Origin: Myxococcota bacterium | Lineage (GTDB): Bacteria > Myxococcota_A > UBA9160 > SMWR01 | Length of the DNA stretch: 64,000 bases | Assembly (NCBI GenBank): GCA_036560145.1 | Contig: DATBRV010000062.1 | Span: 108,703-172,702 of the forward strand | Direction of reading: 5' to 3' | In this document: positions 1 to 64,000 of the stretch, one piece after another | How positions within the stretch are numbered: the stretch's first letter is position 1 | How the letters are laid out: every line of letters starts with the position of its first letter | Program-made: the position numbers and the translations under genes | The notes under the pieces: generated by a model | Seen by the model: only the letters and a program-made list of their open reading frames with translations | What the model was told of the DNA's origin: nothing | Database searches by the model: none

Positions 1-796
1 GGCCACGCTCGCCCGGCGAGAGCGAGTGCGAGGCGAGCGCCCGGTCGTAGGCGGCGAGCGCCTCTTCATTGCGGTTGCTGCGGAAGAAGGTGTCCCCGCG
101 GCGCCGCTCCTGCGCGGCGTTGCGCAGCGGCCGGCCGAGCCTTCGCTCGAGCGCGGCGAGCCGCTCGGTCGCCTCGCCCGCCACCGGCGCCAGCGGGTAA
201 CGCGCCCAGACGTCGAGATAGGCGCTGGCGGCGGCGGCCTCGTCGCCGGTCCGCTCGTGCGAGTTGGCGATCGCCACCAGCAGGGCGGCCGCCTCGTCCT
301 CGTTCGACGTCGCACGCCGTGCGGTGTCCCACAATCCGCGCGCGCCTACTTCGTCACCGAGTTCGGCGTGCGCGTCGCCGAGCAGCCGCGCGAAATCCGC
401 CTCGAGCGGGGATTCGGAGTGTCGCCACACGCCGAGGTCGGCGGCCTCGCGCCAGCGCTTGTCCTCCACCAGGATGCGCAGCCGCAGCCACTCCGCGTAG
501 TCCGCGATCAGCGGATGGCGCTCGGCGACCCGGCTGAGCAGCGCCTCGGCCTTGCCCACCTTGCCTTCGGTGGCCAGATCGCGGGCCGCGCGCAACGCGG
601 CGCCCGGGCGGCGCAGCAGCGACTCGGAGGCGGCGTCCGCCCCGGCTGGGAGGACGGCTTCGGCCGGCGCCAGCGTCCCGCCGACCAGGACCGCGAGCAG
701 GAGCGCCGCTGCGAGCCGGGGCGCGCGCCGCCGCGACCCGGGTGCGACGGGGAGCGGGAGAAACGAACGTGACGGCGCCGAGGACGGATCCCCCAT
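1..796 (-). CDS. secreted superhelical/TPR-like repeat protein, possibly the N-terminal part of a soluble lytic transglycosylase-type protein (partial, 3' end left of window)
   Basis: Absent from the ORF track because no stop lies in the window. The reverse frame from ATG 796-794 reads MGDPSS...RRRAPRLAAALLLAVLVGGTLAPAEA (signal peptide), then ...RHPLIADYAEWLRLRILVEDKRWREA...YLDVWARYPLAP... Codons are GC3-rich. The + ORF 26..772 is its antisense shadow. Confidence 0.5.
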   Translation of the reverse strand, partial: MGDPSSAPSRSFLPLPVAPGSRRRAPRLAAALLLAVLVGGTLAPAEAVLPAGADAASESLLRRPGAALRAARDLATEGKVGKAEALLSRVAERHPLIADYAEWLRLRILVEDKRWREAADLGVWRHSESPLEADFARLLGDAHAELGDEVGARGLWDTARRATSNEDEAAALLVAIANSHERTGDEAAAASAYLDVWARYPLAPVAGEATERLAALERRLGRPLRNAAQERRRGDTFFRSNRNEEALAAYDRALASHSLSPGERG

Positions 797-868
797 CGCC
801 TGCTGGAGTGTGCTGGAGCGCCCCGTCGTGTCAACGCGCGTTGTCTCACCGGGACCCCTCCGGTAGGT

Positions 869-2104
869 TTGCCGCGCTTGCCCCGCCCCACGCACATCGC
901 GAGGATGCTGAGCGCGCTCGTCTCGGCCGGGATGCTGGCCTGCGGCGGCGGCGATCGCGCCGAGCCCGCCGCAGCGCAGCCCGCCCGCCGGGGGCTCTGG
1001 GTGCTGGCCGAAGGCAGCCAGCGGGTGCTCGAGCATCCCGATCGGATCCCGGCCCTGATCGCGACGGCGAGGTCGCTGGCGGCGACCGACCTCTTCGTGC
1101 AGGTCTACCGGGGCGGGCGCGCCTGGTACGAGACGGGCCTCGCCGACGACAGCCCCTTCCGCGCGGCCCGCGACGCCGCCGCGGGCGCCGATCCCCTGGC
1201 GGTGTTGCTGCGCGAGGCGCATGCCGCGGGCCTGCGCGTGCACGCCTGGGTCAACGTGCTCTCGCTCTCCCAGAATCGCGACGCTCCGCTGCTGCGCGAT
1301 CTCGGCCGCGACGCCGTGCTGGTCGACCAGCACGGACGCTCGCTGCTCGACTATCCCGATCTCGAAGTGCCGCCGCCGGACGACGCCTACTACCGCATGG
1401 GCACCCCCGCGCTCTACCTCGACCCGGCTGCGATCGGCCTGTCGGAGCGGCTCGCCGCCACCTTCGCGGAGCTGGTCGCACGACATCCCGAGCTCGACGG
1501 CCTGCACCTCGATTACATCCGCCTTCCCGACGTCCTCCCCTTCGCCCCGGGCTCGCGCTTCGGCGTCGGCCTCGATTTCGGGCACTCCGCCTCCACGCGC
1601 GCGCTCTTCCGCGATCAGACCGGTCTCGAGGCGCCGCAGCCGAAGTCGAGCGCGAACGCGGAAGTCTGGGACGCCTGGCGGCGCGACCGGGTCACGGCCC
1701 TGGTGGCGGCGATCCGCAGCGCAGCGCGCGCCGCCCAGCCGAAGCTCGAGATCTCCGCCGCCGTGATCCCCTACGCCGACCGCGCCTACCTGTCGTTGTT
1801 CCAGGACTGGCGGCGCTGGCTGGAAGACGGACTGCTCGAGTTCGCGGTGGCGATGGTCTACACGCGCGACGATCGCCTGCTGCGCTATCAGACCGAGAGC
1901 TTCGCGGGGACACCGCTCGCGCCTCGCATCTGGCTCGGCCTCGGAAGCTGGATCTTCGCGGGCGAGCCGGCGCGCGCCGTGGAGCAGATCCGGATCGCGC
2001 AGCGGGCCGGGGCGCGCGCGGACGCGCTCTTCTCGTACGACGCGATCGTCGAGGCGCCCGCGCTCGCACAGGCGCTGGCGCAGCCCGCCGCAGCCGGGCC
2101 GTAG
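869..2104 (+). CDS. GHL10/DUF187-type (YngK-like) glycoside hydrolase-like lipoprotein
   Basis: TTG start gives a basic n-region and lipobox (MPRLPRPTHIARMLSALVSAGMLAC). TIM-barrel-like motifs: LFVQVYRGGRAWY, GLRVHAWVNV, LDGLHLDYIR. ATG 905 is an alternative start. Confidence 0.7.
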   Translation: MPRLPRPTHIARMLSALVSAGMLACGGGDRAEPAAAQPARRGLWVLAEGSQRVLEHPDRIPALIATARSLAATDLFVQVYRGGRAWYETGLADDSPFRAARDAAAGADPLAVLLREAHAAGLRVHAWVNVLSLSQNRDAPLLRDLGRDAVLVDQHGRSLLDYPDLEVPPPDDAYYRMGTPALYLDPAAIGLSERLAATFAELVARHPELDGLHLDYIRLPDVLPFAPGSRFGVGLDFGHSASTRALFRDQTGLEAPQPKSSANAEVWDAWRRDRVTALVAAIRSAARAAQPKLEISAAVIPYADRAYLSLFQDWRRWLEDGLLEFAVAMVYTRDDRLLRYQTESFAGTPLAPRIWLGLGSWIFAGEPARAVEQIRIAQRAGARADALFSYDAIVEAPALAQALAQPAAAGP

Positions 2105-3136
2105 ATGGACGCCGCGGAATTCGACTACCCGCTGCCGCCCGATCGGATCGCGCAGGAGCCGACACTCGAGCGCGACGGCGCGCGCCTGCTGGTGCTGGAC
2201 CGCGCGCAGGCCGCGCTGCGGCATGCCGCCATCCGGGACCTGGCCGAGCTGCTGGAGCCGGGCGACCTGCTGGTGCGCAACGCGACGCGCGTGCTGCCGG
2301 CGCGCCTGCGCGGGCGCAAGCCCACCGGCGGCGCGGCCGAGGCCCTGTTGCTGGGCCCCCTGCCCGGCTCGCCCGGCCGCTTCCGCGCGCTGCTGCGCCT
2401 CACGGGCCGCGCGCGGCCGGGGGCGAAGCTGCACTTCGGCCCGCCGGACGCGGGGCTCGACGCCGAGCTGGTGGAGCGCGGCCCGGACGGGCTCGCCGTG
2501 CTCGCCTTCGCGCCGGACGCCGACCCCTACGCCATCGGCGAGACCCCCCTGCCCCCCTACATCCGGCGCGACGCCGCGCGCCCCGAGGACGCCTCCCGCT
2601 ACCAGACGGTGTATGCGCGGGCGCCGGGCTCGGTGGCCGCGCCCACCGCCGGGCTGCACCTCTCGGAGGCGCTGCTGGGCCGGCTCGCCGGGCGCGGCGT
2701 GGAGGTCGCCGATCTCGTGCTCCACGTCGGGCCCGGGACCTTCCAGAACCCCTCGCCGGAGCAGCTCGCGAGCGGGCTCCTGCACGCGGAGTCCTTCTGC
2801 CTGCCCGCCGCGGCGGCCCGCCAGGTGGCGGCTGCGCGCGCGCGCGGCGGACGCGTGGTCGCGGTCGGCACCACCAGCGCGCGCGTGCTCGAGGCCCAGG
2901 CCCGCCCGGATCGCGGGGTCGAGCCCGGGGAAGGCGAGACGCGCCTCTTCCTGCGCCCCGGCTCCCGCTTCCAGGTGGTGGACGCCCTGCTCACGAACTT
3001 CCACCTGCCGCGCTCCTCGCTGCTGATGCTGGTGGCCGCCTTGGCGGGCCGCGAGCGGGTGCTCGCCGCCTACGCCGAGGCCGTCCGCTCGGGCTACCGC
3101 TTCTACTCCTTCGGCGACGCGATGCTCGTGCTCTGA
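2105..3136 (+). CDS. queA: S-adenosylmethionine:tRNA ribosyltransferase-isomerase
   Basis: 343 aa. N-terminus FDYPLPPDRIAQEP and C-terminus LLTNFHLPRSSLLMLVAA...YRFYSFGDAMLV are typical QueA. It lies immediately upstream of tgt. Confidence 0.9.
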   Translation: MDAAEFDYPLPPDRIAQEPTLERDGARLLVLDRAQAALRHAAIRDLAELLEPGDLLVRNATRVLPARLRGRKPTGGAAEALLLGPLPGSPGRFRALLRLTGRARPGAKLHFGPPDAGLDAELVERGPDGLAVLAFAPDADPYAIGETPLPPYIRRDAARPEDASRYQTVYARAPGSVAAPTAGLHLSEALLGRLAGRGVEVADLVLHVGPGTFQNPSPEQLASGLLHAESFCLPAAAARQVAAARARGGRVVAVGTTSARVLEAQARPDRGVEPGEGETRLFLRPGSRFQVVDALLTNFHLPRSSLLMLVAALAGRERVLAAYAEAVRSGYRFYSFGDAMLVL

Positions 3137-3137
3137 G

Positions 3138-4259
3138 ATGCGCGCGGGCTTCTCCTTCCAGGTGGCCGCCGCCGACGGCGACGCCCGCTGCGGGCGGCTC
3201 ACGACACCTCATGGTGTGGTGGAGACTCCCGCCTTCATGCCGGTCGCGACCTACGGCGCCGTGCGCGGCGTCTCCCCCGACGAGCTGCTCGCGGCCGGCG
3301 CGCAGATCGTGCTCGCGAACACCTATCACCTGCACGAACGCCCGGGCGACGCGGTGGTGGCCGCGCTCGGCGGCCTGCACGGCTTCACCGGCTGGCGCGG
3401 GCCCTGGCTCACCGACAGCGGCGGCTACCAGGTGATGTCGCTGGCGGATCGCGCGCGAATCGACGAAGAAGGCGTGACCTTCGCGTCCCCGCTGGACGGC
3501 CGCCGCCGGCAGCTGACGCCCGAGCTCGCGGTCGGGATCCAGGAGCGCCTGGGGGCGGACGTCGCGATGGCGCTCGACGAATGCCCGCCGCCGGGCGGCG
3601 CCGGCGAGGACGGCGGCTTGCGCGCGCAGGCCGCAGCCGAGCGCACGCTGCGCTGGGCGGAGCGCTGCCGCCGCGCCCACCGCCGCGTCGATCAGGCCCT
3701 GTTCGGGATCGTGCAGGGCGGAACCAGCCCGGCGCTGCGCCGACACAGCGCCGCCTGCACCGCCTCGCTCGGGTTCGACGGCTACGCGCACGGCGGCCTC
3801 GGGCTCGGCGAGGAGAGCGCCCGGCGCATCGACCTGGTGAGCGCCGCGCAGGCCGAGCTTCCCGGCGAGGCGCCCCGCTACCTGATGGGGATCGGACGCC
3901 CGCAGGACCTGGTGGCCGCGATCGCCGTCGGGGTGGATCTCTTCGACTGCGTGATGCCCACCCGGCACGCCCGGCACGGCGTGCTCTACACCAGCCAGGG
4001 GCTGCTGCGCCTGCGCAACGCCCGTTTTCGCGATGATCCGGCGCCTCCCGATCCCGCCTGCGACTGCCCCGCCTGCGCGCTGCACTCGCGGGCCTACCTG
4101 CACCACCTGCTGCGCTCGAACGAGGCCCTGGGCGCGCGGCTCGCGAGCCTCCACAACCTCCGCTTCTACCTGGGGCTGCTCGCCTCAGCCCGCCGTGCGA
4201 TCGCCGCGGGAGGCTTCGCCGGCCTGCGGGCTCGCGTCGAAGCCCTCGCCGCCGAATGA
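3138..4259 (+). CDS. tgt: tRNA-guanine transglycosylase
   Basis: 373 aa. Motifs: RCGRLTTPHGVVETPAFMPV, LTDSGGYQV, MALDEC, and the zinc site CDCPAC...H. Its start is 1 nt after the queA stop. Confidence 0.93.
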   Translation: MRAGFSFQVAAADGDARCGRLTTPHGVVETPAFMPVATYGAVRGVSPDELLAAGAQIVLANTYHLHERPGDAVVAALGGLHGFTGWRGPWLTDSGGYQVMSLADRARIDEEGVTFASPLDGRRRQLTPELAVGIQERLGADVAMALDECPPPGGAGEDGGLRAQAAAERTLRWAERCRRAHRRVDQALFGIVQGGTSPALRRHSAACTASLGFDGYAHGGLGLGEESARRIDLVSAAQAELPGEAPRYLMGIGRPQDLVAAIAVGVDLFDCVMPTRHARHGVLYTSQGLLRLRNARFRDDPAPPDPACDCPACALHSRAYLHHLLRSNEALGARLASLHNLRFYLGLLASARRAIAAGGFAGLRARVEALAAE

Positions 4260-4320
4260 GCAGGCTCGACTCGTAACTCAAGAAGCCGCGCGCGGGTTCC
4301 GATCTGCCTCCCGGCGCCGT

Positions 4321-5928
4321 ATGGCGTCGCCGAGGAGGGGTCCGTTGCCGCTTCGTCCGAGCTTCGAGAGCCGCGCGCCGCTGGGGCGGATCGCGCTGCA
4401 CGCCGCCGCGATCCTGCTCGCGGGCGCCTGCGCGCTGGGCGTCCAGGCGCTCACCGGGAGCGCCGTCGCCGCGGGCCTCGCCTTCGGAATCGCCGCCCTG
4501 CTGGTGGCCCAGGGCCTCGCCCTGGTCCCGAGCGCCGAGCGCGCCCGGCTGGCCGAGCTCGAGGCCGCGCTGCACGAGATCGGCGTAAGCCAGGCTTCGC
4601 AGTCGCAGCGCGTCGCCGGCTTCGTGCAGCAGCTGCTAGAGCTGGCCACGGAGCTAGCGGCGGTCCACGCCTCGCTCGAGAAGGAGGCGCAGACGCAGGA
4701 CGTGGCGGTCGAGGAGACCGCGTCCCTTCAGGCCAACATCAACGGCTCGATCGGCGCCATCAACCGCGAGGTCGAGGGCCTGGCTCGCGCCAATGAGGAG
4801 TCCGCCTCCTCGATCCTCGAGCTCGGCAGCGCCGTCGAGCAGATGGCGGGCAGCGCGCAGGCGCTGCACCAGACCGTCGATTCGTCGACCAGCTCCATCC
4901 ACGAAATGGGGGCGAACATCCGGCAGGTCGCCCACAGCACGGATTCCGTGCAGCAGATGGCCGAAGAGACCGCCGCCTCGATTGCCCAGATGGACCGCGC
5001 GATCCAGGAGGTCGGCGTGCACGTGCGCGGCGCCTCCGAGCTCACGGAGCGGGTCAGCCAGAGCGCCGAAGAGGGCTCGCGCGCGGTGGGCGCCACCATC
5101 GAGGGCATCGCGCGCATCCGCGAGCTCACGCGCGATTCGAAGACGGCGCTCGAGGGGCTCGCCGAGCGGATCAGCGAGATCGGCAACATCGCCACCGTGA
5201 TCGGCGGGATCAGCGACGAGACCAACCTGCTCTCGCTCAACGCGGCGATCATCGCCGCCCAGGCCGGCGAGCACGGCAAGGCGTTCGCGGTGGTGGCCGA
5301 CCAGGTCAAGACCCTGGCGCGCCGCACCACGGCGAGCACCAAGGAGATCGAGCGCCTGATCGCCGACGTGCAGGAGCGCAGCGCGAAGACGATGGGCGCG
5401 ATGGGAACCGGCATCCAGGCGGTCGAGGAAGGCGTGACGCGCTCGCGCGTGGCGGGCGAGGCCCTGGAGGTGATCCGGGTGTCCGCGCGCGACGCGAGCG
5501 GCCGTGTCTCCGAGATCGCGCGCTCCGCCGAGGAGCAGGCGCGCAACTCGAAGTACGTGGCCGACGCCGCGCTGCGCACCTCCGCGCACGTGCAGCAGAT
5601 CTCCTCCGCGATGGCGGAACAGGCGCGCGCCGGCGACCAGCTGCTCCAGAACGCGACGACGTCGCTCGAGATGTGCAAGCAGATGTCGCACGCGACCGAG
5701 GAGCAGCGCGCGTCGGGGCGCTACATCACCGGCAACACCGAATCGATCACCGAGATGATCCGCACCATCCAGCAGAGCACGCGCTCGCACGAGCGCGCCA
5801 GCGCGGGGGTCGGCGAGACCTTCGTGGCCCTGATCGATAGCACGCGCACCAGCGGCCGCCGGATCCCCGAGATCCAGACCGTGATCGCGCGCCTGCGCGC
5901 AGCCGCGCAAGCGCTCCGTTCGGCCTAG
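4321..5928 (+). CDS. methyl-accepting chemotaxis protein
   Basis: Start chosen at ATG 4321. The track ORF from 4033 overlaps tgt in another frame. Two N-terminal TM helices are present, plus the conserved MCP hairpin ETNLLSLNAAIIAAQAGEHGKAFAVVADQVKTLARRT. Confidence 0.85.
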   Translation: MASPRRGPLPLRPSFESRAPLGRIALHAAAILLAGACALGVQALTGSAVAAGLAFGIAALLVAQGLALVPSAERARLAELEAALHEIGVSQASQSQRVAGFVQQLLELATELAAVHASLEKEAQTQDVAVEETASLQANINGSIGAINREVEGLARANEESASSILELGSAVEQMAGSAQALHQTVDSSTSSIHEMGANIRQVAHSTDSVQQMAEETAASIAQMDRAIQEVGVHVRGASELTERVSQSAEEGSRAVGATIEGIARIRELTRDSKTALEGLAERISEIGNIATVIGGISDETNLLSLNAAIIAAQAGEHGKAFAVVADQVKTLARRTTASTKEIERLIADVQERSAKTMGAMGTGIQAVEEGVTRSRVAGEALEVIRVSARDASGRVSEIARSAEEQARNSKYVADAALRTSAHVQQISSAMAEQARAGDQLLQNATTSLEMCKQMSHATEEQRASGRYITGNTESITEMIRTIQQSTRSHERASAGVGETFVALIDSTRTSGRRIPEIQTVIARLRAAAQALRSA

Positions 5929-6932
5929 TTTGATTGAGCTTCGCTCGCCTGCGGCTCGCTGCGCGCTCTGCTTGCGGCGTCCAGCGCAACACACAGGCCC
6001 GCGAGGTAGGGAAGCCGGGGGCCGAGCCCGCTCGGAAGGATCTTCAGATCGCGGCCCAGCAGCGGCCAGACGCGCGCGAGCACCTGCTCGCGCACGGGGC
6101 CCAGACACAGCGATTCGCCGGCGGCGCTCGGGATGGTGCCGAGGATCACGACCTCGGGCGCCAGCAGGAAGACCAGCGCCGTGATACCGCGCGCGAGGTA
6201 ATCGTTGTAACGGGCCAGCTCCGAGAGCGCGAAGGCGTCGCCCTCGCGCGCCGCCTCCACCACGTGCTCGGGGCGCGCCCGCTCGGGCGCGCCAGCGAGC
6301 GCCGCCACCCGGCTGCCGGCGGGCGTCGTGCGCGCCAGGCGCCGCGTCCAGGCGGCGCCGCCCACGTAGGCTTCGAGGCAGCCCCGCCCCCCGCACGCGC
6401 AGGCTTCCCCGTCCCACTCGACCGGCGCGTGCCCGAGCTCCCCCGCCATCCCGAGGTTGCCCGCGTAGAGCCTTCCGCCCAGCACCAGGCCGGCGCCCAC
6501 CCCCGTCGACATGGTCAGGAAGGCGACATGCTGGAAGCCGCGGCCGGCGCCGAAGCGCCACTCGGCGAGCGCCGCCGCGTTGGCGTCGTTCTCGACGCGG
6601 ACCGGCAGCCCGAGCCGCTCGCCGAGCAGGCGCCGGATCGGGACCTCGCGCCACCCCGGGAGGTTCGGCGGGTGGAGCAGCACGCCGCTCGCAGGGTCGA
6701 GGGGGCCCGGCGCGGAGACGCCGACCCCGCGCAGGTCCGAGACCGCGAGCCCGGCTTCGGCGCAGAGCGCGCGCGCCTCGTCGGCGAGAGCCGCCAGATC
6801 GCGTTCGGGATGCTCCGTGAAGCCCGTGGGCCGGCGCCGCTGCGCCCGCAGCCGGCCCTGCTCGTCGCCCACCGCCAGCGCGAGCTTGCTGCCGCCGATG
6901 TCGATGCCGAGCCAGAGCGGAATGAAAATCAC
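5925..6932 (-). CDS. ROK family sugar kinase (glucokinase-like)
   Basis: N-terminal LGIDIGGSK ATP-binding motif. ROK zinc motif GHAPVEWDGEACACGGRGCLEAY. GTG start at 6932. Confidence 0.85.
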   Translation of the reverse strand: MIFIPLWLGIDIGGSKLALAVGDEQGRLRAQRRRPTGFTEHPERDLAALADEARALCAEAGLAVSDLRGVGVSAPGPLDPASGVLLHPPNLPGWREVPIRRLLGERLGLPVRVENDANAAALAEWRFGAGRGFQHVAFLTMSTGVGAGLVLGGRLYAGNLGMAGELGHAPVEWDGEACACGGRGCLEAYVGGAAWTRRLARTTPAGSRVAALAGAPERARPEHVVEAAREGDAFALSELARYNDYLARGITALVFLLAPEVVILGTIPSAAGESLCLGPVREQVLARVWPLLGRDLKILPSGLGPRLPYLAGLCVALDAASRARSEPQASEAQSN

Positions 6933-7074
6933 CTGTCAAGTCAGGCACTTACGGGGAGCATCCGCGAGCATATCACAGCCCTTGAGCGCGACCGCCGAAT
7001 CGCCGATGGAGAAAGCCTAGACCCTGCGAGCGCGTGCCGTCGAATCTGCCGGTCGGCGCAGGGAGGGGGGCCGA

Positions 7075-7506
7075 ATGCGATCCGCGAGATGGCTCGTGCT
7101 GTGTGCGTTGCTGCTGCTCGGGCCGACCGGGTGCATCACCTGGTTCACCGATCCGATGGGCCACAAGGCCGCCTTCGACCAGATCCAGCGCCAGTACACC
7201 CAGTACCTGCGCTGGGGCGAGATCGGCAAGGCCAGCGCCTTCGTCGACCCGGCGCTGAAAGAGGCCTTCCTCGCGCAGGCGCCCGTCTTCGAAACCATGC
7301 GCATCACGGATTTCGAGATCGGCGAGCTCGAGTACACGAGCGACAGCGCGAAGGTCTCGGTCACCTACCAGGGCTACTCCCTCGAGACGTTCGTCGAGCG
7401 CAAGATCCGCGAGGATCAGACCTGGTATCGCGAAGGCAACAACCGCTGGCTGGTGCGCAGCGACGTCGGGGGCTTCGCCAAGGTATTCGGAGAGGCGCGA
7501 CCGTAG
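7075..7506 (+). CDS. hypothetical lipoprotein
   Basis: Shine-Dalgarno GGGAGGGG lies upstream. Lipobox LLLLGPTGC. GC3-rich codons. No domain recognised. Confidence 0.6.
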   Translation: MRSARWLVLCALLLLGPTGCITWFTDPMGHKAAFDQIQRQYTQYLRWGEIGKASAFVDPALKEAFLAQAPVFETMRITDFEIGELEYTSDSAKVSVTYQGYSLETFVERKIREDQTWYREGNNRWLVRSDVGGFAKVFGEARP

Positions 7507-7542
7507 CGGAGAGCGCGCCGCACACCGGACAGGAGAGCGCGG

Positions 7543-8280
7543 GTGGAGACCAGACGCTGCATTCTGATCGTCGATGACACCCCTCTGTTTCGCGATCTCG
7601 AATCCCTCTTCCTCGCGCGCTCCGGGCGCGTGGTCACGGCGCGCGACGCCGACGAAGGCCTCGCCGCCCTGCGCCGCGAGCGCCCGGACGTGGCGGTGAT
7701 CGACCTCCACATGCCGGGGACCGGCGGCGACGCGATGTGCCGCGCGATCAAGGCGGATCCCGAGCTCTCGCACACGCCGGTGATCCTGGTGATGGGCTCC
7801 GACGCGCCGGAGGACCACGCCCTCGCGATCCGGGCGGGCGCGGACGACGTGCTCGCGAAGCCCTTGAGCCGCGTGACGCTGATCCACGCCGTGAACCGCT
7901 TCCTGCGCTCGCCCGTGCTGCGCGGGCTGGCGCGCGTGCGCCTCGAGACGGCGGTCCGCATCCGCCTGCCCGACGAGGACGCCTGGGGCACGGTCCGCAA
8001 CCTCTCGCGCGGGGGTCTCTTCGTCGAGCTCGATCACTCGATCTCGCCCAGCACCGAAGTCGAGCTCGAATTCCGGCTCCCCGACGGGCCGACGCCGCTG
8101 GCCCCCACCGCCCAGGTGGTCTGGCACCGCCCGGGAACGCCGGGCGCGCCGATGGGGCTCGGCCTCCAGTTCCTCGCGCTGGACGGCGCCAGCGCGCAGC
8201 GGATCGAGGCGTTCGTCTACGAGCATCTGCCCGCGGCGCCGCAGGGGCTGCTCGCCGCGGTCGCCCTGGAGGCTGGATGA
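7543..8280 (+). CDS. response regulator with C-terminal PilZ domain
   Basis: Receiver motifs ILIVDD, VIDLHMPG, LAKP. PilZ-type motifs RVRLETAVR and NLSRGGLFV. GTG start after AGGAGAG. Confidence 0.8.
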   Translation: METRRCILIVDDTPLFRDLESLFLARSGRVVTARDADEGLAALRRERPDVAVIDLHMPGTGGDAMCRAIKADPELSHTPVILVMGSDAPEDHALAIRAGADDVLAKPLSRVTLIHAVNRFLRSPVLRGLARVRLETAVRIRLPDEDAWGTVRNLSRGGLFVELDHSISPSTEVELEFRLPDGPTPLAPTAQVVWHRPGTPGAPMGLGLQFLALDGASAQRIEAFVYEHLPAAPQGLLAAVALEAG

Positions 8281-8639
8281 GGCGCTGGAGCCTGCTCGCA
8301 TTGATTCTCGGACTCTGTTTGTCCGCGGCCCCGCTCCGGGCCGACGACGACGCGGAATTCGCGTCCTGGCGGGAGCGCCTCGAGCAGGCGCAAACGGATC
8401 TGATCCGCGCCCGCGAGCAGGCGGCCGCCGCGCACGCCGCCTACGTGGACATGCGTCACGATCGCTCGATGCGCGGGGAAGAGAAGGCGAAGATCATCGC
8501 CGCGCGCGCCAGCACCGAGCACGCCGCCGCGGACGCGCAGGCGCGCTTCGACGCCTTGCGGGAGGAAGCGCGCCGCGCCGGGGTTCCGCCCGGCTTCGTG
8601 CCGCCGGACCCGCCCGCCGAGGCCAGCCCCGACTCCTGA
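8277..8639 (+). CDS. secreted coiled-coil protein, unknown function
   Basis: ATG 8277 overlaps the upstream stop (ATGA). Signal peptide MRRWSLLALILGLCLSAAPLRA, followed by Ala/Glu/Arg-rich helical sequence. Confidence 0.5.
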   Translation: MRRWSLLALILGLCLSAAPLRADDDAEFASWRERLEQAQTDLIRAREQAAAAHAAYVDMRHDRSMRGEEKAKIIAARASTEHAAADAQARFDALREEARRAGVPPGFVPPDPPAEASPDS

Positions 8640-9221
8640 TCAGTACGGGAGATCGAACTCGGACTCGTCGTGGATGTCGGTGGTGACGCTCCACTCGCGC
8701 AGCCGCGGCCGCAGGATCGAGAGGATCTGGTCGCCCTGCCGGACCACCTGCGTCTGGCGGGTCACCGCCTTGCCTTCGGGCCGCGTGAAGAGCGTGTCGA
8801 CGACGATCGGCTCGCTGCTCATGTTCTGCGAGATCTCGACGGAAGGCTCGTAGCTGTTGGCGCTCTGCATCGAGAGCGAAGCCGTCGAGCCCGTGCCGCC
8901 CGCCACCATCGCATCGTCGCGGCGCGCGACGGGCCGCGCATTCACGCTGCGCAGGTACGCGAGGCGCCGGTCGAGCTGCTCGGCGTAGCGCTCGGCCGCC
9001 GCGTCGTCGGAGGGCGTGTAGCGCTGGTAGTCCCCGAGCCGCCCCGCCTCGCGCTGCTTCGCCTGGTCGCGATAGCGCGCGGGGATCGCCTTCGGATCGT
9101 CCGTGAAGGCGTAGCCACCGTCCTCGGTCCGCCAGGAATAGACCGGGTCCGCCGAGGCCGGCGCGGCGAGCGCCGCGAGCAGCAGGATCGCCCCGGACGA
9201 AAGGAGGAATCGCGAACGCAT
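8640..9221 (-). CDS. secreted protein with DUF4124-like N-terminal motif
   Basis: Signal peptide ...LAAPASA followed by DPVYSWRTEDGGYAFTDDP, a DUF4124-like pattern. Convergent with 8277..8639 across the palindrome TGATCA. Confidence 0.6.
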   Translation of the reverse strand: MRSRFLLSSGAILLLAALAAPASADPVYSWRTEDGGYAFTDDPKAIPARYRDQAKQREAGRLGDYQRYTPSDDAAAERYAEQLDRRLAYLRSVNARPVARRDDAMVAGGTGSTASLSMQSANSYEPSVEISQNMSSEPIVVDTLFTRPEGKAVTRQTQVVRQGDQILSILRPRLREWSVTTDIHDESEFDLPY

Positions 9222-9343
9222 CTGAGGTGCTCCATGGGGGTTTCAATACACCCGTATAGTGGCACCTGGCTGACAAAAAATGTCAACTTTTTCAGTATCT
9301 TGGCTGCGCAACCCCGGCGCAAACCGCGCGCAGGCGGGCTGGT

Positions 9344-9372
9344 TTGACAGGCCTGCCCGCAGGGGATATACG
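9344..9372 (+). promoter_or_regulatory. candidate sigma-70 promoter of tRNA-fMet
   Basis: TTGACA (9344-9349), a 17-nt spacer, then TATACG (9367-9372), about 15 nt upstream of tRNA position 1. An AT-rich tract lies upstream at 9275-9305. Confidence 0.4.
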
Positions 9373-9387
9373 TCCAAATCGCTTTGT

Positions 9388-9464
<77 letters not shown>

Positions 9465-9471
9465 CCTAGAG

Positions 9472-9507
9472 CAGACGCCCGGCGCCCTTCGTAGGCCCGG
9501 GCGTCTG
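9472..9507 (+). terminator. hairpin H1 downstream of tRNA-fMet
   Basis: CAGACGCCCGG pairs with CCGGGCGTCTG (11 bp, 14-nt loop), followed by CCGTTCTT. The same hairpin recurs at 10992-11026 and 16072-16106. Confidence 0.5.
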
Positions 9508-9811
9508 CCGTTCTTGGTGACGACTCGAATCGGCCCTCGACCGGGTCGCGCAGTTCGGTGTGGTCTGGGACGCGCGGAGCCGAGGGCTTCTCGCCCGGCA
9601 ACTCCGCGCTAAAGCCGCAGTTCGCACGGCGGAATCACCGACGCCCGTTGGCGTCGCCCGCCGCCATCGTGCTCAATCCGCGCCGCTGTCGTGACGTCTC
9701 CACACGAGCGGTCAACGTGCAAGGATCCCGCACGGCCGGCTGGGGAAAACCTGGCGGACTCCCACCACGAATACGCCCCCGGCCTCGAATCACCATCGGT
9801 CACAACGGGCC

Positions 9812-9877
9812 GCTATGCAAGAAGCTCCAAGGGCACCCGCAGCGCGTCGCGCATCGTGAAAATGCCCCCCCCGCTAC
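9812..9877 (+). repeat. acceptor-mimic repeat unit, copy A
   Basis: GCTATGCAAGAAGCTCCAAGGGCACCCGCAGCGCGTCGCGCATCGTGAAAATGCCCCCCCCGCTAC. It aligns with units B1, C and D and ends in poly-C plus GCTAC, like the tRNA 3' end. It lies 193 nt upstream of the 10070 start. Confidence 0.65.
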
Positions 9878-10069
9878 GGGGGGCGTCGCGGAGAGCGGCC
9901 CGACACGATGGGCGGCGGTGGGGTTTCTCAGCTCTTTGGAAGGGCGAACTAGCTCTTCCCGCTGGTGTATTGATCCGGGGAGGCGCAGTGTGGGGCAAAC
10001 GATGGGAAGGGGCGCGGTGGTGGGCGTGCCGCCGGGATCCTCTTCCGTTATTTGCGAGAGGGGACTCCA

Positions 10070-10810
10070 ATGCGCCGTCTGCTACTGATCGCGTTCGCCG
10101 TCCTCGTGGCCCCGGTTCTCGCCCCCGCTGCGTTTGCGGTCGGAATCAGTTTGGGGGGGGTAAGCGCAATCGATCCCTCCGCGTGTAACACCTCCACATG
10201 CGATTCCGGTACTCCCTACGTACCTACGACCTTGCCCGACTCGGGCACGGTGAGTGCCACCTTCGCCGGAAACAGCTCGACGATAGGCTACAACCTTTCG
10301 AACTCTGCGTTCATGATCACCTTTGACGAGACTAGCGGGGTAAACCTGAATGACACAGGGTACGTCATCGCACAAATCGATTTCACTCCCGACGCGAACG
10401 TGGACTACTCGCTTGATGGGGCCTACGGCGCCCTCGACGCAGTCGCTGGTTATGATGCCCTTAGCGTTAGTCTTGTTGACCTCACTGACAGTGTCGCTCT
10501 ATTTGTAAACAGCCAAGTTAGCATCGGGACCCCCTTTGAGAGCTTGACTCTCGGGCAAGTAGGCGGCGACTGGAGCAACTCCTTATCCGGCTCTCTCAGC
10601 GGCAGCCTGATCGCCGGCCACAACTACCGGTTCAACGCGCAATCTCAGAAGGCGAACCTTGGCGCCTCCGCTGGTGCGTCGGCGAGCGGCTTCGTCAATC
10701 TAACCTTCATCCCCGAGTCCGGCACGGGCCTGCTCGTGATGACAGGCCTACTCGGGCTTGCGTACCGGCAGCGGCGACATGGGCGCGCAGTGAATCGGGC
10801 CCGCCGGTAG
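10070..10810 (+). CDS. PEP-CTERM sorting-domain protein (Ser/Gly/Asn-rich ectodomain)
   Basis: ATG 10070 follows GAGAGGGGA. Signal peptide MRRLLLIAFAVLVAPVLAPAAFA. C-terminus IPESGTGLLVMTGLLGLAYRQRRHGR is a PEP-CTERM-type tail. Third codon positions are visibly more A/T-rich than in neighbouring genes. Confidence 0.8.
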   Translation: MRRLLLIAFAVLVAPVLAPAAFAVGISLGGVSAIDPSACNTSTCDSGTPYVPTTLPDSGTVSATFAGNSSTIGYNLSNSAFMITFDETSGVNLNDTGYVIAQIDFTPDANVDYSLDGAYGALDAVAGYDALSVSLVDLTDSVALFVNSQVSIGTPFESLTLGQVGGDWSNSLSGSLSGSLIAGHNYRFNAQSQKANLGASAGASASGFVNLTFIPESGTGLLVMTGLLGLAYRQRRHGRAVNRARR

Positions 10811-10851
10811 CCTCCGGGAACACGCGGCTAGAGAAACCGCTCGCACTCGGC

Positions 10852-10989
10852 CTACGCGACGAACTCGAGCGGTGCCCGGAGCGCGTCTCGACTGGTGAAA
10901 ATCGCCCGCCTCCCCCGCTACGCGGCGAACTCGATTACCGCCTCGACCGCGCGTCGGGCGTTCCAAAGCGCCCCCCCGCTACCACCTAG
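10852..10989 (+). repeat. two head-to-tail acceptor-mimic units (B1, B2) ending in a copy of the tRNA-fMet 3' end
   Basis: B1 is 10852-10921 (CTACGCGACGAACTCGAGCGGTGCCCGGAGCGCGTC...CCCCCGCTAC). B2 is 10917-10986. The stretch 10973-10989 CCCCCGCTACCACCTAG is identical to tRNA positions 9453-9469. Confidence 0.75.
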
Positions 10990-10991
10990 AG

Positions 10992-11026
10992 CAGACGCCC
11001 GGCGCCTTCCCAGGCCCGGGCGTCTG
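10992..11026 (+). terminator. hairpin H1, second copy
   Basis: The stem arms are identical to 9472-9507. The whole stretch 10973-11031 matches 9453-9512 except in the loop. Confidence 0.5.
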
Positions 11027-11068
11027 CCGTTTCGAGCGCCAGATCGAGCCGTCCCGGTCCGCTTCGCT

Positions 11069-11353
11069 TCAGCCCACGCCGTCGCCGCGCGTGCACGTGC
11101 CGCTGTTGTTGTCGCCCGAATAGCTGTGATTGCTCTGCTGGCAACGGTCCTTGAAGGTGGCGCAATCAGAGGCCGCGTCGGCCTTGCAGGTCTTCACGTC
11201 GCAGCGCACCCCATCCGAATTGGGAACCGTGCAGTTCGTGGTCCTCGCGACCGGCTGCGGGCCATTGTCGGTATCCATGACGTCGCCGGCCGGTGGTTTG
11301 GAGCAACCATGGGCGATCAACAACACGGTGCAGGCGAGCAGGATTCGATTCAT
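11069..11353 (-). CDS. small Cys-rich lipoprotein
   Basis: GGAGAG Shine-Dalgarno 4 nt before ATG 11353. Lipobox LLIAHGC. Eight Cys in the precursor including the lipobox Cys (seven in the mature chain). Confidence 0.6.
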   Translation of the reverse strand: MNRILLACTVLLIAHGCSKPPAGDVMDTDNGPQPVARTTNCTVPNSDGVRCDVKTCKADAASDCATFKDRCQQSNHSYSGDNNSGTCTRGDGVG

Positions 11354-11368
11354 GATTCTCTCCGGTAG

Positions 11369-11818
11369 CTACATCCGTCCCAGGTCGGTGATGGCGTCGA
11401 GCACCATTCCCGTGCCGATCGCGATCAGCAGCACATCGTTCGCCACGCGCACGAAGCGGTAGCCGGGCGGCGGCACGCCAAGCTCGACGACCAGCGGCGG
11501 GGGCAGATCGTAGAAGATCAACTCGCGCGGCAGGGGCCGGCCGATCGTCCAGAGCTTCTTCGCCTGCCCCGGCGGCAGGCAGCCGTTGTTCTTCTTGGCG
11601 AGGCCGGGCGGGCAATGGCCCGCCCCGATCTCCTTCGCGTACCAACCGCGCACCGCGGCCTGTTGGGGCTCGTCGAAGCGCACCTCGACGCGCTGCTTCC
11701 CCTGGTCGTCGTGGCCGTGCTTGCCCTTCTTTCCGTGCTGCTCGTTTCCGGCCCAGGCGGGTCCGCCCGCGAGGGCGGCCACAAGGGCGAGTGCGAGGAT
11801 CGAAGACGGATGGGTCAT
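11369..11818 (-). CDS. RcnB/CigR-like periplasmic protein
   Basis: GGGAGGA Shine-Dalgarno. Signal peptide ...LAGGPAWA. His/Lys-rich stretch, then CPPGLAKKNNGCLPPGQAKK...PPPGYRFVRVANDVLLIAIGTGMVLDAI, the pattern I associate with the RcnB/CigR family. Confidence 0.65.
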   Translation of the reverse strand: MTHPSSILALALVAALAGGPAWAGNEQHGKKGKHGHDDQGKQRVEVRFDEPQQAAVRGWYAKEIGAGHCPPGLAKKNNGCLPPGQAKKLWTIGRPLPRELIFYDLPPPLVVELGVPPPGYRFVRVANDVLLIAIGTGMVLDAITDLGRM

Positions 11819-11980
11819 GGAATCCTCCCGTGACGGAATCGGACGATAACCCGCCCACGGCAGCCGGCCTCCCGACCTCCTGGGCGGCCTCGAGCTCGAA
11901 GCCTTGCGCGGTCAATCGCTCAGGGATTCCCTGCCAGCTCGCGCACCAGCCGGCGAAGGAACTCCAGGGCCGCGCATGGG

Positions 11981-12052
11981 GCTACGCCGCGAACGCGAGC
12001 GGCACGTGGAGGCCCGCCTGCATTCGGACAAATCGCCCCCCCCCGCTACCAC
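11981..12052 (+). repeat. acceptor-mimic repeat unit, copy C, ending in a tRNA 3'-end copy
   Basis: GCTACGCCGCGAACGCGAGCGGCACGTGGAGGCCCGCCTGCATTCGGACAAATCGCCCCCCCCCGCTACCAC. The core 12040-12052 equals the tRNA 3' end through CCAC. It ends 160 nt upstream of ATG 12212. Confidence 0.7.
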
Positions 12053-12054
12053 TT

Positions 12055-12087
12055 GAAGCCCCCGGAATCGAAAGGTTCCGGGGGCTT
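12055..12087 (+). terminator. hairpin H2
   Basis: GAAGCCCCCGGAA pairs with TTCCGGGGGCTTC (13 bp, 7-nt loop). A related hairpin lies at 13281-13313. Confidence 0.45.
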
Positions 12088-12211
12088 CGTCTTCCAGGCC
12101 CCCAACATTCTGGCCGTCTTCTGACATTTTCTGGTCGCAGCGACCACAACCAATGCCACCAATTCGTCCTGCCGCCCACATACCCATCGTACGACCCTGG
12201 GAGGGACGTCG

Positions 12212-13090
12212 ATGGCCCCGCCTGTTCGCTCGCTCCTCACTCGTCGCTTCGGTCTTGCGTCGGGTCCCTTTTCGTCGAGAGGGTTCCGGCGTTGCTTCTG
12301 GCGAGAAGTCTCACTTCGTTTGATGGCAGCCTCGCTCGTGTTTGCGGTTGCGGGACGAGCCATGGCCACGGAGCTGGTTGGTTCCAACTATATTGTTCCC
12401 AACACACTAATAAGAATCGACACCTCGACTGGGGCCGGTACGGCGGTCGGTCCGTTGGTCGAGAGCGTGAGGGGCCTCGCGTTCGACACAAACACGGGCA
12501 CCCTATATGGGACGCTGTTCGCTACGGATTCACTTCTTCTAAGAATCAATTACTCGACGGGAGCGGCGACAGTGGTCGGTTCGTTGGGATCCGTAGACCC
12601 CGAGGGACTCGCGTTCGACCCCAACACGAATACGTTGTACGGGACGAATGTCTTTACGGATCAACTCTTGACGATCGACACCTCGACCGGAGCACCTACG
12701 GCCGTCGGCGCACTGGGTTTCCCCGCCGTGGGCGGACTCGCATTCGACCCCAACACGAATACGTTGTACGGGACGGATTTCATTCTTGACCGACTTGTCA
12801 CGATCGACACTTTGACCGGAGCGGCGACAGAGGTCGGTCCGTTGGGTATCCCGCGCGTGGAAGGTCTCGAGTTCGACCCCAACACGAATACGCTGTACGG
12901 AACGGGTACCATCAGTGACGAACTCTTGACGATCGACACCTCGACTGGGGCGGCCACTGCGGTCGGCCCGTTGGGGTTCGGATTTGTGGTGGGCCTTGCT
13001 GTCGTCCCTGAACCCTCCACCGCGCTCCTCCTTGGCGCCGGTCTCCTGATGTTCGCAAGCGCAAGGCGACCGACCCAGCGACTGCATTGA
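12212..13090 (+). CDS. PEP-CTERM protein with tandem 43-aa beta-propeller-like repeats
   Basis: Strong Shine-Dalgarno GGGAGGGA 5 nt before ATG 12212; ATG 12323 is an alternative start. Repeats GLAFDPNTNTLYGT....D.LLTIDTSTGAATAVGPLG. C-terminus VPEPSTALLLGAGLLMFASARRP. Confidence 0.8.
   Translation: MAPPVRSLLTRRFGLASGPFSSRGFRRCFWREVSLRLMAASLVFAVAGRAMATELVGSNYIVPNTLIRIDTSTGAGTAVGPLVESVRGLAFDTNTGTLYGTLFATDSLLLRINYSTGAATVVGSLGSVDPEGLAFDPNTNTLYGTNVFTDQLLTIDTSTGAPTAVGALGFPAVGGLAFDPNTNTLYGTDFILDRLVTIDTLTGAATEVGPLGIPRVEGLEFDPNTNTLYGTGTISDELLTIDTSTGAATAVGPLGFGFVVGLAVVPEPSTALLLGAGLLMFASARRPTQRLH
12470..12997 (+). repeat. coding tandem repeats, 129-bp period
   Basis: GGACTCGC(G/A)TTCGACCCCAACACGAATACGTTGTACGGGACG recurs at 12605 and 12734, with the variant GGTCTCGAGTTCGACCCCAACACGAATACGCTGTACGGAACG at 12863. 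More diverged copies lie upstream. Confidence 0.8.
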
Positions 13091-13209
13091 GATGCACTCC
13101 GCTTCGGCCCCGGCCGGGCGCGACCCCACAGAGGCGGCACGGGCGCGCAGCATAGGGGGTCCGCCCGTAGCGTCGGGGACTCGCGGCACGGGCAATGGTT
13201 TACGCTCAA

Positions 13210-13282
13210 GCTACGCGACGAGCTCGAGCGGCACGCGGAGGGAGTCGGACATCTGACGTAGCGCCCCCCCGCTACCACCTAG
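13210..13282 (+). repeat. acceptor-mimic repeat unit, copy D, ending in a tRNA 3'-end copy
   Basis: GCTACGCGACGAGCTCGAGCGGCACGCGGAGGGAGTCGGACATCTGACGTAGCGCCCCCCCGCTACCACCTAG. The stretch 13266-13282 is identical to tRNA 9453-9469. Confidence 0.75.
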
Positions 13283-13320
13283 GCCCCCGGAACCGCGATG
13301 GTTCCGGGGGCTTCCTTTTT
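13281..13320 (+). terminator. intrinsic terminator-like hairpin H2' with T-run
   Basis: GCCCCCGGAACC pairs with GGTTCCGGGGGC (12 bp, 5-nt loop), followed by TTCCTTTTT. Confidence 0.6.
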
Positions 13321-13890
13321 CAGGCGTTGGCGATAGTGGTGGGACTCTGGTGGGACTTCTCGCCGAGCCGGGCCAGCAGATCCGCCGGCACCTCGCCGGG
13401 GCCGGCCTCGAGCGGCCTCCGGAAGGCGTCGTCGCCGCACCAGCGCGCGTAGTGCCGGGCCGTCACCGCGACGTCCGCGTGGCCGAGCTGCGCGGAGACG
13501 TAAACGAGCTGCATCCCGGCCGAGAGAAGCTGCGAGGCGTAGGTGTCGCGCAGGTTGTGGGGCGTGTACGACGCCCACACGCCGTGTTCGTCCAGGGTTC
13601 CGATCCCCGTCGCCTTGCACAGACCGCGGAGCGTCCGGTTCCGGTAGTTGGCGTGGTCGACCCGTGCCACGAACCCCGACTCCGGCCTCCCCTCGCGCAT
13701 CCAGGTCTCCCTGAGTGCGCGCCGGAGCCGCCGCGACAAGCGCCGCCACGTCCTCCGGCTTCTCGATCGGCTGCGCCTTGTGGCCGGCCTCGTTCTCCGC
13801 CCTGCCCTTCTTCGTCTGGTTGCGCCGCCGCAGCACCGCGCGCACGCCCCGGTCCGGGGAGCGTATCAAGGCGGCCTCGGGCCCGATCAC
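13320..13890 (-). pseudogene. tyrosine recombinase (phage-type integrase), frameshifted and internally deleted
   Basis: Frame 13320..13739 holds the C-terminal catalytic region ...YTPHNLRDTYASQLLSAGMQLVYVSAQLGHADVAVTARHYARW (H-x-x-R, H, Y). The linker-like piece ...PIEKPEDVAALVAAA sits in another frame (13741-13890). The segment that should carry the first catalytic Arg and the Lys is missing. Confidence 0.7.
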
Positions 13891-13925
13891 GCGTTACGGC
13901 TGGAACGTCGAAGAGGATCGCTGGA

Positions 13926-13998
13926 GCTACGGCGAGGGCCCACCCGGGTCGCGCGAGCTGACACCCCTGATGAAGCTGGTGCTGTAGACGGCCCGCTA
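13926..13998 (+). repeat. acceptor-mimic repeat unit, diverged copy E
   Basis: GCTACGGCGAGGGCCCACCCGGGTCGCGCGAGCTGACACCCCTGATGAAGCTGGTGCTGTAGACGGCCCGCTA. Both ends align with unit D. It ends 160 nt upstream of the 14158 start, the same distance as unit C from 12212. Confidence 0.5.
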
Positions 13999-14157
13999 GG
14001 GGTGACCCGAAACGCACCTCACGCAAATCCGAAATACCCTTCCCCCAGGCAACACTCGAGTGTAGCCTGCAAGGTCGGGAAGGGGATCCGGAAGGGGATC
14101 TCCGTGCAGACTGCTGTTCGCCCTCGCCGCGGACTTGACCTTCGGAAGGGCGAGACT

Positions 14158-14838
14158 TTGCAGACCAAGCGATATCTGTTGATCCTCGTGTCTCTGGGGC
14201 TGTGCGCACCAGCGGCTGCCGCTCCCATCACAATTCCCACAAGTCTCGATCCGGGGGACGAATATCGCCTAGCCTTCGTGACGTCGCCTAAACGCAACGG
14301 GGCGTCTTCGCTAATTGCGTCCTACAACGCCTTCGTCACCGACGTCGCCAACACCCAGGCCGCGCTGGCGTCACTCGGCACCACGTGGAAGGCGATCGGC
14401 TCAACGGCGACGGTCGATGCACGGGATAACACCGGCACGAACCCGGTCGTCGATGGGGTCGGGGTCCCGATCTTCCTCCTGAACGACACATTGCTGGCAG
14501 ACGACAATTCCGACCTGTGGGATGGAGACATCCTTGTGCCATTTGCGATAGATGAAGCAGGCGCGGTGAGTCCGTTGAGCTTCGTCTGGACCGGCACGAC
14601 TTCGTCGGGTGTTGCTCACCCTTTCCCCTTGGGCTCCGAGGAACCGGTGATCGGCACAACCGGGATGACGAATAGCAACTGGGTGGATGGCGCCAAACTC
14701 TTTTCGTTCTTGGAACGGCCCGTTTACGCGGTGTCCGATGTCTTGATCGTCGTCCCCGAGCCCGGCACCGGCCTCCTCGTGATGACGGGCCTACTCGGGC
14801 TTGCATACCGGCAGTGGCGCCAGCGGCGCGAAGCGTAG
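14158..14838 (+). CDS. PEP-CTERM sorting-domain protein
   Basis: No ATG lies near the signal peptide. TTG 14158 after GGAAGGG gives (M)QTKRYLLILVSLGLCAPAAAAP. C-terminus VPEPGTGLLVMTGLLGLAYRQWRQRRE. The track ORF from 13648 is an upstream read-through. Confidence 0.7.
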   Translation: MQTKRYLLILVSLGLCAPAAAAPITIPTSLDPGDEYRLAFVTSPKRNGASSLIASYNAFVTDVANTQAALASLGTTWKAIGSTATVDARDNTGTNPVVDGVGVPIFLLNDTLLADDNSDLWDGDILVPFAIDEAGAVSPLSFVWTGTTSSGVAHPFPLGSEEPVIGTTGMTNSNWVDGAKLFSFLERPVYAVSDVLIVVPEPGTGLLVMTGLLGLAYRQWRQRREA

Positions 14839-14928
14839 AGGATCCGCCCGTCGCCCGCGGGGTGTTGCTCGGGCTAGAATCGCCCCGCGATCGCTCGACC
14901 CGCCGCCGGCTACATTTGGGAGAACTCC

Positions 14929-16059
14929 ATGCCGCGCACGTCCCTCCAGCTCCGGTCGAAGATCACGGCAAACGCCCAGCTCGAGCTCTCGCTGGCCGAG
15001 GTGGAAGTCGCCGATCCCGGACCGGACGAAGTCCTGGTGCGCATCGAAGCCGCGCCCATCAATCCCTCGGACCTTGGCCTGCTGTTCGGCCCCGCGGACA
15101 TGCGCACCGCGAAGACTTCCGGGAGTGACTCACACCCGCTGGTGACGGCCGACGTTCCCGCGGACCAGATGCGCGGCGTCGCGGCGCGCGTCGACCAGTC
15201 GCTGCCCGTCGGCAACGAAGGCGCGGGCATCGTGGTCGCCGCCGGCGAATCTCCCGCCGCGCAGGCGCTGCTCGGCCGGACGGTCGGGGTGATCGGCGGC
15301 GCGATGTACGCGCAGCTGCGCAGCACGAAGCTCGGTCAGTGCCTCGCCTTCCCCGACGGAACCCGACCGGCCGAGTGTGCGTCGTGGTTCGTGAATCCGC
15401 TGACCGCGCTCGGGATGGTGGAGACCATGCGCAAGGAGGGCTTCACGGCGCTCGTCCACACCGCGGCCGCGTCGAACCTGGGACAGATGCTGGTCAAGCT
15501 CTGCCTCGCCGACGGTGTGCCGCTCGTCAACATCGTGCGCAAGCCCGAGCAGGCAAAGCTGCTGCGTTCCCTCGGTGCGGTGCACGTCGTCGATTCGAGC
15601 GCGCCGACCTTCATGGCCGACCTGATCCGGGCCGTCAGCGAGACGGGCGCGACGCTCGCGTTCGACGCCACGGGCGGAGGCAAGCTCGCGAGCCAGATCC
15701 TGACGGCGATGGAGGCGGCGCTCAACGCGAAGGCGACCGAGTACAGCCGCTACGGCTCGACGGCCCCGAAGCAGGTCTACATCTACGGCGGCCTCGATCG
15801 CTCGCCCACCGAGCTGACGCGCAACTTCGGTATGGCCTGGGGCGTCGGCGGCTGGCTCCTCACGCCGTTCCTGCAGAAGAACGGCGACAAGGTGCCGAAG
15901 CTCCGCGATCGCGTCGCGGCCGAGATCAAGACCACCTTCGCGAGCCACTACACCCGGGAAGTGTCGCTCGCCGAGGCTCTCTCGCTCGCCGCCATCGCCG
16001 TCTACGGCAAGCAGTCGACCGGCGAGAAGTACCTGATCAACCCCAGCCGGAAAATCTGA
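14929..16059 (+). CDS. medium-chain dehydrogenase/reductase (quinone oxidoreductase / enoyl reductase-like)
   Basis: GGGAGAA Shine-Dalgarno. Motifs VLVRIEAAPINPSD, GNEGAG, and the nucleotide-binding region ALVHTAAASNLGQMLVKL. Confidence 0.85.
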   Translation: MPRTSLQLRSKITANAQLELSLAEVEVADPGPDEVLVRIEAAPINPSDLGLLFGPADMRTAKTSGSDSHPLVTADVPADQMRGVAARVDQSLPVGNEGAGIVVAAGESPAAQALLGRTVGVIGGAMYAQLRSTKLGQCLAFPDGTRPAECASWFVNPLTALGMVETMRKEGFTALVHTAAASNLGQMLVKLCLADGVPLVNIVRKPEQAKLLRSLGAVHVVDSSAPTFMADLIRAVSETGATLAFDATGGGKLASQILTAMEAALNAKATEYSRYGSTAPKQVYIYGGLDRSPTELTRNFGMAWGVGGWLLTPFLQKNGDKVPKLRDRVAAEIKTTFASHYTREVSLAEALSLAAIAVYGKQSTGEKYLINPSRKI

Positions 16060-16071
16060 GACTGCGTAGAG

Positions 16072-16106
16072 CAGGCGCCCGGTGCCTTCCCAGGCCCGGG
16101 CGTCTG
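16072..16106. terminator. hairpin H1, third copy, between convergent genes
   Basis: TAGAGCAGGCGCCCGGTGCCTTCCCAGGCCCGGGCGTCTG (16067-16106) differs from 10987-11026 at 2 positions (3 if the flanking GTCGTT/GCCGTT is included). It lacks the CCCCGCTACCACC core. Confidence 0.5.
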
Positions 16107-16160
16107 TCGTTCCAGACCACGCATCTTCAGCATTCGCGTTCGTCGCGCGCCGAGCACGCC

Positions 16161-16982
16161 TCAATCGGTGCAGGGGCGACCGAGCAGCGCCAACAGGCGC
16201 TCGATCGCGCCGACGATGAGCCGCCGCTGCCGCCGGCGCTCCGGCTCCACGAGGTCCGCGAAGACCTCGTCCATTCCTCGGTCTTGGTACGAGTCCAGGC
16301 TCACGTCCCCACTCACGACCTTCGACGGATCCGCGAGAGTCTCACGACAACGCGCCTGGATCCGCCTGAAGGCGGCCTCGCCGCCCGATTCCGCGGGCCA
16401 GATGCCTTGAACCGACTGCTCCGTCGCGAACTCCTCCCACTCGACCGGTTGGTTGGCACCGGGGTGTATCAATGCCGTCAGTCGGACGGCGCCGGCTTCG
16501 ACGTCCTCCGGGAGCCGCGCGAGTGCGCCGCCTTCGTCGATCACCGTGGCGTCGAAGCCCGTCTCGATGCGAGCCGAACCGTTCTCGAGCGATCCGGCTC
16601 GGGTCGCGTGCCCGCTCGCGAAGGCAAGGTGACCGAAGCGATCGTGATGCGTCTGCGTCGGCAGCGCAGAGTGATGGAAGCCCTGCTCCTCTCGCCTGAC
16701 GGTCGCCCACGAGCCGTCGGAGCGGAGCACCCGGTCGAGGCCAGCGGCGGGATCGAGGAAGAACAGGAACGGCTGGCCTCGCCCAATGGCACGCATCCTC
16801 TTGTACCAGCTGTGTGCTTCCGCGACGTAGAACGGGAAGGCTTCTCGCTGCGCTCGAGTCGGCACCGGTAGATCCCGCACCAGTTGGCGGTAGGTTGCGA
16901 GGTCGAGTCTGGACGCGGAAGCGTGAGCGCTGTCGAGATCTCGTTCGAGTCGAAGGATCAAGTCCGCGGAGAACTCTCCCAT
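16161..16982 (-). CDS. hypothetical protein, no recognisable domain
   Basis: ATG 16982 is preceded by a perfect AAGGAGG. The track start at 17069 is less likely. GC3-rich, 273 aa. Confidence 0.65.
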   Translation of the reverse strand: MGEFSADLILRLERDLDSAHASASRLDLATYRQLVRDLPVPTRAQREAFPFYVAEAHSWYKRMRAIGRGQPFLFFLDPAAGLDRVLRSDGSWATVRREEQGFHHSALPTQTHHDRFGHLAFASGHATRAGSLENGSARIETGFDATVIDEGGALARLPEDVEAGAVRLTALIHPGANQPVEWEEFATEQSVQGIWPAESGGEAAFRRIQARCRETLADPSKVVSGDVSLDSYQDRGMDEVFADLVEPERRRQRRLIVGAIERLLALLGRPCTD

Positions 16983-17264
16983 CGGGTGCCTCCTTCGCAA
17001 TTCCAGGGGAGCGTAGCGGTCCCGGCCGCCGCGCCCGATCCGTGAGACCATCATACAACTGGGTGTCAATCAGGCCGGCGGAGCGCAGGAAGGGACACGC
17101 CGCCCCAATCGTTCGCGCGGCGCACGTTGGACTTGCGACCGAGTCCACTCGCGATCGAACGCACCGCTGTCGCCGGTGAGGCGAAGCCCCTCGAACTCGA
17201 GCTCGCTGCCACCCACGCGCGCAGCCAAGCCACATTCCCTACAGGCAACTCTGGAGGTGAGTCG

Positions 17265-18200
17265 ATGAGCCTGCTTGTCCGTTCGCTCCTCGCTCGTGCG
17301 TTGATGCTGGCCGGATTGCTGACGGCATGGGCTGCGCCGACAGCGAGCGCCAGCGGGATCTATTGGAGCGCGAACGGAGCGATCGGCCGCGCGAACCTCG
17401 ACGGCACGGGCGCGAACGCGAGCTTCATTCCGGGCGTCAATGCGGGTGAAATCGCCGTCGACGCCACGTCCGTGTACTGGACCAGGAACACTGGCACGAT
17501 CGGCCGCGCGAACCTGGATGGCACGGCGGTGAACCCGAATTTCATCTCGGCGATTCCCGGAGTGAGTGGTGTCGCTGCCGACGGATCACATGTCTACTGG
17601 ATCAGGCCAGGCGGTGAAAGTCCAACGATCGGCCGCGCGAACCTCGATGGCACGGGGATCGTCGAGACCGTCGTCTCCGGGGTCGGCCCAGACGCGTCCG
17701 ACCTTGCCGTGGACGGATCGCACCTCTACTGGGTCAATGCCGGTGTGAGCGGTGTTGCCAGCGCGAATCTCGACGGCACCGGAGTAGACGAGATCGTGAT
17801 CGTTCCGGGTTCTTGCTGCTATTTCAATCAGATTACCGACATCGCCGTCGGTGACTCGGGCCTCTACTATGCCTACGTGGGCGTGCCGGTGCACTACATG
17901 TTTCCGCCCACAGGCGCGATCGAGGGCGGGCGGGGGAGCATCTCCGGGACCGATCTCTCTCCGCGCGGTGTCGCGCTCGACGAGACGTTCGTCTATTGGA
18001 CGAATTTATACCCAGCCTCGGGGATCTGGCGCGCGAACCTCGACTTCTCTGGGGCAACGCTCCTGATCTCGGGCGGATATGGAGATATTGCGGTGTCGCC
18101 CGAGCCCGTGCCCGAGCCCTCCGCGATCCTGCTGCTGATGGCAGGACTGGTGGGGCTTGCGTACCGGCAGAGGCGGCACGCGATGCCTCAATCTGCCTGA
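17265..18200 (+). CDS. PEP-CTERM protein with YWTD-type (LDL-receptor class B-like) beta-propeller repeats
   Basis: GGAGGTGAG Shine-Dalgarno. Signal peptide ...WAAPTASA. Repeated (I/V/L)YW(S/T/I/V)....G.IGRANLDGTG blades. C-terminus SPEPVPEPSAILLLMAGLVGLAYRQRRH. Confidence 0.8.
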   Translation: MSLLVRSLLARALMLAGLLTAWAAPTASASGIYWSANGAIGRANLDGTGANASFIPGVNAGEIAVDATSVYWTRNTGTIGRANLDGTAVNPNFISAIPGVSGVAADGSHVYWIRPGGESPTIGRANLDGTGIVETVVSGVGPDASDLAVDGSHLYWVNAGVSGVASANLDGTGVDEIVIVPGSCCYFNQITDIAVGDSGLYYAYVGVPVHYMFPPTGAIEGGRGSISGTDLSPRGVALDETFVYWTNLYPASGIWRANLDFSGATLLISGGYGDIAVSPEPVPEPSAILLLMAGLVGLAYRQRRHAMPQSA

Positions 18201-18916
18201 TAGACCTTCGATTCCTGGACTCGTGCGCGCAGACGCTGGCGTTCGTCGCGGAACTTCGCGCCCTCGACGCTGATCCACGCCTTCTGGAACTGGGTCCACG
18301 TCAGACCGTCCGCCAGGCCCTTCGGTTCCGGCAGGAAGAGCGTGCCTTCGAAGCCGCTGCCGCATCGCTCGATGGCCTGCTTCGAATCCGCGCCGGCGAG
18401 CCATTCCGCGAAGGCGATGCCGGCGGCGTTCGCGTTCAGATCGGTGAAGCTGAAGCCGGTGCCCGCGCCCTTCTCCTTCCCCTTCGCGTCGGCCACTTCC
18501 TTCTGGATGCCGAGCGACTCGGCCAGCTGCTCTCCGACGAGGAGCGCTAGACCACCGCTCAAGGCGAAATGAACCAGCCAGTCCTCGCGTCCGCGGAGCG
18601 TCGGCTTGCCCATCGCCGCGAGGCGGGACGTGCGGTCGCTCGCCGTCTCCACGTTCTTGAAGATGTCGCCGGAGAACGGATTGCGTGCGAGGGTGTCGGT
18701 GGGATCGAGCGCGTAGGCGAGTGCGTAGACGACTGCCTCGGGCGATTCGCCGGAAGCGCAGGCGCGGCGGACGTAGAAATCGGCGAGTGCATCGCCGGAG
18801 AGGCGCTCCTTCTCGGGTTTCGCGGCGTTCTCCCTGGCGGCCGAACCGATCGCCGTCACGACGATCTGCACGGGCGCGTCGAGCGGCGCGAGGAGGGCCG
18901 CCATGAGGAGTAGCAT
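18188..18916 (-). CDS. hypothetical protein
   Basis: GC3-rich 242-aa ORF 21 nt downstream of 18938..19492 on the same strand. No clear Shine-Dalgarno or canonical signal peptide. Confidence 0.5.
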   Translation of the reverse strand: MLLLMAALLAPLDAPVQIVVTAIGSAARENAAKPEKERLSGDALADFYVRRACASGESPEAVVYALAYALDPTDTLARNPFSGDIFKNVETASDRTSRLAAMGKPTLRGREDWLVHFALSGGLALLVGEQLAESLGIQKEVADAKGKEKGAGTGFSFTDLNANAAGIAFAEWLAGADSKQAIERCGSGFEGTLFLPEPKGLADGLTWTQFQKAWISVEGAKFRDERQRLRARVQESKVYQAD

Positions 18917-18937
18917 GCGGGGCCCGGGCGACGCGAA

Positions 18938-19492
18938 TCACCGCTTCGGGAAGTTGAAGACGGGAAACACCGGTAGGAAGCCGTTCTCGGCCATGTTGAT
19001 GAAGCCGAACTGGAAGCTCTTGATGCGCTTCGTGACGTTGATGAATCCGATCTGGGCCGTCGACGCATTGGACACGTTGACTCCTCCCAGATCCACCAGG
19101 GTCGTTCCGCTGGCGATGGTGACGAAACCCGTGCTGAAGGCGTTCTCGGCGTCGTTCAGCAGGTTGATGAAGGCCCCGTTCACTCCCGAATCGTTGCCGC
19201 TGTGGAAGTTCACGAGGCTGAAGGCGACGCCCGAATCCATGTTGCCGGTCACCCGGCTCACGCCGCCCACCAGGGCCAGGCCCGAGAAGTTGGACGTCTC
19301 GCTCATGGACAGGAGCCCGACGTCGAGACCGTGTGTGCTGCTGTTCTTGCCCCAGAGGAACGAGAGGCGCATGCCGTTCACCTGCGGATCGCTCGGGACA
19401 TTGAGGTTCGGGAGGCCGAGCTGGAACGGGGTGTCGGCGGAAGCCACGCTCGAGAAGAGGGCCAGACACAGGGACAGGATGACTCGCTTCAC
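18938..19492 (-). CDS. secreted G(F/L)(I/V)N-repeat surface protein (LA_2272-like pattern)
   Basis: GTG 19492 lies 5 nt after AAGGAGG. Signal peptide VKRVILSLCLALFSSVASA. Repeats GFINV/GFINM/AFINL. C-terminal GFLPVFPVFNF. Confidence 0.6.
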   Translation of the reverse strand: MKRVILSLCLALFSSVASADTPFQLGLPNLNVPSDPQVNGMRLSFLWGKNSSTHGLDVGLLSMSETSNFSGLALVGGVSRVTGNMDSGVAFSLVNFHSGNDSGVNGAFINLLNDAENAFSTGFVTIASGTTLVDLGGVNVSNASTAQIGFINVTKRIKSFQFGFINMAENGFLPVFPVFNFPKR

Positions 19493-19721
19493 GACGTCCT
19501 CCTTTGCGGGTGGATGAAGTGCGGCCAGACGGGAGCTTACTGCGCCTGCTGCGCGCCGCGAGGCCGCGCCGCCGGTCCCCGTAAGCCGGCAAGTCGCGCG
19601 CATCCGGGGCGGCGGGATGCGCGACGGCCGCCACGCGCGGGCGTGCAGCGATGCTCCCTCGTCACGCATCGCCCCGTCCTGGCTACGTACCCAGGGAGAG
19701 ACCCATGCGAGAGAAGCGCGG

Positions 19722-20075
19722 ATGAAACGCTGGAACGCCGATCTCGAGAGACGGGAGGCCGTGCGCAAGCCGACGCAGGCGCTTCCCTGCGTGGTGTGGG
19801 TCGGCAGCGATCGCTACGAGGGGGTGCTGGAGCAGGTTTCCGCGCAGGCCGTGGTGGTTCGGATGGAAGCGGTCCTCCCCGATTCGCAAGAGGCGAGGCT
19901 GACGTTCTCGACGCGAAACGGGGCGAGCTTCGTGCTGCGTGCGGTTCCGGTGAGGGGGCACCTCGTGCCGCACACGCTGCGAGGCCTGCTGCCCCCATCG
20001 GTCGTCCTGCGCCTGCGCGAGACGACGGCCGCCTACCTGCGTTGGGTGTTCTCGCCGACCCTGGGCGCGTCGTGA
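19722..20075 (+). CDS. PilZ-like domain protein
   Basis: ATG 19722. RREAVR (RxxxR) near the N-terminus and a small beta-rich body. The second PilZ motif is degenerate. Confidence 0.5.
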   Translation: MKRWNADLERREAVRKPTQALPCVVWVGSDRYEGVLEQVSAQAVVVRMEAVLPDSQEARLTFSTRNGASFVLRAVPVRGHLVPHTLRGLLPPSVVLRLRETTAAYLRWVFSPTLGAS

Positions 20076-20113
20076 GCCCCGAGATCGCTCCGCTCGGTCC
20101 CGGGGAGGAGCTG

Positions 20114-20731
20114 ATGGACGCGGATTCCTTCCAGCGCCTCTACACCGGGATCTTCGGCCCGAAGCCCGGATGGCGCGCGGCGCCGCTCGCCGGGGAGAGC
20201 GCCCTCCCCTCGGCGTCGCGGGCTCCCGTGCCCCGACGCGCACCGGACCCTCGGGCGGCTCCGCCGGAAATCGAGCTCGTGCACCGCCTCACCCACCAGC
20301 ACGTGGAGCGCATCGCGGTGAAGCGCGCCCGTGTGCACGCCGACGCGGTTGCGTTCTTCCTCGCGCGGCGCGGCTACATCCAGGCCACCTGCGCTGATCC
20401 CAATCCGCCCCGGGGCCTCGGGCCGATCCCCTGGACCGAGCGACGCTTCGCCCTCACGTCCGTTCTCGAGCAGCAGCAGCCGTATTGCGGCGCGCCCTGG
20501 CGCGACGCGCTCACGAGCCGCATCGTCCGCTCCCTCGGCCGGGAAGGCGTGCAACAGATCGCGCTGGTTCCGATCTCGGTGTACGGACGGCCGGTGGCCT
20601 TCCTCTATGCCGACGCCGGCAGGAGGCCGTTCGCGGCGCGAGGCATCGCGGAGCTCTCCTCGATCTGCTCCGACATCGCCGTCATCTTCGAGCGCATGAT
20701 CGTCGAACGCAAGCGCGACCGGACGAGCTGA
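20114..20731 (+). CDS. hypothetical protein with GAF-like C-terminal region
   Basis: GGGGAGGAG Shine-Dalgarno before ATG 20114; GTG 20072, overlapping the upstream stop, is the alternative. C-terminal IALVPISVYGRPVAFLYAD resembles a GAF beta-strand pattern. Confidence 0.5.
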   Translation: MDADSFQRLYTGIFGPKPGWRAAPLAGESALPSASRAPVPRRAPDPRAAPPEIELVHRLTHQHVERIAVKRARVHADAVAFFLARRGYIQATCADPNPPRGLGPIPWTERRFALTSVLEQQQPYCGAPWRDALTSRIVRSLGREGVQQIALVPISVYGRPVAFLYADAGRRPFAARGIAELSSICSDIAVIFERMIVERKRDRTS

Positions 20732-20949
20732 AACGCCCGAGTCTCCCGCACTGTCGTTGGCTGGTGTCCTCCCGCGGGGCTGGTGGGTGCGACGCTCCTA
20801 CCCACAAACGATCTGCGAGAGGGCGTAGCGCCCCAGTTGGGGAGCTCCCGGCTTCAGCCCCGGAGCGCGACGCTCCGTTGCCTCGGTACGCGACATGCAA
20901 TACGAACGGAAGGATTCTGAAACCCGGCTTCCCGGGTGAGGGGGGCGTG

Positions 20950-22350
20950 ATGCCGATTTCCGGCTGGGCGCCGCGGCTGCCGCTCTCAGCGGCTCTGGCG
21001 CTGGTTCTCGTGGCTCCTCCTCTCGCAGGCGCACAGGCGCCGGTGCCCGAAGGCGGCCAGTTTCAGGTCAACACCTTCACTGCGGGTTACCAGGGAGATC
21101 CCTCGGTAGCGGCCGATGCCGCAGGAGATTTCGTCGTGGTATGGACGAGCAACGGCTCGTCCGGCGGGGATGCGAGCTACTCGAGCACCCAGGCCCAACG
21201 CTATGCCTCGAATGGTTCGACGCTGGGCGCGCAATTCCAGGTCAACACCTACACGACCGGCCTCCAGTACCACACCTCCGTCGCCGCAGATGCCGATGGA
21301 GATTTCGTCGTCGTGTGGCAGAGCTATTCGTTGGCGACTCCAACCCTTCGGATCATCCAGGGCCAGCGCTACGCCTCGAACGGATCGACCCAGGGCACCG
21401 AGTTCCAGGTCAGCGTGTACACGACGACCAGCCCGTGGAATCCCTCCGTAGCGGCGGATGCCGACGGGGACTTCGTCGTGGTGTGGCAGGAGTACCTGCT
21501 TCCGCCCCCGGTCCACCTGGTGATCTTTGGCCGGCGCTACGCATCAAATGGCTCGACCCTGGGCGCCCACTTCCAGGTCAACTCCGATACGACGCGTTCC
21601 TCGCGCGATTCCTCCGTGGCGGTGGATCCCGCCGGAAACTTCGTCGTGGTGTGGCGGAGCAGCGGCTCCTCGGAGACGGACACCAGCAGCTCGAGCATCC
21701 AGGGCCAGCGCTACGCCTCGAACGGGTCGGCACAGGGCGCGCAGTTCCAGGTCAACACCTACACGACGAATGCGCAGGAATCTCCCGCAGTAGCGACGGG
21801 ATTCGACGGGGACTTCGTCGTGGCGTGGCAGAGCAACGGCTCCTCCGGGGCGGACTCCAGCAGCTTCAGCACCCAGGGCCAGCGCTATGCCTCGGACGGG
21901 TCGACGCAGGGCGCGCAGTTCCAGGTCAACACCTACACGACGAATGCGCAGGAATCTCCCGCAGTAGCGACGGGATTCGACGGGGACTTCGTCGTGGCGT
22001 GGCAGAGCAACGGCTCCTCCGGGACGGACTCCAGCAGCTTCAGCACCCAGGGCCAGCGCTATGCCTCGGACGGGTCGACGCAGGGCGAAGAATTCCAGGT
22101 CAACACCTACACGACGCAATCCCAACAGATTCCCTCCGTGGCCTCGGGCGCCGATGGGAACTTCGTCGTGGCCTGGCGCAGCAACGGCTCGCCCGGGACG
22201 GACACCAGCGGCTCCAGCGTCCAGGGTCAGCGCTACAGCGTGCCCGCGACGGAGACCGCCGTGCCGGCGCTGTCCCGCGCAACCCGATTCGCGCTCGCCG
22301 CGGTGCTGCTGCTGCTCGGAGCTCGATGGAGCATGCGGCGTCGCGGGTAG
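20950..22350 (+). CDS. secreted protein with seven 56-58-aa FQVNTYT...DGDFVV(A/V)W repeats and a VPALS-type C-terminal anchor
   Basis: ATG 20950. Signal peptide ...PPLAGAQA. Seven repeats. The tail VPALSRATRFALAAVLLLLGARWSMRRRG is a motif plus hydrophobic helix plus Arg cluster. Confidence 0.8.
   Translation: MPISGWAPRLPLSAALALVLVAPPLAGAQAPVPEGGQFQVNTFTAGYQGDPSVAADAAGDFVVVWTSNGSSGGDASYSSTQAQRYASNGSTLGAQFQVNTYTTGLQYHTSVAADADGDFVVVWQSYSLATPTLRIIQGQRYASNGSTQGTEFQVSVYTTTSPWNPSVAADADGDFVVVWQEYLLPPPVHLVIFGRRYASNGSTLGAHFQVNSDTTRSSRDSSVAVDPAGNFVVVWRSSGSSETDTSSSSIQGQRYASNGSAQGAQFQVNTYTTNAQESPAVATGFDGDFVVAWQSNGSSGADSSSFSTQGQRYASDGSTQGAQFQVNTYTTNAQESPAVATGFDGDFVVAWQSNGSSGTDSSSFSTQGQRYASDGSTQGEEFQVNTYTTQSQQIPSVASGADGNFVVAWRSNGSPGTDTSGSSVQGQRYSVPATETAVPALSRATRFALAAVLLLLGARWSMRRRG
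21703..22050 (+). repeat. two adjacent near-identical 174-bp coding repeats
   Basis: 21703-21876 and 21877-22050 both encode GQRYAS(N/D)GS(A/T)QGAQFQVNTYTTNAQESPAVATGFDGDFVVAWQSNGSSG(A/T)DSSSFSTQ. The DNA differs at only a handful of positions. Confidence 0.85.
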
Positions 22351-22398
22351 CTCGAGCGCGTCGAGCGACTGCGCGGGGCTCGCAGACCAATCCCGCCG

Positions 22399-23256
22399 CT
22401 AGGCGTTCTCTTCCGGGATCGCGAGCAGCGGACAGCCCACGCGGCGCAGCACCCGCTCCGTGGTGCTGCCGCGCAGCGCATCCAGGAAGCCGTGGTGCCC
22501 GGCCGTGGTCATCACCACGAGATCCGCCGGAAGCTCCTCGGCCTGCTTCACGATCTCCTCCAGCGCGTCGCCTTCGCGCTCGAGGCGTTCGAAGCGTACG
22601 GAGGTGTCGCTTGGAATGCGCAGAGCGGGTGCATTGCCCGGCGGGCCGACGTGAAGCAATCCCACGTGCGGCGCGGCGCCGAGCGCCTGCGCCAGCCTGC
22701 CGACCACATCCAGCGCGACCTGCGGCCGCGGTGCGACGTCGACGGGCAGCAGCACCTCGCGCAATCCCACGGTTCCGTCGGCGGCCGAGACGAAGCCGCG
22801 TGCGCCGTGGGGAACGAACAGCGTCATCGCCCCGGCGGCGCGCGCCAGGGGCTCGGCAACCGCCGGATGGAGCCAGCGCGGCAGGCCTTCCCGGCCATGG
22901 GTCGAGAGGACGATCAGCTGGGCGGGGAAATCCGCGAGATAGTCGAGGCTCGCGCGCAGCGGGTCCTTGCCGTGCGCGGCGACCTTCTCCACCTCGATGC
23001 CGAGCGCCGGCACGGCGTGCTTGGGACTCCCCGGCGGCAGCAGGCCCCACCCCGCGAGCATCGACCGCACGCCGGGGAAGGAGCTCCAGGGCACCGCTGC
23101 ATCCTCTGGCGCGACGTGGAAGATCGTGAGCGCCGCCTTCGCCGCGAGCGCCCCACGCAGGGCGTGGGCGAACGCGACCTCGCTCGCTTGCGAGAGATCC
23201 GTCGGATGGAAGACATGGTCGATCCGCAGCGGGCTCTCGTACAGGGCGTCGGTCAT
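22399..23256 (-). CDS. tandem universal stress protein (UspA family)
   Basis: ATG 23256 after AAGGAGG, with an ATGA overlap on the upstream gene. Two USP domains. C-terminal GHHGFLDALRGSTTERVLRRVGCPLLAIP is an ATP-binding type motif. Confidence 0.85.
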   Translation of the reverse strand: MTDALYESPLRIDHVFHPTDLSQASEVAFAHALRGALAAKAALTIFHVAPEDAAVPWSSFPGVRSMLAGWGLLPPGSPKHAVPALGIEVEKVAAHGKDPLRASLDYLADFPAQLIVLSTHGREGLPRWLHPAVAEPLARAAGAMTLFVPHGARGFVSAADGTVGLREVLLPVDVAPRPQVALDVVGRLAQALGAAPHVGLLHVGPPGNAPALRIPSDTSVRFERLEREGDALEEIVKQAEELPADLVVMTTAGHHGFLDALRGSTTERVLRRVGCPLLAIPEENA

Positions 23257-23702
23257 TGGGGCCTCCTTGCCAGCCAGCGCAGCTGGCGCTCCTGCGCGGC
23301 GAGATACAGGCCCATCGCGAAGCCGAAGCTCGTGAACAGGCTCATGGTGAAGTAGATCCAGGTTCGCCGGAGGCCGCGCCGTGGCCCGTCGATCATCGTC
23401 CAGAGCGGGAACAGCGCGACGTTCGTGACGATCAGGTCCTGGGCTCCCGATCCGGCCGCCGGGTTGGTGAACAACATCTGGATGAAGTGGACCCAGCTCT
23501 GCTCCGCGGGGTAGGCCTGCACGTACTGCACGTTGAAATACCAACCCACCCCCACCGATCCGATGGCCAGCAGGTAGTAGAGCCCCTCGAGAAGCGTCAC
23601 GCGGGAGCCCGCCCAGTCGCTCCGGTACAAATGGGCGTTCACGGTGAAGAAGACGCCGATCGTGAGCGCGCCGAGCGCGGCATGGATGAGCAGAGAGGTC
23701 AT
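23253..23702 (-). CDS. small integral membrane protein (DUF2834-like)
   Basis: AGGAGAA Shine-Dalgarno. Four predicted TM helices. Translationally coupled to the USP gene. Confidence 0.65.
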   Translation of the reverse strand: MTSLLIHAALGALTIGVFFTVNAHLYRSDWAGSRVTLLEGLYYLLAIGSVGVGWYFNVQYVQAYPAEQSWVHFIQMLFTNPAAGSGAQDLIVTNVALFPLWTMIDGPRRGLRRTWIYFTMSLFTSFGFAMGLYLAAQERQLRWLARRPQ

Positions 23703-23740
23703 GCAGTGCTTCTCCTGGCGGCTTGTCTCGGGTGGAGAGT

Positions 23741-24604
23741 ATGCTCGACCCGAAAGAGGGACACGAATCGATGCCGGACGAGAACATCCACCGGGTCCGC
23801 GACCAGGTGAAGGGCAGCGAGAGCGATGCCCAGGAGCGCAACCGCCTCTGGTGGGAGCGGCTCCCGATGACCTACGCGAGCTTCGACGCCAGCGAGCGCA
23901 TCCCGGTCACGGCCGAGGACTTCCGCGAGGTCGAGAAACGCCTCCTCGACGGCAACCCCTGGCTGCGCGACGAGTTCGATTTCGCGGCGCTCTCCGGCCA
24001 GCGTGTGCTCGAGATCGGCTGCGGGAGCGGGAGCGCGAGCTGCCTGCTCGCGCGCGCGGGGGCGCAGGTCAGCGCCATCGACCTGACGCAGCAGGCGGTG
24101 ACGCTCACGCGCAAGAACGCGTCGGTCCAGGGCCTCGACTTCGACGTCCGGCAGATGGACGCCGAACGGCTCGAGTTCCCGGCCAACCACTTCGATTTCG
24201 TATTCACCTGGGGCGTGATCCACCACAGCCAGGAGACCGAGCGCATCATCGCCGAGATCCAGCGCGTGCTGCGGCCGGGCGGGCGCGGGATGTGCATGGT
24301 CTACAACAAGCACAGCCTGCGGTACTACGTGCTGGGGCTGTACTACCTGCTGGTCAAGGGAAAGCTCCTGCGCGGCTACGACCTCGATTCGGTCCAGGGC
24401 CTCTTCACGGACGGCTTCTATCAGCGTCACTTCACCCCGCGCGAGCTGGCCGCCGCGTTCCGCAGTGCCGGGCTCGCGCCGACGGCCGTCCACAAGACGC
24501 ACATGGCGGGGCCCATCCTGCCGGGCGTGCCGGCGGCCCTCGACCGGCCGCTCAAGCAGCGCTTCGGCTGGCTGCTCGTGATCGAGTTCGCGAAGCCGGC
24601 GTGA
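23741..24604 (+). CDS. class I SAM-dependent methyltransferase
   Basis: Motif I VLEIGCGSGSAS and post-I DLT. ATG 23741 after GGAGAG; the track start 23723 is a TTG. Confidence 0.85.
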   Translation: MLDPKEGHESMPDENIHRVRDQVKGSESDAQERNRLWWERLPMTYASFDASERIPVTAEDFREVEKRLLDGNPWLRDEFDFAALSGQRVLEIGCGSGSASCLLARAGAQVSAIDLTQQAVTLTRKNASVQGLDFDVRQMDAERLEFPANHFDFVFTWGVIHHSQETERIIAEIQRVLRPGGRGMCMVYNKHSLRYYVLGLYYLLVKGKLLRGYDLDSVQGLFTDGFYQRHFTPRELAAAFRSAGLAPTAVHKTHMAGPILPGVPAALDRPLKQRFGWLLVIEFAKPA

Positions 24605-24687
24605 AGCCCCGCTACCCCTCCCGCGAAAACGCTTGACAACCGCGCGGGCTCCGACGTAATCCTGTTTCCCAGACGAGGAGGCGCGTC

Positions 24688-25071
24688 GTGGCCGTCTCCA
24701 GCCGGCGCCATTTCCTGGCGCAGCTGTTGGGTGTGACAGCGCTTGGTGGCGCGGCGAGCGCATCGGGGCTCGGCCGGGTTCCTCCCCTGCCCCGCCGGGT
24801 GCTCGTCTATCGACTCTCGACCCACCGCCGCCGCACCTGCGGAGCCTGCAAGGCGCACGGGGCGAACCGCTTCTACCAGACCTGGGCCGCCGCGGATGCC
24901 GGGCGCGCGCATCCGGGCTGCAACTGCTCGATCGTGACCCAGCCGCTCCCGCGCGGTCTGGTTGCGCACCTGTTCCGACACTGCGACGTCTTCGACCGCC
25001 GAATCCGGCGCAGGCCGAAGAAGAAGCTGCCGCAGGCGAAGAAGAAGGAGGGACCGAAGAGAGAGCGCTGA
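24688..25071 (+). CDS. small Tat-signal protein with C-x2-C ... C-x-C and polybasic tail
   Basis: GAGGAGG Shine-Dalgarno before GTG 24688. Twin-arginine signal SRRHFLAQLLGVTALGGAASA. Cys motifs CGACKAH...HPGCNC. The tail is RRIRRRPKKKLPQAKKKEGPKRER. Confidence 0.6.
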   Translation: MAVSSRRHFLAQLLGVTALGGAASASGLGRVPPLPRRVLVYRLSTHRRRTCGACKAHGANRFYQTWAAADAGRAHPGCNCSIVTQPLPRGLVAHLFRHCDVFDRRIRRRPKKKLPQAKKKEGPKRER

Positions 25072-25397
25072 GGAAGGGGATTCTCCGGGCCGAGACGAAC
25101 CGACGCGGCGACAACGCGTCGGGGAGGACCGGGCGGCGCGCTTCCAGCGCGTGCGTATCGGGTACCGGTTCGGGAAAGGAGAGGCCGCCGTCGCGTGCCG
25201 CACCGGGGTGGGTCAGTGTGTATGGGTTTCCAGAAGCGAAACCACCTTCCCCTTCCTGAACGCTCTCTGCATCCGACCGGCAACTCAGCCACGGGCGGTG
25301 TCAGCGCCGACGGACGGCACCTCAACCGCCACGCTCGTCCGACCGATGAGAAGACGCGAACGCGCGGATCCACCCATCGATCGGAGGCTGCCTGGCC

Positions 25398-26012
25398 ATG
25401 CTGAGTCGGACCCTGGTTGCGCTCGTCGTCTGGATGGCGGTGGCCTCCTCCGCCCTCGCCGCGGTTCCCTACACCTTCGCCAATGGCCAGCCGGCGGACG
25501 CCACCCAGGTCAACGCCAACTTCAACGCGCTGGTGACGGCCATCGATGCCCTGAACGACCGTGTCGCCGCGCTGGAATCCTCCACCCCCGCCTCCCTGGT
25601 GGGCACCTATGACTACTTCGAGGTCAAGACGGACGTCGATTCCCTCGGCGCCAACAGCTACGGCATCGCGGGCGGCGGGTCCTCCGGGACGGTCGTCCTG
25701 AACGCCGACGGCACGGGCTCCATCAATGTCACCAGTCAATACCGCCAGCTGGTGTTCTCGGATCAGTCGCTGCTGGTCGGGGACGTGGGAAACGGTGGCA
25801 GCGTCAGCATCCACTCGACCGACGTGGGCCAGAACAATTCACCGGAAACGGTCAGCCTCTCGATGACCTGGGCGCTCTCGAACGGAATCCTGACCGTCAC
25901 GACCGGGGACGGCGACACCAGCTTCGCGGTCGCCGGAAAGATCCTGGTCCACGGGATCTCCTCGACGGATGGCGAAGGACACAACGGAATCGCACTGCTC
26001 GTTCGCCGCTGA
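25398..26012 (+). CDS. secreted hypothetical protein
   Basis: GGAGG upstream. Signal peptide ...ASSALAA. N-terminal VPYTFANGQPADATQVNANFNALVTAIDALNDRVAALE is a coiled-coil neck-like segment, followed by a Gly/Ser-rich beta region. Confidence 0.65.
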   Translation: MLSRTLVALVVWMAVASSALAAVPYTFANGQPADATQVNANFNALVTAIDALNDRVAALESSTPASLVGTYDYFEVKTDVDSLGANSYGIAGGGSSGTVVLNADGTGSINVTSQYRQLVFSDQSLLVGDVGNGGSVSIHSTDVGQNNSPETVSLSMTWALSNGILTVTTGDGDTSFAVAGKILVHGISSTDGEGHNGIALLVRR

Positions 26013-26026
26013 TCCGGGGGAAGTCA

Positions 26027-26256
26027 TGCAGGCATTCTCATGCGCCCGCGCCGGAGCCCTGCGTGCTTCGGCGATCCTGTCGTCCTGTCTCGTGTCGATC
26101 GACGCCATGGCCGAGCCCCTCGTCTGGGGCTCGGGCAGCTGGGGGGACACCTGGCTGAGCGCGGTCGCCGTGCCGTCGCTCTCGCCGCCCGCGCTCTGGC
26201 TGCTCGCGGCCGCGCTCGCCGCGAGCGTCGGCATCGCCGCCCGGCGGCGCTCCTAG
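26027..26256 (+). CDS. 76-aa mini-protein: signal peptide, about 20 residues, then an IPTL/VPSLS-type C-terminal sorting tail
   Basis: ATG 26027, 15 nt after the upstream stop. GC3-rich. Sequence MQAFSCARAGALRASAILSSCLVSIDAMA / EPLVWGSGSWGDTWLSAVA / VPSLSPPALWLLAAALAASVGIAARRRS. Confidence 0.5.
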
Positions 26257-27287
26257 TTCGGGTTCCCCGCGCCCATCACGGTTAGCTGCTGCCCCGAGTT
26301 CTCCTCGAGGACCGGCGCGTCGATGATCAGCAGCGTCGTGCCCGGAACCAGCAGCGGGTAGAGCGAACTCGCGAAATCCTGCGGGATCCGGATCCGTCCG
26401 CCGACGACGTGTGAGGGATCGCCCCCCGCGGCATCGCGATAGCCGGTGACGGGCACCGCCATCCAGTTGCGCGCCGCCGCGCCCTCGAGCAAGGCGCTGC
26501 TCCCCTGCCCCGTCCCCGCCTTCACGATGAAGGCATGCGTGCCGAGCGGCTTCGGTGCGTCGATCACCAGCAGCACCGCGCGCCCGATCTCGACGCCGTT
26601 GCGCAGCACGATCACGCGCTTGTCCGCGCGGCTCATCAGGATCGACACCGGCCCGTCGGGCGACTTCTCCGGCTGCCAGCGGGAAGCCTCGCCGGCCTGG
26701 AGGCGCGCTTCGACGTCGTCGGTGCCCTGGGTGGGATCGACGGGCGCCAGCACCGCGGGGTGCACCACGTCCGCCGGCGCCGTCTTGTTCGAGGCCACCA
26801 CGACCGTCATGCCCATGTGGGAAGCGGCGAAGAGGTCCTCGGCGAATTTGGAGGGCAGGTGCACGCAGCCGTGCGAAGATGGATAACCCGGCAGCCCGCC
26901 GGCATGCAGCGCCACGCCGTCCCAGGTCAGGCGCTCCTGATACGGCATCGAGGCGTCGTTGTACTTGGACGAATGGTGGTCCTTGTCCTTCTGGAGGATC
27001 GTGAAGACCCCGGTCGGCGTCTCGTGCCCGGGCTTGCCCGTGCTCACCGTCGTGAAGCCGATCTCGATTCCGTTGCGGTACACGTAGGCCCGCTGCTCGG
27101 TCAGGCTGACCACGACGACCATCGGGCCTTCGGGAGCCACGGCCTGGTTCCAGACGTACTCGCCGGGCTTGAGCGCGCCCGGAGGCGTGTCGGTAGGCTG
27201 CGAGGTCTTGGCGCCCCAGAAGGGCATCGCCATGGACGGGCTCGCGACCAGGAGAGCCAGGAGCAGCGACCACGACCAATGCGGCAT
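26253..27287 (-). CDS. L,D-transpeptidase (YkuD family)
   Basis: Signal peptide, then the catalytic region TPTGVFTILQK...WDGVALHAGGLPGYPSSHGCVHL. Confidence 0.85.
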   Translation of the reverse strand: MPHWSWSLLLALLVASPSMAMPFWGAKTSQPTDTPPGALKPGEYVWNQAVAPEGPMVVVVSLTEQRAYVYRNGIEIGFTTVSTGKPGHETPTGVFTILQKDKDHHSSKYNDASMPYQERLTWDGVALHAGGLPGYPSSHGCVHLPSKFAEDLFAASHMGMTVVVASNKTAPADVVHPAVLAPVDPTQGTDDVEARLQAGEASRWQPEKSPDGPVSILMSRADKRVIVLRNGVEIGRAVLLVIDAPKPLGTHAFIVKAGTGQGSSALLEGAAARNWMAVPVTGYRDAAGGDPSHVVGGRIRIPQDFASSLYPLLVPGTTLLIIDAPVLEENSGQQLTVMGAGNPN

Positions 27288-27420
27288 GGGTCACACACTT
27301 TGATGTTGATCGGCGCCTGCATGGTGCCGAACGACTGGCGCGGCTTCAATGGGTCGGCGGGCGACGGGCGCAGGTGCTAGAAAAGCAGCACGGACGGCAG
27401 CCCGCGAGTCTCCCATACCG

Positions 27421-28986
27421 ATGTCTCGATCTGCATGGCTCGGCACTTGTCTCGCGTGGGCGCTGTTCTGCGCCGCCGGGGCCTACGTCGCGGCGACGGA
27501 ATCGGCCACCTACGACGAAGTGCCGCACATCGCGGCCGGCGTGCGCTATCTGGCGGGGGATCTGAGCCTCAACCGCGAGCATCCGCCGCTCGTGAAGGCG
27601 CTGGCCGCCGCCGCCCTGCCCGACCGCGATCCGGCCTTGCCGATGCCCGCGAGCGCGGATCTGGACGCCGTGCAGTGGACCTGGGGATCCGAGTGGCTGC
27701 ACGAGGCGAATCAACCGCCCCTGGACCTGCTGCTCCGCGCCCGCCTGCCGATCGTGCTGCTGAGCTCGGTGCTGCTGTTCGTCGTCGCGCTGTGGGCCCG
27801 GCGCCTGGCGGGCTCGCGCGCGGCTTGCGTCGCGGCCGGGCTGCTGGCGACCTGTCCCACCTGGCTCGCGCATTCCGCGCTGGTGACCACCGATTCCGCC
27901 GCGACCCTGTTCTTCTTCTGCGCGTGCTACGCCGGCTACCGCCTGGTGCGGGGCGCGCGTGAGGAGCGCTGGCGGTGCGCCGCGGCGTTGGCGGCGGTGT
28001 TGGCGCTCGGATTGGCGACCAAGTACTCGATGCTCGCGGCGCTCGGCCTGGTGCCGCTGGGCATCGCGCTGGATGCCCTCGCGCTGCGACGCCCCGGCGC
28101 GTTGCTCCCGGCCGCCGTCGCCAGCGGCGCCGGAGCGCTGCTCGGAATCCTCTTCGCGTGGGGGCTGCCGCCGCAGCCGTGGATCTACTTCGCAGGCGTC
28201 TCGCACGTGGGCGATTTCCACGTGCGCGGCCACATGTTCTATGCGTTCGGCGAGGTCTTCCACGAGCGGGATCCGCTCTATTTCGCTCGGGCCCTCGCGG
28301 TGAAGGTTTCGATCCCAGTGCTCCTGCTCTGCGCGCTGTCGCCGTGGCTGGTCCGGCGCGGCCCGCTCGATCCCCTGGGCGCGCCGGGCGAGCGCCGGTT
28401 CTCCTGGCTGTTGCTGATCCCGCCGCTCGGGTACTACCTGCTGATGGCCGGCTACGCCCCGGCGATCGGGGTCCGCTACGTGCTGCCCGTGGTGCCGTTC
28501 CTGTGCCTGCTCGCCGGCGTCGCCGCCGCAGGCCTCTGGCGCCGGGCCCGCTGGCGTTGGCTGCTGGCTCCGCTCGCAGCCGCGCAGCTGCTGGGTTTCG
28601 CGAGCGCCCTGCGCGCGACGCCGCTCGCGTTCTTCAACGGCCTGGGCTGCCGCACCGGTGACGCGCTGCCTTGCCTGGATGATTCGAACGTGGACTGGGG
28701 GCAGGCGTTGCCGCAGCTCAAGCGCTTCCGCGATCAGCGCTTCCCGGGCGAGACGATCCGGATCTTCTACTACGGCTCGAGCCCGCCGCGCGCGTACATC
28801 GACCACCTTGGGCTGGCGGACGCCAGCGAGCTCAGCGACCCGCTCCCCGCGGTCTACGCGATGAGCCTGCACCTGCGCGCGCGCAGCCCGAAGGCGGCCT
28901 GGCCCCGTCAACGGCAGCCGAACGAAGTCGTCGGCGGGGCCTACGCGATCTTCGATCTGCGCGGCGAGCCCCGGAAGGCACCCTGA
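27421..28986 (+). CDS. GT-C fold glycosyltransferase (family 39 / ArnT-like)
   Basis: Multi-TM protein with the first-loop motif ATYDEVPHIAAG...NREHPPLVKAL. ATG 27421 is preferred over the track start 27349. Confidence 0.7.
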   Translation: MSRSAWLGTCLAWALFCAAGAYVAATESATYDEVPHIAAGVRYLAGDLSLNREHPPLVKALAAAALPDRDPALPMPASADLDAVQWTWGSEWLHEANQPPLDLLLRARLPIVLLSSVLLFVVALWARRLAGSRAACVAAGLLATCPTWLAHSALVTTDSAATLFFFCACYAGYRLVRGAREERWRCAAALAAVLALGLATKYSMLAALGLVPLGIALDALALRRPGALLPAAVASGAGALLGILFAWGLPPQPWIYFAGVSHVGDFHVRGHMFYAFGEVFHERDPLYFARALAVKVSIPVLLLCALSPWLVRRGPLDPLGAPGERRFSWLLLIPPLGYYLLMAGYAPAIGVRYVLPVVPFLCLLAGVAAAGLWRRARWRWLLAPLAAAQLLGFASALRATPLAFFNGLGCRTGDALPCLDDSNVDWGQALPQLKRFRDQRFPGETIRIFYYGSSPPRAYIDHLGLADASELSDPLPAVYAMSLHLRARSPKAAWPRQRQPNEVVGGAYAIFDLRGEPRKAP

Positions 28987-28988
28987 CC

Positions 28989-30509
28989 ATGCAGGCGCCG
29001 TCCGGACGGTTCATCGTGGCAGCCCTTTGCGTGCTCGTCTTCGCGGGGAGCCTGGGCGGGGGGTACGTCCTCGACGACACGCGGCTCGTGCGCGACAACC
29101 CGGAGATCACCAGCCCGCGCCGCGCGCTCGCCTACTTCGGCGAGGACTACTGGTGGCCCCACCGCGTCTCGGGTCTCTACCGGCCGCTCACGCTGCTCTC
29201 GTTCTCCGTCGATCACGCGGTCGGCGCGGGCGCGCCGCTCGTCTTCCACGCCAGCAACCTCGCGCTCCACGCCGTCTGCTCCCTGCTGGTGCTGGCGCTG
29301 TTTCGGGCGCTCGGCGCGAGCGCCGCGGTGAGCGTCGGCGGCGCGAGCCTGTTCGCCGCGCTCGCCGTGCACACCGAGGTGGTCGCCAATCTGGCCGGAC
29401 GCAGCGAGCTGCTCGCGGCGGCCTTCGCGCTCGCGGCGCTGCTGGCGCACGTCCGCGGCGGCCGTCTGGCGTTCGCGGCTCCCCCGCTCTTCGGAGCCGC
29501 CCTCTTGTGCAAGGAGAGCGCCATCGCGCTGCCGCTGGTGATGCTCCTCTACGACTGGCTCTGGAGGCGCGAGCATCCCCTCTCCACGCGCCGCAACGCC
29601 GCGCTCGCGGCCAGCCTGCTCGCGGTGGCCCTCGGCTATCTCGCCCTCCGCAGCTTCGCGCTCGAGGGCAGTCCGCTGCCCGTCCCGTCGCGGATGGACA
29701 ATCCCCTCGTCGAGCTCGCGCTCCCGCTGCGCGTGCTCAACGCCCTGGCGGTCGCCCAGCGCTATCTCGGACTCCTGCTCTTCCCCGCGGTGCTCCGCTA
29801 CGACTACTCCCTCGCGCAGATCCCCCTGCTCGTCTCGTTCCGCGAACCCATGGCGCTGCTGGTGCTCTTCGCCTGTGCGCTCGAGCTCTGCGCCACGATC
29901 TGGATCGCGCGGCGTTCCCGGCTGGCCGCCTTCGGGCTCGGCCTCTCGCTGGCGAGCTTCGCGGTCGTCTCGAACCTCGCGATCCCGATCGGCACGATCC
30001 TGGGCGAGCGCCTGCTCTACTTCCCGTCGGTCGGCTTCTGCCTGCTCGTCGCGCTCGGCCTCGAGCGCCTGCTTCGCTCGCACCCGCGCGCGCTGCCGGC
30101 GGCGCTCGCCCTGCTGGTCGCCCTGAACGCCGCGCGCGCCGCGGTGCGCACCTCCGAGTGGAAGAGCGAGGAGCGCCTCTACCTGGCGGACCTTCCGCGC
30201 AGTCCGAACAGCGCCCGCGTGCAGATCAACGCCGGCTTCGCCGAGCAGCTGCGCGGGGATCACGCCCGGGCGCTCCAGCACTTCGACCGCGCCCTCGAGA
30301 TCGAGCCGTCCTTTCGCGATGCCTACCGCAACGCGGGCATCTCGCTCTTCATGCTGGGCGACTACGAGCAGGCGATCCGCGTGTTCCGCGACGAGCTCAC
30401 GCGCAGTCCGGACGACCGCGAGCTGATGCGCTACCTGGCCCGCGCGCTCCAGCGACTCGGGCGCCATCAAGAAGCCGCACAAGTGTCGGCGCGGGCCGAC
30501 GCCGGGTAG
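28989..30509 (+). CDS. membrane protein with C-terminal TPR repeats (TMTC/DUF1736-like O-mannosyltransferase type)
   Basis: N-terminal GGYVLDDTRLVRDNP motif, about 9 TM helices, and C-terminal TPRs (ALQHFDRALEIEPSFRDAYRNAG...). Confidence 0.7.
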   Translation: MQAPSGRFIVAALCVLVFAGSLGGGYVLDDTRLVRDNPEITSPRRALAYFGEDYWWPHRVSGLYRPLTLLSFSVDHAVGAGAPLVFHASNLALHAVCSLLVLALFRALGASAAVSVGGASLFAALAVHTEVVANLAGRSELLAAAFALAALLAHVRGGRLAFAAPPLFGAALLCKESAIALPLVMLLYDWLWRREHPLSTRRNAALAASLLAVALGYLALRSFALEGSPLPVPSRMDNPLVELALPLRVLNALAVAQRYLGLLLFPAVLRYDYSLAQIPLLVSFREPMALLVLFACALELCATIWIARRSRLAAFGLGLSLASFAVVSNLAIPIGTILGERLLYFPSVGFCLLVALGLERLLRSHPRALPAALALLVALNAARAAVRTSEWKSEERLYLADLPRSPNSARVQINAGFAEQLRGDHARALQHFDRALEIEPSFRDAYRNAGISLFMLGDYEQAIRVFRDELTRSPDDRELMRYLARALQRLGRHQEAAQVSARADAG

Positions 30510-30551
30510 GCGCAGATCGACGAAGAGAGGGGCGCCTCTTCCCGGGCCGCG

Positions 30552-31718
30552 TCATCCGATCACCCGCCCGGCCCGGGCGACCAGCCCGGGATAGCCCACG
30601 GTGAGCAGCCGCTGCCCGTTCGCGCGCTGCCAGCCGGCGGCGAACAGGACCAGCGCCAGGAAGCTCGCCGCGAAGAGCAGCGGCCACCACTGGGTGTAGG
30701 GGAGGTGGAGGCTGTAGAGAACCGTGTAGTAGACGGCGTACTGCGCGACGAACACGATCAGGGAATTGCGGCCGAGCAGCGCAAACATCTTCAGCAGCGC
30801 GGCGTCCGGTCGGGCGCGGGCCAGCCACAGGCTGGCGGTCACCAGGTAGAGCGCGAGACCCAGATAGCAGAGGAGGTAGACGGGCCCCGGGGGCAGCTTC
30901 TGCCAGGTGGAGGTCAGGAAGACCAGCGCGCTCCGCGGGCTGGTATCCGCGAAGGCCGGCAGCAGCGCGAGCTCCGATCGCAGGCTCCAGAGGAGGACGC
31001 CCGATGCCAGCAGGAGCGAGCCCAGGCCGATCAGGCCCCCGAACCCGGTGCGCTCGCTCGCCCCGCGGAGCCGCGCGAGCCGCTCGCCCACCGAGGTGGC
31101 CACCAGGTAGACCGCCAGCCATGGGAGGATCGGGAAGCTGTAGACGAAGACGCTGTGACTGCGATGGCCCACCAGCAGGTGCTTCAGGAACCGTTCGACG
31201 GAGCCCTCCTGCGGGATCCAGAGCAGCAGGACGAGCACGGAGCCCACGTAGAGCAGGACTCCCAGCGCGGCGCGCGCGCGCATCCCGATCGCGGGAACGA
31301 CGACGGTGCCCACCAACACGCAGACCGCGATCGTGTCGGTGACGAAGACGATGTCGAGGGCCCCCCGGAAGCCCGTGATCGGCACGTGCGCGAACACGAT
31401 CGGAACGCGGGCCACGGTGAGCAGGAAGAGCGCGCGATCGACGAGATTGCGGCGCGTGCGATCGAACGTCTTCTGGTTCGTCGCGTACAGGAAGCCGAGG
31501 ACGAAGCCGCTGATCAGGATGAAGGTCGGCGTCGCGGCGCGCGTGAGGGGGCTGAGCAGCTCGGTGACCCGCTGGATTCCAAGGGGCTGCAGGTAGCCGT
31601 TCTGGAAGTGCGCCAGGCAGACCAGGAACATGGCGGCGCCGCGCGCGGCGTCGAGCCCCATCAGCCGGTTGCGCTGTACGCCCGGAATGCCGGGACCTGG
31701 ATTCGAGGTCTGCATCAC
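30552..31718 (-). CDS. membrane acyltransferase-like protein (DUF1624 / heparan-glucosaminide N-acetyltransferase-like)
   Basis: N-terminal [23 protein letters not shown] followed by multiple TM helices. Confidence 0.65.
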
Positions 31719-31846
31719 GGCGCGTCACCTTCGGGGGGGGGAGACGCATCGCCCGCGCAGGATCGGACCCGATTCAGGATAGCAGCTACACTGCCGGCGC
31801 CCGCGGTTCGAGCATCGGCCAACCGCACACCCACCTCGGAGGATCC

Positions 31847-32338
31847 ATGGCCCGCACGGCGACGAGCATCGCAATCGACATCGGCATCTCGGACAAGGAC
31901 CGTAAACAGCTCGCGGAGGGGCTCTCTCGCCTGCTCGCCGACACCTATACGCTGTACCTGAAAACGCACAACTTTCACTGGAACGTCACGGGGCCGATGT
32001 TCCAGACCCTGCATCTCATGTTCGAGACGCACTACAACGAGCTCGCGCTGGCGGTGGACCTGATCGCCGAGCGGATCCGGGCGCTGGGCCACGTTGCCCC
32101 AGGCAGCTACCAGGCCTACGCGAAGCTCTCGACGATCCGGGAGGAGACCGGCGTGCCAGCGGCCACGGCGATGATCCGAAGCCTGGTCAAGGGACACGAA
32201 GCGGTGGCAAAGACCGCGCGTGCGGTGTTCCCGACCGCCGAGGCCGCGAACGATCAGCCCACCGCGGATCTGCTGACCCAGCGCCTCCAGATCCACGAGA
32301 AGACGGCCTGGATGTTGCGGAGCCTGCTGGCGAAGTAG
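31847..32338 (+). CDS. dps: Dps family DNA-protection/ferritin-like protein
   Basis: GGAGGA Shine-Dalgarno. Motif [52 protein letters not shown]. Confidence 0.9.
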
Positions 32339-32352
32339 CCCCGAGCGACGCG

Positions 32353-33396
32353 GTGAGCGCAGCCACCTCCGGCGCCCGGCCGCGCCTCGACTTCGTCGAC
32401 GCGTTTCGGGGCTTTGCGATCCTGCTGGTGGTGGGCGTCCACGCGGCCTCCGCCAGCGCCGTCGCGGACCACTGGCTGGGACCGGCGATCCTCCAGCTCG
32501 TCTTCACGCTCGGAGTCCCCGGATTCTTCCTGGCCGACGGGTACCTGTTCGCGATCGCCCGCCGCCGCGATCCGGACTTCGCGTTCGGGCCGTTCCTGCG
32601 GCGCAGCGCGCGCCGGCTGCTGCTGCCCTGGCTGCTCTTCACGATCCTCTACGGCCTGGCGCAGGCGGGCGCCGAGTGGACGGGCCTGGCCAGCCAGCCG
32701 ATCCTCGCAAACGCGACACTATCCCGTGTCCTCTGGCTCGCCTACGGCTCGGCCTTTGCGATCCAGCTCTATTTCCTGCTCTCGCTCTTCCTGATCCGCT
32801 CGCTCGCGGGCGTCTGGCGCCGGCTCGCGCTCGCCCCCTGGCCGCTCGTGCTCGCGGTCTGGGGCGGCTACGCGGCGCTCGAGATCGCCTGGCTCGATCC
32901 GACCCTCGACGCGCACGTCCGCACGCCCGGCCTCGATCCCATCACCCATGCCTTCTGGGGGCTCCAGTTCTACCTGCTCGGGATGGCCTGCGCGGCCGCG
33001 GACGCCGCGATCCGGCGACACGCGCCCATCCTTTTGGCGGCGGCCACTGCGCTGGCGGCGGGCATCCTCGCGCTCGGCATCGATGCCCAGCACGTCTTCG
33101 AGTATGCCCTCCGGATGGGGGCGTTCCTGGCGTTCCTGATCAGCGCCCCCCTCACCCGCGCCCTGCGCGGTGTGGGACGCCACAGCATGGGCATCTACCT
33201 GCTCCACCAGCCCGTTCTGCTGAAGGTCTTCGTGCTGGCGGGCGGGGCGCTCGTCGCGAGCCCTCCGCTCCGCTTCGGCCTCGACGTCGCGGGCGCGTTC
33301 CTGGCGGCGTGGGGCGCCAGCGTTCTGCTCTCCAGGTACCGGACGGGCCGGCTGATCCTCGGGGAGGCCCTCGAGCCGGCTTCGTCCCGGATTTGA
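32353..33396 (+). CDS. acyltransferase 3 family membrane protein
   Basis: N-terminal RLDFVDAFRGFAILLVVGVHA motif and about 10 TM helices. GTG start. Confidence 0.75.
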   Translation: MSAATSGARPRLDFVDAFRGFAILLVVGVHAASASAVADHWLGPAILQLVFTLGVPGFFLADGYLFAIARRRDPDFAFGPFLRRSARRLLLPWLLFTILYGLAQAGAEWTGLASQPILANATLSRVLWLAYGSAFAIQLYFLLSLFLIRSLAGVWRRLALAPWPLVLAVWGGYAALEIAWLDPTLDAHVRTPGLDPITHAFWGLQFYLLGMACAAADAAIRRHAPILLAAATALAAGILALGIDAQHVFEYALRMGAFLAFLISAPLTRALRGVGRHSMGIYLLHQPVLLKVFVLAGGALVASPPLRFGLDVAGAFLAAWGASVLLSRYRTGRLILGEALEPASSRI

Positions 33397-33503
33397 AGCC
33401 CCACGGGGCGCCCGCGGCCCCACTTATGGCATTCTGGCGGGCGGGCTGCCGTGGGCGCGTTCCCTATCGCCTTCTGAGGGGCACTCACGGTGGGGGAATC
33501 GGC

Positions 33504-34886
33504 ATGAGCCTGAATGGATCCGTGATCCTGATCGAGCTCAACGAGCTCACGCCCGCGTTGATCTCCCGCTTCATGCAGGCCGGAGCGCTCCCGAACTTCC
33601 AGCGCTTCTTCCGCGAGTCGCAGGTCTTCACGACGGACGCCGGCGAGGCCGGCCTGCGCCTGAACCCCTGGATCCAGTGGGTGACGGTGCACACCGGCCT
33701 TCCGCTCGACGAGCACGGGGTGATGCTGCTCGGCGAGCGTCCCAAGCTCCCCACCTGCGGAGTCGTCGATCGGGTCGCGGAAGCGGGTGGCCGGGTCTGG
33801 ATGTGCGGGAGCATGAACATCCCCTTCCAGACGCCGCTCCCGGGCGCCGTGCTGCCCGATCCCTGGTCGGCCGACAGCGCTCCCTTCCCGGGCGAGCTCG
33901 ACACCTACCTGCGTATGGTCCGCCACCACGTGCAGGAGCACACCAATCCCGATAGCCGCCTCGGCGCGGGCGACTACGCCCGCTTCGGCGCCTTCATGGC
34001 GACCCACGGCCTCTCCCCCTCGACCGTCTGGGCGGCAGCGCGACAGCTCGCGCGCGAGCGCGGAGGGCGCTACGGGTGGAAGCGGATCAGCATCCTCGAC
34101 CGCCTCCAGTTCGATCTCTTCCGGCACTACCACCGGAAGATCCGGCCCCATCTCTCCACCTTCTTTACGAACAGCGTGGCGCACATGCAGCACACCCGCT
34201 GGCGGAACCTCGAGCCGGAGCGGTTCGACGTAAAGCCGAGCGCGAGCGAGCAGGCGGAGTTCCACGACGCGGTGGAGTTCGCCTACCGCGAGAACGACGC
34301 GACCATCGGCCGCTTCCTCGATCTCGCCGGCGAGGACACCACGCTGGTCTTCCTGACCGCCCTCAGCCAACAGCCCGACGTGCGCTACGAAGAGATCGGC
34401 GGCAAGCGTTTCTATCGCCCGCGCGATTTCCAGCGTCTGGTCGCCTTCGCCGGGATCACCGGCCCGCACGAGTGCGCGCCGGTGATGTCCGAGGAGTTCT
34501 GGCTGCGCTTCGAGGACGAGCCCGCCGCGCAGCGGGCCGCGCAGCGGCTCGAGGCGCTCCAGGTGGGCGGCAAGCGCGCCTTCCGCGCCGAGCGCCGCGA
34601 GCGCGAGATCTACACCGGCTGCGACCTCTCCGGCGAGGTGGAGCCGGACGCCATGCTGGTGAGCGCCGAGAGCGGCGCGGCGGCCCCTTTCTACGAGCTG
34701 CTCTACCAGGCCGAGACGCTGAAGAGCGGCGTCCACCACCCGGACGGGCTGCTCTGGATCCGCCGGCCCGATCGCCGGCACACCGTGCACGCCGGCAAAG
34801 TGCCGCTCACCGCGGTGGCGCCCAGCGTGCTGCGGATGCTCGGGGTCGAGATCCCCAGCTCCATGAAGGAAGCCCCGCTCCTCTAG
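33504..34886 (+). CDS. alkaline-phosphatase-superfamily-like protein (type I phosphodiesterase-like, N-terminal metal/nucleophile motifs not evident)
   Basis: ATG 33504; the track ORF from 32676 overlaps the upstream gene. VILIELNELTP...LPNFQRF...TVHTGLPLDEHGV and C-terminal SGVHHPDGLLWI resemble the fold. The usual D and T/S residues are replaced. Confidence 0.5.
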   Translation: MSLNGSVILIELNELTPALISRFMQAGALPNFQRFFRESQVFTTDAGEAGLRLNPWIQWVTVHTGLPLDEHGVMLLGERPKLPTCGVVDRVAEAGGRVWMCGSMNIPFQTPLPGAVLPDPWSADSAPFPGELDTYLRMVRHHVQEHTNPDSRLGAGDYARFGAFMATHGLSPSTVWAAARQLARERGGRYGWKRISILDRLQFDLFRHYHRKIRPHLSTFFTNSVAHMQHTRWRNLEPERFDVKPSASEQAEFHDAVEFAYRENDATIGRFLDLAGEDTTLVFLTALSQQPDVRYEEIGGKRFYRPRDFQRLVAFAGITGPHECAPVMSEEFWLRFEDEPAAQRAAQRLEALQVGGKRAFRAERREREIYTGCDLSGEVEPDAMLVSAESGAAAPFYELLYQAETLKSGVHHPDGLLWIRRPDRRHTVHAGKVPLTAVAPSVLRMLGVEIPSSMKEAPLL

Positions 34887-34927
34887 GCGGCGGGGCGAAA
34901 CCGAGGCCTATGCAGATCGAGGCCGGC

Positions 34928-35938
34928 TCAGCTCGCGGCGCGCAGCCGACCGCGCAGCCCGAGCAGCAGCTTCACGAGCGGGCCCGGGAGTCCGGCGAGC
35001 AGCTTGTGGCCGAGCGGCGGCCGCTGCATGCGCGCCAGCTCCTCGCGCGCGTCGCGCAGCCGGCCGAGCAGGATCAGATCGGCGGCGCGGCTGGCGCGCA
35101 GGTCGTCGACCACGGCCTGGTACTCCGCACCGTGCGTGGCCAGAAAAGCCGGATCGGCGCCCCAGACGCGCGCCAGCACCACCAGGTTCGCCTCCGCGCG
35201 GCGCAGGCTGTCGTACTCCGAGAGCCGCTCGCCGGCGTGGCCGTGCTGCCAGGCGGTCTCGCAGTCGAAGAAGGCGGCCAGGCCGCGGCGCGAGAGCCGG
35301 CCGAAGCACTCGAGATCCTCGAGCGTGGGGACGTCCTCGGCGAAGTGCAGCGCATCGCCCGCCTCCACGCGGCGCGCGACCAGCGAGGTGGTGAGCACGT
35401 AGCCGCGAGCGAACTCGCGCTGGTAGAGGCTTCCGACGTGGACAGGAAAGTCGGGGATGCCCTCCGGCAACGCGGCGTGGGCGGAATACGGCGCCCCGGG
35501 CCCCAGGATCTCGTCCCAGCCGCGCGCATCCCGATGCCAGTGGATCAGGTGACGGCGGCGCTCGCGGCCCTCGCCGTCGGTGACGCCGAACTCGCTGAAG
35601 ACGAAGAGCACGTCGGGACGCGCCGCCAGCCAGCGCCGCGCCAGCTCGAGCTTGCCCGGCATCCATTCGTCGTCGGAATCGAGGAAGGCGACCAGATCGC
35701 GCGTCGCCTCGCGGATGCCGCGGTTGCGGGCCGCGCCCGCCCCGCGGTTCGGGGTGCGCAGATAGCGAATCCTGTCGCGGTAGTCGGCCAGCGCCTGCTC
35801 GGTGCCGTCGCTCGAGCCGTCGTCCACCACGAGGATCTCGTCGAGCGGCGTGACCTGCGCGAGGGCGGACGCGAGCGCGCGGCCCACCAGATGGGCGCGG
35901 TTGTAGGTCGGGATCACGACGGAGACGGAGAGGGCCAC
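34928..35938 (-). CDS. family 2 glycosyltransferase
   Basis: Motifs VVIPTYNRAHLV, ILVVDDGSSDGT and FLDSDDEW (DxD). GTG start. Confidence 0.85.
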   Translation of the reverse strand: MALSVSVVIPTYNRAHLVGRALASALAQVTPLDEILVVDDGSSDGTEQALADYRDRIRYLRTPNRGAGAARNRGIREATRDLVAFLDSDDEWMPGKLELARRWLAARPDVLFVFSEFGVTDGEGRERRRHLIHWHRDARGWDEILGPGAPYSAHAALPEGIPDFPVHVGSLYQREFARGYVLTTSLVARRVEAGDALHFAEDVPTLEDLECFGRLSRRGLAAFFDCETAWQHGHAGERLSEYDSLRRAEANLVVLARVWGADPAFLATHGAEYQAVVDDLRASRAADLILLGRLRDAREELARMQRPPLGHKLLAGLPGPLVKLLLGLRGRLRAAS

Positions 35939-36006
35939 GGCAACCTGCGCTTGGGCCGCGCCAGCCTATCACAGGCGGCTCTCGCTGCCGGGACCGGGAG
36001 GGCGCG

Positions 36007-37248
36007 ATGAACGCGCGTGGCGCCGTCGTCTCGTCGCTGGCGCTGCCCGCCGGCGAAGGCCTCGAACGACACGTCGGCGAGTGGCGCCGCCTCGCAGCCG
36101 CCGCGCTCGAGCCCAATCCGTTCTACGAGCCGGCGCTGCTGCTGCCGGCATTGCGTTCGCTGCGCGGCGACGCGCAGGTCGAGGTGGTGCTCGTCTTCCG
36201 GCAGGATCCCGGCGCGGGCTCGCCGGCGCGCCTGATCGGCTTGTTCCCGCTCGAGCGGATCGCGCGCTACCGCGGCGTTCCAATCGCGTGCTTCCAGCTC
36301 TGGAAGCACCTGCACTGCTTCCTGTGCACGCCGCTGGTCGACGCCGAGCACGCGTCCGAGAGCCTCGCCGGGCTCTTCGAGTGGCTGCGCGGCCCCTCCG
36401 GCGCTCCGCTCGTCGAGCTCGGCTTCAGCGCGGGGGACGGCGCCTGGGCCGACGCGCTCGCGGCCTTCCTGCGCGAGAGCCGCCGCCACGCCGCGGTGGC
36501 GGATTCGTTCTCGCGCGCCTGCTTCCGCCCGGCCGCCGACTTCAAGACCTACCTCGCGGCGGCCTTCCCGCGTCAGAAGCGCAAGGAGTTCGCCCGCCTC
36601 GAGCGGCGCCTGGCCGAGAGCGGGAAGCTCGAGTTCTCCGAGCTCCGCCCGGGCGAGGATCCGCTCCCCTGGATCGACGCGTTCCTCGCGCTCGAGGCCT
36701 CCGGCTGGAAGGGCCGGGACGGCACCGCGATCGCGGCCGACCCGGCTCAGCGCGGGTTCTTCCGGGAGGGCGCCGCCGCGCTCGCCGACGACGGACGCCT
36801 GTGGATGCTCGGTCTCTCGCTCGATGGCCGCTGGATCGCGCTCAAATGCAACTTTCTCGCCGGCCACGGGACTTTCGCGTTCAAGATCGCCTATGACGAG
36901 AAGTACGCCCGCTTCTCGCCCGGCGTGCTGCTCGAGATCGAGGCGCTCACGCGCCTGCACCAGCGGCCGCAGATCCAGTGGATGGATTCCTGCGCCGTCG
37001 CCGACCACTTCATGGCCAACCGCCTGTGGACCAGCCGGCGCGAGATCACCACACAGCTGATCGCGAGCGGCACGACGAGCGGGCGGTTCTTCGTGCGCGC
37101 TATGCCCTTCCTTCAGCGTGCACGAGGTATTCTGACCCGCCTGAAGCGAGGCCGGGCCACGGCTCCGGCGCTCGCAGCGGAAGCGGACTCCGGCTCGGGC
37201 GAGACGCCCGAGCGTGCTACTCATTTGCCCTCGCCAGGAGCCCCCTAG
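36007..37248 (+). CDS. GNAT-fold acetyltransferase of the CelD/BcsL-like (FemAB-like) type
   Basis: GGGAGGG Shine-Dalgarno. N-terminal EWRRLAAAALEPNPFYEPALLLPAL and C-terminal FKIAYDEKYARFSPGVLL are typical of this family. Confidence 0.65.
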   Translation: MNARGAVVSSLALPAGEGLERHVGEWRRLAAAALEPNPFYEPALLLPALRSLRGDAQVEVVLVFRQDPGAGSPARLIGLFPLERIARYRGVPIACFQLWKHLHCFLCTPLVDAEHASESLAGLFEWLRGPSGAPLVELGFSAGDGAWADALAAFLRESRRHAAVADSFSRACFRPAADFKTYLAAAFPRQKRKEFARLERRLAESGKLEFSELRPGEDPLPWIDAFLALEASGWKGRDGTAIAADPAQRGFFREGAAALADDGRLWMLGLSLDGRWIALKCNFLAGHGTFAFKIAYDEKYARFSPGVLLEIEALTRLHQRPQIQWMDSCAVADHFMANRLWTSRREITTQLIASGTTSGRFFVRAMPFLQRARGILTRLKRGRATAPALAAEADSGSGETPERATHLPSPGAP

Positions 37249-38414
37249 TGTCGAACCGCAAGCCCCCGACCCTCCTTTCCTTGCTGCTCGCCGTCCTGCT
37301 CGCCGCCTGCGGCACGGACGACGTCAGCCTGGCGCCGCCGCCCGAAGTCGTGGTGGCGACCGTCGAGAAGCAGGACGTCGAGATCTTCTCGGAGTGGGTC
37401 GGCACCACCACCGGCTACGTGAACGCCCAGATCTATCCCAAGATCCAGGGATACCTGCTCAAGCAGGCCTACCGCGACGGCGGGGTCGTGCAGGCAGGCG
37501 ACCTGCTCTTCGAGATCGACCCTCGCCAGTTCCAGGCGACCCTCGACGAGGCGACCGGCCAGCTCGCCCGTGCGCGCGCCGCGCTCGGCAAGTACGAGCT
37601 GGACGTCGCGCGCTACACCCCGCTCGCGGCCGAAGGCGCCGTCAGCCAGCAGGAGCTCGACAACGCCGTGCAGGCGCGCTCGGGCAGCGCGGCGCAGGTG
37701 GACTCCGCGCGCGCCGCCGTCGAGCAGGCGCGGCTCAATCTCCAATGGACGCAGGTGAAATCGCCGCTCACCGGGGTGGCGGGGATCGCCAGCGCCCAGG
37801 TCGGCGATCTCGTCAGCCCCCAGACGCTGCTCACCAGCGTCTCGCAGCTCGACCCCATCAAGGTCACCTTCCCGGTCAGCGAGATCGACTACCTGCGCTT
37901 CGCCCAGCGAGTCCGGGAGCTGGACGAATCGCCGCAGCAGGAGCAGCCGGCCAACCTCCAGCTGATCCTCGCCAACGGCGAGCGCTATCCCGAGCCCGGC
38001 CGCCTCAGCGTCGCGGGCCTCGAGGTCACCACCACCACCGGCACCATCGACGTGCAGGGCGTCTTTCCGAACCCGAACAACCTGCTGCGTCCGGGGCAGT
38101 TCGCGAAGGTCCGCGCGGTGACCGAGCGCCTGCCGGGCGCGCTCGTGATTCCCCAGCGGGCCGTGCGCGACCTCCAGGGCTTGAGCCAGGTCGCCGTCGT
38201 GGGCGCGGAGGACAAGGTGGCCTTCAAGAACGTGCAGCTCGGCTCCGCGAGCGGCAGCGACTACGTCGTCACCGCAGGGCTCGCGGCGGGCGAGCGCGTG
38301 GTCGTCGAGGGGCTTCAGAAGATCCGCGACGGCGTCGTCGTGAAGCCGGTGACCCCGGCCGCGAAGGAAGCCGCCGCGGCGGCCCCCCCGACCCCGGCGA
38401 ATCCCGAGAAGTAG
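37248..38414 (+). CDS. RND efflux periplasmic adaptor (membrane fusion protein)
   Basis: GTG 37248 overlaps the upstream TAG by 1 nt. Lipobox LLAACG. Motifs include LFEIDPRQFQA and coiled-coil plus barrel regions. Confidence 0.85.
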   Translation: MSNRKPPTLLSLLLAVLLAACGTDDVSLAPPPEVVVATVEKQDVEIFSEWVGTTTGYVNAQIYPKIQGYLLKQAYRDGGVVQAGDLLFEIDPRQFQATLDEATGQLARARAALGKYELDVARYTPLAAEGAVSQQELDNAVQARSGSAAQVDSARAAVEQARLNLQWTQVKSPLTGVAGIASAQVGDLVSPQTLLTSVSQLDPIKVTFPVSEIDYLRFAQRVRELDESPQQEQPANLQLILANGERYPEPGRLSVAGLEVTTTTGTIDVQGVFPNPNNLLRPGQFAKVRAVTERLPGALVIPQRAVRDLQGLSQVAVVGAEDKVAFKNVQLGSASGSDYVVTAGLAAGERVVVEGLQKIRDGVVVKPVTPAAKEAAAAAPPTPANPEK

Positions 38415-38417
38415 TCG

Positions 38418-41400
38418 ATGTCCCGATTCTTCATCGACCGCCCGATCGTGGCGATCGTGATCGCGATCCTCACGGTCGTCGGCGGCCTGGTGATGCTCCA
38501 GCGCCTGCCGATCGCGCAGTACCCGGACATCGTGCCTCCGGTCATCGAGATCAAGGCCACCTACACCGGCGCCGACGCCATCACGGTCGAGCAGTCGGTC
38601 GCCACGCCGATCGAGCAGCAGGTCAACGGCGTTCAAGGCATGATCTACCTGAAGTCCATCAACGGCAGCGACGGCACCTTGACGCTGCAGGTGAGCTTCG
38701 ACGTCGGCACCGACGTCAACCTCGACCAGGTCTTCGCGCAGAACCGGCTCTCCCAGGCGACCTCGCAGCTGCCGCCCAGCGTCAACAGCTACGGCGTCAC
38801 GGTGCAGCAGACCGTCGGCCTCCCGCTGCTGGTGATCCCGATCTTCTCTCCGGACGGCACCTACACCGCGAGCTTCCTGGGCAATTACGCCACCATCAAC
38901 GTCACCGACGCCCTGGCGCGGGTCCCCGGCGTGGGCCAGGTCAAGCTGTTCGGGACCTCCGACTACGCCATGCGGATCTGGGTGCGGCCAGACACGCTCG
39001 CCAAGCTCCAGCTCACCGTCACCGATCTGCTGAACGCCGTGCAGGCGCAAAACATCGTCAACCCGGCCGGCATGATCGGCGCCGAGCCCGCGCCCGCGGG
39101 CCAGGAGTTCACCTACAGCGTCACCGCGCAGGGGCGGCTGGTGGAGGCCGAGCAGTTCGGCGAGATCATCGTGCGCGCCAATCCGGACGGCTCGCTGGTG
39201 CGGCTGCGCGACGTGGCGCGGATCGATCTCGGCTCCCTCAACTACATGCAGATCGGCCGCTACCAGGGCAAGCCCGCCGCCGCGCTCGCCATCTACCAGG
39301 CGCCGGGCTCGAACGCCCTCGCCACCGGCAACGCGCTCAAGGAGCGGATGAAGGAGATCTCGCAGCGCTTCCCGACCGGCCTCGATTACGCCATCGCGCT
39401 GGATACCACGCTCCCCGTCAGCGAGGGCATCAACGAGATCATGCACACGCTGGTCGAGGCGATGGTGCTCGTGATCCTGGTGGTCTTCCTGTTCCTCCAG
39501 GGTTGGCGCGCGACGCTGATCCCGCTGATCGCCGTGCCCGTCTCGCTGATCGGCGCCTTCCTGGTCTTCCCAATGCTCGGCTTCTCGATCAACACCCTCT
39601 CCCTGCTCGGCCTGGTGCTCGCGATCGGGCTGGTGGTGGACGACGCCATCGTGGTGGTGGAGGCGGTCGAGGTGGGCATCGAGCACGGGCTCTCGCCCCG
39701 CGACGCCACCATCAAGGCGATGGACGAGGTTTCCGGGCCCGTGATCGGGATCGCGCTGATCCTGGCGGCGGTCTTCATCCCGGCGGGCTTCATGACCGGG
39801 ATCACCGGAAGCCTGTATCAGCAGTTCGCCATCACGATCGCGATCTCCGTGCTGATCTCCGCCTTCAACGCGCTCTCCCTCTCTCCGGCGCTCTCGGCCC
39901 TGCTGCTGCGGCCGAAGCAGCCGAGCTCGGGACCGATCGGGCGCTTCTTCGCCGCCTTCAACCGCTTCTTCGAGCGCGTCACGACCGGCTACGTGAACAT
40001 CTCGGCCGGCGCGATCAAGCGTGCGGCGCGGACCATGCTCCTGCTCGGGGGGCTCACCGTGATCGGCCTCGGGATCGGCCGCGTGCTCCCGACCTCCTTC
40101 GTCCCGAGCGAGGACCAGGGCTACTTCTTCCTCCAGGTCTCGCTGCCGGACGCGGCTTCCCTCCAGCGCACCGACGTGGTGGCGCGTGACATCGAAGGGA
40201 TCCTGGCAGAGACGCACGGCGTCCAGAGCTACACGACGATCGTCGGCTTCAGCCTGCTCGCGAACATCTCGGCTTCCTACAACGCCTTCTACTTCGTGCA
40301 GCTCGATCCGTGGGGGGAGCGCGGGGATCGCACGGCGGACGTGATCATGCACGAGCTCAACGGGCATCTGCGCGGGCTGCCGGGCGCCCAGGCCTTCGCG
40401 TTCCCTCCTCCTTCGATCCCCGGCATCGGAACCTCGGGCGGCTTCGACATGATGCTCCAGGACCGCAGCGGCCGGAGTGACGTCGCCTACCTGGCCGAGA
40501 ACGCGCAGCGCTTCATCGAAGCCGCCAACCAGCGGCCCGAGCTGAGCGGCGTCGTCAGCATGTTCCGGCCCAACGTCCCCCAGCTGTTCGCCGAGGTGAA
40601 CACCGACAAGGTCTTCAAGCTCGGCGTGAAGATCGAAGACGTCTATTCGGCATTGCAGGCGCTGCTCGGGTCGGCCTACGTGAACCTGTTCAACCGGTTC
40701 GGGCGGCAGTGGAAGGTGTTCCTCCAGGCGGAGCCGGAGTTCCGGGTCAAGGCCGAGGACATCGGACAGTTCTACGTGCGCAACCGCGACCAGCAGATGG
40801 TCCCGCTCTCCACCCTGGTGAAGGCGGAACCCTCCTTCGGGCCCGCCTACACCAACCGCTACAACCTGTTCCGCAGCGTCGAGGTGCTGGGGAATCCCGC
40901 CCCCGGCTACAGCTCGGATCAGGCGATGGCCGCGGCCGAAGAGGTCGCGCGCGAGGTGCTGCCCACCGACATGTCCTACGAGTGGACGGCGATGTCCTAT
41001 CAGGAGCAGAAGGCGGGCGGCAGCGCGGGCGTCTTCGCGCTCTCGCTCTTCTTCGTCTTCCTGATCCTGGCGGGCATGTACGAGAGCTGGTCGCTGCCCT
41101 GGAGCGTGCTGCTCACCACCCCCGTCGCCATCTTCGGCGCCTTCCTCGGCATCTGGATGCGCGGGCTCGACAACGACGTCTTCTCGCAGATCGGCCTGAT
41201 CATGCTGATCGGGCTGGTCGCGAAGAACGCGATCCTGATCGTCGAGTTCGCGAAGCTGGAGCTCGAGAAGGGCGAGAAGAGCCTGGTGGAGGCGACGCTC
41301 TACGGCGCCAAGCTGCGGCTGCGCCCGATCCTGATGACGAGCTTCGCCTTCATCCTCGGCTGCGTGCCGCTCTGGATCGCCTCGGGCTCCGGGGCGGTCT

Positions 41401-41573
41401 CGCGCCAGAGCATCGGCACCACCGTGGTGACCGGCATGCTGGCCGCCACCGCGATCGCGATCTTCATCGTGCCCGTGCTCTTCGTGCTGGTCGAGCGGAT
41501 CGCGAACCGGGGCGCGCACGGCGAGGCCGCGCCGCCGAAGGGAGCGCCGCCGGCGCCCGGAGCCCACCCCTGA
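38418..41573 (+). CDS. RND multidrug efflux transporter (AcrB/MexB family)
   Basis: 1051 aa. N-terminus MSRFFIDRPIVAIVIAILTVVGG. 12-TM architecture with two large periplasmic loops. Confidence 0.93.
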   Translation: MSRFFIDRPIVAIVIAILTVVGGLVMLQRLPIAQYPDIVPPVIEIKATYTGADAITVEQSVATPIEQQVNGVQGMIYLKSINGSDGTLTLQVSFDVGTDVNLDQVFAQNRLSQATSQLPPSVNSYGVTVQQTVGLPLLVIPIFSPDGTYTASFLGNYATINVTDALARVPGVGQVKLFGTSDYAMRIWVRPDTLAKLQLTVTDLLNAVQAQNIVNPAGMIGAEPAPAGQEFTYSVTAQGRLVEAEQFGEIIVRANPDGSLVRLRDVARIDLGSLNYMQIGRYQGKPAAALAIYQAPGSNALATGNALKERMKEISQRFPTGLDYAIALDTTLPVSEGINEIMHTLVEAMVLVILVVFLFLQGWRATLIPLIAVPVSLIGAFLVFPMLGFSINTLSLLGLVLAIGLVVDDAIVVVEAVEVGIEHGLSPRDATIKAMDEVSGPVIGIALILAAVFIPAGFMTGITGSLYQQFAITIAISVLISAFNALSLSPALSALLLRPKQPSSGPIGRFFAAFNRFFERVTTGYVNISAGAIKRAARTMLLLGGLTVIGLGIGRVLPTSFVPSEDQGYFFLQVSLPDAASLQRTDVVARDIEGILAETHGVQSYTTIVGFSLLANISASYNAFYFVQLDPWGERGDRTADVIMHELNGHLRGLPGAQAFAFPPPSIPGIGTSGGFDMMLQDRSGRSDVAYLAENAQRFIEAANQRPELSGVVSMFRPNVPQLFAEVNTDKVFKLGVKIEDVYSALQALLGSAYVNLFNRFGRQWKVFLQAEPEFRVKAEDIGQFYVRNRDQQMVPLSTLVKAEPSFGPAYTNRYNLFRSVEVLGNPAPGYSSDQAMAAAEEVAREVLPTDMSYEWTAMSYQEQKAGGSAGVFALSLFFVFLILAGMYESWSLPWSVLLTTPVAIFGAFLGIWMRGLDNDVFSQIGLIMLIGLVAKNAILIVEFAKLELEKGEKSLVEATLYGAKLRLRPILMTSFAFILGCVPLWIASGSGAVSRQSIGTTVVTGMLAATAIAIFIVPVLFVLVERIANRGAHGEAAPPKGAPPAPGAHP

Positions 41574-42988
41574 TGTCCGCTCGCAGGCTCGCCGCCGCGC
41601 TGCTCCTGCTCCCCTTCGCGTCGGCCTGCGCCGTCGGGCCGAACTACGTCCGTCCCGAGGTCGAATCGCCGGAGGACTACCGCGGCCACGTCGATGCGCC
41701 CGAAGCGGCCTCGATCGCCGACCTTCCCTGGTGGGAGGTGTTCGAGGACGAGGTCCTGCAACAGCTCGTCCTGGAGGCGTTGACCTCGAACTACGACCTG
41801 CAGATCGCCGTGCGGCGCGTGGAGCAGGCGAACGCGTTGGTGGGCGTGGCGCAGGCGCCCTTCTATCCGCAGGTCGGATACCAGGGCAGCGGGGGGAGGC
41901 AGCGGCAGCCCCAGTTCCAGGGCCAGTCCGCCGACACCTTCAGCTTCTTCTATGGCGCCTTCGCGCTGGCCTGGGAGATCGACGTCTGGGGGCGGATCCG
42001 CCGCTCGAACGAAGCGGCGCAGGAGGCGATGCTGGCGACGGAGGAGTTCCGCCGCGGCGTCCTGCTCTCGCTCGTGACCGGCGTGGCGCAGTCCTATCTC
42101 GAGCTGCTCGAGCTCGACCGCGAGCTCGAGATCGCGCACGAGACCGCCGTCTCGTTCCAGGAGACCCTCGACCTCTTCACGCGGCGCTACCAGGGCGGCG
42201 TCGGCGACAAGCTCCAGGTCGCGCGCGCCGAGGCGGCCCTGGCGCAGACGCTCGCGCAGATCCCGGATCTCGAGCGCCGGATCGTGGCGCAGGAGAACGC
42301 CATCAGCGTGCTGCTCGGCCGCAACCCGGGAGAGATCCCGCGCGGCCTCTCGCTCGCCGAGCGGCCGCCCCCGCCCCCCACGCCCCCTGGGCTTCCGTCC
42401 ACCCTGCTCGAGCGCCGCCCCGACGTGGTGGAGGCCGAGCACGTGATCGCGAGCGCAAATGCCGAGATCGGCGTCGCCGTCGCCAACTTTTTCCCGCGGA
42501 TCGGCCTCACCGCCCTGTACGGCGGCCAGAGCACCGAGCTCAAGGACATCGTGAAGGACAACTTCAACCTCTGGAACGTGGCCGGAAACGTCGCGGGTCC
42601 GCTCTTCCAGGGCTTCGAGCTGCTCGAGCAGTACCGCGCGCAGGTGGCGGGCTGGGAGGAGACCAAGGCGTTCTACAAGCAGACCGTGATCACGGCCTTC
42701 TCCGAGGTCTCGAACGTGCTCACGGCCCAGACCAAGTTCGCCGAGGCGCGCGCCGAGCAGGAGCGCGCCGTGCTCGCCTTCCAGGAATCCGTGCGGCTCT
42801 CGCTGCTCCGCTACAACTCGGGTCTGGCGGGCTACTTCGAGGTCCTGGATGCGCAGCAGCAGCTCTACCCGGCCGAGGTCGCGCTGGCCCAGGTCCAGCT
42901 GAACGAGCTCCTCACGGTCGTGACGCTCTACCGCGCGCTCGGCGGCGGCTGGCAGCTCGCGGACGACCAATGGACGCAGAAGCCCTAG
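41573..42988 (+). CDS. RND efflux outer-membrane factor lipoprotein (NodT family)
   Basis: TGATG overlap with the RND stop. Lipobox LPFASAC followed by AVGPNYVRPE. C-terminal LYRALGGGW. Confidence 0.88.
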   Translation: MSARRLAAALLLLPFASACAVGPNYVRPEVESPEDYRGHVDAPEAASIADLPWWEVFEDEVLQQLVLEALTSNYDLQIAVRRVEQANALVGVAQAPFYPQVGYQGSGGRQRQPQFQGQSADTFSFFYGAFALAWEIDVWGRIRRSNEAAQEAMLATEEFRRGVLLSLVTGVAQSYLELLELDRELEIAHETAVSFQETLDLFTRRYQGGVGDKLQVARAEAALAQTLAQIPDLERRIVAQENAISVLLGRNPGEIPRGLSLAERPPPPPTPPGLPSTLLERRPDVVEAEHVIASANAEIGVAVANFFPRIGLTALYGGQSTELKDIVKDNFNLWNVAGNVAGPLFQGFELLEQYRAQVAGWEETKAFYKQTVITAFSEVSNVLTAQTKFAEARAEQERAVLAFQESVRLSLLRYNSGLAGYFEVLDAQQQLYPAEVALAQVQLNELLTVVTLYRALGGGWQLADDQWTQKP

Positions 42989-44832
42989 CCGCCGGGCGCC
43001 GCAGCGCGGCCCTGCTCACCACCACGCTCCTCTGCTTCGGCGTCGCATGCGCGACTCCGGTGGGCGTCTCCCGGGTCGATCCCCGCGTCGTGCACCGCAC
43101 GCTGACCAGCAACGTGCTCTCGACGGGGGACCTGAGCAATCCGACGCTCAACGTGCTCTACCGGCGCGACCTCTCGGCCGCCTTCGAGAGCCAGCCCGAG
43201 GTCGTGCTCGCCGAGCTGCACGCGGCGGTCGCCGCCGGCCGCGGCGGCCGCGACGACGTCTTCGCGCTGGCCGAGCTCTCCTTCCGCCACGCGGCGCGCA
43301 CCCGGCAGCGGCACTACTTCCTGGCGTCGATGGTCTACGCCTACGCCTTCCTGTTCCCGGGGACCGGGCGCACGCCGGCGGATCCCTTCGACCCGCGCTT
43401 CCGCCTCGCCTGCGACCTCTACAACCGCGGCATCACCGAGGGCTTCGCCTCCGACGACGGCAAGCTCGTGGACCTGCGCGCCGGCCGCTACGCCCTTCCC
43501 TTCGGCGCGCTCGACGTCAGCTTCGATGAAGCCGAGCTGCGCTGGGGCAGCCGGCGCCTGGTGCGCCTGGTTCCGGTCGCGGATCTCGAGGTGCGCGGGA
43601 TGTGGGCCCGCTATCGCTGGCCGGGGATCGGCGCTCCGCTCGCGGCCAGTACCGAGCCGCTGGATCCCGAGCGCGGCTTCGAGGATTTCGTCCAGCCCTG
43701 GGTGAAGGTGCCGATCACCGCGGTGTTGCGGATCCAGGAGCCGCGCCAGGCGCTGGTGGCCGGCGAGGTGCGGGCGACGCTCGAGGTCGACGACGCCACC
43801 AGCCCCACCAGCGTCGAGATCGACGGGCGCAAGGTCCCGCTCGAGATCGAATCGACCGCGGCGCTCGCCTACACGCTCGCCGAGTCTCCGGTGTGGCAGC
43901 AGGAGATCAAGGGCTTCCTGCAAGGCGCCGGCGTGCTGGACGAGAAGACGCAGCTCGCCGCCCTCTCCCCGTACGAGCGCGGACGCATCCCCGTCGTGCT
44001 GGTGCACGGGACTGCCTCCAGCGCCGGCCGCTGGGCGCAGATGCTCAACGAGCTCGGCAACGACCCGCGGATCCGCGAGCACTACCAGTTCTGGCTGTTC
44101 AGCTACGACACCGGGAATCCCATCCTGTATTCGGCGATGCTGCTGCGAAGGTCCCTCCAGAGCGCGCTCGATCGCATGCAGCGGGACGGCCCCGACCCCG
44201 CACTCGACCGCATGGTCGTGATCGGACACAGCCAGGGCGGGCTGCTCGCCAAGCTCACGGCGATCGAGAGCGGCGACCGCTTCTGGCAGATCATCACGCG
44301 CCTGCCATTCGACAAGCTGGTGATGCCCGATCACACCCGCGAGCTGATCCAGGGCATGTCCTTCATCGAGCCGGTCCCATCGGTGCGCCGGGTGGTCTTC
44401 ATCGCCACGCCGCAGCACGGGAGCTACGTCGCCAACAACGTGATCGCACACTGGTTGACCCGCTTCGTCACACTGCCGATCGACGTCGTGCGCGCCGCCA
44501 GCGACGTGGTGACGCTCAACCGCGACGCCATCTCCCTCACCGCGATCGGGCAGCCCCCCACCAGCGTCGACAACATGCGCCCGGGAAACCGCTTCATCGA
44601 GACGCTCGCGGCGATCCCCGTGTCGCCCGGCGTCGCCTCGCATTCGATCATCGCCGTGCTCGGCGACGGCCCGTTCGAGGAGGGCGACGACGGGGTGGTC
44701 GAGTACCAGAGCGCCCACCTCGACGACACCGAATCCGAGCTGATCGTCCGCGATGCGCACTCCTGCCAGTCGAACCCCCACACCATCGAAGAAGTCCGCC
44801 GGATCCTGCTCGAGCACCTGAAGCCGGAGTGA
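42970..44832 (+). CDS. alpha/beta-hydrolase (lipase-like) lipoprotein
   Basis: ATG 42970 overlaps the OMF gene by 19 nt. Lipobox LLCFGVAC. VVLVHGTASSAGRW and the nucleophile elbow VVIGHSQGGL. Confidence 0.7.
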   Translation: MDAEALAAGRRSAALLTTTLLCFGVACATPVGVSRVDPRVVHRTLTSNVLSTGDLSNPTLNVLYRRDLSAAFESQPEVVLAELHAAVAAGRGGRDDVFALAELSFRHAARTRQRHYFLASMVYAYAFLFPGTGRTPADPFDPRFRLACDLYNRGITEGFASDDGKLVDLRAGRYALPFGALDVSFDEAELRWGSRRLVRLVPVADLEVRGMWARYRWPGIGAPLAASTEPLDPERGFEDFVQPWVKVPITAVLRIQEPRQALVAGEVRATLEVDDATSPTSVEIDGRKVPLEIESTAALAYTLAESPVWQQEIKGFLQGAGVLDEKTQLAALSPYERGRIPVVLVHGTASSAGRWAQMLNELGNDPRIREHYQFWLFSYDTGNPILYSAMLLRRSLQSALDRMQRDGPDPALDRMVVIGHSQGGLLAKLTAIESGDRFWQIITRLPFDKLVMPDHTRELIQGMSFIEPVPSVRRVVFIATPQHGSYVANNVIAHWLTRFVTLPIDVVRAASDVVTLNRDAISLTAIGQPPTSVDNMRPGNRFIETLAAIPVSPGVASHSIIAVLGDGPFEEGDDGVVEYQSAHLDDTESELIVRDAHSCQSNPHTIEEVRRILLEHLKPE

Positions 44833-44873
44833 CGCTTCAAGTCGGCCCGCGGGGAGGCCGATGAAGCTTCGGG

Positions 44874-46706
44874 ATGGCGCGTTCGAGACGGGATCGGGTT
44901 GCCAGGCCAGCGCGCTATCCGCGCTTCCAGCGCCTCGACGGCCGCCATCCGCTCCAGCGCCGCGCGCCGCACGCCACCGTCTGCTATCGGGCGCGCCGTC
45001 GCCGCGACGGCGAGGTGGCCTACTTCAACTTCGCGCTCGCCAAGGAGATGGGGCTCGTTCCCGAAGGCCACGCCGAGCGGCTGAACGCCGCGCTCTCGCG
45101 CGCCATCCTCGAGACATTCGCGCTCGCGATCATCAACGAGTACGACCTGCGGCGCGGCACGCGGTTCGCGCGGCGCGATCTCAAGCCGGGTTCGTACATG
45201 GCGACACGCTACCTCCAGCTCCAGCATCCGGACCGGAGCGGCCGCACCTCGGGCGATGGCCGCAGCATCTGGAACGGAACCGTCACGCACCGCGGCGTCA
45301 CCTGGGACGTCTCGAGCTGCGGCACCGGCGTGACGCGGCTCTGCCCAGCCACGGCGCAGACCGGGCGGTTCTACAAGTCCGGCAGCCGCGTCGCCTCCTA
45401 CGGCTGCGGCACGGCCGCGCTGGCCGAGGGCCTGGCCGCCGCGCTCCTCTCGGAGACCTTCCACCGCAACGGCATCGCGACCGAGCGGGTGCTCGCGGTG
45501 ATCGCCCTGCCGGGCGGCTTCGCCATCAACGTGCGCGCGGGGCGCAACCTGCTGCGCCCCTCCCACTTCCTGGCCCACTCGAAGCAGAACGATCTCGCGA
45601 CGCTTCGCGGCGTCGCCGACTGCTTCATCGCGCGTCAAATGCGAAACGGGAGCTGGCCGCGGATCCGGGGCACGGCCGCGCGCTACCGCCACCTCGCGGA
45701 AGAGGCGGCGCGCACCTTCGCGCAGATCGCCGCCACCTTCGAGTCCGAGTACGTCTTCTGCTGGCTCGCCTGGGACGGGGACAACATCCTGGCCGACGGC
45801 GGGATCGTGGACTACGGCTCGGTGCGCCAGTTCGGGCTCTACCACCGCGAGTATCGCTTCGACGACGTCGACCGGCTCTCGACCACGCTTCCCGAGCAGC
45901 GCCGCCAGGCGCGCGCGATCGTCCAGAACTTCGCGCAGATCCGGGATTTCCTGATCCGCGGCCGCAAGGCGCCGCTCTCTTCCTACCGGCGCGATCCCGT
46001 GCTGCGCCGGTTCGACGCGGAGTTCGAGGCGGCGACCCGCCGACTGCTGCTGCGCCGGATCGGGCTGCCGGCCGAGATCGCCGCGCCCCTGCTCGAGCGA
46101 GAGCGCGCCCTGATCGAGCGGTTCCGCCGCGCGCACGCGTACTTCGAGCGAGCCCGCTCGGCGCGCGGCCCGCAGATGGTTCCCGACGGCCTCTCCTGGA
46201 ACGCGATCTTTTCCTCCCGCGACCTGCTGCGCGAGCTGCCCGCCCGCTACCGCGCGGCGGCCGCGCCGATCCCCGCCGAGGAGCTGCTCGCGATCGCGGC
46301 TTCCAGCTACGCCTCGCGCGCGGATCGGATCCTGACCCCGCAGCGCCGGCGGATGGCGGGCGAGCTACAGCGCGCCTACCTGGCGCTGCTCGCCGCGGGC
46401 GCGCGCGCGGGGCGCGTCCCGCTCGCGTCGCTGCTGGACCGGGTGGCGCGGCGCTCGGCGGTGATCAACCGCTGGGACCGCATCACCGGCGACGCCGTCG
46501 AGTACGCCGCCGCGCGCCTGATGCGCAGCCGCCGCAGCCTCGGCCACGACGCGCTGCACGCCGTGATCGGCGGCCTGGTCGGCCACCAGGACCGCCGGGT
46601 CCCCCCGGCCGCCCTCGCCCGGGAGCCCCGCCCGGGCAGCCCGGCCGCGCAGCGCGTGCTCGGCGCGCTCCTCGACGTGGTGGCCGAGTACCGCCACGGA
46701 CTCTGA
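44874..46706 (+). CDS. divergent SelO/YdiU (UPF0061)-like pseudokinase-fold protein
   Basis: By eye it aligns to E. coli SelO blocks: SGDGRSIWNG / WDVSSCGTG (GDGR...LKGAG), LSETFHRNGIATERVLAVIAL (SEAMHYLGIPTTRAL), NVRAGRNLLRPSHF (RLAQSHMRFGHF), DGDNILADGGIVDYGSVRQFG (NTDNMSILGLTIDYGPFGF). Confidence 0.55.
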   Translation: MARSRRDRVARPARYPRFQRLDGRHPLQRRAPHATVCYRARRRRDGEVAYFNFALAKEMGLVPEGHAERLNAALSRAILETFALAIINEYDLRRGTRFARRDLKPGSYMATRYLQLQHPDRSGRTSGDGRSIWNGTVTHRGVTWDVSSCGTGVTRLCPATAQTGRFYKSGSRVASYGCGTAALAEGLAAALLSETFHRNGIATERVLAVIALPGGFAINVRAGRNLLRPSHFLAHSKQNDLATLRGVADCFIARQMRNGSWPRIRGTAARYRHLAEEAARTFAQIAATFESEYVFCWLAWDGDNILADGGIVDYGSVRQFGLYHREYRFDDVDRLSTTLPEQRRQARAIVQNFAQIRDFLIRGRKAPLSSYRRDPVLRRFDAEFEAATRRLLLRRIGLPAEIAAPLLERERALIERFRRAHAYFERARSARGPQMVPDGLSWNAIFSSRDLLRELPARYRAAAAPIPAEELLAIAASSYASRADRILTPQRRRMAGELQRAYLALLAAGARAGRVPLASLLDRVARRSAVINRWDRITGDAVEYAAARLMRSRRSLGHDALHAVIGGLVGHQDRRVPPAALAREPRPGSPAAQRVLGALLDVVAEYRHGL

Positions 46707-46759
46707 TCAAAAGCGACAGTGTTGTTGACTTTAATTCCGGCTTCGGCTACCCGTGCCGG

Positions 46760-47392
46760 ATGCCCCGAGCCGCCCTCTCCGCCCCGCGCCGCCCCCGGCG
46801 GATGGACTACGAGCGCACCCGAAGGCGGATCCTGGACGCCGCTCGGGCCCTGATCGCCGAGCGCGGGCCCGAGAGCCTCACGGTCTCCGCCGTCGCGCAC
46901 GCCGCGGCGATCAACCGCACCACCGCCTATCAGCACTTCCGCACCCGGGACGACCTGGTCGCCTTCGTGATGCAGGAGCTGATCGAGGAGGTCGGCCGCC
47001 TGATCGCCGAGCCGCGCCCGCTGCCCGAGCGCATCGATTACCTGGCCGGCTACTTCCTGGAGCACCCGGAGGTCGCGCGGCTCGCCCTGCACCTGATGCT
47101 CTCCGAAACGCCCCTTCCCGCGCAGGGCTGGAAGCACGCGGTCGACGAGGTGCGCAGGCTGGCCGGGGGCGACGGAGGTCAGGACGGCGTCGATGCCGAG
47201 ATGCTCGTCCACGTGCTGTTGGCCGTCGGCATCCTCTGGCCGCTGCACGCGCGCATCGAGTATGAGAATCCGCGCGCCCGCCGCCAGGCGACCGCGCGCC
47301 TGACGCGAGAGCTCAAGCGCGTGCTCCTCTACGGCGTGCTGCGTCCGGCGGCCTGGCCGGAGCTGGTGGAATCGATCCGGAGGGACTCATGA
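46760..47392 (+). CDS. TetR family transcriptional regulator
   Basis: HTH region RRRILDAARALIAERGPESLTVSAVAHAAAINRTTAYQHFRTRDDL. ATGA overlap with the P450 start. An AT-rich TTGACT-containing tract lies upstream at 46715-46740. Confidence 0.8.
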   Translation: MPRAALSAPRRPRRMDYERTRRRILDAARALIAERGPESLTVSAVAHAAAINRTTAYQHFRTRDDLVAFVMQELIEEVGRLIAEPRPLPERIDYLAGYFLEHPEVARLALHLMLSETPLPAQGWKHAVDEVRRLAGGDGGQDGVDAEMLVHVLLAVGILWPLHARIEYENPRARRQATARLTRELKRVLLYGVLRPAAWPELVESIRRDS

Positions 47393-48666
47393 CCGGCATC
47401 TCGTTCGATCCGATGCGCGCCGAGATGCGCGCCAACCCCTACCCAGCCTACGCCGAGTTGCGACGACACTCCCCGGTGCATCGGATCGCGAGCTCGGGGG
47501 TCTATGTCCTCTCCCGCTATGCCGATGTGCTCTTCACGCTGCGCCGCCCGGATCTCTTCTCGTCGAGCGCCATGAAGGCGATGATGATGGGAGGCTTCAC
47601 CGGCGGCGGGAACCTGGGAATGGGATTTTCCGGCGCGGAGGCCGCCCGCCTCGGCGCGCTTCTCCAGCAGATGCCGATCAAGCTTCCCGAGTTCATCGCC
47701 TCGCGATCGCTGATCGCCGCCGATCCGCCCGTGCACGGGCCCATGCGGAGCCTGGTGAACCGCGGCTTCACGCCGCGGCGGATCGCCGCGCTCGAGCCCC
47801 GGATCCGGGAGATCGCCCGGGGCGCGCTCGCCGCCGTCGAAGAAAAGGGAGAGTTCGATCTGGTCGAGGATCTCGCCATCCCGCTTCCCGTGACGGTGAT
47901 CGCGGAGATGCTCGGCGTGGAGGCCGAGCGACACGCGGATTTCAAGCACTGGTCCGACTGTATCATCTCCGGCATCACGGGCACCGCCGAGGGAATGCGC
48001 CCCGAGACGCTGCTCCAGGCCTTCGCGGAGCTGAGCGAATACGTGGCCCGCGTGGTCGAGGAGCGCCGGGCGCAGCCCCGGGAGGACCTGATCTCGACCA
48101 TGATCCTCGCCGGAGAGGGCGAGACAGCGCTCACCCCCGTCGAGGCGATGGGCTTCACGCTGCTCCTGCTGGTCGCGGGAAACGAGACCACCACCAACCT
48201 GCTGGGAAACAGCATGCTGGCCCTGCTCGATCATCCCGACCAGCTGGCGCGCGTCCAGCAGGATCCGAGCCTGGTTCCCGCCCTGGTCGAGGAGACGCTC
48301 CGCTACGACCCGCCCGCCCAGTTCGTCTACCGGACGGCGACGCGCGACGTCGAGCTCGCCGGAACCCGGATCCCGGCGGGCAGCACCGTGATGGTGCTGC
48401 TCGCCTCGGCCAACCGCGACGACGCGCAGTTCCCGGACGGCGAACGCTTCGACGTCGCCCGCAATCCACAGGGACACCTGGGCTTCGGGGTCGGGATCCA
48501 CTTCTGCCTGGGCGCTTCGCTCGCGCGCCTCGAGGCGAGGGTCACGCTCGAGGAGCTGCTGACGCGATTCGAGGAGTTCGAACGCGTCGACCCCGCCGTC
48601 GAGTACATCGATTCAGTTCTGGTGCGCGGGCCCCGGCGCCTGCCGCTGCGGTTCGAGCCCGCCTAG
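47389..48666 (+). CDS. cytochrome P450
   Basis: I-helix LLLLVAGNETT, EXXR (ETLRY), and the heme loop FGVGIHFCLGASLARLE. Confidence 0.92.
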   Translation: MTGISFDPMRAEMRANPYPAYAELRRHSPVHRIASSGVYVLSRYADVLFTLRRPDLFSSSAMKAMMMGGFTGGGNLGMGFSGAEAARLGALLQQMPIKLPEFIASRSLIAADPPVHGPMRSLVNRGFTPRRIAALEPRIREIARGALAAVEEKGEFDLVEDLAIPLPVTVIAEMLGVEAERHADFKHWSDCIISGITGTAEGMRPETLLQAFAELSEYVARVVEERRAQPREDLISTMILAGEGETALTPVEAMGFTLLLLVAGNETTTNLLGNSMLALLDHPDQLARVQQDPSLVPALVEETLRYDPPAQFVYRTATRDVELAGTRIPAGSTVMVLLASANRDDAQFPDGERFDVARNPQGHLGFGVGIHFCLGASLARLEARVTLEELLTRFEEFERVDPAVEYIDSVLVRGPRRLPLRFEPA

Positions 48667-48995
48667 CCGCCGCTGACGCGGCCGCCGCTGTTCGTGCAGT
48701 CCGACTGGCTCATGAAGCGGACGGCGCCGCCCACCTTGCAGCTCACGATGTCGCTCTTGGCGTCGTCGGAGCGCGGCTCGAAGGTGCGCGCGCTGTCCCA
48801 CCACTGGCGGGCGCGCTCGGCCGGCGTGGGCTCCTTGTCCTTCGCAGCCGCGGCTTCGCCCTTGGCGTCCGGGGGCTTGCCGCCGTAACGGTCCATTTCT
48901 TTTTGCCCGGCGTCGATCTCGTCGAACACGAAGCAGCCCCAGCAAAGCGTCGAGGCGAGCACGACCGCGAGCCTGCGCAGGATGGAAGCGCGCAT
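48663..48995 (-). CDS. small lipoprotein
   Basis: ATG 48995. Lipobox-like STLCWGC. GC3-rich. No Shine-Dalgarno. The rest of the 590-aa track ORF is an antisense shadow of 49071..50414. Confidence 0.5.
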   Translation of the reverse strand: MRASILRRLAVVLASTLCWGCFVFDEIDAGQKEMDRYGGKPPDAKGEAAAAKDKEPTPAERARQWWDSARTFEPRSDDAKSDIVSCKVGGAVRFMSQSDCTNSGGRVSGG

Positions 48996-49070
48996 ACCGG
49001 AAGGAATCGGCAGAACGGCGCCCCCGGCTGAGCCGGCCCGGCGCGCGGCGAGCCTATACTTGCCGGTCGG

Positions 49071-50414
49071 ATGCGGCTTCCCGAACCCCCGGTCGACCTG
49101 CGCCTGCTCCTCGGCTGCCTGTGGCTGCTGCTCGGCGGCGCGGCCCGGGCCGCCGATTTCGATCCGCTCCAGGGCATCGATCCCGACGGGCGCATCCCTG
49201 CCGTCGTCCGCCCGGACGATCTCCCGAACCCGGAGCGCTGGCGCTACATCCCGGAGGGGCGGCTCAAGCCCGGCAACCTCTTCCAGCGCTTCCTGGTGAG
49301 CAGCATGATCGCGCCCTTCGTCTTCTACGACAGCGACGTCGGCGTCGGCTTCGGGGTGGCCCTGGTCGACATCGACTTTCGCGAGCAGCGGCGGCGGGAG
49401 TTCGCCGGCGCCTTCCTCTCCTACACGACGGAAGGTCAGCAGAACTACACCTTCGTCTGGCGCCGCTGGATCCACCACCGCGAGCTGCCGGGCGGCGGCG
49501 TGCTCCAGGAGGAGCGCAGCCTGCTGCACGCGGCCGGCGGCTACGAGCGCTCGCTCACCCGCCGCTTCTTCGGGTTCGGCCCGAAGACGCACGAGGGCGA
49601 CGAGACGAGCTACCGGGACACGCTCGGCTTCGTCGAATTCGGCATCGATCTGGCGCTGCCGGATCCGGGCGACGACCTGGTGCTCAGCCTGGGCGCGAGC
49701 GGCGAGTGGCACGACCTGGGGGATGGCCACGTCTCGGGCAAGCCCAATACGTCGGAGATCTATCCCGCGCTGTTCGAGGCAGCCGATCCCGCCGCGCTCG
49801 GCTACCTGCACGCCGGCCTGCGCTGGGATACCCGCGACAGCCAGGTCAATCCCTACCGCGGCTGGTTCGTCTCCGGCAACGTCGACGCGGCGCTGCTCCA
49901 GCGCGGGGGCGACGTCGGCGCCATCTGGACCCTCGCCGGGGGGCGCGTCTTCGGCGTGCCGGCGATCTTCCACGACGGCGGCGACCCCGGCGAGGAGCAT
50001 CCCCCCACCGACACCCTGGCGGTGGGACTGAGGAGCCAGCTCACCTCGGGAGACCTGCCCTTCTTCGAGCTGCCGAGCCTCGGCGGCTCGGACGTCGAGC
50101 GCGGCTTCATCGCCGGCCGCTGGCGCGACCGCGCCAGCTGGGTCGCCAGCATCGAGCACCGTTTCTGGCTGCTCCCGCGCGGCTTTCCGATCCCGTTTAC
50201 CGACGCGATCCGGGTCGAGCGCTTCGGCGCCGCGCTCTTCTACGAGGCGGGCGCTGTGGCCGAGGACGGCGGGTCGCTCTTCGGGAGCCACGTCCGTTCG
50301 AGCTACGGCTTCGGGCTGCGCGCCAGCCTCGAGCGCTCGGCCCCCTTCCGCGTCGACATCGGCTTCTCGGAGGACGGCGTCAACGTCGCCGCGGGCTTCG
50401 GCTGGAGCTTCTGA
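49071..50414 (+). CDS. Omp85/BamA-like outer-membrane beta-barrel (surface antigen domain) protein
   Basis: Signal peptide ...GGAARA. Alternating beta-strand pattern. C-terminal ...RVDIGFSEDGVNVAAGFGWSF with a terminal Phe. Confidence 0.7.
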   Translation: MRLPEPPVDLRLLLGCLWLLLGGAARAADFDPLQGIDPDGRIPAVVRPDDLPNPERWRYIPEGRLKPGNLFQRFLVSSMIAPFVFYDSDVGVGFGVALVDIDFREQRRREFAGAFLSYTTEGQQNYTFVWRRWIHHRELPGGGVLQEERSLLHAAGGYERSLTRRFFGFGPKTHEGDETSYRDTLGFVEFGIDLALPDPGDDLVLSLGASGEWHDLGDGHVSGKPNTSEIYPALFEAADPAALGYLHAGLRWDTRDSQVNPYRGWFVSGNVDAALLQRGGDVGAIWTLAGGRVFGVPAIFHDGGDPGEEHPPTDTLAVGLRSQLTSGDLPFFELPSLGGSDVERGFIAGRWRDRASWVASIEHRFWLLPRGFPIPFTDAIRVERFGAALFYEAGAVAEDGGSLFGSHVRSSYGFGLRASLERSAPFRVDIGFSEDGVNVAAGFGWSF

Positions 50415-50500
50415 GCCGCGCCGAGCCACCCACATTTCACTTCTTTGCGTGGGCGCCGCGGCGTATGATGAGCGGATTCACCCCCGCGGAGGATCCTCCC

Positions 50501-51724
50501 GTGAAGAAGCTCCTGCTCGCCGCCGGCCTCGTCGCCTTCGCCTCGTCGGCCGCCGCCGACGGCTCCGACTATCGTTATCTCCAGCTGGTGTCCCCCGGCC
50601 AGTCGATCCAGGCTGCCATCGACCGCGCGGCGGAGGGCGGCTGGATCCTGGTGCTGCCGGGGACCTACCGCGAGACGGCCGACGCGACCAACGGGCTCAA
50701 CATCACGCGCGGCGTCAACCTGGTCGGCCTCTCGACGCCGCGGAAGAAGGTGGTGCTCGAGAACTCGGGCTCGCAGCGCAACGGCATCGTCGCCGTGCCC
50801 GCGGCGCACACCGACTGCATGAGCTGCCACGCGAGCATGGCGCCGCCCTTCGAGCTGCTGCCGGGCGTGGACCCGAGCCCGCTCTCGACGGAGCCGACGA
50901 TCTACGGGCTCTCGATCAGCGGCATCACGATCCAGAACTTCTCCAACAACGGGCTCTTCACCCGTAACGTCGACGGCTTCAAGTTCATCGACGTCCATTC
51001 GGTCGGGAACCGGAACTACGGGATCTTCCCGACCGCGTCGAAGAACGGGCTGATCGCCCACAGCAGCGCCACCGGCGCCAACGACAGCGGCATCTGGGTG
51101 GAGACCTCCGAGCTGGTCGCCGTCACCCACAACCTGGTGGAAGGCAACGTCAACGGCTTCGAGGTCTCGAACAGCGAGGAGATCCTGCTCGCCAACAACG
51201 AGGCGCGGGGCAACACGGTCGGGATGGCGATCCTGTTCCTGCCCGACATCTTCGACGAGCGGCCCGACTCCCGGCGCATCACAGTGCGCAACAACCACGT
51301 TCACGACAACAACAAGCCCAACACCGCCCGGCCGGGCTCGATCCTCTCGACGGTCCCGTCGGGAACCGGGATCCTCTACCTGGGCGTCGACGACTCCGTG
51401 ATCTCGAAGAACGTGGTGCGGAACCACGACTTCGTCGGAATCGGCGTCGTCGATTACTGCGCGGTGGTCGCCGGAGGCCCCTTCGACTGCCTGGTGGATC
51501 CCGACATCACGCTCGGCTTCCTGCTCGACAACGCCGCCAGCAACAACCAGGTGATCGAGAACGTGGTGGTCGAGAACGGGGTCGACGTGGATCCCGGGAA
51601 CCCCTTCGCCTTCGCGGCCAGCGACCTCGCGCTGATCACGGACGGCGACAACCGGAACTGCTACCAGGACAACATCTTCGGGACGTTCTTCTCGACGCTC
51701 GGTGTGCTGCCGCCCTGTCGCTGA
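50501..51724 (+). CDS. secreted right-handed parallel beta-helix repeat protein (NosD/pectate-lyase-like)
   Basis: GGAGGAT Shine-Dalgarno 7 nt before GTG 50501. Signal peptide KKLLLAAGLVAFASSAAA. Repeated ...N.I..N...GI.. turns (NNGLFTRN, NRNYGIFP, NDSGIWVE, VNGFEVSN, GNTVGMAI). Confidence 0.75.
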   Translation: MKKLLLAAGLVAFASSAAADGSDYRYLQLVSPGQSIQAAIDRAAEGGWILVLPGTYRETADATNGLNITRGVNLVGLSTPRKKVVLENSGSQRNGIVAVPAAHTDCMSCHASMAPPFELLPGVDPSPLSTEPTIYGLSISGITIQNFSNNGLFTRNVDGFKFIDVHSVGNRNYGIFPTASKNGLIAHSSATGANDSGIWVETSELVAVTHNLVEGNVNGFEVSNSEEILLANNEARGNTVGMAILFLPDIFDERPDSRRITVRNNHVHDNNKPNTARPGSILSTVPSGTGILYLGVDDSVISKNVVRNHDFVGIGVVDYCAVVAGGPFDCLVDPDITLGFLLDNAASNNQVIENVVVENGVDVDPGNPFAFAASDLALITDGDNRNCYQDNIFGTFFSTLGVLPPCR

Positions 51725-51742
51725 CCCGCCGCGGCGAGCGCG

Positions 51743-52477
51743 ATGCAATCGAGCCAGACCGAGCGCCGGCTCCTCGCCGGCCCCGCCAGCCGTCTCGCCG
51801 AGCTGCGGCGCGCGCTGCGCATCTTCGCCGAGCTGCTGCGCGGCTTCCGCGCGCTCCACTTCGCGGGGCCCTGCGTGACCGTGTTCGGCTCGGCCCGCTT
51901 CCCGGAGGGACATCCCCATTACGAGCTGGCGCGCGAGATGGGGCGCCGGATCGGCCGGATGGGCTTCACGGTGATGACCGGCGGGGGCCCCGGCATCATG
52001 GAGGCGGCCAACCGCGGCGCCCGCGACGTCGGCGCGTGCTCGATCGGCTGCAACATCGCGCTGCCGCTCGAGCAGGTGCCGAATCCGTATCTGGACCGCT
52101 TCATCGAGTTCGAGCACTTCTTCGTGCGCAAGCTGATGCTCGTCAAATACTCCTACGCCTTCCTGGCGCTGCCGGGCGGCTTCGGGACGCTCGATGAGGT
52201 CTTCGAGGTCGCGACGCTGATCCAGACCCGCAAGATCGAGGGTTTCCCCTGCGTGCTGATGGGCCTCGAGTACTGGGCGCCGCTGCGGGAGTTCATCGAG
52301 AAGCAGATGACCGCCGCGGGGACGATCTCGCGCGCGGACGCCGCGCAGATCCTCTTCACCGACGACCCCGAGCTGGCCATGCGCTGGATCGCCGAGCGCA
52401 CCGAGGCGCTGCTCGCCGCCCATCGCCCCCCGCGCCCGCTGCGGCTGCTGGGCGAGAAGGGAATGGCGCCGCGCTGA
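51743..52477 (+). CDS. LOG family (TIGR00730) nucleotide phosphoribohydrolase-like protein
   Basis: Motifs VTVFGSAR, GGGPGIMEAANRGA and PGGFGTLDEVFE. Confidence 0.85.
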   Translation: MQSSQTERRLLAGPASRLAELRRALRIFAELLRGFRALHFAGPCVTVFGSARFPEGHPHYELAREMGRRIGRMGFTVMTGGGPGIMEAANRGARDVGACSIGCNIALPLEQVPNPYLDRFIEFEHFFVRKLMLVKYSYAFLALPGGFGTLDEVFEVATLIQTRKIEGFPCVLMGLEYWAPLREFIEKQMTAAGTISRADAAQILFTDDPELAMRWIAERTEALLAAHRPPRPLRLLGEKGMAPR

Positions 52478-52499
52478 AGGAACGCCGCCGGTGGCGGGC

Positions 52500-53381
52500 T
52501 CACTCGCCAGGCGGCTCGGGCTCGACCTGGATCTCCAGCTCCTTGCGCTGCTCGTAGACCTTTCGGAGCCGGCGCTGCTTCTCCATCTCGATCCGCAGCT
52601 CCTTGAGCACCGCCTCCTTCGAGATCTCGCGCTCCTGCACCTCGAGCGAGAGCGCCTTGCACGAGTCCTTCATGTACGGCCCGCAGGCGGGGCTCGAGCA
52701 GCAGTAGCCGGCAAAATCCTCGAAGCGGCGCGGCGCCTGGGGAAGCCGCGCCACGTTGATCGTGCGCAACATCTCCGGATCCGTCGCCTGGAGCTCGGCG
52801 AAGCACTGGCGCGCCTCCGCCAGGTCGCCCCGCTTCCACGCGATCAGCATGTCGTTGAAGAGCCCCGCACCGTAGGGGGCCCCCTTCTTCACGCCGAGGT
52901 CGGTCCAGGTCTGCGCCTTGTTGAGCTGCCCGAGGTAGACGTAGATCTCCCCGATGTTGGTGTAGGCGGTGCCGGAGGGCTGGAGGCGCCGCGCGTTGTC
53001 GAAGCCGCGCATCGCCTGCCGGAGCTGGCCCCGATAGGTGTCCATCACCGCCAGGTAGAAGTGGGGCCGCTCGTCGCGCGGGTCGATCTCGAGCGCGGTC
53101 ACGAACTCGGCGACCGACTTCTCGAGAAAGGCCAGGTAGCGCGTCTCGTCGTGCTCCCGATCCAGTGCGTCGCGCGCGATCTTGTAGTACGCCTCGCCCA
53201 GCGCGACGCGCACGTCGGCCGAGTCCGGGTCGGCCGCGCGCGCCTGCTCGAGCTCCGTGCGCGCGCCCTCCAGGTCGCCGCTCTGGGCCTTCGCCTGCGC
53301 GCGCGAGACCGCCGCGGGCGCGCAGCCGGCCGCCGCGAGCAGCAGGAGCGCCGCCAGCACCGAGAAGTTCCGCCGCGTCAC
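52500..53381 (-). CDS. TPR-repeat lipoprotein with Cys-rich and coiled-coil C-terminus
   Basis: GTG 53381 forms a GTGA overlap with the upstream stop. Lipobox LLLAAAGC. TPR-like helices. CCSSPACGPYMKDSC followed by a Glu/Lys-rich tail. Confidence 0.65.
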   Translation of the reverse strand: MTRRNFSVLAALLLLAAAGCAPAAVSRAQAKAQSGDLEGARTELEQARAADPDSADVRVALGEAYYKIARDALDREHDETRYLAFLEKSVAEFVTALEIDPRDERPHFYLAVMDTYRGQLRQAMRGFDNARRLQPSGTAYTNIGEIYVYLGQLNKAQTWTDLGVKKGAPYGAGLFNDMLIAWKRGDLAEARQCFAELQATDPEMLRTINVARLPQAPRRFEDFAGYCCSSPACGPYMKDSCKALSLEVQEREISKEAVLKELRIEMEKQRRLRKVYEQRKELEIQVEPEPPGE

Positions 53382-54280
53382 GAGCCTCCCTCGCCGCCCT
53401 CCGCAGGAGCGGCGGGCCGTAGCGTAGTCCGCTCCAGCTCCTCCGATAAGGGTTCGATCACGGCGCGCAGACGGCGGGCGGCATCCGCCGCCTCGTGCAT
53501 CCACCGGTGCTCGGCGTCGAAGACGAAGAACTCGACGCGGTAGGCCGCTGGCAACGATCGCTGGATCGCGTCGCGATCGCCGTCCGAAATCGGACCCGGG
53601 CTCACGACCAGCAGCAGATCCGGCGCGAAGGCTCGCAAGCGGCCCGCCTCCAGCGGGATCTGCGTCTCCTCGCCGCCGTGCGTCACGCTGCTCGCGCCGG
53701 CGATTTCGATGAAGTCCGTGATGAAGCTGTGTCCCCCCGCGAACGAGAGCGGCGCGGGGCCGATCAACCCGGCCACGCGCGGGCGCGGTCTTCCGAACGA
53801 GGAACCTCCAATGCCGGCGAGCTCACGCGAGAGCGCCACCTCGAATGCCCGGGCGCGAGGAGTGCCCACCAGCCGCGCCCCCAGATCGCGGCAGAGAGCG
53901 AGGGCCTCTTCGAGGTCGTGGGGCGCGTACACGATGACTTCGAACCCGGCAGAGCGCAGCGCCTCGCCAGCCTGCGCTTCCGGCACCAGAATGACGTCCG
54001 GGGCGAACTCGCCCGCGCCGGCGAGATCCACGATCGGAAGCCCGCGCAGGGCGGGAATCTCGCTCGACCCGCGGTCGACGGCGAGGATGCCTTCGCCCGC
54101 GCCGAGGGCGAGCAGGAACTCACTGGCCGCCCGGGACAGCGAGACGAGACGCAGCGGCGAAACCGATTGCGGCGCCTCTGCAATCCTCTCCGACGATCCG
54201 CAAGCGATCAGGCCGGCGACGCCCGCGAGCAGGGCGACGCGCCTCCCCACGGGAAACCTCCTGTTGAATACGTCTGACAT
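53378..54280 (-). CDS. periplasmic binding protein (BtuF/FecB-like, Peripla_BP_2 type) lipoprotein
   Basis: ATG 54280. Lipobox GLIACG. LRLVSLSRAASEFLLALGAGEGILAVD is the typical N-lobe motif. Confidence 0.65.
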   Translation of the reverse strand: MSDVFNRRFPVGRRVALLAGVAGLIACGSSERIAEAPQSVSPLRLVSLSRAASEFLLALGAGEGILAVDRGSSEIPALRGLPIVDLAGAGEFAPDVILVPEAQAGEALRSAGFEVIVYAPHDLEEALALCRDLGARLVGTPRARAFEVALSRELAGIGGSSFGRPRPRVAGLIGPAPLSFAGGHSFITDFIEIAGASSVTHGGEETQIPLEAGRLRAFAPDLLLVVSPGPISDGDRDAIQRSLPAAYRVEFFVFDAEHRWMHEAADAARRLRAVIEPLSEELERTTLRPAAPAEGGEGGS

Positions 54281-54332
54281 CCCGTGACCATCCCTGATAG
54301 AGTGTGATGCATTCCCCGAGGAGGGAGAAGAG

Positions 54333-54953
54333 ATGAAGACCACGATCGGGAATTTCGCGCGCTGCTTCGCCGCGACTGCGCTGCACTTTGCCGTCGCCGG
54401 AACGGCCTTTGCCGGCACCCACACCTGGGACGTCAACGAAGTCTTCAGCAATGCCGACGGGTCGGTTCAGTTCGTCGAGCTGGTGGAAGCCAACGGCACC
54501 CCGAACGAGCTGGGCGTGCCGGGCCAGACGCTGTCGAGCAGCTTGGAGAGCTTCACGATCGGCGGCGGCCCGTTGTCACCGCCTACGTCGAACAAGTTCT
54601 TCCTGATCGCCACGGCTGCATTTGCGGCGCTGCCTGGCGCACCCACGCCGGACTCCATCGTGCTGGCATCCAACACACCGATTTTCGCCAACACCGGAGA
54701 TACGATCAACTACGGGCCGTACGACAGCCTCGCATTCGGGTCGGTGCCGACCAACGGAATCCTCTCCCTGAATCGCAACCTGACCACGGGAACCAACTCG
54801 CCCACGAACTACGCTGGAACCTCGGGGTCGGTCGATGCATCCACCCCGGCTCCGCTTCCGGCGCTGAACGAGTGGGGGATGGGGCTCGCGGCCGGGCTGC
54901 TGTTGCTGGCGGGTGCGGCGGTCGTGCTGCGGTCGCGCGCCAGGACCGCCTGA
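54333..54953 (+). CDS. secreted lamin-tail-domain-like protein with IPTL-CTERM-like sorting tail
   Basis: GAGGAGGGAGAAGAG Shine-Dalgarno. Signal peptide ...GTAFA. VNEVFSNADGSVQFVELVEANG is LTD-like. The tail is APLPALNEWGMGLAAGLLLLAGAAVVLRSRAR. Confidence 0.7.
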   Translation: MKTTIGNFARCFAATALHFAVAGTAFAGTHTWDVNEVFSNADGSVQFVELVEANGTPNELGVPGQTLSSSLESFTIGGGPLSPPTSNKFFLIATAAFAALPGAPTPDSIVLASNTPIFANTGDTINYGPYDSLAFGSVPTNGILSLNRNLTTGTNSPTNYAGTSGSVDASTPAPLPALNEWGMGLAAGLLLLAGAAVVLRSRARTA

Positions 54954-55042
54954 GCCGGGAGCGGCGGGGTCGATCCTTCTCGACGGTGTGACCGGATCTG
55001 ACACACCAGCGGGGCATGCTGGAGGTCGAAGGAGACCTCCCC

Positions 55043-56050
55043 ATGCATCCCCCCGCATCGGCTTCGACGGCCCCCGACCTCTCGCCCATCGCCGAGCTGC
55101 TCGGCCGCCTGGCGCTCGCGCCGCGCCAGACGCACAAGGCCCTGACCCTCTGGCCCCTCGTCCTGCGCGAGGACGTCCCCCTGGCCGAAGGGCCCGGCTA
55201 CGTCCCGCTCGCGCGCGCGCTCGAAGATGGCAGCGTGCAGATCGACGAGCTCGACGAGCGCGGCTCGGTGCCGCTGGTGCGCGTCCGCAACCGCGGGAGT
55301 CTCGACGTGCTGTTCCTGTTCGGTGAGGAGATCCGCGGCGCCAAGCAGAACCGGATCGCGAACGCGAGCTTCCTGGTCCCCGCGCGCGGCGAGCTGGTGA
55401 TCGACGTCTCCTGCGTCGAGCAGGGGCGCTGGGGACGCCGGGGCCGCATCGACTTCGCGCCCTCCGGCGAGATTTTCTCGCAGAGGATGCGCAAGAAGAT
55501 GGCCCAGCGCGTGGCGGAATCGCGGCGCCGCGGCGGACGCTTCGAGGCCAACCAGATGGAGGTCTGGCAGGAGATCGGCGAACGGCTCGCGCAGACGCAC
55601 ACCGCGTCGGCGACGGACTCGTACGAGGATTACGTGCGCTCGCGCCGCGCCGATCTGAGCGACCTGCTGGCGGCCTTCCGCCCACTCGGGCGCCAGGTCG
55701 GATTCCTCGCCGTCGCCGGCGATAGGATCGTCGGCCTCGAGGCGATCGGCCGGCCGGAGGTGTTCGCGGAGCAGTTCGAAGGGCTCGTGCGATCCTACGC
55801 GGTGGATGCGATCGACCCGCCGCTGGGCGAGCGCGCCCGTGAGCGCAGGGCCGCCGGCGCCGATTCCCCCGAAGCGTTCCTGGCGGCGCTCGGCCGTGCG
55901 CCGGCCGAGCGAGCGCGATCCCTCGGCCTGGGAGACGATCTCAGGATCGAGGGTGAAGGCGTGGCCGGCTGCGCCCTGGTGGCCGGTGAGGTGATCCACC
56001 TGACCGCCTTTCCTTCGCCGGCCGCATCGCTGGCTCCCGGCGAGGGGTGA
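55043..56050 (+). CDS. ARPP-1 / DUF6569-like protein
   Basis: AAGGAG before ATG 55043; the track start is 55016. LTLWPLV...YVPLARALEDGSVQIDELDERGSVPLVRVRNRGSLDVLFLFGEEIRGAKQNRIANASFLVPARGELVIDVSCVEQGRW matches my memory of the DUF6569 signature. Confidence 0.6.
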   Translation: MHPPASASTAPDLSPIAELLGRLALAPRQTHKALTLWPLVLREDVPLAEGPGYVPLARALEDGSVQIDELDERGSVPLVRVRNRGSLDVLFLFGEEIRGAKQNRIANASFLVPARGELVIDVSCVEQGRWGRRGRIDFAPSGEIFSQRMRKKMAQRVAESRRRGGRFEANQMEVWQEIGERLAQTHTASATDSYEDYVRSRRADLSDLLAAFRPLGRQVGFLAVAGDRIVGLEAIGRPEVFAEQFEGLVRSYAVDAIDPPLGERARERRAAGADSPEAFLAALGRAPAERARSLGLGDDLRIEGEGVAGCALVAGEVIHLTAFPSPAASLAPGEG

Positions 56051-56059
56051 GCGAATTCG

Positions 56060-57544
56060 ATGACGCGCACGCTCTCGAAATCGAAATACCTGGCCGGCTG
56101 CCAGTGTCCGCGCCGGATCTGGCTCAGCTGCCGCGCGCCGGAGCTCGCGGCCGAGCCCGACGCGGCGAAGCAGGCGCTCTTCGAGCAGGGCCACGAGATC
56201 GGCCGCCGCGCCCACGCGCTCTTTCCGGGCGGCGTGCTCGTCTCGCACCCCGCCTGGGAGCACCGGCAGGCCGTCGAGAAGACGCGGGCGCTGCTCGCGG
56301 ATCCCTCGGTGCCGGCCATCTTCGAGGCCGCCTTCGAGCACGACGGCGTGCGGATCCGGGCCGACGTGCTCGAGCGCCTGGCCGGCGGCGGCTTCGGCCT
56401 GCGCGAGGTGAAGGCGAGCGCCCGGGTGAAGCCGGAGCACCTCGACGACTGCGCGGTGCAGCTGCACGTGCTCGCGGGCTGCGGCCTGCGCATCGATTCC
56501 GTCGAGCTCGTCCACGTGAACACCGCCTACCTGCGCGAGGAGGGCGAGATCGACTGGGCCGGCCTGTTCGCGCGCAGCGACCTCACCAACGAGGTGGCGG
56601 CGGCGCTGCCGGGGGTGGCCGAGCGCGTGGCGGGCTTCCACGCCGTGGTGAGCGCGCCGAGCGCGCCGGAGATCGAGCCGTCGGACCACTGCTTCACCCC
56701 CTTCGACTGCGAGTTCTGGGAGCACTGCACGCGCGCCAAGCCCGACGACTGGATCTACCACCTGCCCTGGATCGGAAAGCGCTACGAAGCGCTGCGCGCC
56801 GCCGGCATCGAGCGCATCGTCGAGCTGCCGGACGACCCGCCCCTCTCCGTGCTCCACCACCGGATCCGCGCGGCGCTGCGCAGCGGTCGAGCGCAGCTGG
56901 CGCCCGGTCTGGGAGAGGCGCTGCGCACGTCGGGGCCGCCCGCCCACTATCTCGATTTCGAGACCACCAACCCGGCCATCCCGCTCTATCCGGGAACGCG
57001 GCCGTACCAGGTGATCCCCTTCCAGTGGTCGCTCCACTCGGACGACGGCAGCGCCGGCCTACGCCACCGCGAGCTGCTGGCCGGCGGAGCCTGCGATCCG
57101 CGCCGCGAGTTCGCCGAGACGCTGATCGCCGCGCTGGACGGCGACGACGCGCCCGTGCTCGTCTACTCGGGCTTCGAGGGCACGCAGCTCGGCCAGCTCG
57201 AGAGCCGCTTCTCCGACCTCGCGCCCGCGCTGGAGCGGATCCACGCGCGGCTCTTCGATCTGCTTCCGGTCGTGCGCCGTCATCTCTACCACCCCGGCTT
57301 CGCCTTCTCGTTCTCGATCAAGTCCGTCGCCCCGGCGCTCGCTCCCGGCCTCGACTGGAGCGATCTGGGCGCGGTCGCCGAGGGCTCGGCCGCGTCCGCC
57401 GCCTTCGCCTCGCTCGCGGCCGGCCGCGTCCCCGCCGGCGAGCAGGAGCGTCTGCGCACGGCCCTGCGCACCTATTGCGCCCGCGATACGCTGGCGCTGG
57501 CGCGCGTCCACGCGGCGCTGCGCGAGAGGGCCCGCGGGGCGTAG
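56060..57544 (+). CDS. DUF2779-type protein: Cas4-like Fe-S PD-(D/E)XK nuclease fused to a DEDDy-like exonuclease
   Basis: Starts 9 nt after the upstream stop. LSKSKYLAGCQCPRRIWL; RADVLER...LREVKAS (D...ExK); Cys cluster HCFTPFDCEFWEHC; C-terminal YLDFETT (DxE), YSGFEGTQL and YCARDTLAL (Yx3D). Confidence 0.75.
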   Translation: MTRTLSKSKYLAGCQCPRRIWLSCRAPELAAEPDAAKQALFEQGHEIGRRAHALFPGGVLVSHPAWEHRQAVEKTRALLADPSVPAIFEAAFEHDGVRIRADVLERLAGGGFGLREVKASARVKPEHLDDCAVQLHVLAGCGLRIDSVELVHVNTAYLREEGEIDWAGLFARSDLTNEVAAALPGVAERVAGFHAVVSAPSAPEIEPSDHCFTPFDCEFWEHCTRAKPDDWIYHLPWIGKRYEALRAAGIERIVELPDDPPLSVLHHRIRAALRSGRAQLAPGLGEALRTSGPPAHYLDFETTNPAIPLYPGTRPYQVIPFQWSLHSDDGSAGLRHRELLAGGACDPRREFAETLIAALDGDDAPVLVYSGFEGTQLGQLESRFSDLAPALERIHARLFDLLPVVRRHLYHPGFAFSFSIKSVAPALAPGLDWSDLGAVAEGSAASAAFASLAAGRVPAGEQERLRTALRTYCARDTLALARVHAALRERARGA

Positions 57545-57571
57545 CGCGCCGGTGTGGTACAAACCCCGGCC

Positions 57572-59194
57572 GTGATCCGAATCGACGGCCTCTCCAAACG
57601 ACACGGCCGGCAGATCCTCTTCCTCGAGGCGTCCGCCGCGGTGAACCGCGGCGAGAAGGTCGGCCTGGTCGGCCCGAACGGCGCCGGCAAGACCACCATC
57701 TTCCGGCTGATCACCCGCGAGGAGGAGCCCGACGACGGCCAGATCTCCGTCGATCGCGGCGTCGCGATCGGCTACTTCAGCCAGGAGATCGGCGAGATGA
57801 AGGGCAAGAGCGTCGTCGAGGCGACGCTCGACGGCGCGGGGCCGGTGTCCGACGCCGCCCGCAGCCTGCACGAGCTCGAGCACGCGCTCGCCGATCCCGC
57901 GCGCATAGACGAGCTTGACGCGCTGGTCGAGCGCTACGGCGAGGCGCAGGCGCGCTTCGACGAGCTCGGCGGCTACGGGCTCGAGGCGCGCGCGCGCGAG
58001 GTGCTGGCCGGCCTCGGCTTCGCCCCCGAGGCGATGGACGGCGACGTCGGGGCCCTCTCCGGCGGCTGGAAGATGCGCGTCGGACTGGCGCGGATCCTGG
58101 TGATGCAGCCCGACGCGCTGCTGCTCGACGAGCCGACCAACCATTTGGACCTCGAGTCGATCCTGTGGCTCGAGGGCTGGCTCGCCGGGTTTCCCGGCGC
58201 GCTGCTGATGACGTCGCACGACCGCGAGTTCCTGAACCGGATGGTCTCGAAAGTCATCGAGATCGACGCCGGCGAGCTGCTCACCTATTCGGGCAACTAC
58301 GACTTCTACGAGCGCCAGCGGGCGATCGCCGAGCGCGAGCAGGCCGCCCAGTACGCGCGCCAGCAGGCGATGCTCGCCAAGGAGGAGGCCTTCATCGCGC
58401 GCTTCAAGGCCCGCGCCAGCCACGCCGCGCAGGTGCAATCGCGCGTCAAGAAGATCGAGAAGATCGAGAAGGTGGAGCCGCCCAAGCGGCGAGCGTCCGT
58501 CGCCTTCGAGTTCCGCCCGGCGCCGCGCTCGGGAGACGACGTGGTGCGCATCGCGGGCCTGCGCAAGGCCTACGGCGATCGGGTCGTCTTCGACGGCCTC
58601 GATCTCTGGGTGCGCCGCCGCGAGCGCTGGTGCGTGATGGGCGCGAACGGCGCCGGCAAGTCCACCCTTTTGAAGCTGATCGCCGGCGAGGCGACGCCCG
58701 ACGCAGGCAGCCTCACGCTCGGCGCGGCCGTCAAGCTCGGCTACTTCGCGCAGCACTCGATGGACGTGCTCTCCGGCGACGAGAGCGTCTTCGAGACGCT
58801 GGAGGCCGCCTTCCCGTCCGCCTCGATCGGCTCGCTGCGCGCGTTGGCGGGCTGCTTCGGCTTCTCGGGCGACGAGATCGAGAAGCGCTGCCGGTTGTTG
58901 TCAGGCGGCGAGAAGGCGCGCCTGGTGCTGGCGCGGATGCTCTACGATCCGCCTAATTTTCTGGTGCTCGACGAACCCACCAACCATCTCGACCTGGCGA
59001 CCAAGGAGATGCTGATCACGGCGCTCGCCGGCTTCGAGGGCACCCTGCTGCTCGTCTCCCACGACCGCCGCTTCCTGGCCGCGCTCACCAACCGGGTGCT
59101 CGAGCTCACCCCCGGCTCCGCGCGCGTGTACGGCGGCGGCTATCTCGAATACGTCACCGCCAGCGGACACGAGGCGCCTGGCATGCGGGCCTGA
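57572..59194 (+). CDS. ABC-F family ATPase (translation-factor type, no TM domain)
   Basis: Two cassettes: Walker A GPNGAGKTT and GANGAGKST; signatures LSGGWKMRV and LSGGEKARL; an interdomain Lys/Arg/Glu linker. GTG 57572 gives (M)IRIDGLSK; the track start is 57554. Confidence 0.9.
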   Translation: MIRIDGLSKRHGRQILFLEASAAVNRGEKVGLVGPNGAGKTTIFRLITREEEPDDGQISVDRGVAIGYFSQEIGEMKGKSVVEATLDGAGPVSDAARSLHELEHALADPARIDELDALVERYGEAQARFDELGGYGLEARAREVLAGLGFAPEAMDGDVGALSGGWKMRVGLARILVMQPDALLLDEPTNHLDLESILWLEGWLAGFPGALLMTSHDREFLNRMVSKVIEIDAGELLTYSGNYDFYERQRAIAEREQAAQYARQQAMLAKEEAFIARFKARASHAAQVQSRVKKIEKIEKVEPPKRRASVAFEFRPAPRSGDDVVRIAGLRKAYGDRVVFDGLDLWVRRRERWCVMGANGAGKSTLLKLIAGEATPDAGSLTLGAAVKLGYFAQHSMDVLSGDESVFETLEAAFPSASIGSLRALAGCFGFSGDEIEKRCRLLSGGEKARLVLARMLYDPPNFLVLDEPTNHLDLATKEMLITALAGFEGTLLLVSHDRRFLAALTNRVLELTPGSARVYGGGYLEYVTASGHEAPGMRA

Positions 59195-59232
59195 CGGCGC
59201 TCGCGCCGATCCGACACCCGATCCGCCGTGGG

Positions 59233-59619
59233 CTACGACGGAGGCTGCTGGCAGGTTCCGTGGACGCATTGCAGGCCGGACTTGCAACCGACGTGCTTGG
59301 TGACCTGACCGATCTTGCGCGGTCCGCACGCCTGGCCGACGTCGCTCTGCGGGATCCCGCCGCCGCTCGGACCGCCCGTCGCTGGCCCGCGGCAGGCGCC
59401 CCCGGTGCAGGAGGCGCGGTCCCTGGGGCAATCCGTGTCGACGTTGCACGTCAGCTGCTTGCATTCCTTGATCCCGGGAATCGCCGTGTTCTGACAGGTC
59501 TTGTCGCTCGCACAGTCGCTGTTGCTGCTGCACGCCGCGAGTGCCGGCTGTGAACCAAGCACGATCGACAGCAGCGCTCCGATCGTGCACAGGATGATCG
59601 CGCGAAGCGTTGAACCCAT
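59233..59619 (-). CDS. secreted Cys-rich small protein
   Basis: GAGGGAGGG Shine-Dalgarno before ATG 59619. Signal peptide ...GSQPALA. 13 Cys in about 100 mature residues, with spacing such as CSSNSDCASDKTC...CKQLTCNVDTDCP. Confidence 0.65.
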   Translation of the reverse strand: MGSTLRAIILCTIGALLSIVLGSQPALAACSSNSDCASDKTCQNTAIPGIKECKQLTCNVDTDCPRDRASCTGGACRGPATGGPSGGGIPQSDVGQACGPRKIGQVTKHVGCKSGLQCVHGTCQQPPS

Positions 59620-59630
59620 GGGACCCTCCC

Positions 59631-60197
59631 TCATCTCGGCCTGGACGGGAACTCCTTCATCGTGCTGGCAACCACCTTCTCGACCGCGCCCGCGTCGGAA
59701 GCGGGATCGATGCCCCCGGTCGCGGTGCCGACCCACACCTCCTGATTGGTCTTCGGGTCCACCGCGCGAATGCTGAGCCGGGTTTCCTGATCGGTCGCCA
59801 CGCCCTCCGGGCCGACGGGGACGGAGGTGCTGACGCCGCCGCCGACGTTGCTGCCCCACGACCCCACGCCGACGCCGATCCGGACGGGATTCTTCGTCTT
59901 CTCCACCACGTAGGTCGCCGTCTCGAAGCGGATGCGAAGGTCGGGTTGGCTCTGGACTTCGCGGTAGCCCCTCTCGACGAGCTGCGCTCGGATGGCGTTC
60001 CGGATGTTGGCATCGAGAATCGAAAGCGGCGCACCGGCGGCGCCGGCGTTGTCGCCGGCCGGCTGCCAGCCGAAGGTCGCATACGCGGCGAGGTCCACCC
60101 CCGGAGCCGTCACCGACTCCTGCTTCGATGGGCCGCCCGCACAGGCGAGCCATGCGAAGGCCACGACGACTGCGGATACACACGCGGGTGCTTGCAC
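59631..60197 (-). CDS. DUF4136-like lipoprotein
   Basis: AGGAGGG Shine-Dalgarno 7 nt before GTG 60197. Lipobox AFAWLAC. The body pattern (DLRIRFETATYVV..., RLSIRAVDPKTNQEVW) resembles DUF4136. Confidence 0.65.
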   Translation of the reverse strand: MQAPACVSAVVVAFAWLACAGGPSKQESVTAPGVDLAAYATFGWQPAGDNAGAAGAPLSILDANIRNAIRAQLVERGYREVQSQPDLRIRFETATYVVEKTKNPVRIGVGVGSWGSNVGGGVSTSVPVGPEGVATDQETRLSIRAVDPKTNQEVWVGTATGGIDPASDAGAVEKVVASTMKEFPSRPR

Positions 60198-60262
60198 GAG
60201 CCGGCCCTCCTGGTCGAATCCCCGTCGGTGCGGAATATGCCGGCTCGACCGGACGATCCGCC

Positions 60263-62128
60263 ATGCAGGGCAATGGTCTCTTGCTTCCCCGTGGGTCCAG
60301 AGCCCCACGAAGCCCGCTCTCCGTGATATCGTGGATCGCCGTGGATCCCTGGCAGCTTCTGGGTGCGGGACTCGTGGGCTTGTGGCTGGGCGGCGTGCTG
60401 GCGCTGATGCGGCTTCCCGCGACGCCGCTCTCGAGCGCGGTCCGCGCGCTCGCCGTCTGCGCCGCGCTCTGGGCCGTGGGGGACCTGATCGCCGGTCTCG
60501 CCCGGGATCTCCTCTGGAAGCAGGTCGGCGTCTCCATTCTCTATTCCGGTGTGATCTTCCTGCCCACCGCCTGGTGGATCGTCGCTCTGCACTGGGCCGG
60601 GGACCGCCAGCGCGCTCCGTCTCGCCACATCCAGCGCTGGATTCGCGCACCCCTCGTGTTCGCCAGCGCCATCTGGCTCGCGATGCTCTCGAACCCCTGG
60701 CACGGCCAGTTCCTGGTTCCGGTCGTCGGGGGACGCAACCTCTACGGCCCCCTCTGGTGGCTGATGGCAATCCCGAATTACGCCCTGATCCTGGGTGCCG
60801 GGGTCGTGGTGCTGAGGGCCCTCCGGAGCCCGGACGGCCGGCACACGCGCAGCCAGGGCGCCTTCTTGATCGCCGCGAGCGGCATCACGTTGCTGGCCAA
60901 CTGGATCTACGTGTCGGGGGCGGGGCCACCGGCGGGTGTCACCCTGCCGCTGATCTCGATCGCCGTCCTGATCCTGGTGGTCGGCATGCTGCGGCAGGGT
61001 CTTTTCGGCGTTCTGCCGGCGGCGCTCCGCGTGATCGCGTCCCACGATCCCGACGGGCTTCTCGTGGTGAGGGACGGGCGCCTGGTTCACGCCAATCCGC
61101 GCGCCCGCGAGCTGCTCGCCCCCGTGGATCCCGCTCCCGGCGTGCCCTTCCCCGAAGCCCTGGGCCCCAGCCTCGAGCGGCCCGGAACCCGGGCCGTCCT
61201 CGACTGGGACGAGTGGTGGCAAGCGGTGCTCGCGCCCGGCGGCGCCGTCTACCGCTACGACGGCGACACGCTGCGCTGGCTGCGCGTGAGCGCGCAGCCG
61301 GTGCGCGGACGACGGGGCCGCCTGATGGCCTACTGCCTGCGCATCCACGACGCGACGGAGCAGCAGCGCGCCGAGAGCGAGCTGCGGCGCGCGCGACGAC
61401 TCGAGAGCGTGGCCGAGCTCTCCCGGGGTGTGGCCCACGACTTCCACAACCTGCTCGCCGTGGTGACGGGCAACGCCGACCTCCTCCTGGATCAGCTTCC
61501 GGCGACGCCCGCGGTGCAGCGCCAGCTGCACAAGATCCTGCAGTCGAGCCAGCAGGCGGCGGAGCTCGCCAATCAACTCCAGCTCTACGCGGGCGACGCG
61601 CCGCCCGCGCATCGTCCGGTCGATCTCTCGGAGCTGACGCGCGACACGCTGGCGATGCTCGATCCCGACGAGCTCCCGGCCCCCAGCGGCGGAAGGCTCG
61701 ACGTGCAGCTCGATCTCGCCAGGGGACCGCTTCGGATCGAGGGCGACGCGACGCAGCTCCGACAACTGCTGCTGAATCTCTACGTGAACGCGCGCGACGC
61801 CCTGCACGAGCGGGGCGGTGAGATCGGGATCGCGACCGGCCGCACCTGGCTGGAGCCCGCGCGCGCCGAGCACCTCGTGCTCGGGCGCGATCGCCCCGCC
61901 GCGGACTATGTCTCTCTGCGCGTCGCGGACACCGGCATCGGCATGGATCCGGAGACCCAGGAGCGCATCTTCGAGCCGTACTTCAGCACCAAGGGGAAGC
62001 AGCGCGGCATCGGACTCTCGACCGTGTTCGGGATCGCGCGCTCCCACGGTGCCCTGATCGCGCTGGAGAGTCAGCTCGGAAAGGGCACCGTCTTCACCAT
62101 CTACTTCCCCCGGCCCGAGTCTCCGTAG
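60263..62128 (+). CDS. sensor histidine kinase with N-terminal 7TM region and PAS domain
   Basis: Seven TM helices, then PAS (LLVVRDGRLVHANPRAREL). H-box SRGVAHDFHNLL, N-box LLLNLYVNARDA, G1 DTGIGM, G2 GIGLSTV. Confidence 0.85.
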   Translation: MQGNGLLLPRGSRAPRSPLSVISWIAVDPWQLLGAGLVGLWLGGVLALMRLPATPLSSAVRALAVCAALWAVGDLIAGLARDLLWKQVGVSILYSGVIFLPTAWWIVALHWAGDRQRAPSRHIQRWIRAPLVFASAIWLAMLSNPWHGQFLVPVVGGRNLYGPLWWLMAIPNYALILGAGVVVLRALRSPDGRHTRSQGAFLIAASGITLLANWIYVSGAGPPAGVTLPLISIAVLILVVGMLRQGLFGVLPAALRVIASHDPDGLLVVRDGRLVHANPRARELLAPVDPAPGVPFPEALGPSLERPGTRAVLDWDEWWQAVLAPGGAVYRYDGDTLRWLRVSAQPVRGRRGRLMAYCLRIHDATEQQRAESELRRARRLESVAELSRGVAHDFHNLLAVVTGNADLLLDQLPATPAVQRQLHKILQSSQQAAELANQLQLYAGDAPPAHRPVDLSELTRDTLAMLDPDELPAPSGGRLDVQLDLARGPLRIEGDATQLRQLLLNLYVNARDALHERGGEIGIATGRTWLEPARAEHLVLGRDRPAADYVSLRVADTGIGMDPETQERIFEPYFSTKGKQRGIGLSTVFGIARSHGALIALESQLGKGTVFTIYFPRPESP

Positions 62129-62142
62129 ACGCGCTGCGCCCT

Positions 62143-62547
62143 AACGGGGCTCGCGCTCGCTCGCGAGCGCCATGCGCAGCGCTTCCGTGAGCTGCTCGCT
62201 TTCCATTCTCCACCTCGACCGTCACGACGTCGCGGAGCCACACGATGCGGCCGTCGGCCGCGAGCATCCGGTTTTCGAAGGCGTGGGGGCTCGCCGGCTT
62301 CGGTGGCCTTCTGGCAGAACTCGATGGCCCACTCGCGATCGTCCGGGTGGACGTGCTCCACCCAGAAGCCCGGTGCGAGCCAGGCCTCGACGGGATGGCC
62401 GAGAACGCGCTCGGCCTGCTTGCTGACGAACCTGAACTGGAGGGATTGCGGATCGCCTTCCCAGACGATGGCGTCGATCCATTCCAGCAGCCGGGCATGT
62501 TCGGCGTTGGCCTGCGGCGCGGGAGGTGTTCGCTCGCGAGCGGGCAC
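62143..62547 (-). pseudogene. PAS-domain fragment interrupted by frameshifts
   Basis: Three reverse frames carry consecutive pieces: ...LLEWIDAIVWEGDPQSLQFRFVSKQAERVLGHPVEAWLAPGFWVEHVHPDDREWAIEFCQKATEAGE, then HAFENRMLAADGRIVWLRDVVTVEVENGK, then EQLTEALRMALASEREPR with a stop at 62143-62145. Confidence 0.5.
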
Positions 62548-62647
62548 GGTGCCGGGAATCCCAACCCGGCTGGAGGAACGAGTCGTACGCAAACTTGCGG
62601 AGCCCCGGCGCGCGCAAGCCGGGCGCTGGGCAATCCCCGAAATCAGC

Positions 62648-62679
62648 AAGCCCCCTCGCGCAACCGCGCGAAGGGGCTT
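62648..62679 (-). terminator. hairpin immediately downstream of the tRNA-Gly fragment
   Basis: AAGCCCC..CGCGC pairs with GCGCG..GGGGCTT. On the minus strand it directly follows the CCA end. Confidence 0.4.
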
Positions 62680-62687
62680 CGGAAACC

Positions 62688-62732
62688 TGGAGCGGGAAAC
62701 GCGATTCGAACCCGCGACCCTCCGGGTGGAAA
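62688..62732 (-). pseudogene. 3'-terminal 45 nt of a tRNA-Gly(UCC), from anticodon loop to CCA; the 5' half is absent
   Basis: The reverse complement TTTCCACCCGGAGGGTCGCGGGTTCGAATCGCGTTTCCCGCTCCA aligns with the 3' part of E. coli tRNA-Gly (GGGTCGCGAGTTCGAGTCTCGTTTCCCGCTCCA). The upstream sequence cannot form the anticodon stem, D arm or acceptor 5' strand. Confidence 0.65.
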
Positions 62733-62765
62733 GCTCGATTCTCCCTTCCACTGGGATCGGCTCGC

Positions 62766-62914
62766 GACGTGTCGCCAGCCGTTCGGCTCGCCTTCGAGTG
62801 CCCGAGCACCCGTTGCGCGGACTGGATGTCGGCCCGCCCGCGAGGGCCAACGTGGCCGCGGTATGCCGCAAACCCGAGCGGCGCCGTCCAGGCCCGGAAC
62901 TCCGGGGTATTCAA
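62766..62914 (-). pseudogene. C-terminal remnant of a tyrosine recombinase
   Basis: One frame reads GLRHTAATLALAGG. The adjacent frame continues ADIQSAQRVLGHSKAS. Together these form the R-H-x-x-...LGH box II region. There is no N-terminal part, and the remnant reads into the tRNA fragment. Confidence 0.55.
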
Positions 62915-63021
62915 GATCGTGCGGCCATGACAGACTGCCGAGAGGGCTACACGAGAGGGAGTGCCGGGTGGCAGCTCGCGGGTCTCTGGCGCGGCGGCAG
63001 ACGCGGGCTGGCGAAGCGCCC

Positions 63022-64000
63022 ATGCCCGCGGAGGGGCGACGCTGGCTCGCCGCCGTGCCGCTGCTCGTGCTCTTCCTCTTCTGGAGCGATCGCGCGCCGG
63101 CGGCCGTGACCTTCGCGGGAAACGTGCTGTCCACCAGCGTCGCCCCCGACACCGTCGACATGGTCGTCGCGGGGGGCGCCGTCGCCCGCATCCAGATGCT
63201 CGACTCCGATCTCGTGCGGGTACGGGTGAGCCCTGCGGGTACCTTCGGCACCCGTCTGAGCGGGGCCATCGCAGCTGCCGGCCTGACCCCGCCGGGGGCC
63301 GCGATCCATGACTCCGCGGGCGCCGCCTACCTGATCACGAGCGCGATGACGGTCGTCGTTCTCAAGGCGCCGTTTCGTGTGGTCGTGTTGAGGCCCGACG
63401 GAAGCCTCGTCGTCGCGGACCAGGAGGTCGCCGTCGGCTGGGATGCGGACTCCGGCCTGGTCTTCAACCGCAAGTACGCCCCGCCCGACGAGCACTATTT
63501 CGGGCTCGGGTTCCGTGGCGGACCGATCGATCGTCGCGGCCGGCGATTCGTGCTGGCGAACACCGACAACGCCGCGTACGGCGAGTTCTCCGATCCCCTG
63601 TACTCGAGCTTCCCCTTCTACTACGGAGTGCGCGGCGGCAAGGTCTACGGCTTGTTCTTCGACAATCCCGCCATTCCGTTCTTCAACATGGTTCTCGATG
63701 GCACCGACGAGGTGCTCTTCGGCGCGCTCGACGGCGAGATCGACTACTACGTGATGGCGGGGCCCGAGCCCGCTCGCGTGGCCCGGACGTACGCCGCATT
63801 GACGGGCTTCACGGCCCTCCCTCCCAAGTGGTCGCTCGGCTATCACCAATCGCGCTTCGATCCCCGGTCGCAGGCCGAGTATCTCGAGGTCGCGGCGGAG
63901 TTTCGCAGCCGGCGGATTCCCGCCGACGTGCTCTACTTCGATCTCTACTACATGGACCTGTTGCAGATCTTCTCCTGGGATCCGGTCCGGTTCCCGGATC
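63022..64000 (+). CDS. glycoside hydrolase family 31 (alpha-glucosidase-like), partial, continues right of the window
   Basis: Absent from the ORF track because it has no stop in the window. ATG 63022. Signal/TM WLAAVPLLVLFLFW. Motifs FGLGFRGGPIDRRG, YSSFPFYY, LPPKWSLGYHQSRF and IPADVLYFDLYYMD. Confidence 0.8.
   Translation, partial: MPAEGRRWLAAVPLLVLFLFWSDRAPAAVTFAGNVLSTSVAPDTVDMVVAGGAVARIQMLDSDLVRVRVSPAGTFGTRLSGAIAAAGLTPPGAAIHDSAGAAYLITSAMTVVVLKAPFRVVVLRPDGSLVVADQEVAVGWDADSGLVFNRKYAPPDEHYFGLGFRGGPIDRRGRRFVLANTDNAAYGEFSDPLYSSFPFYYGVRGGKVYGLFFDNPAIPFFNMVLDGTDEVLFGALDGEIDYYVMAGPEPARVARTYAALTGFTALPPKWSLGYHQSRFDPRSQAEYLEVAAEFRSRRIPADVLYFDLYYMDLLQIFSWDPVRFPD

Follow-up and report, generated by a model that had tools for sequence, protein, structure and literature searches.

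Probable tandem array of decayed phage-derived integrative elements next to the initiator tRNA gene in an uncultured member of the Myxococcota

Stacked remnants at tRNA ends are a well-known route of foreign-gene gain. CIMEs arising by accretion and decay have been described for the ICESt1-related islands of Streptococcus thermophilus and for streptococcal tRNA-Lys tandems (PMC5704250). In such arrays, the boundaries are direct copies of the target gene's 3' end, and internal junctions have element arms on both sides. Several of their units lack integrase and transfer genes, and new arrivals use the att site containing the gene end. At ssrA of Dehalococcoides, 15 islands without an integration module are known (PMC3146451). 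Several of the ssrA islands lie in tandem downstream of this one small-RNA gene, each bounded by a copy of about 20 bp of the gene's 3' end; conservation at the nucleotide level reaches past this repeat, rdhA is a recurring cargo class, and island content varies among strains. In lambda/P4-type tRNA integration, a tyrosine integrase gene lies beside attL, attR carries a second copy of the tRNA 3' end, and the inserted DNA is of atypical composition. In E. coli, metV encodes tRNA-fMet. This gene is among the most frequently targeted tDNAs of that species (PMC7545054), and the initiator tRNA target, which the original prediction had called unusual, thus has a precedent.

All these properties have counterparts in a 64-kb stretch of DNA (the window) from an uncultured Myxococcota bacterium. 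The region is probably a hot spot for integration into the initiator tRNA gene, occupied by a tandem array of decayed phage-derived integrative elements. A tRNA-Met(CAT) gene was detected by ARAGORN and Rfam (RF00005, 65.5 bits), and direct reading of its sequence identified it as an initiator by the GGG/CCC pairs of its anticodon stem, by A11 and by the mismatched pair 1:72, which here is U:U. The locus comprises the following features:

9388 to 9464, + strand: initiator tRNA-Met(CAT) gene, the attachment target; its final 12 nt are the start of the repeated core
9453 to 9469, + strand: core copy 1, CCCCCGCTACCAC plus CTAG, inside the tRNA and just beyond
9471 to 9508, + strand: H1 hairpin copy 1, terminator-like, GC-rich
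9825 to 9877, + strand: arm a and partial core a (CCCCCCCCGCTAC, then GGGG), the right end of the gene-less segment 9470-9877
10070 to 10810, + strand: PEP-CTERM protein gene 1; GC about 0.59-0.60, GC3 0.71 versus 0.91-0.93 in native genes
10851 to 10921, + strand: arm b and partial core b (CCCCCGCTAC, then GCGG), from repeat and arm comparison
10922 to 10989, + strand: unit of ~60 nt with core copy 2 (10973-10989) at its end
10991 to 11027, + strand: H1 hairpin copy 2, from repeat comparison and folding
11069 to 11353, - strand: small Cys-rich ORF of 94 aa
11369 to 11818, - strand: RcnB/CigR-like protein gene; GC3 0.90, native-like
11981 to 12052, + strand: arm d and core copy 3 (12040-12052, then TTGA)
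12055 to 12088, + strand: H2-type hairpin copy 1; its loop is the same as in the int-adjacent hairpin of the related locus L126
12212 to 13090, + strand: PEP-CTERM protein gene 2, with DUF4394/DUF6923 repeats as five 129-nt units; GC3 0.68
13120 to 13282, + strand: PEP-CTERM tail relic (13120-13179), arm e (13210-13265) and core copy 4 (13266-13282)
13281 to 13313, + strand: H2 hairpin copy 2, then a T-run, between core and integrase stop codon as in all relatives
13323 to 13890, - strand: tyrosine-integrase pseudogene, from tblastn with the intact relative P0121; N-terminal 157 aa and aa 205-286 lost
14158 to 14861, + strand: PEP-CTERM protein gene 3 (14158-14838) with 3' flank
16071 to 16107, + strand: H1 hairpin copy 3, directly 3' of the Zn-ADH stop codon

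As predicted, the tRNA 3' end is present in four direct copies, the first of them inside tRNA-fMet. The 64-kb window contains exactly four copies of the 13-mer CCCCCGCTACCAC, at 9453, 10973, 12040 and 13266, always on the + strand and within 3.8 kb (core-to-core spacing 1520, 1067 and 1226 nt). The expected count is 0.14, and four copies were reached in 0 of 100 shuffles; the core is thus not common elsewhere in the window, as had been expected of a genuine att repeat. It is followed by CTAG in copies 1, 2 and 4 and by TTGA in copy 3. Core copy 1 acts as attL of the array. Furthermore, two partial cores, CCCCGCTAC, were found at 9869 and 10913; like the exact copies they are on the + strand, and the whole set lies within 9453-13278. 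A common arm of about 45-70 nt (z 5.7-7.1) precedes the cores at 9869, 10913, 12040 and 13266. Instead of the three intervals originally proposed, there are at least five junction-delimited segments, including the gene-less one at 9470-9877 and one of ~60 nt (10922-10985). The ~60-nt unit may be the scar of an emptied element.

The first two cores share the hairpin H1 and the last two the related hairpin H2, in agreement with the original prediction. The H1 pair (9444-9512 and 10964-11031) is 93% identical with the loop as the sole difference, and both copies fold to hairpins of about -35 kcal/mol (z = -5.6). The H2 pair (12035-12099 and 13261-13325) is 74% identical, and both copies are strong hairpins. 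Since the third H1 copy has no core, H1 need not mark an element end. H2, in turn, is part of the element's integrase end: it is kept beside int in every relative, while H1 is also found away from cores.

The last core indeed adjoins the 3' end of a decayed integrase gene. The ORF at 13320-13739 (-) matches positions 101-167 of the 172 positions of PF00589. In tblastn searches with the 406-aa P0121, residues 287-406 matched 13709-13323 and, in a different frame, residues 158-204 matched 13890-13753. The remnant has no counterpart of residues 1-157 and 205-286, with Arg I and the beta-hairpin Lys, showing that the integrase is a real pseudogene. P0121 also matched phage integrases (phrog_1, E = 2.5e-45). 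In 80 metagenome loci, full-length relatives of the integrase were convergent with tRNA 3' ends at a distance of ~45-120 nt. The adjacent tRNAs were those for Arg, Gly, Val, Gln, Glu, Phe and others, and the closest relatives adjoined tRNA-Met(CAT).

These data bear on an integron-like cassette array, in which attC-type sites would lie beside a decayed integron integrase. Such an array would account for one- and two-gene units of about 1-1.5 kb that are split by a repeated site and located beside a tyrosine recombinase gene. However, the repeat is the tRNA 3' end and not an attC-type imperfect palindrome, and the integrase gene is convergent with the array, its 3' end abutting it. The integron integrase reading is effectively refuted, with next to no probability left, by the profile scores (TIGR02249, 49.6 versus a cut-off of 265 bits; NF011946, 27.7 versus 435), by the phage-integrase matches and by the intact relatives, which adjoin tRNAs and phage head genes.

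An intact homologue of the integrase is encoded by the related loci L128/L129. This 406-aa protein is 71% identical to the window remnant, and its stop codon is followed by an H2 hairpin and then by the tRNA-fMet 3' end, the same layout as in the window. L128 also has genes for an HK97-type capsid, a DUF3631 protein and a PEP-CTERM protein, the last of them oriented against int just as it is in the window. A prophage (L157) carries terminase, portal, protease-capsid and int genes, and its attR is a 45-nt tRNA-fMet 3' half. Small remnants at two further loci (L192 and L201) are flanked by direct repeats of 45-46 nt.

Related loci also revealed empty-like sites and alternative cargo. Three relatives (L123/L124, L125 and L127) have the left flank of the window (ROK, RR-PilZ, DUF4124, tRNA-fMet), and in them an H2-type hairpin and the integrase remnant come immediately after the tRNA. 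L123, L125 and L127 are collinear with window positions 1-9470 and then continue straight to 13267-13860, in the order tRNA, core, H2 and int remnant, without the mini-islands; these relatives are distant, with about 60-70% protein identity of the flanking genes to those of the window. In L123, a second core is located 2.3 kb away, past int' and one cargo gene. L126 contains an internal junction of core, H2 and int' and, at a distance of 6 kb, a displaced tRNA end in the form of a 20-nt 3' piece. In L079, whose tRNA is 100% identical to that of the window, the cargo is an FGE-sulfatase/PEP-CTERM gene followed by the degenerate core CCGCTACCACTT and a hairpin. Finally, L212, a contig of the same metagenome series, matches window positions 7652-9462 (1811 nt of left flank) with 100% identity and is unrelated exactly after CCCCCGCTAC (GCTAC); it reaches only 168 nt past the junction and may represent either an empty site or a different element. 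All array junctions recur in independent assemblies of four JGI samples with 99.9-100% identity, which rules out an assembly artefact.

Together, the empty-like sites, alternative cargo, variant junction and intact element support the serial site-specific integration originally proposed. A very unlikely alternative is that a tRNA-end/terminator module was multiplied locally, by duplication, unequal crossing-over or gene conversion, with H1 and H2 as REP-like terminator repeats. The upstream arms are alike only within this genome and bear no likeness to the arms in L123, L126 and L079; local duplication of arm plus core could yield the same pattern. The core-less third H1, the paralogous PEP tails and 3' flanks and the b and c units, a tandem pair ~60 nt apart, are also in line with duplication. 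However, the inter-repeat segments are unrelated in content and composition, and the repeated unit is the exact att-int configuration of the intact element and its integrase family. Moreover, the core is the very point at which the relatives and L212 depart from the window, and H2 always goes with int.

Serial integration could have proceeded as follows. Elements of one tyrosine-integrase family, with a site consisting of arm, CCCCCGCTAC(CAC), hairpin and int 3' end, would recombine this site with the tRNA-fMet 3' end. Each integration would rebuild the tRNA and leave a second core copy at the far end of the insert. Later elements would reuse the tRNA-proximal site and push older inserts outwards, and deletions would then strip the integrase and phage genes. 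The leftovers would be segments of 0.06-1.5 kb with an att-like junction and sometimes host-useful cargo, mostly PEP-CTERM surface proteins; the pseudogene at 13323-13890 would be the relic of one such element. We infer this order of events, along with a former integrase in each segment. Recombination probably took place within the 10-13-nt core, but the crossover position is uncertain, since the tRNA identity block is only 13-17 nt in the array and 45-46 nt elsewhere in this integrase family.

The short intervals are most plausibly what deletions have left behind, in the manner of cis-mobilizable elements. Their size had been considered unusual, but att-flanked segments without integrase are a described result of decay and accretion (PMC5704250; PMC3146451). 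In contrast to the streptococcal tandems, the parent elements of this array resemble temperate phages, with capsid, portal and terminase genes in L128 and L157, and not ICEs or IMEs; the host is uncultured, the units are unusually short, and mobilization is only a candidate property. The Dehalococcoides islands are larger, many are intact, and they depend on a serine recombinase (DsiB) and a tmRNA target instead of a tyrosine integrase and an initiator tRNA. The locus differs from lambda/P4-type islands in its fragmentary integrase and in having several stacked remnants, not one island.

We consider it unlikely that the mini-islands are still mobile as integrase-less CIMEs, satellites or cassettes, served in trans by the integrase of a phage from the same family, whether resident or infecting. 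Equally doubtful is that each unit has a complete att site (arm, core, hairpin) and that PEP-CTERM genes are shuffled at tRNA-fMet. Significant conservation of the arms upstream of four junctions and of the downstream hairpins would fit mobility, as would the near-identical haplotype diverging exactly at the core and the PEP-CTERM cargo recurring in the window, L079 and the intact element L128, with a common 3' module in the three window genes. CIMEs and cis-mobilization are also documented elsewhere (PMC5704250, PMC3146451). However, neither an intact integrase gene nor any gene for an excisionase or a phage structural protein was found in the 64-kb window, and current mobility is therefore unsupported. 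Further, the arrangement is the same in the contigs of four samples, the cores are degenerate at two junctions, and one segment is gene-less.

The cargo of the decayed elements was largely as predicted. PEP-CTERM tails were found, and family searches confirmed the RcnB/CigR-like protein but gave no match for the Cys-rich ORF, a putative lipoprotein. The PEP genes have a GC of about 0.60 and a GC3 of 0.68-0.75, as compared to a GC3 of 0.91-0.93 in the flanking genes. This composition speaks for integration of foreign DNA; the native-like GC3 of the RcnB-like gene (0.90) counts against it. The tail and flank of gene 3 (14750-14861) are 81% identical to 10707-10818 of gene 1, and gene 3 is probably cargo of the integrase-owning element. 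The variable region, originally taken to end at the integrase, extends farther: PEP-CTERM genes and low-GC3 DNA go on to about 18 kb.

The tRNA-Met(CAT) gene listed below was the only match in an Rfam search of the window. Bacterial tRNA-fMet is characterized by the anticodon CAT, an anticodon stem with three consecutive G:C pairs, A11:U24, and a 1:72 position without Watson-Crick pairing. Read from its sequence, the window tRNA has these features of a bacterial initiator tRNA: GGG/CCC in the anticodon stem, A11, and no pairing at 1:72, where U1 is opposite U72. The familiar form of the E. coli initiator tRNA carries C1:A72, in place of which U1:U72 (positions 9388 and 9460) is found here; the T72 form of the tRNA-fMet 3' half is present in metagenome-assembled genomes (MAGs) of many phyla. 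In E. coli, tRNA-fMet is encoded by metV. There is precedent for the initiator tRNA as a target, which the original prediction had regarded as unusual: metV is listed as one of the tDNA sites used most in this species (PMC7545054).

Features of the tRNA-fMet locus (positions in the window)
9388-9464, plus strand: tRNA-Met(CAT), detected by ARAGORN and Rfam; the sole tRNA gene in the window
9470-9877: gene-less segment, delimited by junctions
10922-10985: unit of approximately 60 nt, delimited by junctions
13320-13739, minus strand: tyrosine recombinase ORF, C-terminal third only (matching PF00589 positions 101-167)
14158-14838: third PEP-CTERM gene (PEP3), beyond the integrase; 81% identity to the first (PEP1) in the tail and 3' flank
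17127-18200, plus strand: fourth PEP-CTERM gene, recognized by its tail motif

The 3' end of tRNA-fMet is repeated downstream of the gene. The core of the repeat, the 13-mer CCCCCGCTACCAC, has exactly four copies in the 64-kb window (positions 9453, 10973, 12040, and 13266; copies 1 to 4), always on the plus strand and with the first copy inside tRNA-fMet. The copy-to-copy spacings are 1520, 1067, and 1226 nt. The expected count in the window is 0.14, and four copies were reached by no shuffle. As is typical of integrative elements, a direct repeat of the tRNA 3' part flanks the inserts, and one copy belongs to the intact tRNA-fMet. Downstream of core copies 1 and 2 lies the strong hairpin H1 (93% identity apart from the loop; approximately -35 kcal/mol); downstream of copies 3 and 4 lies a second pair of mutually related hairpins, H2 (74% identity over 65 nt). 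The four direct copies and the H1 and H2 pairs had been correctly described from the sequence alone.

Furthermore, partial cores (CCCCGCTAC) are present at 9869 and 10913, and in both the identity ends after GCTAC. A homologous arm of approximately 45 to 70 nt (GCTACGCGACGAGCTCGAGCGGCAC…; pairwise z of 5.7 to 7.1 against shuffles) precedes these two sites as well as the cores at 12040 and 13266. The partial cores and arms show that the array has at least five junction-delimited segments. Thus, the three intervals described originally stand as core-bounded segments, but their number was too low. Independent contigs from four JGI metagenomes span every junction with 99.9 to 100% identity, showing that the array structure is not a misassembly. 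We considered whether the arms are decayed tRNA body and rejected this, since local alignment against tRNA positions 1 to 65 was no better than that of shuffles (p of 0.18 to 0.98). A C-run and T-loop part of the arm resembles tRNA-fMet of other lineages, anecdotally only.

A third H1 (16071-16107, within 16062-16112) shows 93% identity to the H1 at 10987-11031 and has TAGAGCAG in common with the other H1 copies, but it lacks a tRNA-derived core. It is located directly 3' of the stop codon of a Zn-dehydrogenase gene (14929-16059) and may represent an eroded junction or, alternatively, a free terminator repeat. The CCCCGCTAC at 24607 was considered as a distal attR and was treated as chance, because it is a bare 9-mer without arm or hairpin and 0.58 such matches are expected per window. 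This 9-mer (24607-24615), which lies immediately 3' of the stop codon of the gene at 23723-24604, is probably a chance occurrence, but it could mark a very old distal boundary. The other stray copy is inside a gene, at 3873.

A recombinase relic lies beside the array: a PF00589 pseudogene fragment was found 41 nt from core copy 4. Compared to P0121, an intact integrase of 406 aa encoded in comparison contigs L128 and L129, it retains aa 287 to 406 (13709-13323) and, in another frame, aa 158 to 204 (13890-13753). Lost are the N-terminal 157 residues and aa 205 to 286 with Arg I and the beta-hairpin Lys, which confirms the early reading of a decayed integrase next to the last core. No functional integrase was found in the 64-kb window. 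Among its relatives, the best 120 word-indexed matches were all short fragments, and an exhaustive HMMER search then retrieved full-length relatives of 400 to 450 aa. Metagenomic copies of the tRNA-fMet subfamily are mostly pseudogenes truncated in differing ways. Many metagenomic homologues of the fragment (P0005 to P0029) were called as 140 aa from the same internal Met (MSRRL). The idea that this 140-aa C-terminal ORF is a conserved domesticated protein was rejected: the Met is internal in longer forms, full-length relatives exist, and the truncations vary by locus, which together point to independent pseudogenes plus the start choice of the gene caller.

The closest full-length relative is P0121, with 71% identity to the window remnant. 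Beyond the stop codon of its gene come an H2-type hairpin and, next, GTGGTAGCGG…, the tRNA-fMet 3' end, an arrangement that exactly matches the one at core copy 4. L128 also encodes an HK97-type major capsid protein, a DUF3631 protein, and a PEP-CTERM protein whose gene is opposite in strand to int, as in the window. A further contig, L157, contains int, terminase, portal, and protease-capsid genes, and its far repeat is the 45-nt tRNA-fMet 3' half. In 80 metagenome loci retrieved with the family profile, full-length members are convergent with the 3' ends of many different tRNAs at a distance of approximately 45 to 120 nt, and the members closest to the window remnant adjoin tRNA-Met(CAT). 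Direct repeats extending from the anticodon loop to the tRNA 3' end also flank small remnants at tRNA-Arg (46 nt; L192 2065-3338, 1.2 kb) and tRNA-Gly (45 nt; L201 2326-7051, 4.7 kb), indicating that mini-islands with integrase stubs are common in this family. A search of viral contigs with P0121 gave no matches.

We rejected an integron or CALIN cassette array as an explanation. The integrase scored far below the IntI cut-offs (TIGR02249, 49.6 bits versus 265; NF011946, 27.7 versus 435). The best match of P0121 was the phage integrase phrog_1 (E = 2.5e-45), and intact relatives sit beside tRNAs. Moreover, the repeated site consists of a tRNA 3' end and a nonpalindromic arm instead of attC with its R''/L''-L'/R' boxes, and H1 and H2, the sole strong hairpins, each consist of a simple GC stem.

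The contigs encoding the closest integrase fragments represent the homologous locus of related organisms. In L123/L124, L125, and L127, genes for QueA, TGT, MCP, ROK, RR-PilZ, and DUF4124 proteins and tRNA-fMet are collinear with positions 1-9470 of the window, with approximately 60 to 70% protein identity. The integrase remnant directly follows tRNA-fMet in these contigs (nucleotide order: tRNA…CCGCTACCA, H2-type hairpin, int stop codon), and the segment 9465-13265 is absent from L123, L125, and L127. The 3.8 kb between tRNA and H2-int in the window are therefore extra DNA relative to these loci. L123 has a second core (GCGCCCCCCCGCTACCA) at a distance of 2.3 kb, beyond the integrase remnant and one cargo gene, and L126 has an internal junction of core, H2, and integrase remnant, with a 20-nt tRNA 3' fragment 6 kb further on. 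A search of genome contigs with the tRNA 3' half returned a pattern common to many phyla, with L079 as the sole real relative. In this GTDB MAG, labelled Pseudomonadota, the tRNA is 100% identical to that of the window and has the same DUF4124 neighbor; downstream, the single cargo gene is a different one, encoding an FGE-sulfatase that ends in a PEP-CTERM tail, and CCGCTACCACTT and a GC hairpin come after it. In L126 (1929-6472), a lower-GC relative, the island between the integrase junction and the tRNA-fMet 3' fragment holds two sulfatase genes; together with the L079 gene, they may point to a sulfatase-related cargo theme.

A near-identical haplotype from the same sample series, L212 (JGI 3300035167, Ga0373474_0040769), is 100% identical to window positions 7652-9462 over 1811 nt of left flank and departs from the window exactly after …CCCCCGCTAC. 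The 168 nt beyond the junction (positions 1 to 168), which occur nowhere in the window, contain a terminator hairpin and a new ORF starting with MHALQTFALA. The L212 tRNA gene would thereby not encode the complete CCA end. The variant was also compared to the right boundary of the window at the third H1 and this match was rejected, since the best alignment (16092-16120) scored 28 and random windows reach 30. Two partial-core junctions and that of L212 break right after GCTAC, and the functional tRNA keeps the host-type T-stem; this would place the crossover within CCCCCGCTAC, where we infer that recombination occurs.

At this locus, the insert is thus absent or different in related genomes (L123, L125, L127, L079, and L212). 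Empty-like sites, alternative cargo, and polymorphism at tRNA-fMet, for which the original prediction had proposed to look, are all present, and the L212 breakpoint is the core. These comparative data argue against the proposal that a terminator module gave rise to the repeats through local duplication or gene conversion. The core-less H1 and an arm similarity restricted to this genome speak in favor of this proposal, which we regard as very improbable.

Serial site-specific integration at a tRNA, as originally proposed, is supported with refinements by these loci and by L128/L129, and accretion followed by decay of phage-like elements at tRNA-fMet is, in our judgment, the probable origin of the array. 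Temperate-phage-like elements of this integrase family would integrate at the tRNA-fMet 3' end, and repeated integration at the tRNA-proximal site would stack them in tandem. Deletions would then remove the integrase and phage genes, while att junctions (arm, core, and hairpin) and some cargo would stay. One such element has left the integrase relic with its H2 and may have brought PEP3 as cargo. The segment from 12053 begins with an H2 hairpin and has CAGGC at the position of the int stop codon, which suggests that int was once carried there too.

Cores delimit the segments 9470-10985, 10986-12052, and 12053-13278, none of which contains a recombinase; the segments thus retain att sites, as do cis-mobilizable elements (CIMEs). 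They might be working, integron-like but tRNA-anchored cassettes, that is, integrase-less mini-elements with a full attP-type site (arm, core, and hairpin) that phage integrases of the tRNA-fMet subfamily capture, excise, and reshuffle in trans. If so, the locus would be a cassette hot spot diversifying PEP-CTERM (exosortase-sorted) surface proteins in uncultured Myxococcota. The variant junction of L212 at the core, the conserved arms, and PEP-CTERM cargo in three genomes are compatible with this possibility; a functional integrase is, however, absent from the window, and we consider such mobility unlikely.

Accretion and decay have known counterparts. Deletion and tandem accretion yield CIMEs, and the window array shows the same pattern (PMC5704250). 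A close parallel is provided by the ssrA islands of Dehalococcoides, where 20-bp copies of the gene 3' end are repeated in tandem, some islands lack an integration module, and one class of cargo recurs (PMC3146451). Particular to the window array are the host lineage, the phage origin, the very short remnants, and the enrichment in PEP-CTERM genes. The array reveals no new mechanism. In an uncultured Myxococcota lineage, it documents a phage integrase subfamily with specificity for the initiator tRNA, together with the footprint of such elements, stacked att scars that keep surface protein genes. For teaching purposes, it illustrates accretion and subsequent decay cleanly, with empty-like sites and other cargo in relatives and a near-identical haplotype that has a variant junction. 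It also indicates prophages as carriers of PEP-CTERM genes. In a narrow literature search, no papers linking PEP-CTERM genes with tRNA-integrating prophages were found.

A crude tail motif identified four ORFs of the window as PEP-CTERM-like, all on the plus strand and all within 10.0 to 18.2 kb. Three of them have the tail GL(L/V)GLAYRQ(R/W)R in common, and a relic of the PEP1/PEP3-type tail is located 3' of PEP2, the second PEP-CTERM gene. Homology among the passenger domains was considered and rejected, as the sorting tails alone align. PEP2 contains five tandem 129-nt (43-aa) repeats (12416-13008) that match DUF4394 and DUF6923 and look beta-propeller-like. The PEP genes are atypical in composition (GC of approximately 0.60; GC3 of 0.68 to 0.76 versus 0.91 to 0.93 in flanking genes), with the RcnB-like gene (11369-11818, minus strand; GC3 of 0.90) as an exception. 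The fourth PEP-CTERM gene and low-GC3 ORFs up to approximately 23 kb suggest that the foreign region continues well beyond the integrase. Further downstream, a strongly negative AT skew (minimum of -0.45) was observed at 27600-30000, over the genes at 27349-30509.

Follow-up and report, generated by a model that had tools for sequence, protein, structure and literature searches.

Tandem segments at the 3′ end of a tRNA-fMet gene in a Myxococcota bacterium: probable accretion of small integrase-less elements

Introduction

The definition of cis-mobilizable elements (CIMEs) comes from Firmicutes, where they occupy the 3′ end of the protein-coding gene fda. Integration into tRNA genes by tyrosine integrases of the lambda/P4 type was reportedly treated by Williams in 2002. 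Among the closest known systems are the ssrA islands of Dehalococcoides, tandem elements bounded by direct repeats of the tmRNA gene 3′ end; upstream of the direct repeat there is a conserved motif for which the target gene offers no alignable counterpart, and many of the islands have no integration module and were interpreted as cis-mobilizable (McMurdie et al. 2011, PMC3146451). CIMEs are integrase-less and form by accretion, as reviewed together with elements of the ICESt1/ICESt3 type (PMC5704250, which cites Pavlovic 2004 and Bellanger 2011).

Here we analyze a repeat family downstream of a tRNA-fMet gene in a 64-kb stretch of Myxococcota DNA, referred to as the window throughout. The original prediction for this DNA had assumed that no described element has such an architecture; tandem arrays at tRNA/tmRNA ends (PMC3146451) and integrase-less accreted elements (PMC5704250) have, however, been described.

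Results

The tRNA-fMet gene (9388..9464, plus strand, anticodon CAT) was identified by ARAGORN and scored 65.5 bits with the Rfam tRNA model; its anticodon stem contains three G:C pairs, and position 1:72 is mismatched. Its 3′ end, CCCCCGCTACCA (9453-9464, plus strand), matched the core 10-mer and represents the attachment core. The sequence CCCCCGCTAC occurs six times in the window versus 0.1 expected, always on the plus strand and within 3.9 kb, and the first occurrence is the 3′ end of the tRNA-fMet gene itself, which confirms that the repeats end in a mimic of this tRNA end, as predicted. The core was invariant at 15 of 15 aligned sites from six genomes. The unit profile matched tRNA-fMet (E 0.012) over the stretch that begins with the 3′ strand of the anticodon stem and ends with CCA; for the first ~23 nt of the unit (GCTACGCGACGAACTCGAGCGG), no homology to tRNA could be demonstrated.

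Five units were significant, all on the plus strand and ≤3.8 kb downstream of the tRNA-fMet gene: A, consisting of arm and core (9812-9877, 9878 by nhmmer; E 6.7e-13), B1 (about 10851-10921, nhmmer 10852-10922; E 2.6e-16), B2 (10917-10986, 10987 by nhmmer; E 6.6e-14), C (11981-12052, up to 12055 by nhmmer; E 8.1e-14), and D, the outermost, attR-like junction (about 13210-13282, nhmmer 13210-13280; E 3.1e-16), which is colinear with the tRNA flanks of the related contigs L147 and L145. These E values of about 1e-13 to 3e-16 refer to a profile built from the five copies themselves; as independent support, with a unit from another metagenome (L141) as BLAST query, C (E 1.6e-12), B1 (1.7e-7), and D (2e-6) were recovered. 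Two further predicted features were found: the conserved 5′ part, as motif GCTACGCGACGARCTCGAGCGG with three matches at ≤3 mismatches versus 0 expected, and the sharing of GCTAC by B1 and B2, which overlap in this pentamer and have cores 61 nt apart. The proposed family of at least six copies in 5 kb was reduced to these five, since the candidates E (13926-13998), F (14839-14913), and G (17190-17245) gave no plus-strand profile match even at E ≤ 100. F and G had been put forward as weaker relatives; F shares homology only with the 3′ UTR that lies ahead of the unit in gene1 and gene2, and none with the unit proper. Profile scans detected no units in the remaining ~60 kb of the window. The unit also starts with GCTAC, a feature for which the integration model discussed below does not account.

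Unit A is followed by a G-rich flank after GCTAC, the core of D by the ancestral tRNA flank, and terminator-like hairpins stand directly 3′ of C, of D, and of the B1/B2 pair (after B2). An H1-type hairpin directly follows the tRNA-fMet gene (9467..9511, plus strand; repeat family D7, terminator scan, alignment with relatives), and another follows B2 (10987..11031, plus strand; repeat scan), with the order of unit and H1 recurring in other metagenomes (L141, L123/L133). The hairpin after C is of the H2 type (12053..12095, plus strand; repeat scan, comparison with L147), and the C core together with this hairpin matches the native 3′ flank of tRNA-fMet in L147 at 88.9% identity. The H2′ hairpin after D (13281..13313, plus strand; terminator scan with 15 pairs and a T run, alignment A2) is the native tRNA-fMet terminator of the lineage. 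A lone H1 hairpin was located at 16067-16111.

Four related Myxococcota contigs (L145/L146, L147, L148, and L160) share with the window the backbone ROK, PilZ response regulator, DUF4124, and tRNA-fMet, and three of the four also the upstream TGT gene. Nucleotide identity of the backbone to the window was ~66-78% (measured for L145-L148), that of the tRNA 95-96% in L145 and L147. In all four, tRNA-fMet is directly followed by an H2 hairpin and then by an integrase gene on the opposite strand, at a distance from the tRNA of 42 nt (L145/L146 and L147), 92 nt (L148), or 44 nt (L160). In the window, this hairpin and integrase come after unit D, again at 42 nt, and positions 492-504 of L147 align to both the tRNA end and the D core. 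By these alignments, 9465-13277 is shown as a 3.8-kb insertion between the tRNA core and the ancestral flank of hairpin and integrase, with both breakpoints in the core. The H1 hairpin at 9467-9511 is unlike the H2-type hairpin found 3′ of tRNA-fMet in the relatives and would therefore have arrived with the inserted DNA, as its P′ side.

The suggestion that the units are recombination boundaries thus held: they fall at the breakpoints of the insertion, have the invariant core in common with the tRNA-fMet 3′ end, and the last unit is abutted by an integrase remnant. A breakpoint at GCTAC between strains had also been anticipated, and the backbone of a sister-sample contig (L153 junction), 100% identical to the window, indeed departs from it exactly after GCTAC, although a second tRNA-fMet gene may have given rise to a chimeric assembly at this junction.

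The integrase homolog of L160 is full-length (346 aa) and at the same position; the gene is decayed in the window, L145, L147, and L148. The tyrosine-integrase remnant of the window (13320..13850, minus strand; Pfam PF00589, tblastn and BLAST versus P0002/L145) lies 42 nt from the CCA of D, the integrase-tRNA distance in L145 and L147. Its ORF (13320-13739) comprises the C-terminal HxxR...Y part only (PF00589 profile positions 101-167 of 172), and an internal deletion of ~200 nt affects the sequence encoding the Arg-I/Lys region. No intact integrase is encoded in the window, this adjacent copy being without the Arg-I/Lys region, so that recent integrase activity is at most putative. The tRNA-fMet 3′ end is an integration site of a tyrosine-integrase family. 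The relatives have tRNA-end direct repeats of their own downstream of the tRNA or the integrase, 1-4 kb apart and with unrelated cargo: a single one at 2.3 kb in L145, two in L148, and three in L150, of which two begin at the anticodon loop. The cargo includes an AstE/AspA-like gene, a methyltransferase, an MBL-fold protein, an MFS transporter, an L,D-transpeptidase, and small ORFs.

Measured from core to core, the five segments of the insertion comprise 415, 1044, 61, 1067, and 1226 bp. The GC profile gave 0.60-0.63 for the cargo segments versus 0.69-0.79 for the backbone, and neither a recombinase nor mobility-gene remnants were found in the segments. PEP-CTERM genes are present in two of the five, two unrelated genes in one, no convincing gene in another, and one has only 61 nt. 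Gene1 (10070..10810, plus strand, GC ~0.62), bracketed by A and B1, has a weak PEP-CTERM-type C-terminus: the NCBIfam match was weak (20.9 bits, cutoff 65) and Pfam gave none, and P0122, taken as evidence for gene1, bears NCBI's own name 'PEP-CTERM sorting domain-containing protein'. Gene2 (12212..13090, plus strand, GC ~0.60), bracketed by C and D, encodes a DUF4394/DUF6923-like PEP-CTERM protein and contains five 129-nt repeats. The B2-to-C segment carries two minus-strand genes that are not PEP-CTERM, for a Cys-rich secreted protein of 94 aa (11069-11353) and an RcnB/CigR-like protein (11369-11818). The PEP-CTERM gene3 with its 3′ flank (14158..14913, plus strand) has no unit or core left in this flank and lies outside the demonstrated insertion. 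Of the three unit-gene-unit PEP-CTERM cassettes originally proposed, those of gene1 and gene2 remain, but gene3 is not bracketed; cassettes specific for PEP-CTERM genes are contradicted by the B2-to-C segment and by the other genes in the relatives' segments. The reported upstream spacings of 193, 160, and 160 nt are correct as arithmetic, but the third depends on copy E, which is unsupported, and the regions upstream of gene1, gene2, and gene3 are neither alignable nor conserved.

The 3′ ends and UTRs of the three genes are homologous up to the unit. The gene3 flank matches the gene1 tail/UTR with 81% identity over 112 nt, and further matches reach ~72% over 60-73 nt. The gene2 3′ UTR (13100..13209, plus strand; repeat families D6 and D9, alignment A3), an extended conserved arm upstream of D, contains a fossil PEP-CTERM tail and a stretch homologous to the gene1 and gene3 3′ flanks. 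Upstream of B1 and D, the homology runs on into the PEP-CTERM tails and UTRs of these three genes, so some recombination or duplication among cassettes has taken place. Together with the head-to-tail arrangement of B1 and B2, these findings would suit a local tandem duplication with unequal crossing-over and no site-specific recombinase, in which a module of PEP-CTERM tail, UTR, tRNA-end-like unit, and terminator was duplicated and the gene bodies were later replaced or diverged. As the origin of the array, this is improbable. Four of the five units are as near or nearer to the unit of another organism (L141) than to each other (A, B1, and C nearer, D equally near, B2 being the exception), the cargo is unrelated (gene1; two minus-strand genes; gene2), and the flanks after the cores vary (G-rich, H1, H2). 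Furthermore, the whole block is missing from the four relatives, its breakpoints falling exactly in the tRNA core, and the relatives' independent direct repeats hold other cargo. Between genomes with genes only ~75-80% identical, unit plus H1 reaches 82-97% identity (the first 34 nt of C are 97% identical to the L123 unit), which, with the proximity of A, B1, C, and D to L141, fits independent acquisition of the units rather than local duplication.

Modules of unit and H1 also occur in L123, L133, and L141, on tRNA-free contigs of only 1.6-5.5 kb, where they adjoin an L,D-transpeptidase gene, a small secreted protein, and an IS1595-like fragment. A gene1 homolog (88% amino acid identity) in L157 stands in a different genomic context and is followed by a degenerate unit and an H2-like hairpin. 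The tRNA-free modules and the lone H1 hairpin could point to a dispersed REP/MITE-like repeat of unit and H1, acting mainly as terminator, that accumulated near the tRNA by chance and resembles it by convergence or old capture. We consider this likewise improbable, as the other ~60 kb of the window contain no unit, every copy lies downstream of the tRNA in its orientation, and the units have no palindrome, consensus fold, terminal inverted repeats, or target duplication beyond the shared core. In addition, the relatives' unit-bearing contigs are short, begin or end in units, and lie at junctions with divergent surroundings.

That the units are RNA or promoter elements serving PEP-CTERM genes in cis (a sigma-54 leader, a tRNA-like processing or stability element of the 3′ UTR, or a C-rich sRNA) is very improbable: the units do have a C-rich tract and lie on the sense strand in the 3′ regions of gene1 and gene2, with the last unit after each gene (B2, D) directly followed by a terminator hairpin, but RNAalifold revealed no conserved fold (-0.48 kcal/mol, 5 weak pairs, no meaningful covariation), no Rfam family, tRNA included, matched the units even at E ≤ 10, none of them matched the sigma-54 consensus TGGCAC-N5-TTGCW at ≤2 mismatches, window-wide matches being at chance level, upstream regions are unconserved, one bracketed segment has opposite-strand genes, and unrelated genes stand beside the relatives' units. 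The sigma-54 leader or promoter considered in the original prediction is contradicted by this consensus search, by the unconserved upstream regions, and by the hairpins directly after C, D, and the B1/B2 pair; its view that the units are not attC-like, not REP-like in placement, and not a tRNA agrees with these results, no attC or REP features being found in them.

Discussion

The insertion breakpoints in the core and the relatives' own tRNA-end repeats with unrelated cargo lead us to regard the units, with good probability, as junctions of att type in a tandem array whose members, small integrated elements devoid of an integrase, accreted at tRNA-fMet by site-specific recombination. In this view, the repeats are diverged copies of the end of the initiator-tRNA gene and delimit small stretches of foreign DNA, some of them with surface-protein genes. 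Insertion by a site-specific recombinase, one element after another, into the tRNA-fMet gene is the most likely course. Each unit would consist of an element-side conserved arm of ~55 nt, its 3′ part derived from the tRNA-fMet 3′ half, ending in a 10-13-bp core CCCCCGCTAC(CAC) identical to the adjacent tRNA-fMet 3′ end; recombination inside this core would have lined up five segments, one behind the other, between the tRNA and the 3′ flank that it originally had. An incoming circular element would carry a site of unit, core, and hairpin. Its recombination with the tRNA core or an existing junction would keep the tRNA intact, with the terminator hairpin of the element itself next to it, and put unit and core at the far end of the element; repeated rounds would yield an array with the newest element nearest the tRNA. 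As the segments encode no recombinase, they may be decayed or cis-mobilizable islets that need an integrase supplied in trans. The PEP-CTERM genes would be cargo, and their 3′ regions would contain the units since this is where the element's arm side terminates. Several observations speak against accretion: the window has no intact integrase gene; the segments are unusually small (~1 kb) and without mobility-gene remnants; B1/B2 implies a 61-nt 'element', a pair more easily explained by slippage or unit-to-unit recombination; the first ~23 nt of the unit do not match the tRNA; the homology upstream of B1 and D reaches into PEP-CTERM tails and UTRs; and modules of unit and H1 stand on tRNA-free, though short, contigs in L123, L133, and L141.

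REP/BIME elements with RAYT are likewise short intergenic repeats with associated terminator-like hairpins and have GTAG at the unit boundary (here on the complementary strand), but the units are non-palindromic, undispersed in the window, and in one orientation, and no RAYT-like protein was found among ten ORFs screened between 8.6 and 18.2 kb. Integron cassettes share the gene-sized units in one orientation, each ending in a ~70-nt recombination site and arrayed by a tyrosine recombinase gene. In contrast to integrons, no IntI-type integrase is present here (25-27 bits with the integron-integrase NCBIfam models, cutoffs 265-435), the units have neither an inverted-repeat attC fold nor a GTTRRRY core, the array is anchored on a tRNA 3′ end instead of attI, and the integrase runs toward the array, not away from it.

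As in lambda/P4-type integration, the integrase gene adjoins the tRNA-proximal att site and has its 3′ end turned to the tRNA, the tRNA 3′ part is restored by the element, and a distal direct repeat of the tRNA 3′ segment is present; there, usually one element of 5-100 kb carries its own integrase, whereas here a gene-sized array lies between the tRNA and a decayed integrase. [quoted passage not shown]

The ssrA islands, too, form a tandem series downstream of a single small stable-RNA gene, each with a 3′-end repeat and, just upstream of it, an extra conserved motif that does not align to the target gene; many islands have no integration module, and cargo is enriched in one paralogous family (rdhA there, PEP-CTERM in two of five segments here). 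They differ in their target (tmRNA versus tRNA-fMet), their enzyme (the serine recombinase DsiB versus a tyrosine integrase), their size (multi-gene, often with a six-gene integration module, versus segments of 0.06-1.2 kb), and their 20-bp repeat versus an invariant core of 10-13 bp inside ~70 nt of similarity. The system is of a known kind, tandem accretion at a tRNA/tmRNA gene giving CIME-like islets; unusual are the cassette size of ~1 kb and the conserved arm of ~70 nt. A well-known bacterial route of gene collection is met here in miniature.

Repeat units downstream of the tRNA-fMet gene

The sole tRNA gene in the 64 kb, a tRNA-Met (CAT) at 9388-9464 (+), was identified by ARAGORN and Rfam. 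Because its anticodon stem contains three G:C pairs and its 1:72 pair is mismatched, we infer from established tRNA identity rules that it encodes the initiator tRNA. A promoter-like TTGACA ... GATATA pair is located upstream of the gene (9344-9375) and is kept in L145, a contig of a relative (sequence, alignment A2); the pair is absent from the output of a consensus promoter scan of 9000-18500.

A nucleotide profile made from the repeat copies of the original prediction was searched in the window (GC content ~70%) and gave five significant matches, all on the + strand, with E values of 3e-16 to 7e-13: units A (9812-9878), B1 (10852-10922), B2 (10917-10987), C (11981-12055) and D (13210-13280). 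The next match was the tRNA itself (9426-9467, E 0.012), covering the 3' strand of the anticodon stem to the CCA, and all weaker matches were noise. Three further copies that had been proposed, E (13926-13998), F (~14839-14913) and G (~17190-17245), gave no + strand match to the unit profile and were discarded. Since the profile was built from the copies themselves, independent evidence weighs more than its E values. A unit on contig L141 from another metagenome matches C (E 1.6e-12), B1 (E 1.7e-7) and D (E 2e-6), and the 5' motif of the unit has three matches in the window versus 0 expected. The sequence CCCCCGCTAC occurs at six exact + strand sites between 9453 and 13275 versus 0.1 expected, the first of which lies inside the tRNA and forms its 3' end; direct repeats of the tRNA-fMet 3' end are found downstream of the gene and in its orientation. 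When two tRNAs, the five units of the window and eight repeats of relatives were aligned, CCCCCGCTAC was the sole invariant block (15/15 sites) and is referred to as the core. All five units lie within 3.5 kb in one orientation, B1 and B2 being spaced by only 61 nt, and the profile search detected no unit in the other 60 kb of the window. The unit ends are direct (GCTAC ... GCTAC), not inverted, repeats.

The earlier statement that the units are not tRNAs was confirmed: a search of Rfam with them gave no family, tRNA included, at E ≤ 10, ARAGORN and Rfam find only the true tRNA, and the likeness is one of sequence homology to the 3' part of the tRNA only. For the first ~23 nt of the unit (GCTACGCGACGAACTCGAGCGG), homology to the tRNA was not demonstrable; MAFFT alignments had suggested a correspondence to the D-arm and anticodon stem, but in nhmmer the locally aligned part begins no earlier than profile position 24. 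In sequence, the repeat ACCCGGCTGGTCTCGTCCGTTGCGAAGCGCCCCCCCGCTACCA of L145 falls between the 3' half of the tRNA and the units of the window, which supports a descent of the 3' two-thirds of the unit from the tRNA. The ~70-nt signature of conserved arm plus CCCCCGCTAC can be used to delimit islets in related MAGs.

Comparison of the locus with related contigs

Four related contigs (L145/L146, L147, L148 and L160) were found via homologs of an integrase remnant located downstream of unit D. The backbone ROK - PilZ response regulator - DUF4124 - tRNA-fMet is common to the window and all four contigs, and L145, L147 and L148 also have the TGT gene further upstream in common with it. Nucleotide identity of the backbone to the window, measured for L145-L148, was ~66-78%, that of the tRNA 95-96% in L145 and L147. 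Directly after the tRNA, L145, L147, L148 and L160 carry a hairpin of the type termed H2, followed by an integrase gene on the opposite strand, whose stop codon lies 42, 42, 92 and 44 nt, respectively, from the end of the tRNA. This hairpin and integrase are colinear with the window sequence after D, where 42 nt separate the CCA of D from the integrase stop, and 13 nt of L147 (CCCCCGCTACCAC) align to the tRNA end and also to the core of D. From this colinearity and double alignment, 9465-13277 (3,813 nt) is concluded to be inserted DNA that separates the tRNA 3' end from its ancestral flank; the two breakpoints fall within the shared core. Synteny with the relatives is broken by this block, the breakpoints lying at the repeats, and the inner copies split it into segments of 415, 1044, 61, 1067 and 1226 nt.

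Of a recombinase gene at this locus, the window retains only a truncated, internally deleted tyrosine-integrase remnant, now parted from the tRNA by the array. The corresponding ORF (13320-13739, -), directly after the hairpin of D, covers no more than positions 101-167 (of 172) in the Pfam tyrosine-recombinase catalytic domain, and ~200 nt encoding the Arg-I/Lys region are deleted relative to the 209-aa homolog P0002. The remnant is dead, and its 3' end points at D. A full-length 346-aa homolog is encoded at the same position in L160; one integrase family occupies the tRNA-fMet site, with one of its genes intact.

Homologs of the remnant in metagenomes (P0004-P0120) include dozens of short proteins, many of exactly 140 aa with full query coverage and some on long contigs; these are either C-terminal integrase remnants widely inherited at this locus or a maintained short form. 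L161 (ENA ERZ27247320) encodes a further family member of 304 aa with 52% identity to P0002; its gene overlaps a tRNA-Arg gene and lies in an element that resembles a phage or satellite, with genes for a D5-type primase-helicase and a head-decoration protein. This arrangement hints at the kind of intact element to which the family belongs. Viral contigs scanned with P0002 contained only relatives at 31% identity, and gave 0 matches to a two-anchor unit pattern.

Hairpins and genes of the array

A second hairpin type, H1, follows the tRNA (9467-9511) and B2 (10987-11031), while H2 hairpins follow C (12053-12095) and D (13281-13313, scored as a 15-pair terminator). H1 is also present at 16067-16111, with 93% identity to that of B2, after a zinc-dehydrogenase-like gene (14929-16059) and with no unit before it; this genome may employ H1 more broadly, as a terminator or REP-like hairpin.

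Among the genes between the units, gene1 (10070-10810) has a weak PEP-CTERM-type tail and gene2 (12212-13090) is a PEP-CTERM gene with DUF4394-like repeats; two non-PEP-CTERM genes are located on the minus strand at 11069-11353 and 11369-11818, the latter RcnB/CigR-like. The PEP-CTERM genes gene3 (14158-14838) and gene4 (17265-18200) are outside the real units. The GC content of the cargo segments was 0.60-0.63 versus 0.69-0.79 for the flanking backbone. Homology among gene1, gene2 and gene3 spans their tails and 3' UTRs and reaches as far as the unit. Within the 3' UTR of gene2 (13100-13180), the coding region of a PEP-CTERM C-terminus persists as a non-coding fossil, with homology to the ends of gene1 and gene3. 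These homologies, together with the spacing of B1 and B2, indicate that some recombination among cassettes has occurred.

Five in-frame 129-nt tandem repeats (DUF4394/DUF6923-like) were observed in gene2 (12416-13008) and four repeats of ~126-129 nt (LDL-receptor class B-like) in gene4 (17380-17805). Both genes have a ribosome-binding site and N-terminus in common (12200-12244 versus 17253-17297, 78%).

Probable independent arrival of the units

The five units are probably not local duplicates. A, B1 and C resemble the L141 unit, which is from a different organism, more than they resemble any of their neighbours, and D is equally close to it, B2 being the exception. Unit-plus-H1 identity between genomes was 82-97% versus ~75-80% nucleotide identity for protein-coding genes, and the spacer between DUF4124 and the tRNA, an unconstrained intergenic region, was not alignable beyond the tRNA in those comparisons. 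When the outer junctions of the array are joined, the D arm and core followed by the H1 hairpin now located after the tRNA rebuild the unit-core-H1 module found intact at B2, in L141 and in L123, as should be expected for the attP-like site of a circular element.

Several JGI metagenomes hold pieces identical to the window. Contig L153 from the sister sample JGI 3300035167 is 100% identical to 7652-9462 and then diverges exactly after ...CCCCCGCTAC. Its flank after the tRNA (1-168, 168 nt; TAGACCATCAATGG...) has its own hairpin/terminator and a new gene start, and the CCA is not encoded. The same sample also contains the cassette arrangement of the window (L163). L153 represents either a co-existing strain with a further element at the tRNA or an assembly chimera with a second tRNA-fMet gene. 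No sister-sample contig lacking single cassettes was found, all except L153 matching the window arrangement. Contigs of several sister samples break inside or beside units; these breaks and the alternative junction of L153 are the only hints of excision and re-integration through att sites.

Repeat-bounded segments also occur independently in the relatives, with cargo that differs from one to the next. A unit-like repeat ending in CGCCCCCCCGCTACCA is found in L145, 2.3 kb past the tRNA and beyond the integrase remnant and an AstE/AspA-like gene, and L148 has two, each followed by a hairpin, past integrase fragments. Three are present in L150, two of which start at TCATAACCCGGAGG, the tRNA anticodon loop, and reach GCTACCA; they suggest a second element class crossing over in the anticodon loop. 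In the L150 copies at 7202-7290 and 8913-9001 (minus strand), which comprise the tRNA-fMet 3' half from the anticodon loop, a ~30-nt insertion was observed inside the T-loop region.

A homolog of gene1 (88% amino acid and 87.6% nucleotide identity including ~110 nt upstream) is located in a different context in L157 (JGI 3300005836), adjoining a tRNA-Ala gene; a degenerate unit and an H2-like hairpin come after it. Unit-plus-H1 modules were further detected in L123, L133 and L141, short contigs without a tRNA, one of which starts inside a unit; neighbours were an L,D-transpeptidase gene, a small secreted protein and an IS1595-like fragment. Orthology between L141 and L123 extends over just ~240 nt around the module, outside of which the two contexts differ. 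An array junction would have this appearance, but the modules may also be more dispersed. A scan of 596 Gb of genome contigs with the 5' motif CTACGCNNCGARCNCGAGCGG gave at least 120 single matches in unrelated high-GC taxa; the pattern was too degenerate, and none of the matches listed was a full unit when re-scored with the unit profile. Results of tblastx of the relatives versus the window, mostly GC-rich noise, were left out.

Origin of the array and comparison with known systems

The units are best explained, and with good confidence, as att-type junctions of small elements accreted in tandem at the tRNA-fMet gene. Elements would have entered as circles with unit-core-hairpin sites, strand exchange within the core being catalyzed by a tyrosine integrase of the family found at this site, and the array would have grown as further elements integrated at the tRNA or at junctions already present. 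After integration, the hairpin brought by the element would ensure proper termination of the tRNA. The segments would now be recombinase-less islets, whose movement would require functions supplied in trans. What seemed a new repeat bracketing cassettes would then be an ordinary, well-understood feature, the att-site scars left at a hot spot of integration into a tRNA gene, some PEP-CTERM surface-protein genes of this organism would be horizontally mobile cargo, and the initiator-tRNA gene would be flagged as an anchor of a variable region in this lineage.

The only less ordinary aspect is that the segments are gene-sized and recombinase-free, which, if it is their native state, would point to an integron-like capture system. 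The tRNA-fMet 3' end would then be the docking site of a gene-capture platform, in which a trans-acting tyrosine recombinase may insert and shuffle ~1-2-kb cassettes singly, each cassette possibly comprising one or two secreted or surface-protein genes, its own promoter and a ~70-nt unit at its end in the role of an attC site. Such a platform, by which the exosortase-sorted surface proteome would be diversified, requires the cassettes to be small in their native state, not as a result of decay, and we regard it as improbable. A true integron was rejected: the integron-integrase models TIGR02249 and NF011946 scored 26.7 bits (cutoff 265) and 25.3 bits (cutoff 435), and XerC/D-type models score the same. 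The original prediction that the units are not attC-like holds, as the consensus fold of seven units amounts to -0.48 kcal/mol with 5 weak pairs, the GTTRRRY core is lacking and the unit ends are not inverted. The seven units thus analyzed have no consensus secondary structure and no palindrome.

Insertion of an IS200/IS605-type element 3' of GCTAC was considered because the unit begins and ends with this pentamer; it was rejected, as the units are without subterminal hairpins and integrase genes are present at the site in all relatives examined. REP/BIME elements were dismissed on the missing palindrome, the single orientation of the five copies and their absence elsewhere in 60 kb. The proposed sigma-54 promoter function found no support, since no unit matches TGGCAC-N5-TTGCW at ≤2 mismatches and the window contains 15 matches versus 16.9 by chance; no alignment was obtained among the upstream regions of the four PEP-CTERM genes.

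Accretion of att-flanked elements at tRNA-fMet, the reading favoured here, has precedents. The architecture of the array matches that of the tandem ssrA islands of Dehalococcoides (PMC3146451), in which the repeat is likewise preceded by a conserved motif not alignable to the target gene and some islands are devoid of an integration module, and it matches the CIME/accretion model (PMC5704250). The locus provides a clean comparative example from uncultured Myxococcota, and differs from these known systems in having tRNA-fMet as its target, a tyrosine integrase as its recombinase and segments of gene size.

Follow-up and report, generated by a model that had tools for sequence, protein, structure and literature searches.

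How have genes for unrelated secreted proteins come to share one C-terminal tail at the level of their DNA? The question is raised by four genes (PEP1 to PEP4) of a Myxococcota contig, all on the plus strand of the window, by which we mean the whole 64-kb stretch of DNA that was analysed. The host is described as a soil bacterium. The original prediction was that the tail and its downstream flank form a shared 3' module that is exchanged or gene-converted among cassettes.

The PEP-CTERM genes and their tails

The encoded proteins have the PEP-CTERM architecture, with a signal peptide and a C-terminal Pro-Glu-Pro motif, hydrophobic span and basic cluster. The exceptions are in PEP1, which has PES for PEP and a six-residue read-through extension. 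PEP1 (10070..10810) has an ectodomain without known family and ends in the family tail; an orthologue with 88% identity (P0121) ends in PEPDTGLLVMAGLFGLAYRQRRHGRAA and a stop, with PEP and the canonical end, and the six-codon extension of PEP1 is attributed to loss of the ancestral stop. Distant PEP1 homologues carry VPLPA-like tails. PEP2 (12212..13090) starts here at the ATG at 12212, the JGI gene call starting at 12323, and encodes DUF4394/DUF6923 repeats (Pfam) followed by its own PEP-CTERM tail, which is of a different type although it lies in the same array. PEP3 (14158..14838) has the ectodomain of a large and widespread PEP-CTERM protein family, joined to a local family-type tail (14755-14838) that is unlike the tail of its orthologues. 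PEP4 (17265..18200) contains LDL-receptor class B (YWTD-like) repeats (Pfam PF00058, together with PF07589) and a more diverged family tail (18111-18200). The TIGR02595 model (cut-off 16) accepts PEP2 (23.7 bits), PEP4 (22.5) and PEP3 (19.8), whereas PEP1 (15.4) falls just under because its motif is PES; with Pfam PF07589, PEP3 and PEP4 pass, PEP2 is borderline (20.5 vs 20.7) and PEP1 gives no match. The four ectodomains do not match each other by BLASTP at E<1e-3, in line with the earlier view that PEP1 and PEP3 are not alignable outside the tail. The expected A/T-richness at third codon positions is also present, GC3 being 0.71, 0.69, 0.75 and 0.77 in PEP1 to PEP4 against 0.926 in 22 background genes.

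The PEP1 tail (10712-10779) is 90% identical to the PEP3 tail (14755-14822). The likeness first reported for 10711-10776 and 14755-14820 (about 91%, six differences) is real, but that register is one base out and gives 49 mismatches as written; when 10712-10777 is set against 14755-14820, 6 of the 66 nt mismatch. The homology extends over 112 nt at 81% (10707-10818 vs 14750-14861). The PEP4 tail (18111-18178) is 78% identical to that of PEP1 and has in common with it the exact 18-mer GGGCTTGCGTACCGGCAG (18153-18170), so that the predicted third tail at 18148-18172 does share the distal part, with a start placed about 5 nt off. Sequence downstream of the stops is related as well, within longer homologies: 13129-13171 vs 14812-14854 (79%) and 10760-10887 vs 13120-13246 (71% over 128 nt). 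The 9-mer first taken as a sign of this, TCCGCCCGT, lies at 13160-13168 and 14843-14851, 1-2 nt from the positions first given, and is not significant by itself (4 matches vs 1.8 expected).

The tail is found in at least 17 genes from at least six Myxococcota populations, on at least ten unrelated ectodomains, with its rare codons CTA, CTT and AGG included; identical stretches of up to ~44 nt occur in many family tails, and codon-degenerate scans returned matches from a Myxococcota clade only. The tail is family-wide in this clade, rather than a private event between PEP1 and PEP3.

A repeated cassette end beside an initiator tRNA gene

A cassette-end module of ~230-300 nt, present in several copies, begins with the tail, and the proposed union of tail and flank holds: both form one unit to a cassette-end profile (nhmmer, E down to 7e-48), whose matches in the window all lie on the plus strand within 9426-16113. 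Its first ~50 nt are distal tail, to which TAGGGGGYCCGCCCGTAGC is joined; after sequence of variable kind come GCTACGCGACGARCTCGAGCGGCAC and the core CCCCCGCTACC(A/T), and a terminator hairpin rich in GC closes the module. The core repeats the final ~13-21 nt of the neighbouring initiator-type tRNA-Met gene (9388..9464, plus strand, anticodon CAT; ARAGORN; 65.5 bits with the Rfam tRNA model), which anchors the array, and the hairpin is a copy of the terminator of this tRNA. There are four copies of CCCCCGCTACCAC in the window, all on the plus strand between 9453 and 13278 (0.14 expected by chance); beyond the tRNA they correspond to the cores at 10973, 12040 and 13266. The tRNA end and hairpin are repeated at 89-93% identity, whereas 5' of the core the resemblance to the tRNA is not significant, and the Rfam tRNA model matches the real tRNA only and none of the module copies. 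Ten cassette ends, taken from four sources, show conserved blocks when aligned.

At least four units with such ends lie 3' of the tRNA, three with a PEP-CTERM gene (the end being truncated in one of the three) and one with unrelated genes on the opposite strand. The tRNA itself is followed by a GC-rich, terminator-like hairpin of type A (9467..9511, plus strand; repeat family D11), listed by the terminator scan. A degenerate, non-coding module-end fragment 5' of PEP1 (9811..9877, plus strand; nhmmer E=1e-7, profile 105-171) comprises the pre-DR block and CCCCCCCCGCTAC, and aligns over 9812-9877 with 13210-13275. The PEP1 module (10745..11040, plus strand; E=1e-38 and 1e-19; families D11, D12 and D13) contains the distal tail, the flank, the tRNA 3'-end repeat core (10973-10985) and hairpin A (10987-11031). 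Unit 2 carries minus-strand cargo (11069..11818), namely a small lipoprotein-like ORF (11069-11353) and an RcnB-family protein (11369-11818; Pfam PF11776), whose orthologue in the related locus L021 (84.5% identity) is also bounded by module ends. The end of this unit (11979..12099, plus strand; E=6.5e-12; D15 and D16) has the pre-DR block, a core (12040-12052) and a hairpin of type 2, and is 76% identical (11981-12099) to 13210-13325. The latter segment belongs to a complete, non-coding module 3' of the PEP2 stop (13114..13328, plus strand; E=7e-48; D10 and D13; also in the terminator scan), formed by a fossil tail (13120-13171; ..ATPQRRHGRAA*), the flank, a core (13266-13278) and a type 2 hairpin (13281-13313). 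The PEP3 end (14788..14876, plus strand; E=2e-15, profile 1-91) is truncated to the distal tail and ~38 nt of flank, with no tRNA-end repeat. Further downstream, a zinc-type alcohol dehydrogenase-like gene (within 14929..16111, plus strand; GC3 0.91) is followed by hairpin A (16067-16111; D11, 93%) without a tRNA-end repeat; L021 has an orthologue of this gene with 96% identity, though ~7.5 kb away from that of PEP3. PEP4 has no module end and its stop codon lies within the overlap with a convergent gene, and a PEP4-like gene in L021 has the family tail and a full module end. The array is not an assembly artefact, since a second, independent contig (JGI) matches 10218-17187 with 100% identity. 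Moreover, a related MAG is organised in the same way, its orthologous tRNA being followed by six units, and so are further metagenome contigs from Myxococcota.

To the left of the tRNA, synteny extends to the MAG (81% nt) and to the relative L018 (74%); to the right, all three differ in content. The MAG locus (L003) aligns with 5998-9462 of the window and then diverges, synteny ending exactly at the tRNA 3' end, while L021 harbors the same units as the window in a different order. A C-terminal remnant of a tyrosine recombinase/integrase (13320..13814, minus strand; Pfam PF00589, profile 101-167; blastx to 13814), lacking the N-terminal domain and the first catalytic Arg, abuts the last (fourth) tRNA-end repeat. 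A homologue with 73% identity lies in L018 directly beside tRNA-fMet, with a type 2 hairpin, whereas in the window 3.8 kb of units lie between the tRNA and the remnant. The viral contigs searched gave no match.

The exact position of the remnant at a tRNA-end repeat, and that of its homologue at the tRNA of L018, follow the classical island layout. They argue against an origin by tandem duplication with birth-and-death, in which an ancestral unit would have been duplicated by unequal crossing-over beside the tRNA with no integrase involved, its cargo later replaced by illegitimate or homologous recombination, and the tRNA-end repeats would be by-products instead of att sites. The atypical GC3 of the cargo is at odds with duplication too, as is a second MAG locus, where a 36-nt repeat of the 3' half of tRNA-Arg lies beside PEP-CTERM genes of the same family. 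We regard duplication as possible though rather doubtful, given that it has several observations in its favour: blastx found no integrase trace in units 1-3 or in the six MAG units, the repeated block runs past the tRNA into the terminator (~80 nt at 89%, 9434-9512 vs 10953-11031), the PEP1 flank contains an internal tandem duplication of ~66 nt (10852-10910 and 10918-10976), and orthologous cargo moves without its own unit ends.

Codon usage and the replacement of tails

Purifying selection by the exosortase of the lineage, acting on amino acids alone and without exchange of DNA, was the null of the original prediction, according to which the synonymous divergence of the tails would be saturated. 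PEP-CTERM regions are indeed much more alike within species than between them (Haft et al. 2006, PMC1569441), and 15 of 20 same-amino-acid codons are identical between PEP1 and PEP3, which is marginal under background usage (11.0 expected, P=0.05) and clear under PEP-gene usage (6.9 expected, P=1e-4). However, the codons in common are rare ones. Among 16 tails, CTA is found in 12, CTT in 13, AGG in 13 and GGG in all 16, against background usages of ~0 for CTA and 0.02 for both CTT and AGG. At four-fold sites the tails diverge by 0.30, core orthologues by 0.33 and the ectodomains of old paralogues by 0.51; the tails thus lie modestly below core orthologues and therefore, as a set, were not very recently homogenised. 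Because of the difference between 0.30 and 0.51, the shared rare codons, the homology past the stop into non-coding DNA with its fossil tail, and the different tail of PEP2 in the same array, selection on amino acids alone appears very improbable, and it already conflicts with the non-coding homology and with the mismatch of the PEP3 tail with those of its orthologues.

The retention of non-preferred CTA, CTT, AGG and GGG in most of the 16 tails, across at least six populations, could also reflect selection at the nucleotide level, if tail and flank were kept as a cis-acting nucleic-acid element (a recombination site or an mRNA 3'-end element) and not through ancestry or conversion. A tail-derived stretch precedes the flank in unit 2, in a MAG fossil and in the post-PEP2 fossil, all without a PEP-CTERM gene, and two in-frame stops are conserved in the flank, as such an element might have it. 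Nevertheless, RNAalifold on the consensus of seven module ends supports the terminal hairpin alone, with no covariation in the rest of the module, the flank identity of ~70-90% and the four-fold divergence of the tails are those expected of neutral divergence at genus depth, and the fossil copies are visibly decaying, all of which makes a cis-acting element unlikely.

Direct evidence for exchange comes from PEP3, whose ectodomain is 88.7-89.2% identical to those of its orthologues L022 and L021. After the PEP codons, identity drops to 71% with L021 (Fisher p=2e-4) and to 60% with L022 (p=1e-7), and the blastn homology with L022 breaks at 14759, which corresponds to the PEP codons. The PEP3 tail is 84-90% identical to that of the unrelated paralogue PEP1, so that the tail groups with a paralogue and the ectodomain with orthologues, the pattern of segmental gene conversion. 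The match of the orthologues to the ectodomain at 89% but to the tail at only 60-71% indicates that the tail has been replaced, and this incongruence between segments shows the predicted exchange or conversion of the module among cassettes. PEP2 is surrounded by the fossil tail and by a fossil 5' end, its 5' part (12154-12244) being 70% identical to the promoter and start region of PEP4 (17207-17297), with ATG 12212 aligned to ATG 17265. Whole units are not conserved between genomes, the segment shared with the PEP1 orthologue starting at -110 and reaching no further than the tail end; such partial sharing fits homologous or illegitimate recombination better than the movement of discrete circular cassettes. 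The PEP3 tail, the PEP2 fossils, the PEP1 segment and the unit order in L021 all point to recombination.

We therefore favour, with a probability of roughly 0.6, a tRNA-anchored array of small integrase-less units that would have been reshuffled and tail-converted by recombination. The units may first have arisen from successive site-specific integrations into the 3' end of the tRNA, through a tyrosine integrase of the kind surviving as the remnant at 13320-13814, with accretion of small, integrase-less islets. It is the architecture that suggests this step, as an intact integrase is missing and neither units 1-3 nor the six units of the MAG retain any trace of one. Homologous recombination between the long identical module stretches (up to ~44 nt) would then shuffle units and put new ectodomains onto pre-existing ends, and gene conversion would homogenise the tails. 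The incomplete or missing module ends of PEP3 and PEP4 count against this scenario, as does the lack of matches in viral contigs.

Comparison with known systems

As in the PEP-CTERM/exosortase system (PMC1569441), a PEP motif, a hydrophobic helix and an Arg-rich end are attached to otherwise unrelated secreted proteins, encoded by single-gene units with long upstream regions, and the tails are more alike within a lineage, a likeness that Haft et al. 2006 (PMC1569441) took as the outcome of a recent expansion, by paralogy, of a modular domain. The present array differs in that likeness exists at the DNA level, rare codons included, and continues ~200 nt into the non-coding flank; in its defined repeated end with a tRNA 3'-end copy and a terminator; and in the direct evidence of tail replacement from orthologues against paralogues. 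No sigma-54 'PEP-CTERM box' was found upstream of the PEP genes. As predicted, and unlike the known system, the 64-kb window has neither an exosortase (none of its six ORFs with at least five hydrophobic segments matches NCBIfam exosortase models) nor PrsK/R/T, the kinase scoring 63.8 against the PrsK cut-off of 300 and the TPR proteins 33.9 and 36.8 against the PrsT cut-off of 312, all far below. From family membership, the tails would direct sorting by an exosortase whose gene lies elsewhere in the genome.

In tRNA-integrated islands (Islander, PMC4383910), an intact tRNA lies at one end and its displaced 3'-end fragment forms a direct repeat at the other. Similarly, displaced 3'-end copies are the unit boundaries of this array, although identity is limited to the last ~13-21 nt and the downstream hairpin; presence is variable with conserved flanks (MAG, L018 and L021), composition is atypical, synteny is kept on the other side of the tRNA, and an integrase remnant lies at one boundary. 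A tyrosine integrase is expected inside each tandem island, whereas the units here, of 0.4-1.5 kb and mostly with one surface-protein gene, have none, the only trace being the C-terminal remnant beside the fourth repeat. Their ends also share ~230 nt starting inside the cargo CDS, and cargo swaps independently of the ends. The array can be likened to the CIMEs of Streptococcus ICESt1/3, integrase-less cis-mobilisable elements that accrete beside an integrase-bearing element.

Integron cassette arrays likewise have short, mostly single-gene units in one orientation, next to a tyrosine-recombinase gene, with conserved end sites containing an inverted repeat. An integron was rejected, the remnant matching generic PF00589 and no IntI-type integrase being present, and the ends having no R''-L''/L'-R' architecture of attC, with the terminator hairpin as the only fold supported in seven ends; moreover, the units have their own 5' regions and are anchored by a tRNA gene. 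Finally, surface-protein multigene families undergo concerted evolution or segmental gene conversion, with a conserved 5' leader and 3' anchor around variable middles. The array resembles them in its conserved ends around a variable centre and in phylogenies that are incongruent by segment, whereas its middles are unrelated folds, including a DUF4394 propeller, YWTD repeats, an FGE-sulfatase domain and several unknowns.

Four PEP-CTERM genes and their tails

The four plus-strand genes PEP1 (10070-10810), PEP2 (12212 or 12323 to 13090), PEP3 (14158-14838) and PEP4 (17265-18200) all end in a PEP-CTERM-type tail, the putative C-terminal sorting segment of the secreted protein. The cut-off of NCBIfam TIGR02595 is reached by PEP2, PEP3 and PEP4, and PEP1 stays below it (15.4 vs 16) because its motif is PES; this replacement of PEP may be a sign of decay. 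The canonical tail stop was lost repeatedly, in PEP1 (window 10776-10810), in the proteins P0125, P0129, P0130 and P0131, and in gene M_c of the related MAG MFD05942.bin.2.221, leading to read-through extensions of 5-6 residues, terminated by a second in-frame TAG that is conserved in the flank.

As originally predicted, the ectodomains are unrelated, no pairwise similarity being detected by BLASTP between any two of the four proteins. In Pfam searches, PEP2 shows DUF4394/DUF6923 repeats and PEP4 LDL-receptor class B repeats, and the PEP1 and PEP3 ectodomains have no match. The two 66-nt tail segments of PEP1 and PEP3 do differ at 6 positions when placed in register (10712-10777 vs 14755-14820), the predicted coordinates having been one base off. 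Repeat finding gives 90% identity over 68 nt and 81% over 112 nt for this pair, and confirms the PEP4 tail as a third member (18111-18178, 78% identical). The lower third-position G+C content that had been suspected was also recovered, with GC3 of 0.69-0.77 in the four genes vs 0.926 in 22 neighbouring genes, in a window of 70% G+C.

Within the window, a 5' region is common to PEP2 and PEP4 only, and a sigma-70 consensus scan of 9300-18400 found no match. Many other cassettes of the family with unrelated ectodomains (L003/L005/L006 in the MAG; the metagenome loci L008, L010, L015, L016 and L020) share a 5' module. It comprises TGTGAGAGAATGC, which lies some 56 nt before the start codon and is similar to an extended -10 element, together with a conserved leader and a protein start MRNRA. 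No such module occurs in the four PEP genes, and a shared 5' module in the window was rejected, TGTGAGAGAATGC not being present there.

The predicted lack of an exosortase in the window was borne out, as none of the six ORFs with at least five hydrophobic segments matches the NCBIfam exosortase models. Kinase and TPR proteins fall far below the PrsK and PrsT cut-offs, and no exosortase or PrsK/R/T passed the cut-off among the multi-TM ORFs and other large ORFs of the window. A polysaccharide-type cluster at 27349-35938 encodes two large multi-TM/TPR membrane proteins, a family-2 glycosyltransferase and two 7-9-TM proteins lacking an NCBIfam match, with no exosortase among its genes. A 206-aa secreted protein (54333-54953, +) ends in an IPTL-CTERM domain (TIGR04174, 23.0 bits, cut-off 20.5), and the genome therefore uses at least two classes of C-terminal sorting signal. 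Another secreted protein of 466 aa (20950-22350, +; GC3 0.83), which has no Pfam or NCBIfam family, carries 7 or 8 tandem repeats of about 58 aa with a 174-nt period and copies up to 90% identical; its C-terminus (VPALS, a hydrophobic stretch, RRRG) looks like another sorting tail.

A repeated cassette end from tail to tRNA-like core

The only tRNA of the window identified by ARAGORN and Rfam is an initiator-type tRNA-Met at 9388-9464. Its last bases, CCCCCGCTACCAC, are repeated at 10973, 12040 and 13266, all on the plus strand and with no other copies in the window (0.14 expected), each followed by a GC-rich hairpin with a T-rich tail; the hairpin at 10987-11031 is 89-93% identical to that behind the tRNA. 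An alignment of ten cassette ends, taken from the window, a related MAG and metagenome contigs, delimits a module of about 230-300 nt composed of the distal tail GGCCTACTCGGGCTTGCGTACCGGCAGAGGCGGCACGGGCGCGCRGCGTAG, then GGGGYCCGCCCGTAGC, a variable stretch, GCTACGCGACGARCTCGAGCGGCAC..., the tRNA-end core and the hairpin. The module thus starts inside tail-coding sequence and ends with a copy of the tRNA 3' end and a terminator. The profile built from it matches the window only between 9426 and 16113 and only on the plus strand: at the tRNA end, a module fragment (9811-9877), the PEP1 module end with an internal 66-nt duplication (10745-11040), the end of a unit with two minus-strand genes (11979-12097), the fossil copy that follows PEP2 (13114-13328, E=7e-48), the incomplete end behind PEP3 (14788-14876) and a hairpin standing alone (16068-16113). 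Alignment and profile together establish the shared 3' module, tail plus flank, of the original prediction. The module ends are not tRNA pseudogenes, as Rfam at E<=0.1 recovers the real tRNA only and alignment 5' of the core is no better than that of shuffled sequences (15-338 of 500 reach the observed score).

PEP1 and PEP3 use an identical codon at 15 of 20 same-residue positions, where 6.9 are expected from PEP-ectodomain usage (P=1e-4) and 11.0 from background usage (P=0.05), and their common codons include CTA and CTT, with background frequencies of about 0 and 0.02. Their homology runs beyond the stop codons, as had been noticed, and a complete non-coding copy of the tail end, reading ATPQRRHGRAA*, lies at 13120-13171, 30 nt 3' of the PEP2 stop. 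Amino-acid selection alone cannot explain these rare shared codons, the post-stop homology and the fossil tail. Across 16 tails collected with a search pattern that left wobble positions free, the same codons recur (CTA 12/16, GGG 16/16, CTT 13/16, CGG 15/16, AGG 13/16). At four-fold sites, tails compared in all pairs diverge by 0.30, core genes orthologous between the window organism and the MAG by 0.33, and old paralogous ectodomains by 0.51. The tails thus fall short of saturation, the outcome expected if purifying selection on the protein accounted for their likeness. They trace back to a common ancestor at roughly genus depth, and any coalescence of their ectodomains would have to be far older.

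A function of the module at the nucleotide level is possible but unsupported, because compensatory changes are confined to the terminal hairpin. An attC-like or other conserved fold of the flank was rejected, this hairpin alone being supported. Strong nucleotide-level constraint on the tail was rejected as well, the tail four-fold value of 0.30 being close to the 0.33 of core orthologues and a small paired sample of tails and diverged ectodomains giving no significant difference (0.39 vs 0.51, p=0.10).

Tail replacement and reordering among relatives

The locus is not an assembly artefact, since independent contigs concur at 100% and 99.86% identity; JGI metagenome contigs found by exact-protein look-up hold the same DNA, 100% identical over 10218-17187. 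A scan of GTDB genomes with a codon-degenerate pattern for M-x-G-L-x-G-L-A-Y-R-Q matched a single genome, MFD05942.bin.2.221, plus one unrelated Flavobacteriales sequence. In this MAG, where two 8-kb tiles are adjacent because one ORF spans their junction, the orthologous left flank (81% nt identity) ends exactly at the tRNA-fMet 3' end and is followed by six units. All of these terminate in a module end, and PEP-CTERM genes occur in five. An IS21-like transposase (rve and Mu-transposase C-terminal domain; L005 reverse complement 6163-7473) closes the array, and at metagenome locus L015 an IS200/Y1-type transposase gene (3529-4278) lies just upstream of another family cassette. The MAG has a second hotspot linked to tRNA genes, where two further family genes lie just after tRNA-Val and tRNA-Arg. 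Here another copy of the tRNA-Arg(CCG) 3' half (97% over 36 nt; L006 reverse complement, 5055-5090 / 5795-5829) stands about 700 nt downstream of the first, and the two tandem PEP-CTERM genes, whose tails are of the family type, follow closely. With eight more members from a metagenome scan, the module is linked, within one clade, to many ectodomains of unrelated kinds, which form at least ten groups including FGE-sulfatase domains and several lacking a Pfam match.

At least one tail has been replaced. The PEP3 ectodomain family has 707 matches, and its closest relatives (72-79% aa identity) bear another tail, VVPEPGTAVLLAMGLVALGGLRRRKV. DNA homology with the orthologous locus L022 ends at 14759, at the PEP codons, the ectodomain being 88.7% and the tail 60% identical (p=1e-7); for L021 the values are 89.2% and 71% (p=2e-4). 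The PEP3 tail is thus unlike those of its orthologues and 84-90% identical to that of the unrelated PEP1, in agreement with the predicted exchange or conversion. An 88% orthologue of PEP1 has only 9959-10788 in common with the window, from 110 nt 5' of the start codon to the tail end, with different flanks and another variant of the family tail (MAGLFGLA...HGRAA*), and distant PEP1 homologues (33% identity) have VPLPA-like tails. PEP2 is bordered on its 5' side by a fossil 5' end (12154-12244), a homologue of the promoter and start of PEP4 (17207-17297), and on its 3' side by the fossil tail, so that an older cassette appears to have been overwritten.

Close relatives also differ in the content and order of units. 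L021, whose ADH gene is 96% identical, holds orthologues of PEP3, the RcnB gene, the gene at 18938-19768 and ADH, together with a PEP4-like gene bearing a family tail and a full module end; their order differs from that of the window and they are separated by module ends. Several genes of this contig (ENA ERZ25039555 contig_58148) are frameshifted, including the PEP4-like gene and the tail of the PEP3 orthologue, probably by long-read assembly error, and its protein calls are not reliable at face value.

Origin of the array and known systems

A C-terminal fragment of a tyrosine recombinase (13320-13814, minus strand) directly abuts the last tRNA-end repeat. In the relative L018, tRNA-fMet, the type of hairpin found in unit 2 and PEP2 modules and this remnant (73% identical) are directly adjacent. 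In the window, three units and a distance of 3.8 kb separate the corresponding junction from the tRNA, which is what the addition of units at the tRNA would produce. The array probably grew as a tyrosine integrase added units at the tRNA, and was later remodelled by homologous recombination and gene conversion using the long stretches in which module copies are identical. The least secure part of this scenario is the integrase step. A decayed integrase in every unit was rejected: blastx recovers one remnant only and no trace in units 1-3 or in the units of the MAG. Moreover, significant tRNA similarity is confined to the core and terminator, and cargo moves without its unit ends; an origin of the array by duplication only is therefore a serious rival to accretion. 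Phage or viral carriage of the module was rejected, IMG/VR giving 0 matches to the tail pattern and 0 to the core-plus-hairpin pattern. Dozens of metagenomic homologues of the remnant (P0005, P0006, P0010, P0019 and others) are also about 140 aa long and begin at the same internal Met (MSRRL...), which suggests either that a truncated form is widely conserved or that gene calling on short contigs produced an artefact.

We consider it unlikely that the units are true mobile cassettes, that is, small integrase-less circles with one surface-protein gene each, captured at the initiator-tRNA 3' end by a trans-acting tyrosine recombinase recognizing the tRNA-end-plus-hairpin site, with the tail within the conserved cassette end. 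If they were, Myxococcota would possess a tRNA-anchored, integron-like system that diversifies the surface proteins sorted by exosortase.

Soil and sediment bacteria have many PEP-CTERM proteins, and the recent look of their tail expansion within lineages has long been noted; to our knowledge, no mechanism for it has been described. The present locus offers a concrete and testable one, in which unrelated ectodomains are attached, swapped and reordered through a defined DNA module. Site-specific mobilization would make it a new cassette system for surface-protein diversification; otherwise it is still a clear case of concerted evolution of a sorting signal and a useful caution for the annotation and assembly of such repeats in MAGs.

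Lineage-specific likeness of PEP-CTERM tails was attributed to recent paralogous expansion of a modular domain by Haft et al. 2006 (PMC1569441), who also reported that the genes form single-gene operons preceded by long upstream regions and, in Proteobacteria, by a sigma-54 box. Unlike in those systems, the box is missing upstream of the four genes of the window: TGGCAC-N5-TTGC with up to 2 mismatches gave 36 matches vs 50 expected, none of them at these positions. Displaced tRNA fragments as marks of tandem islands are a standard finding (PMC4383910). The locus appears to be new in bringing together a sorting tail that is part of a DNA module closed by a mimic of a tRNA end, an array of very small integrase-less units at an initiator tRNA, tails left as fossils, and direct evidence that a tail was converted.
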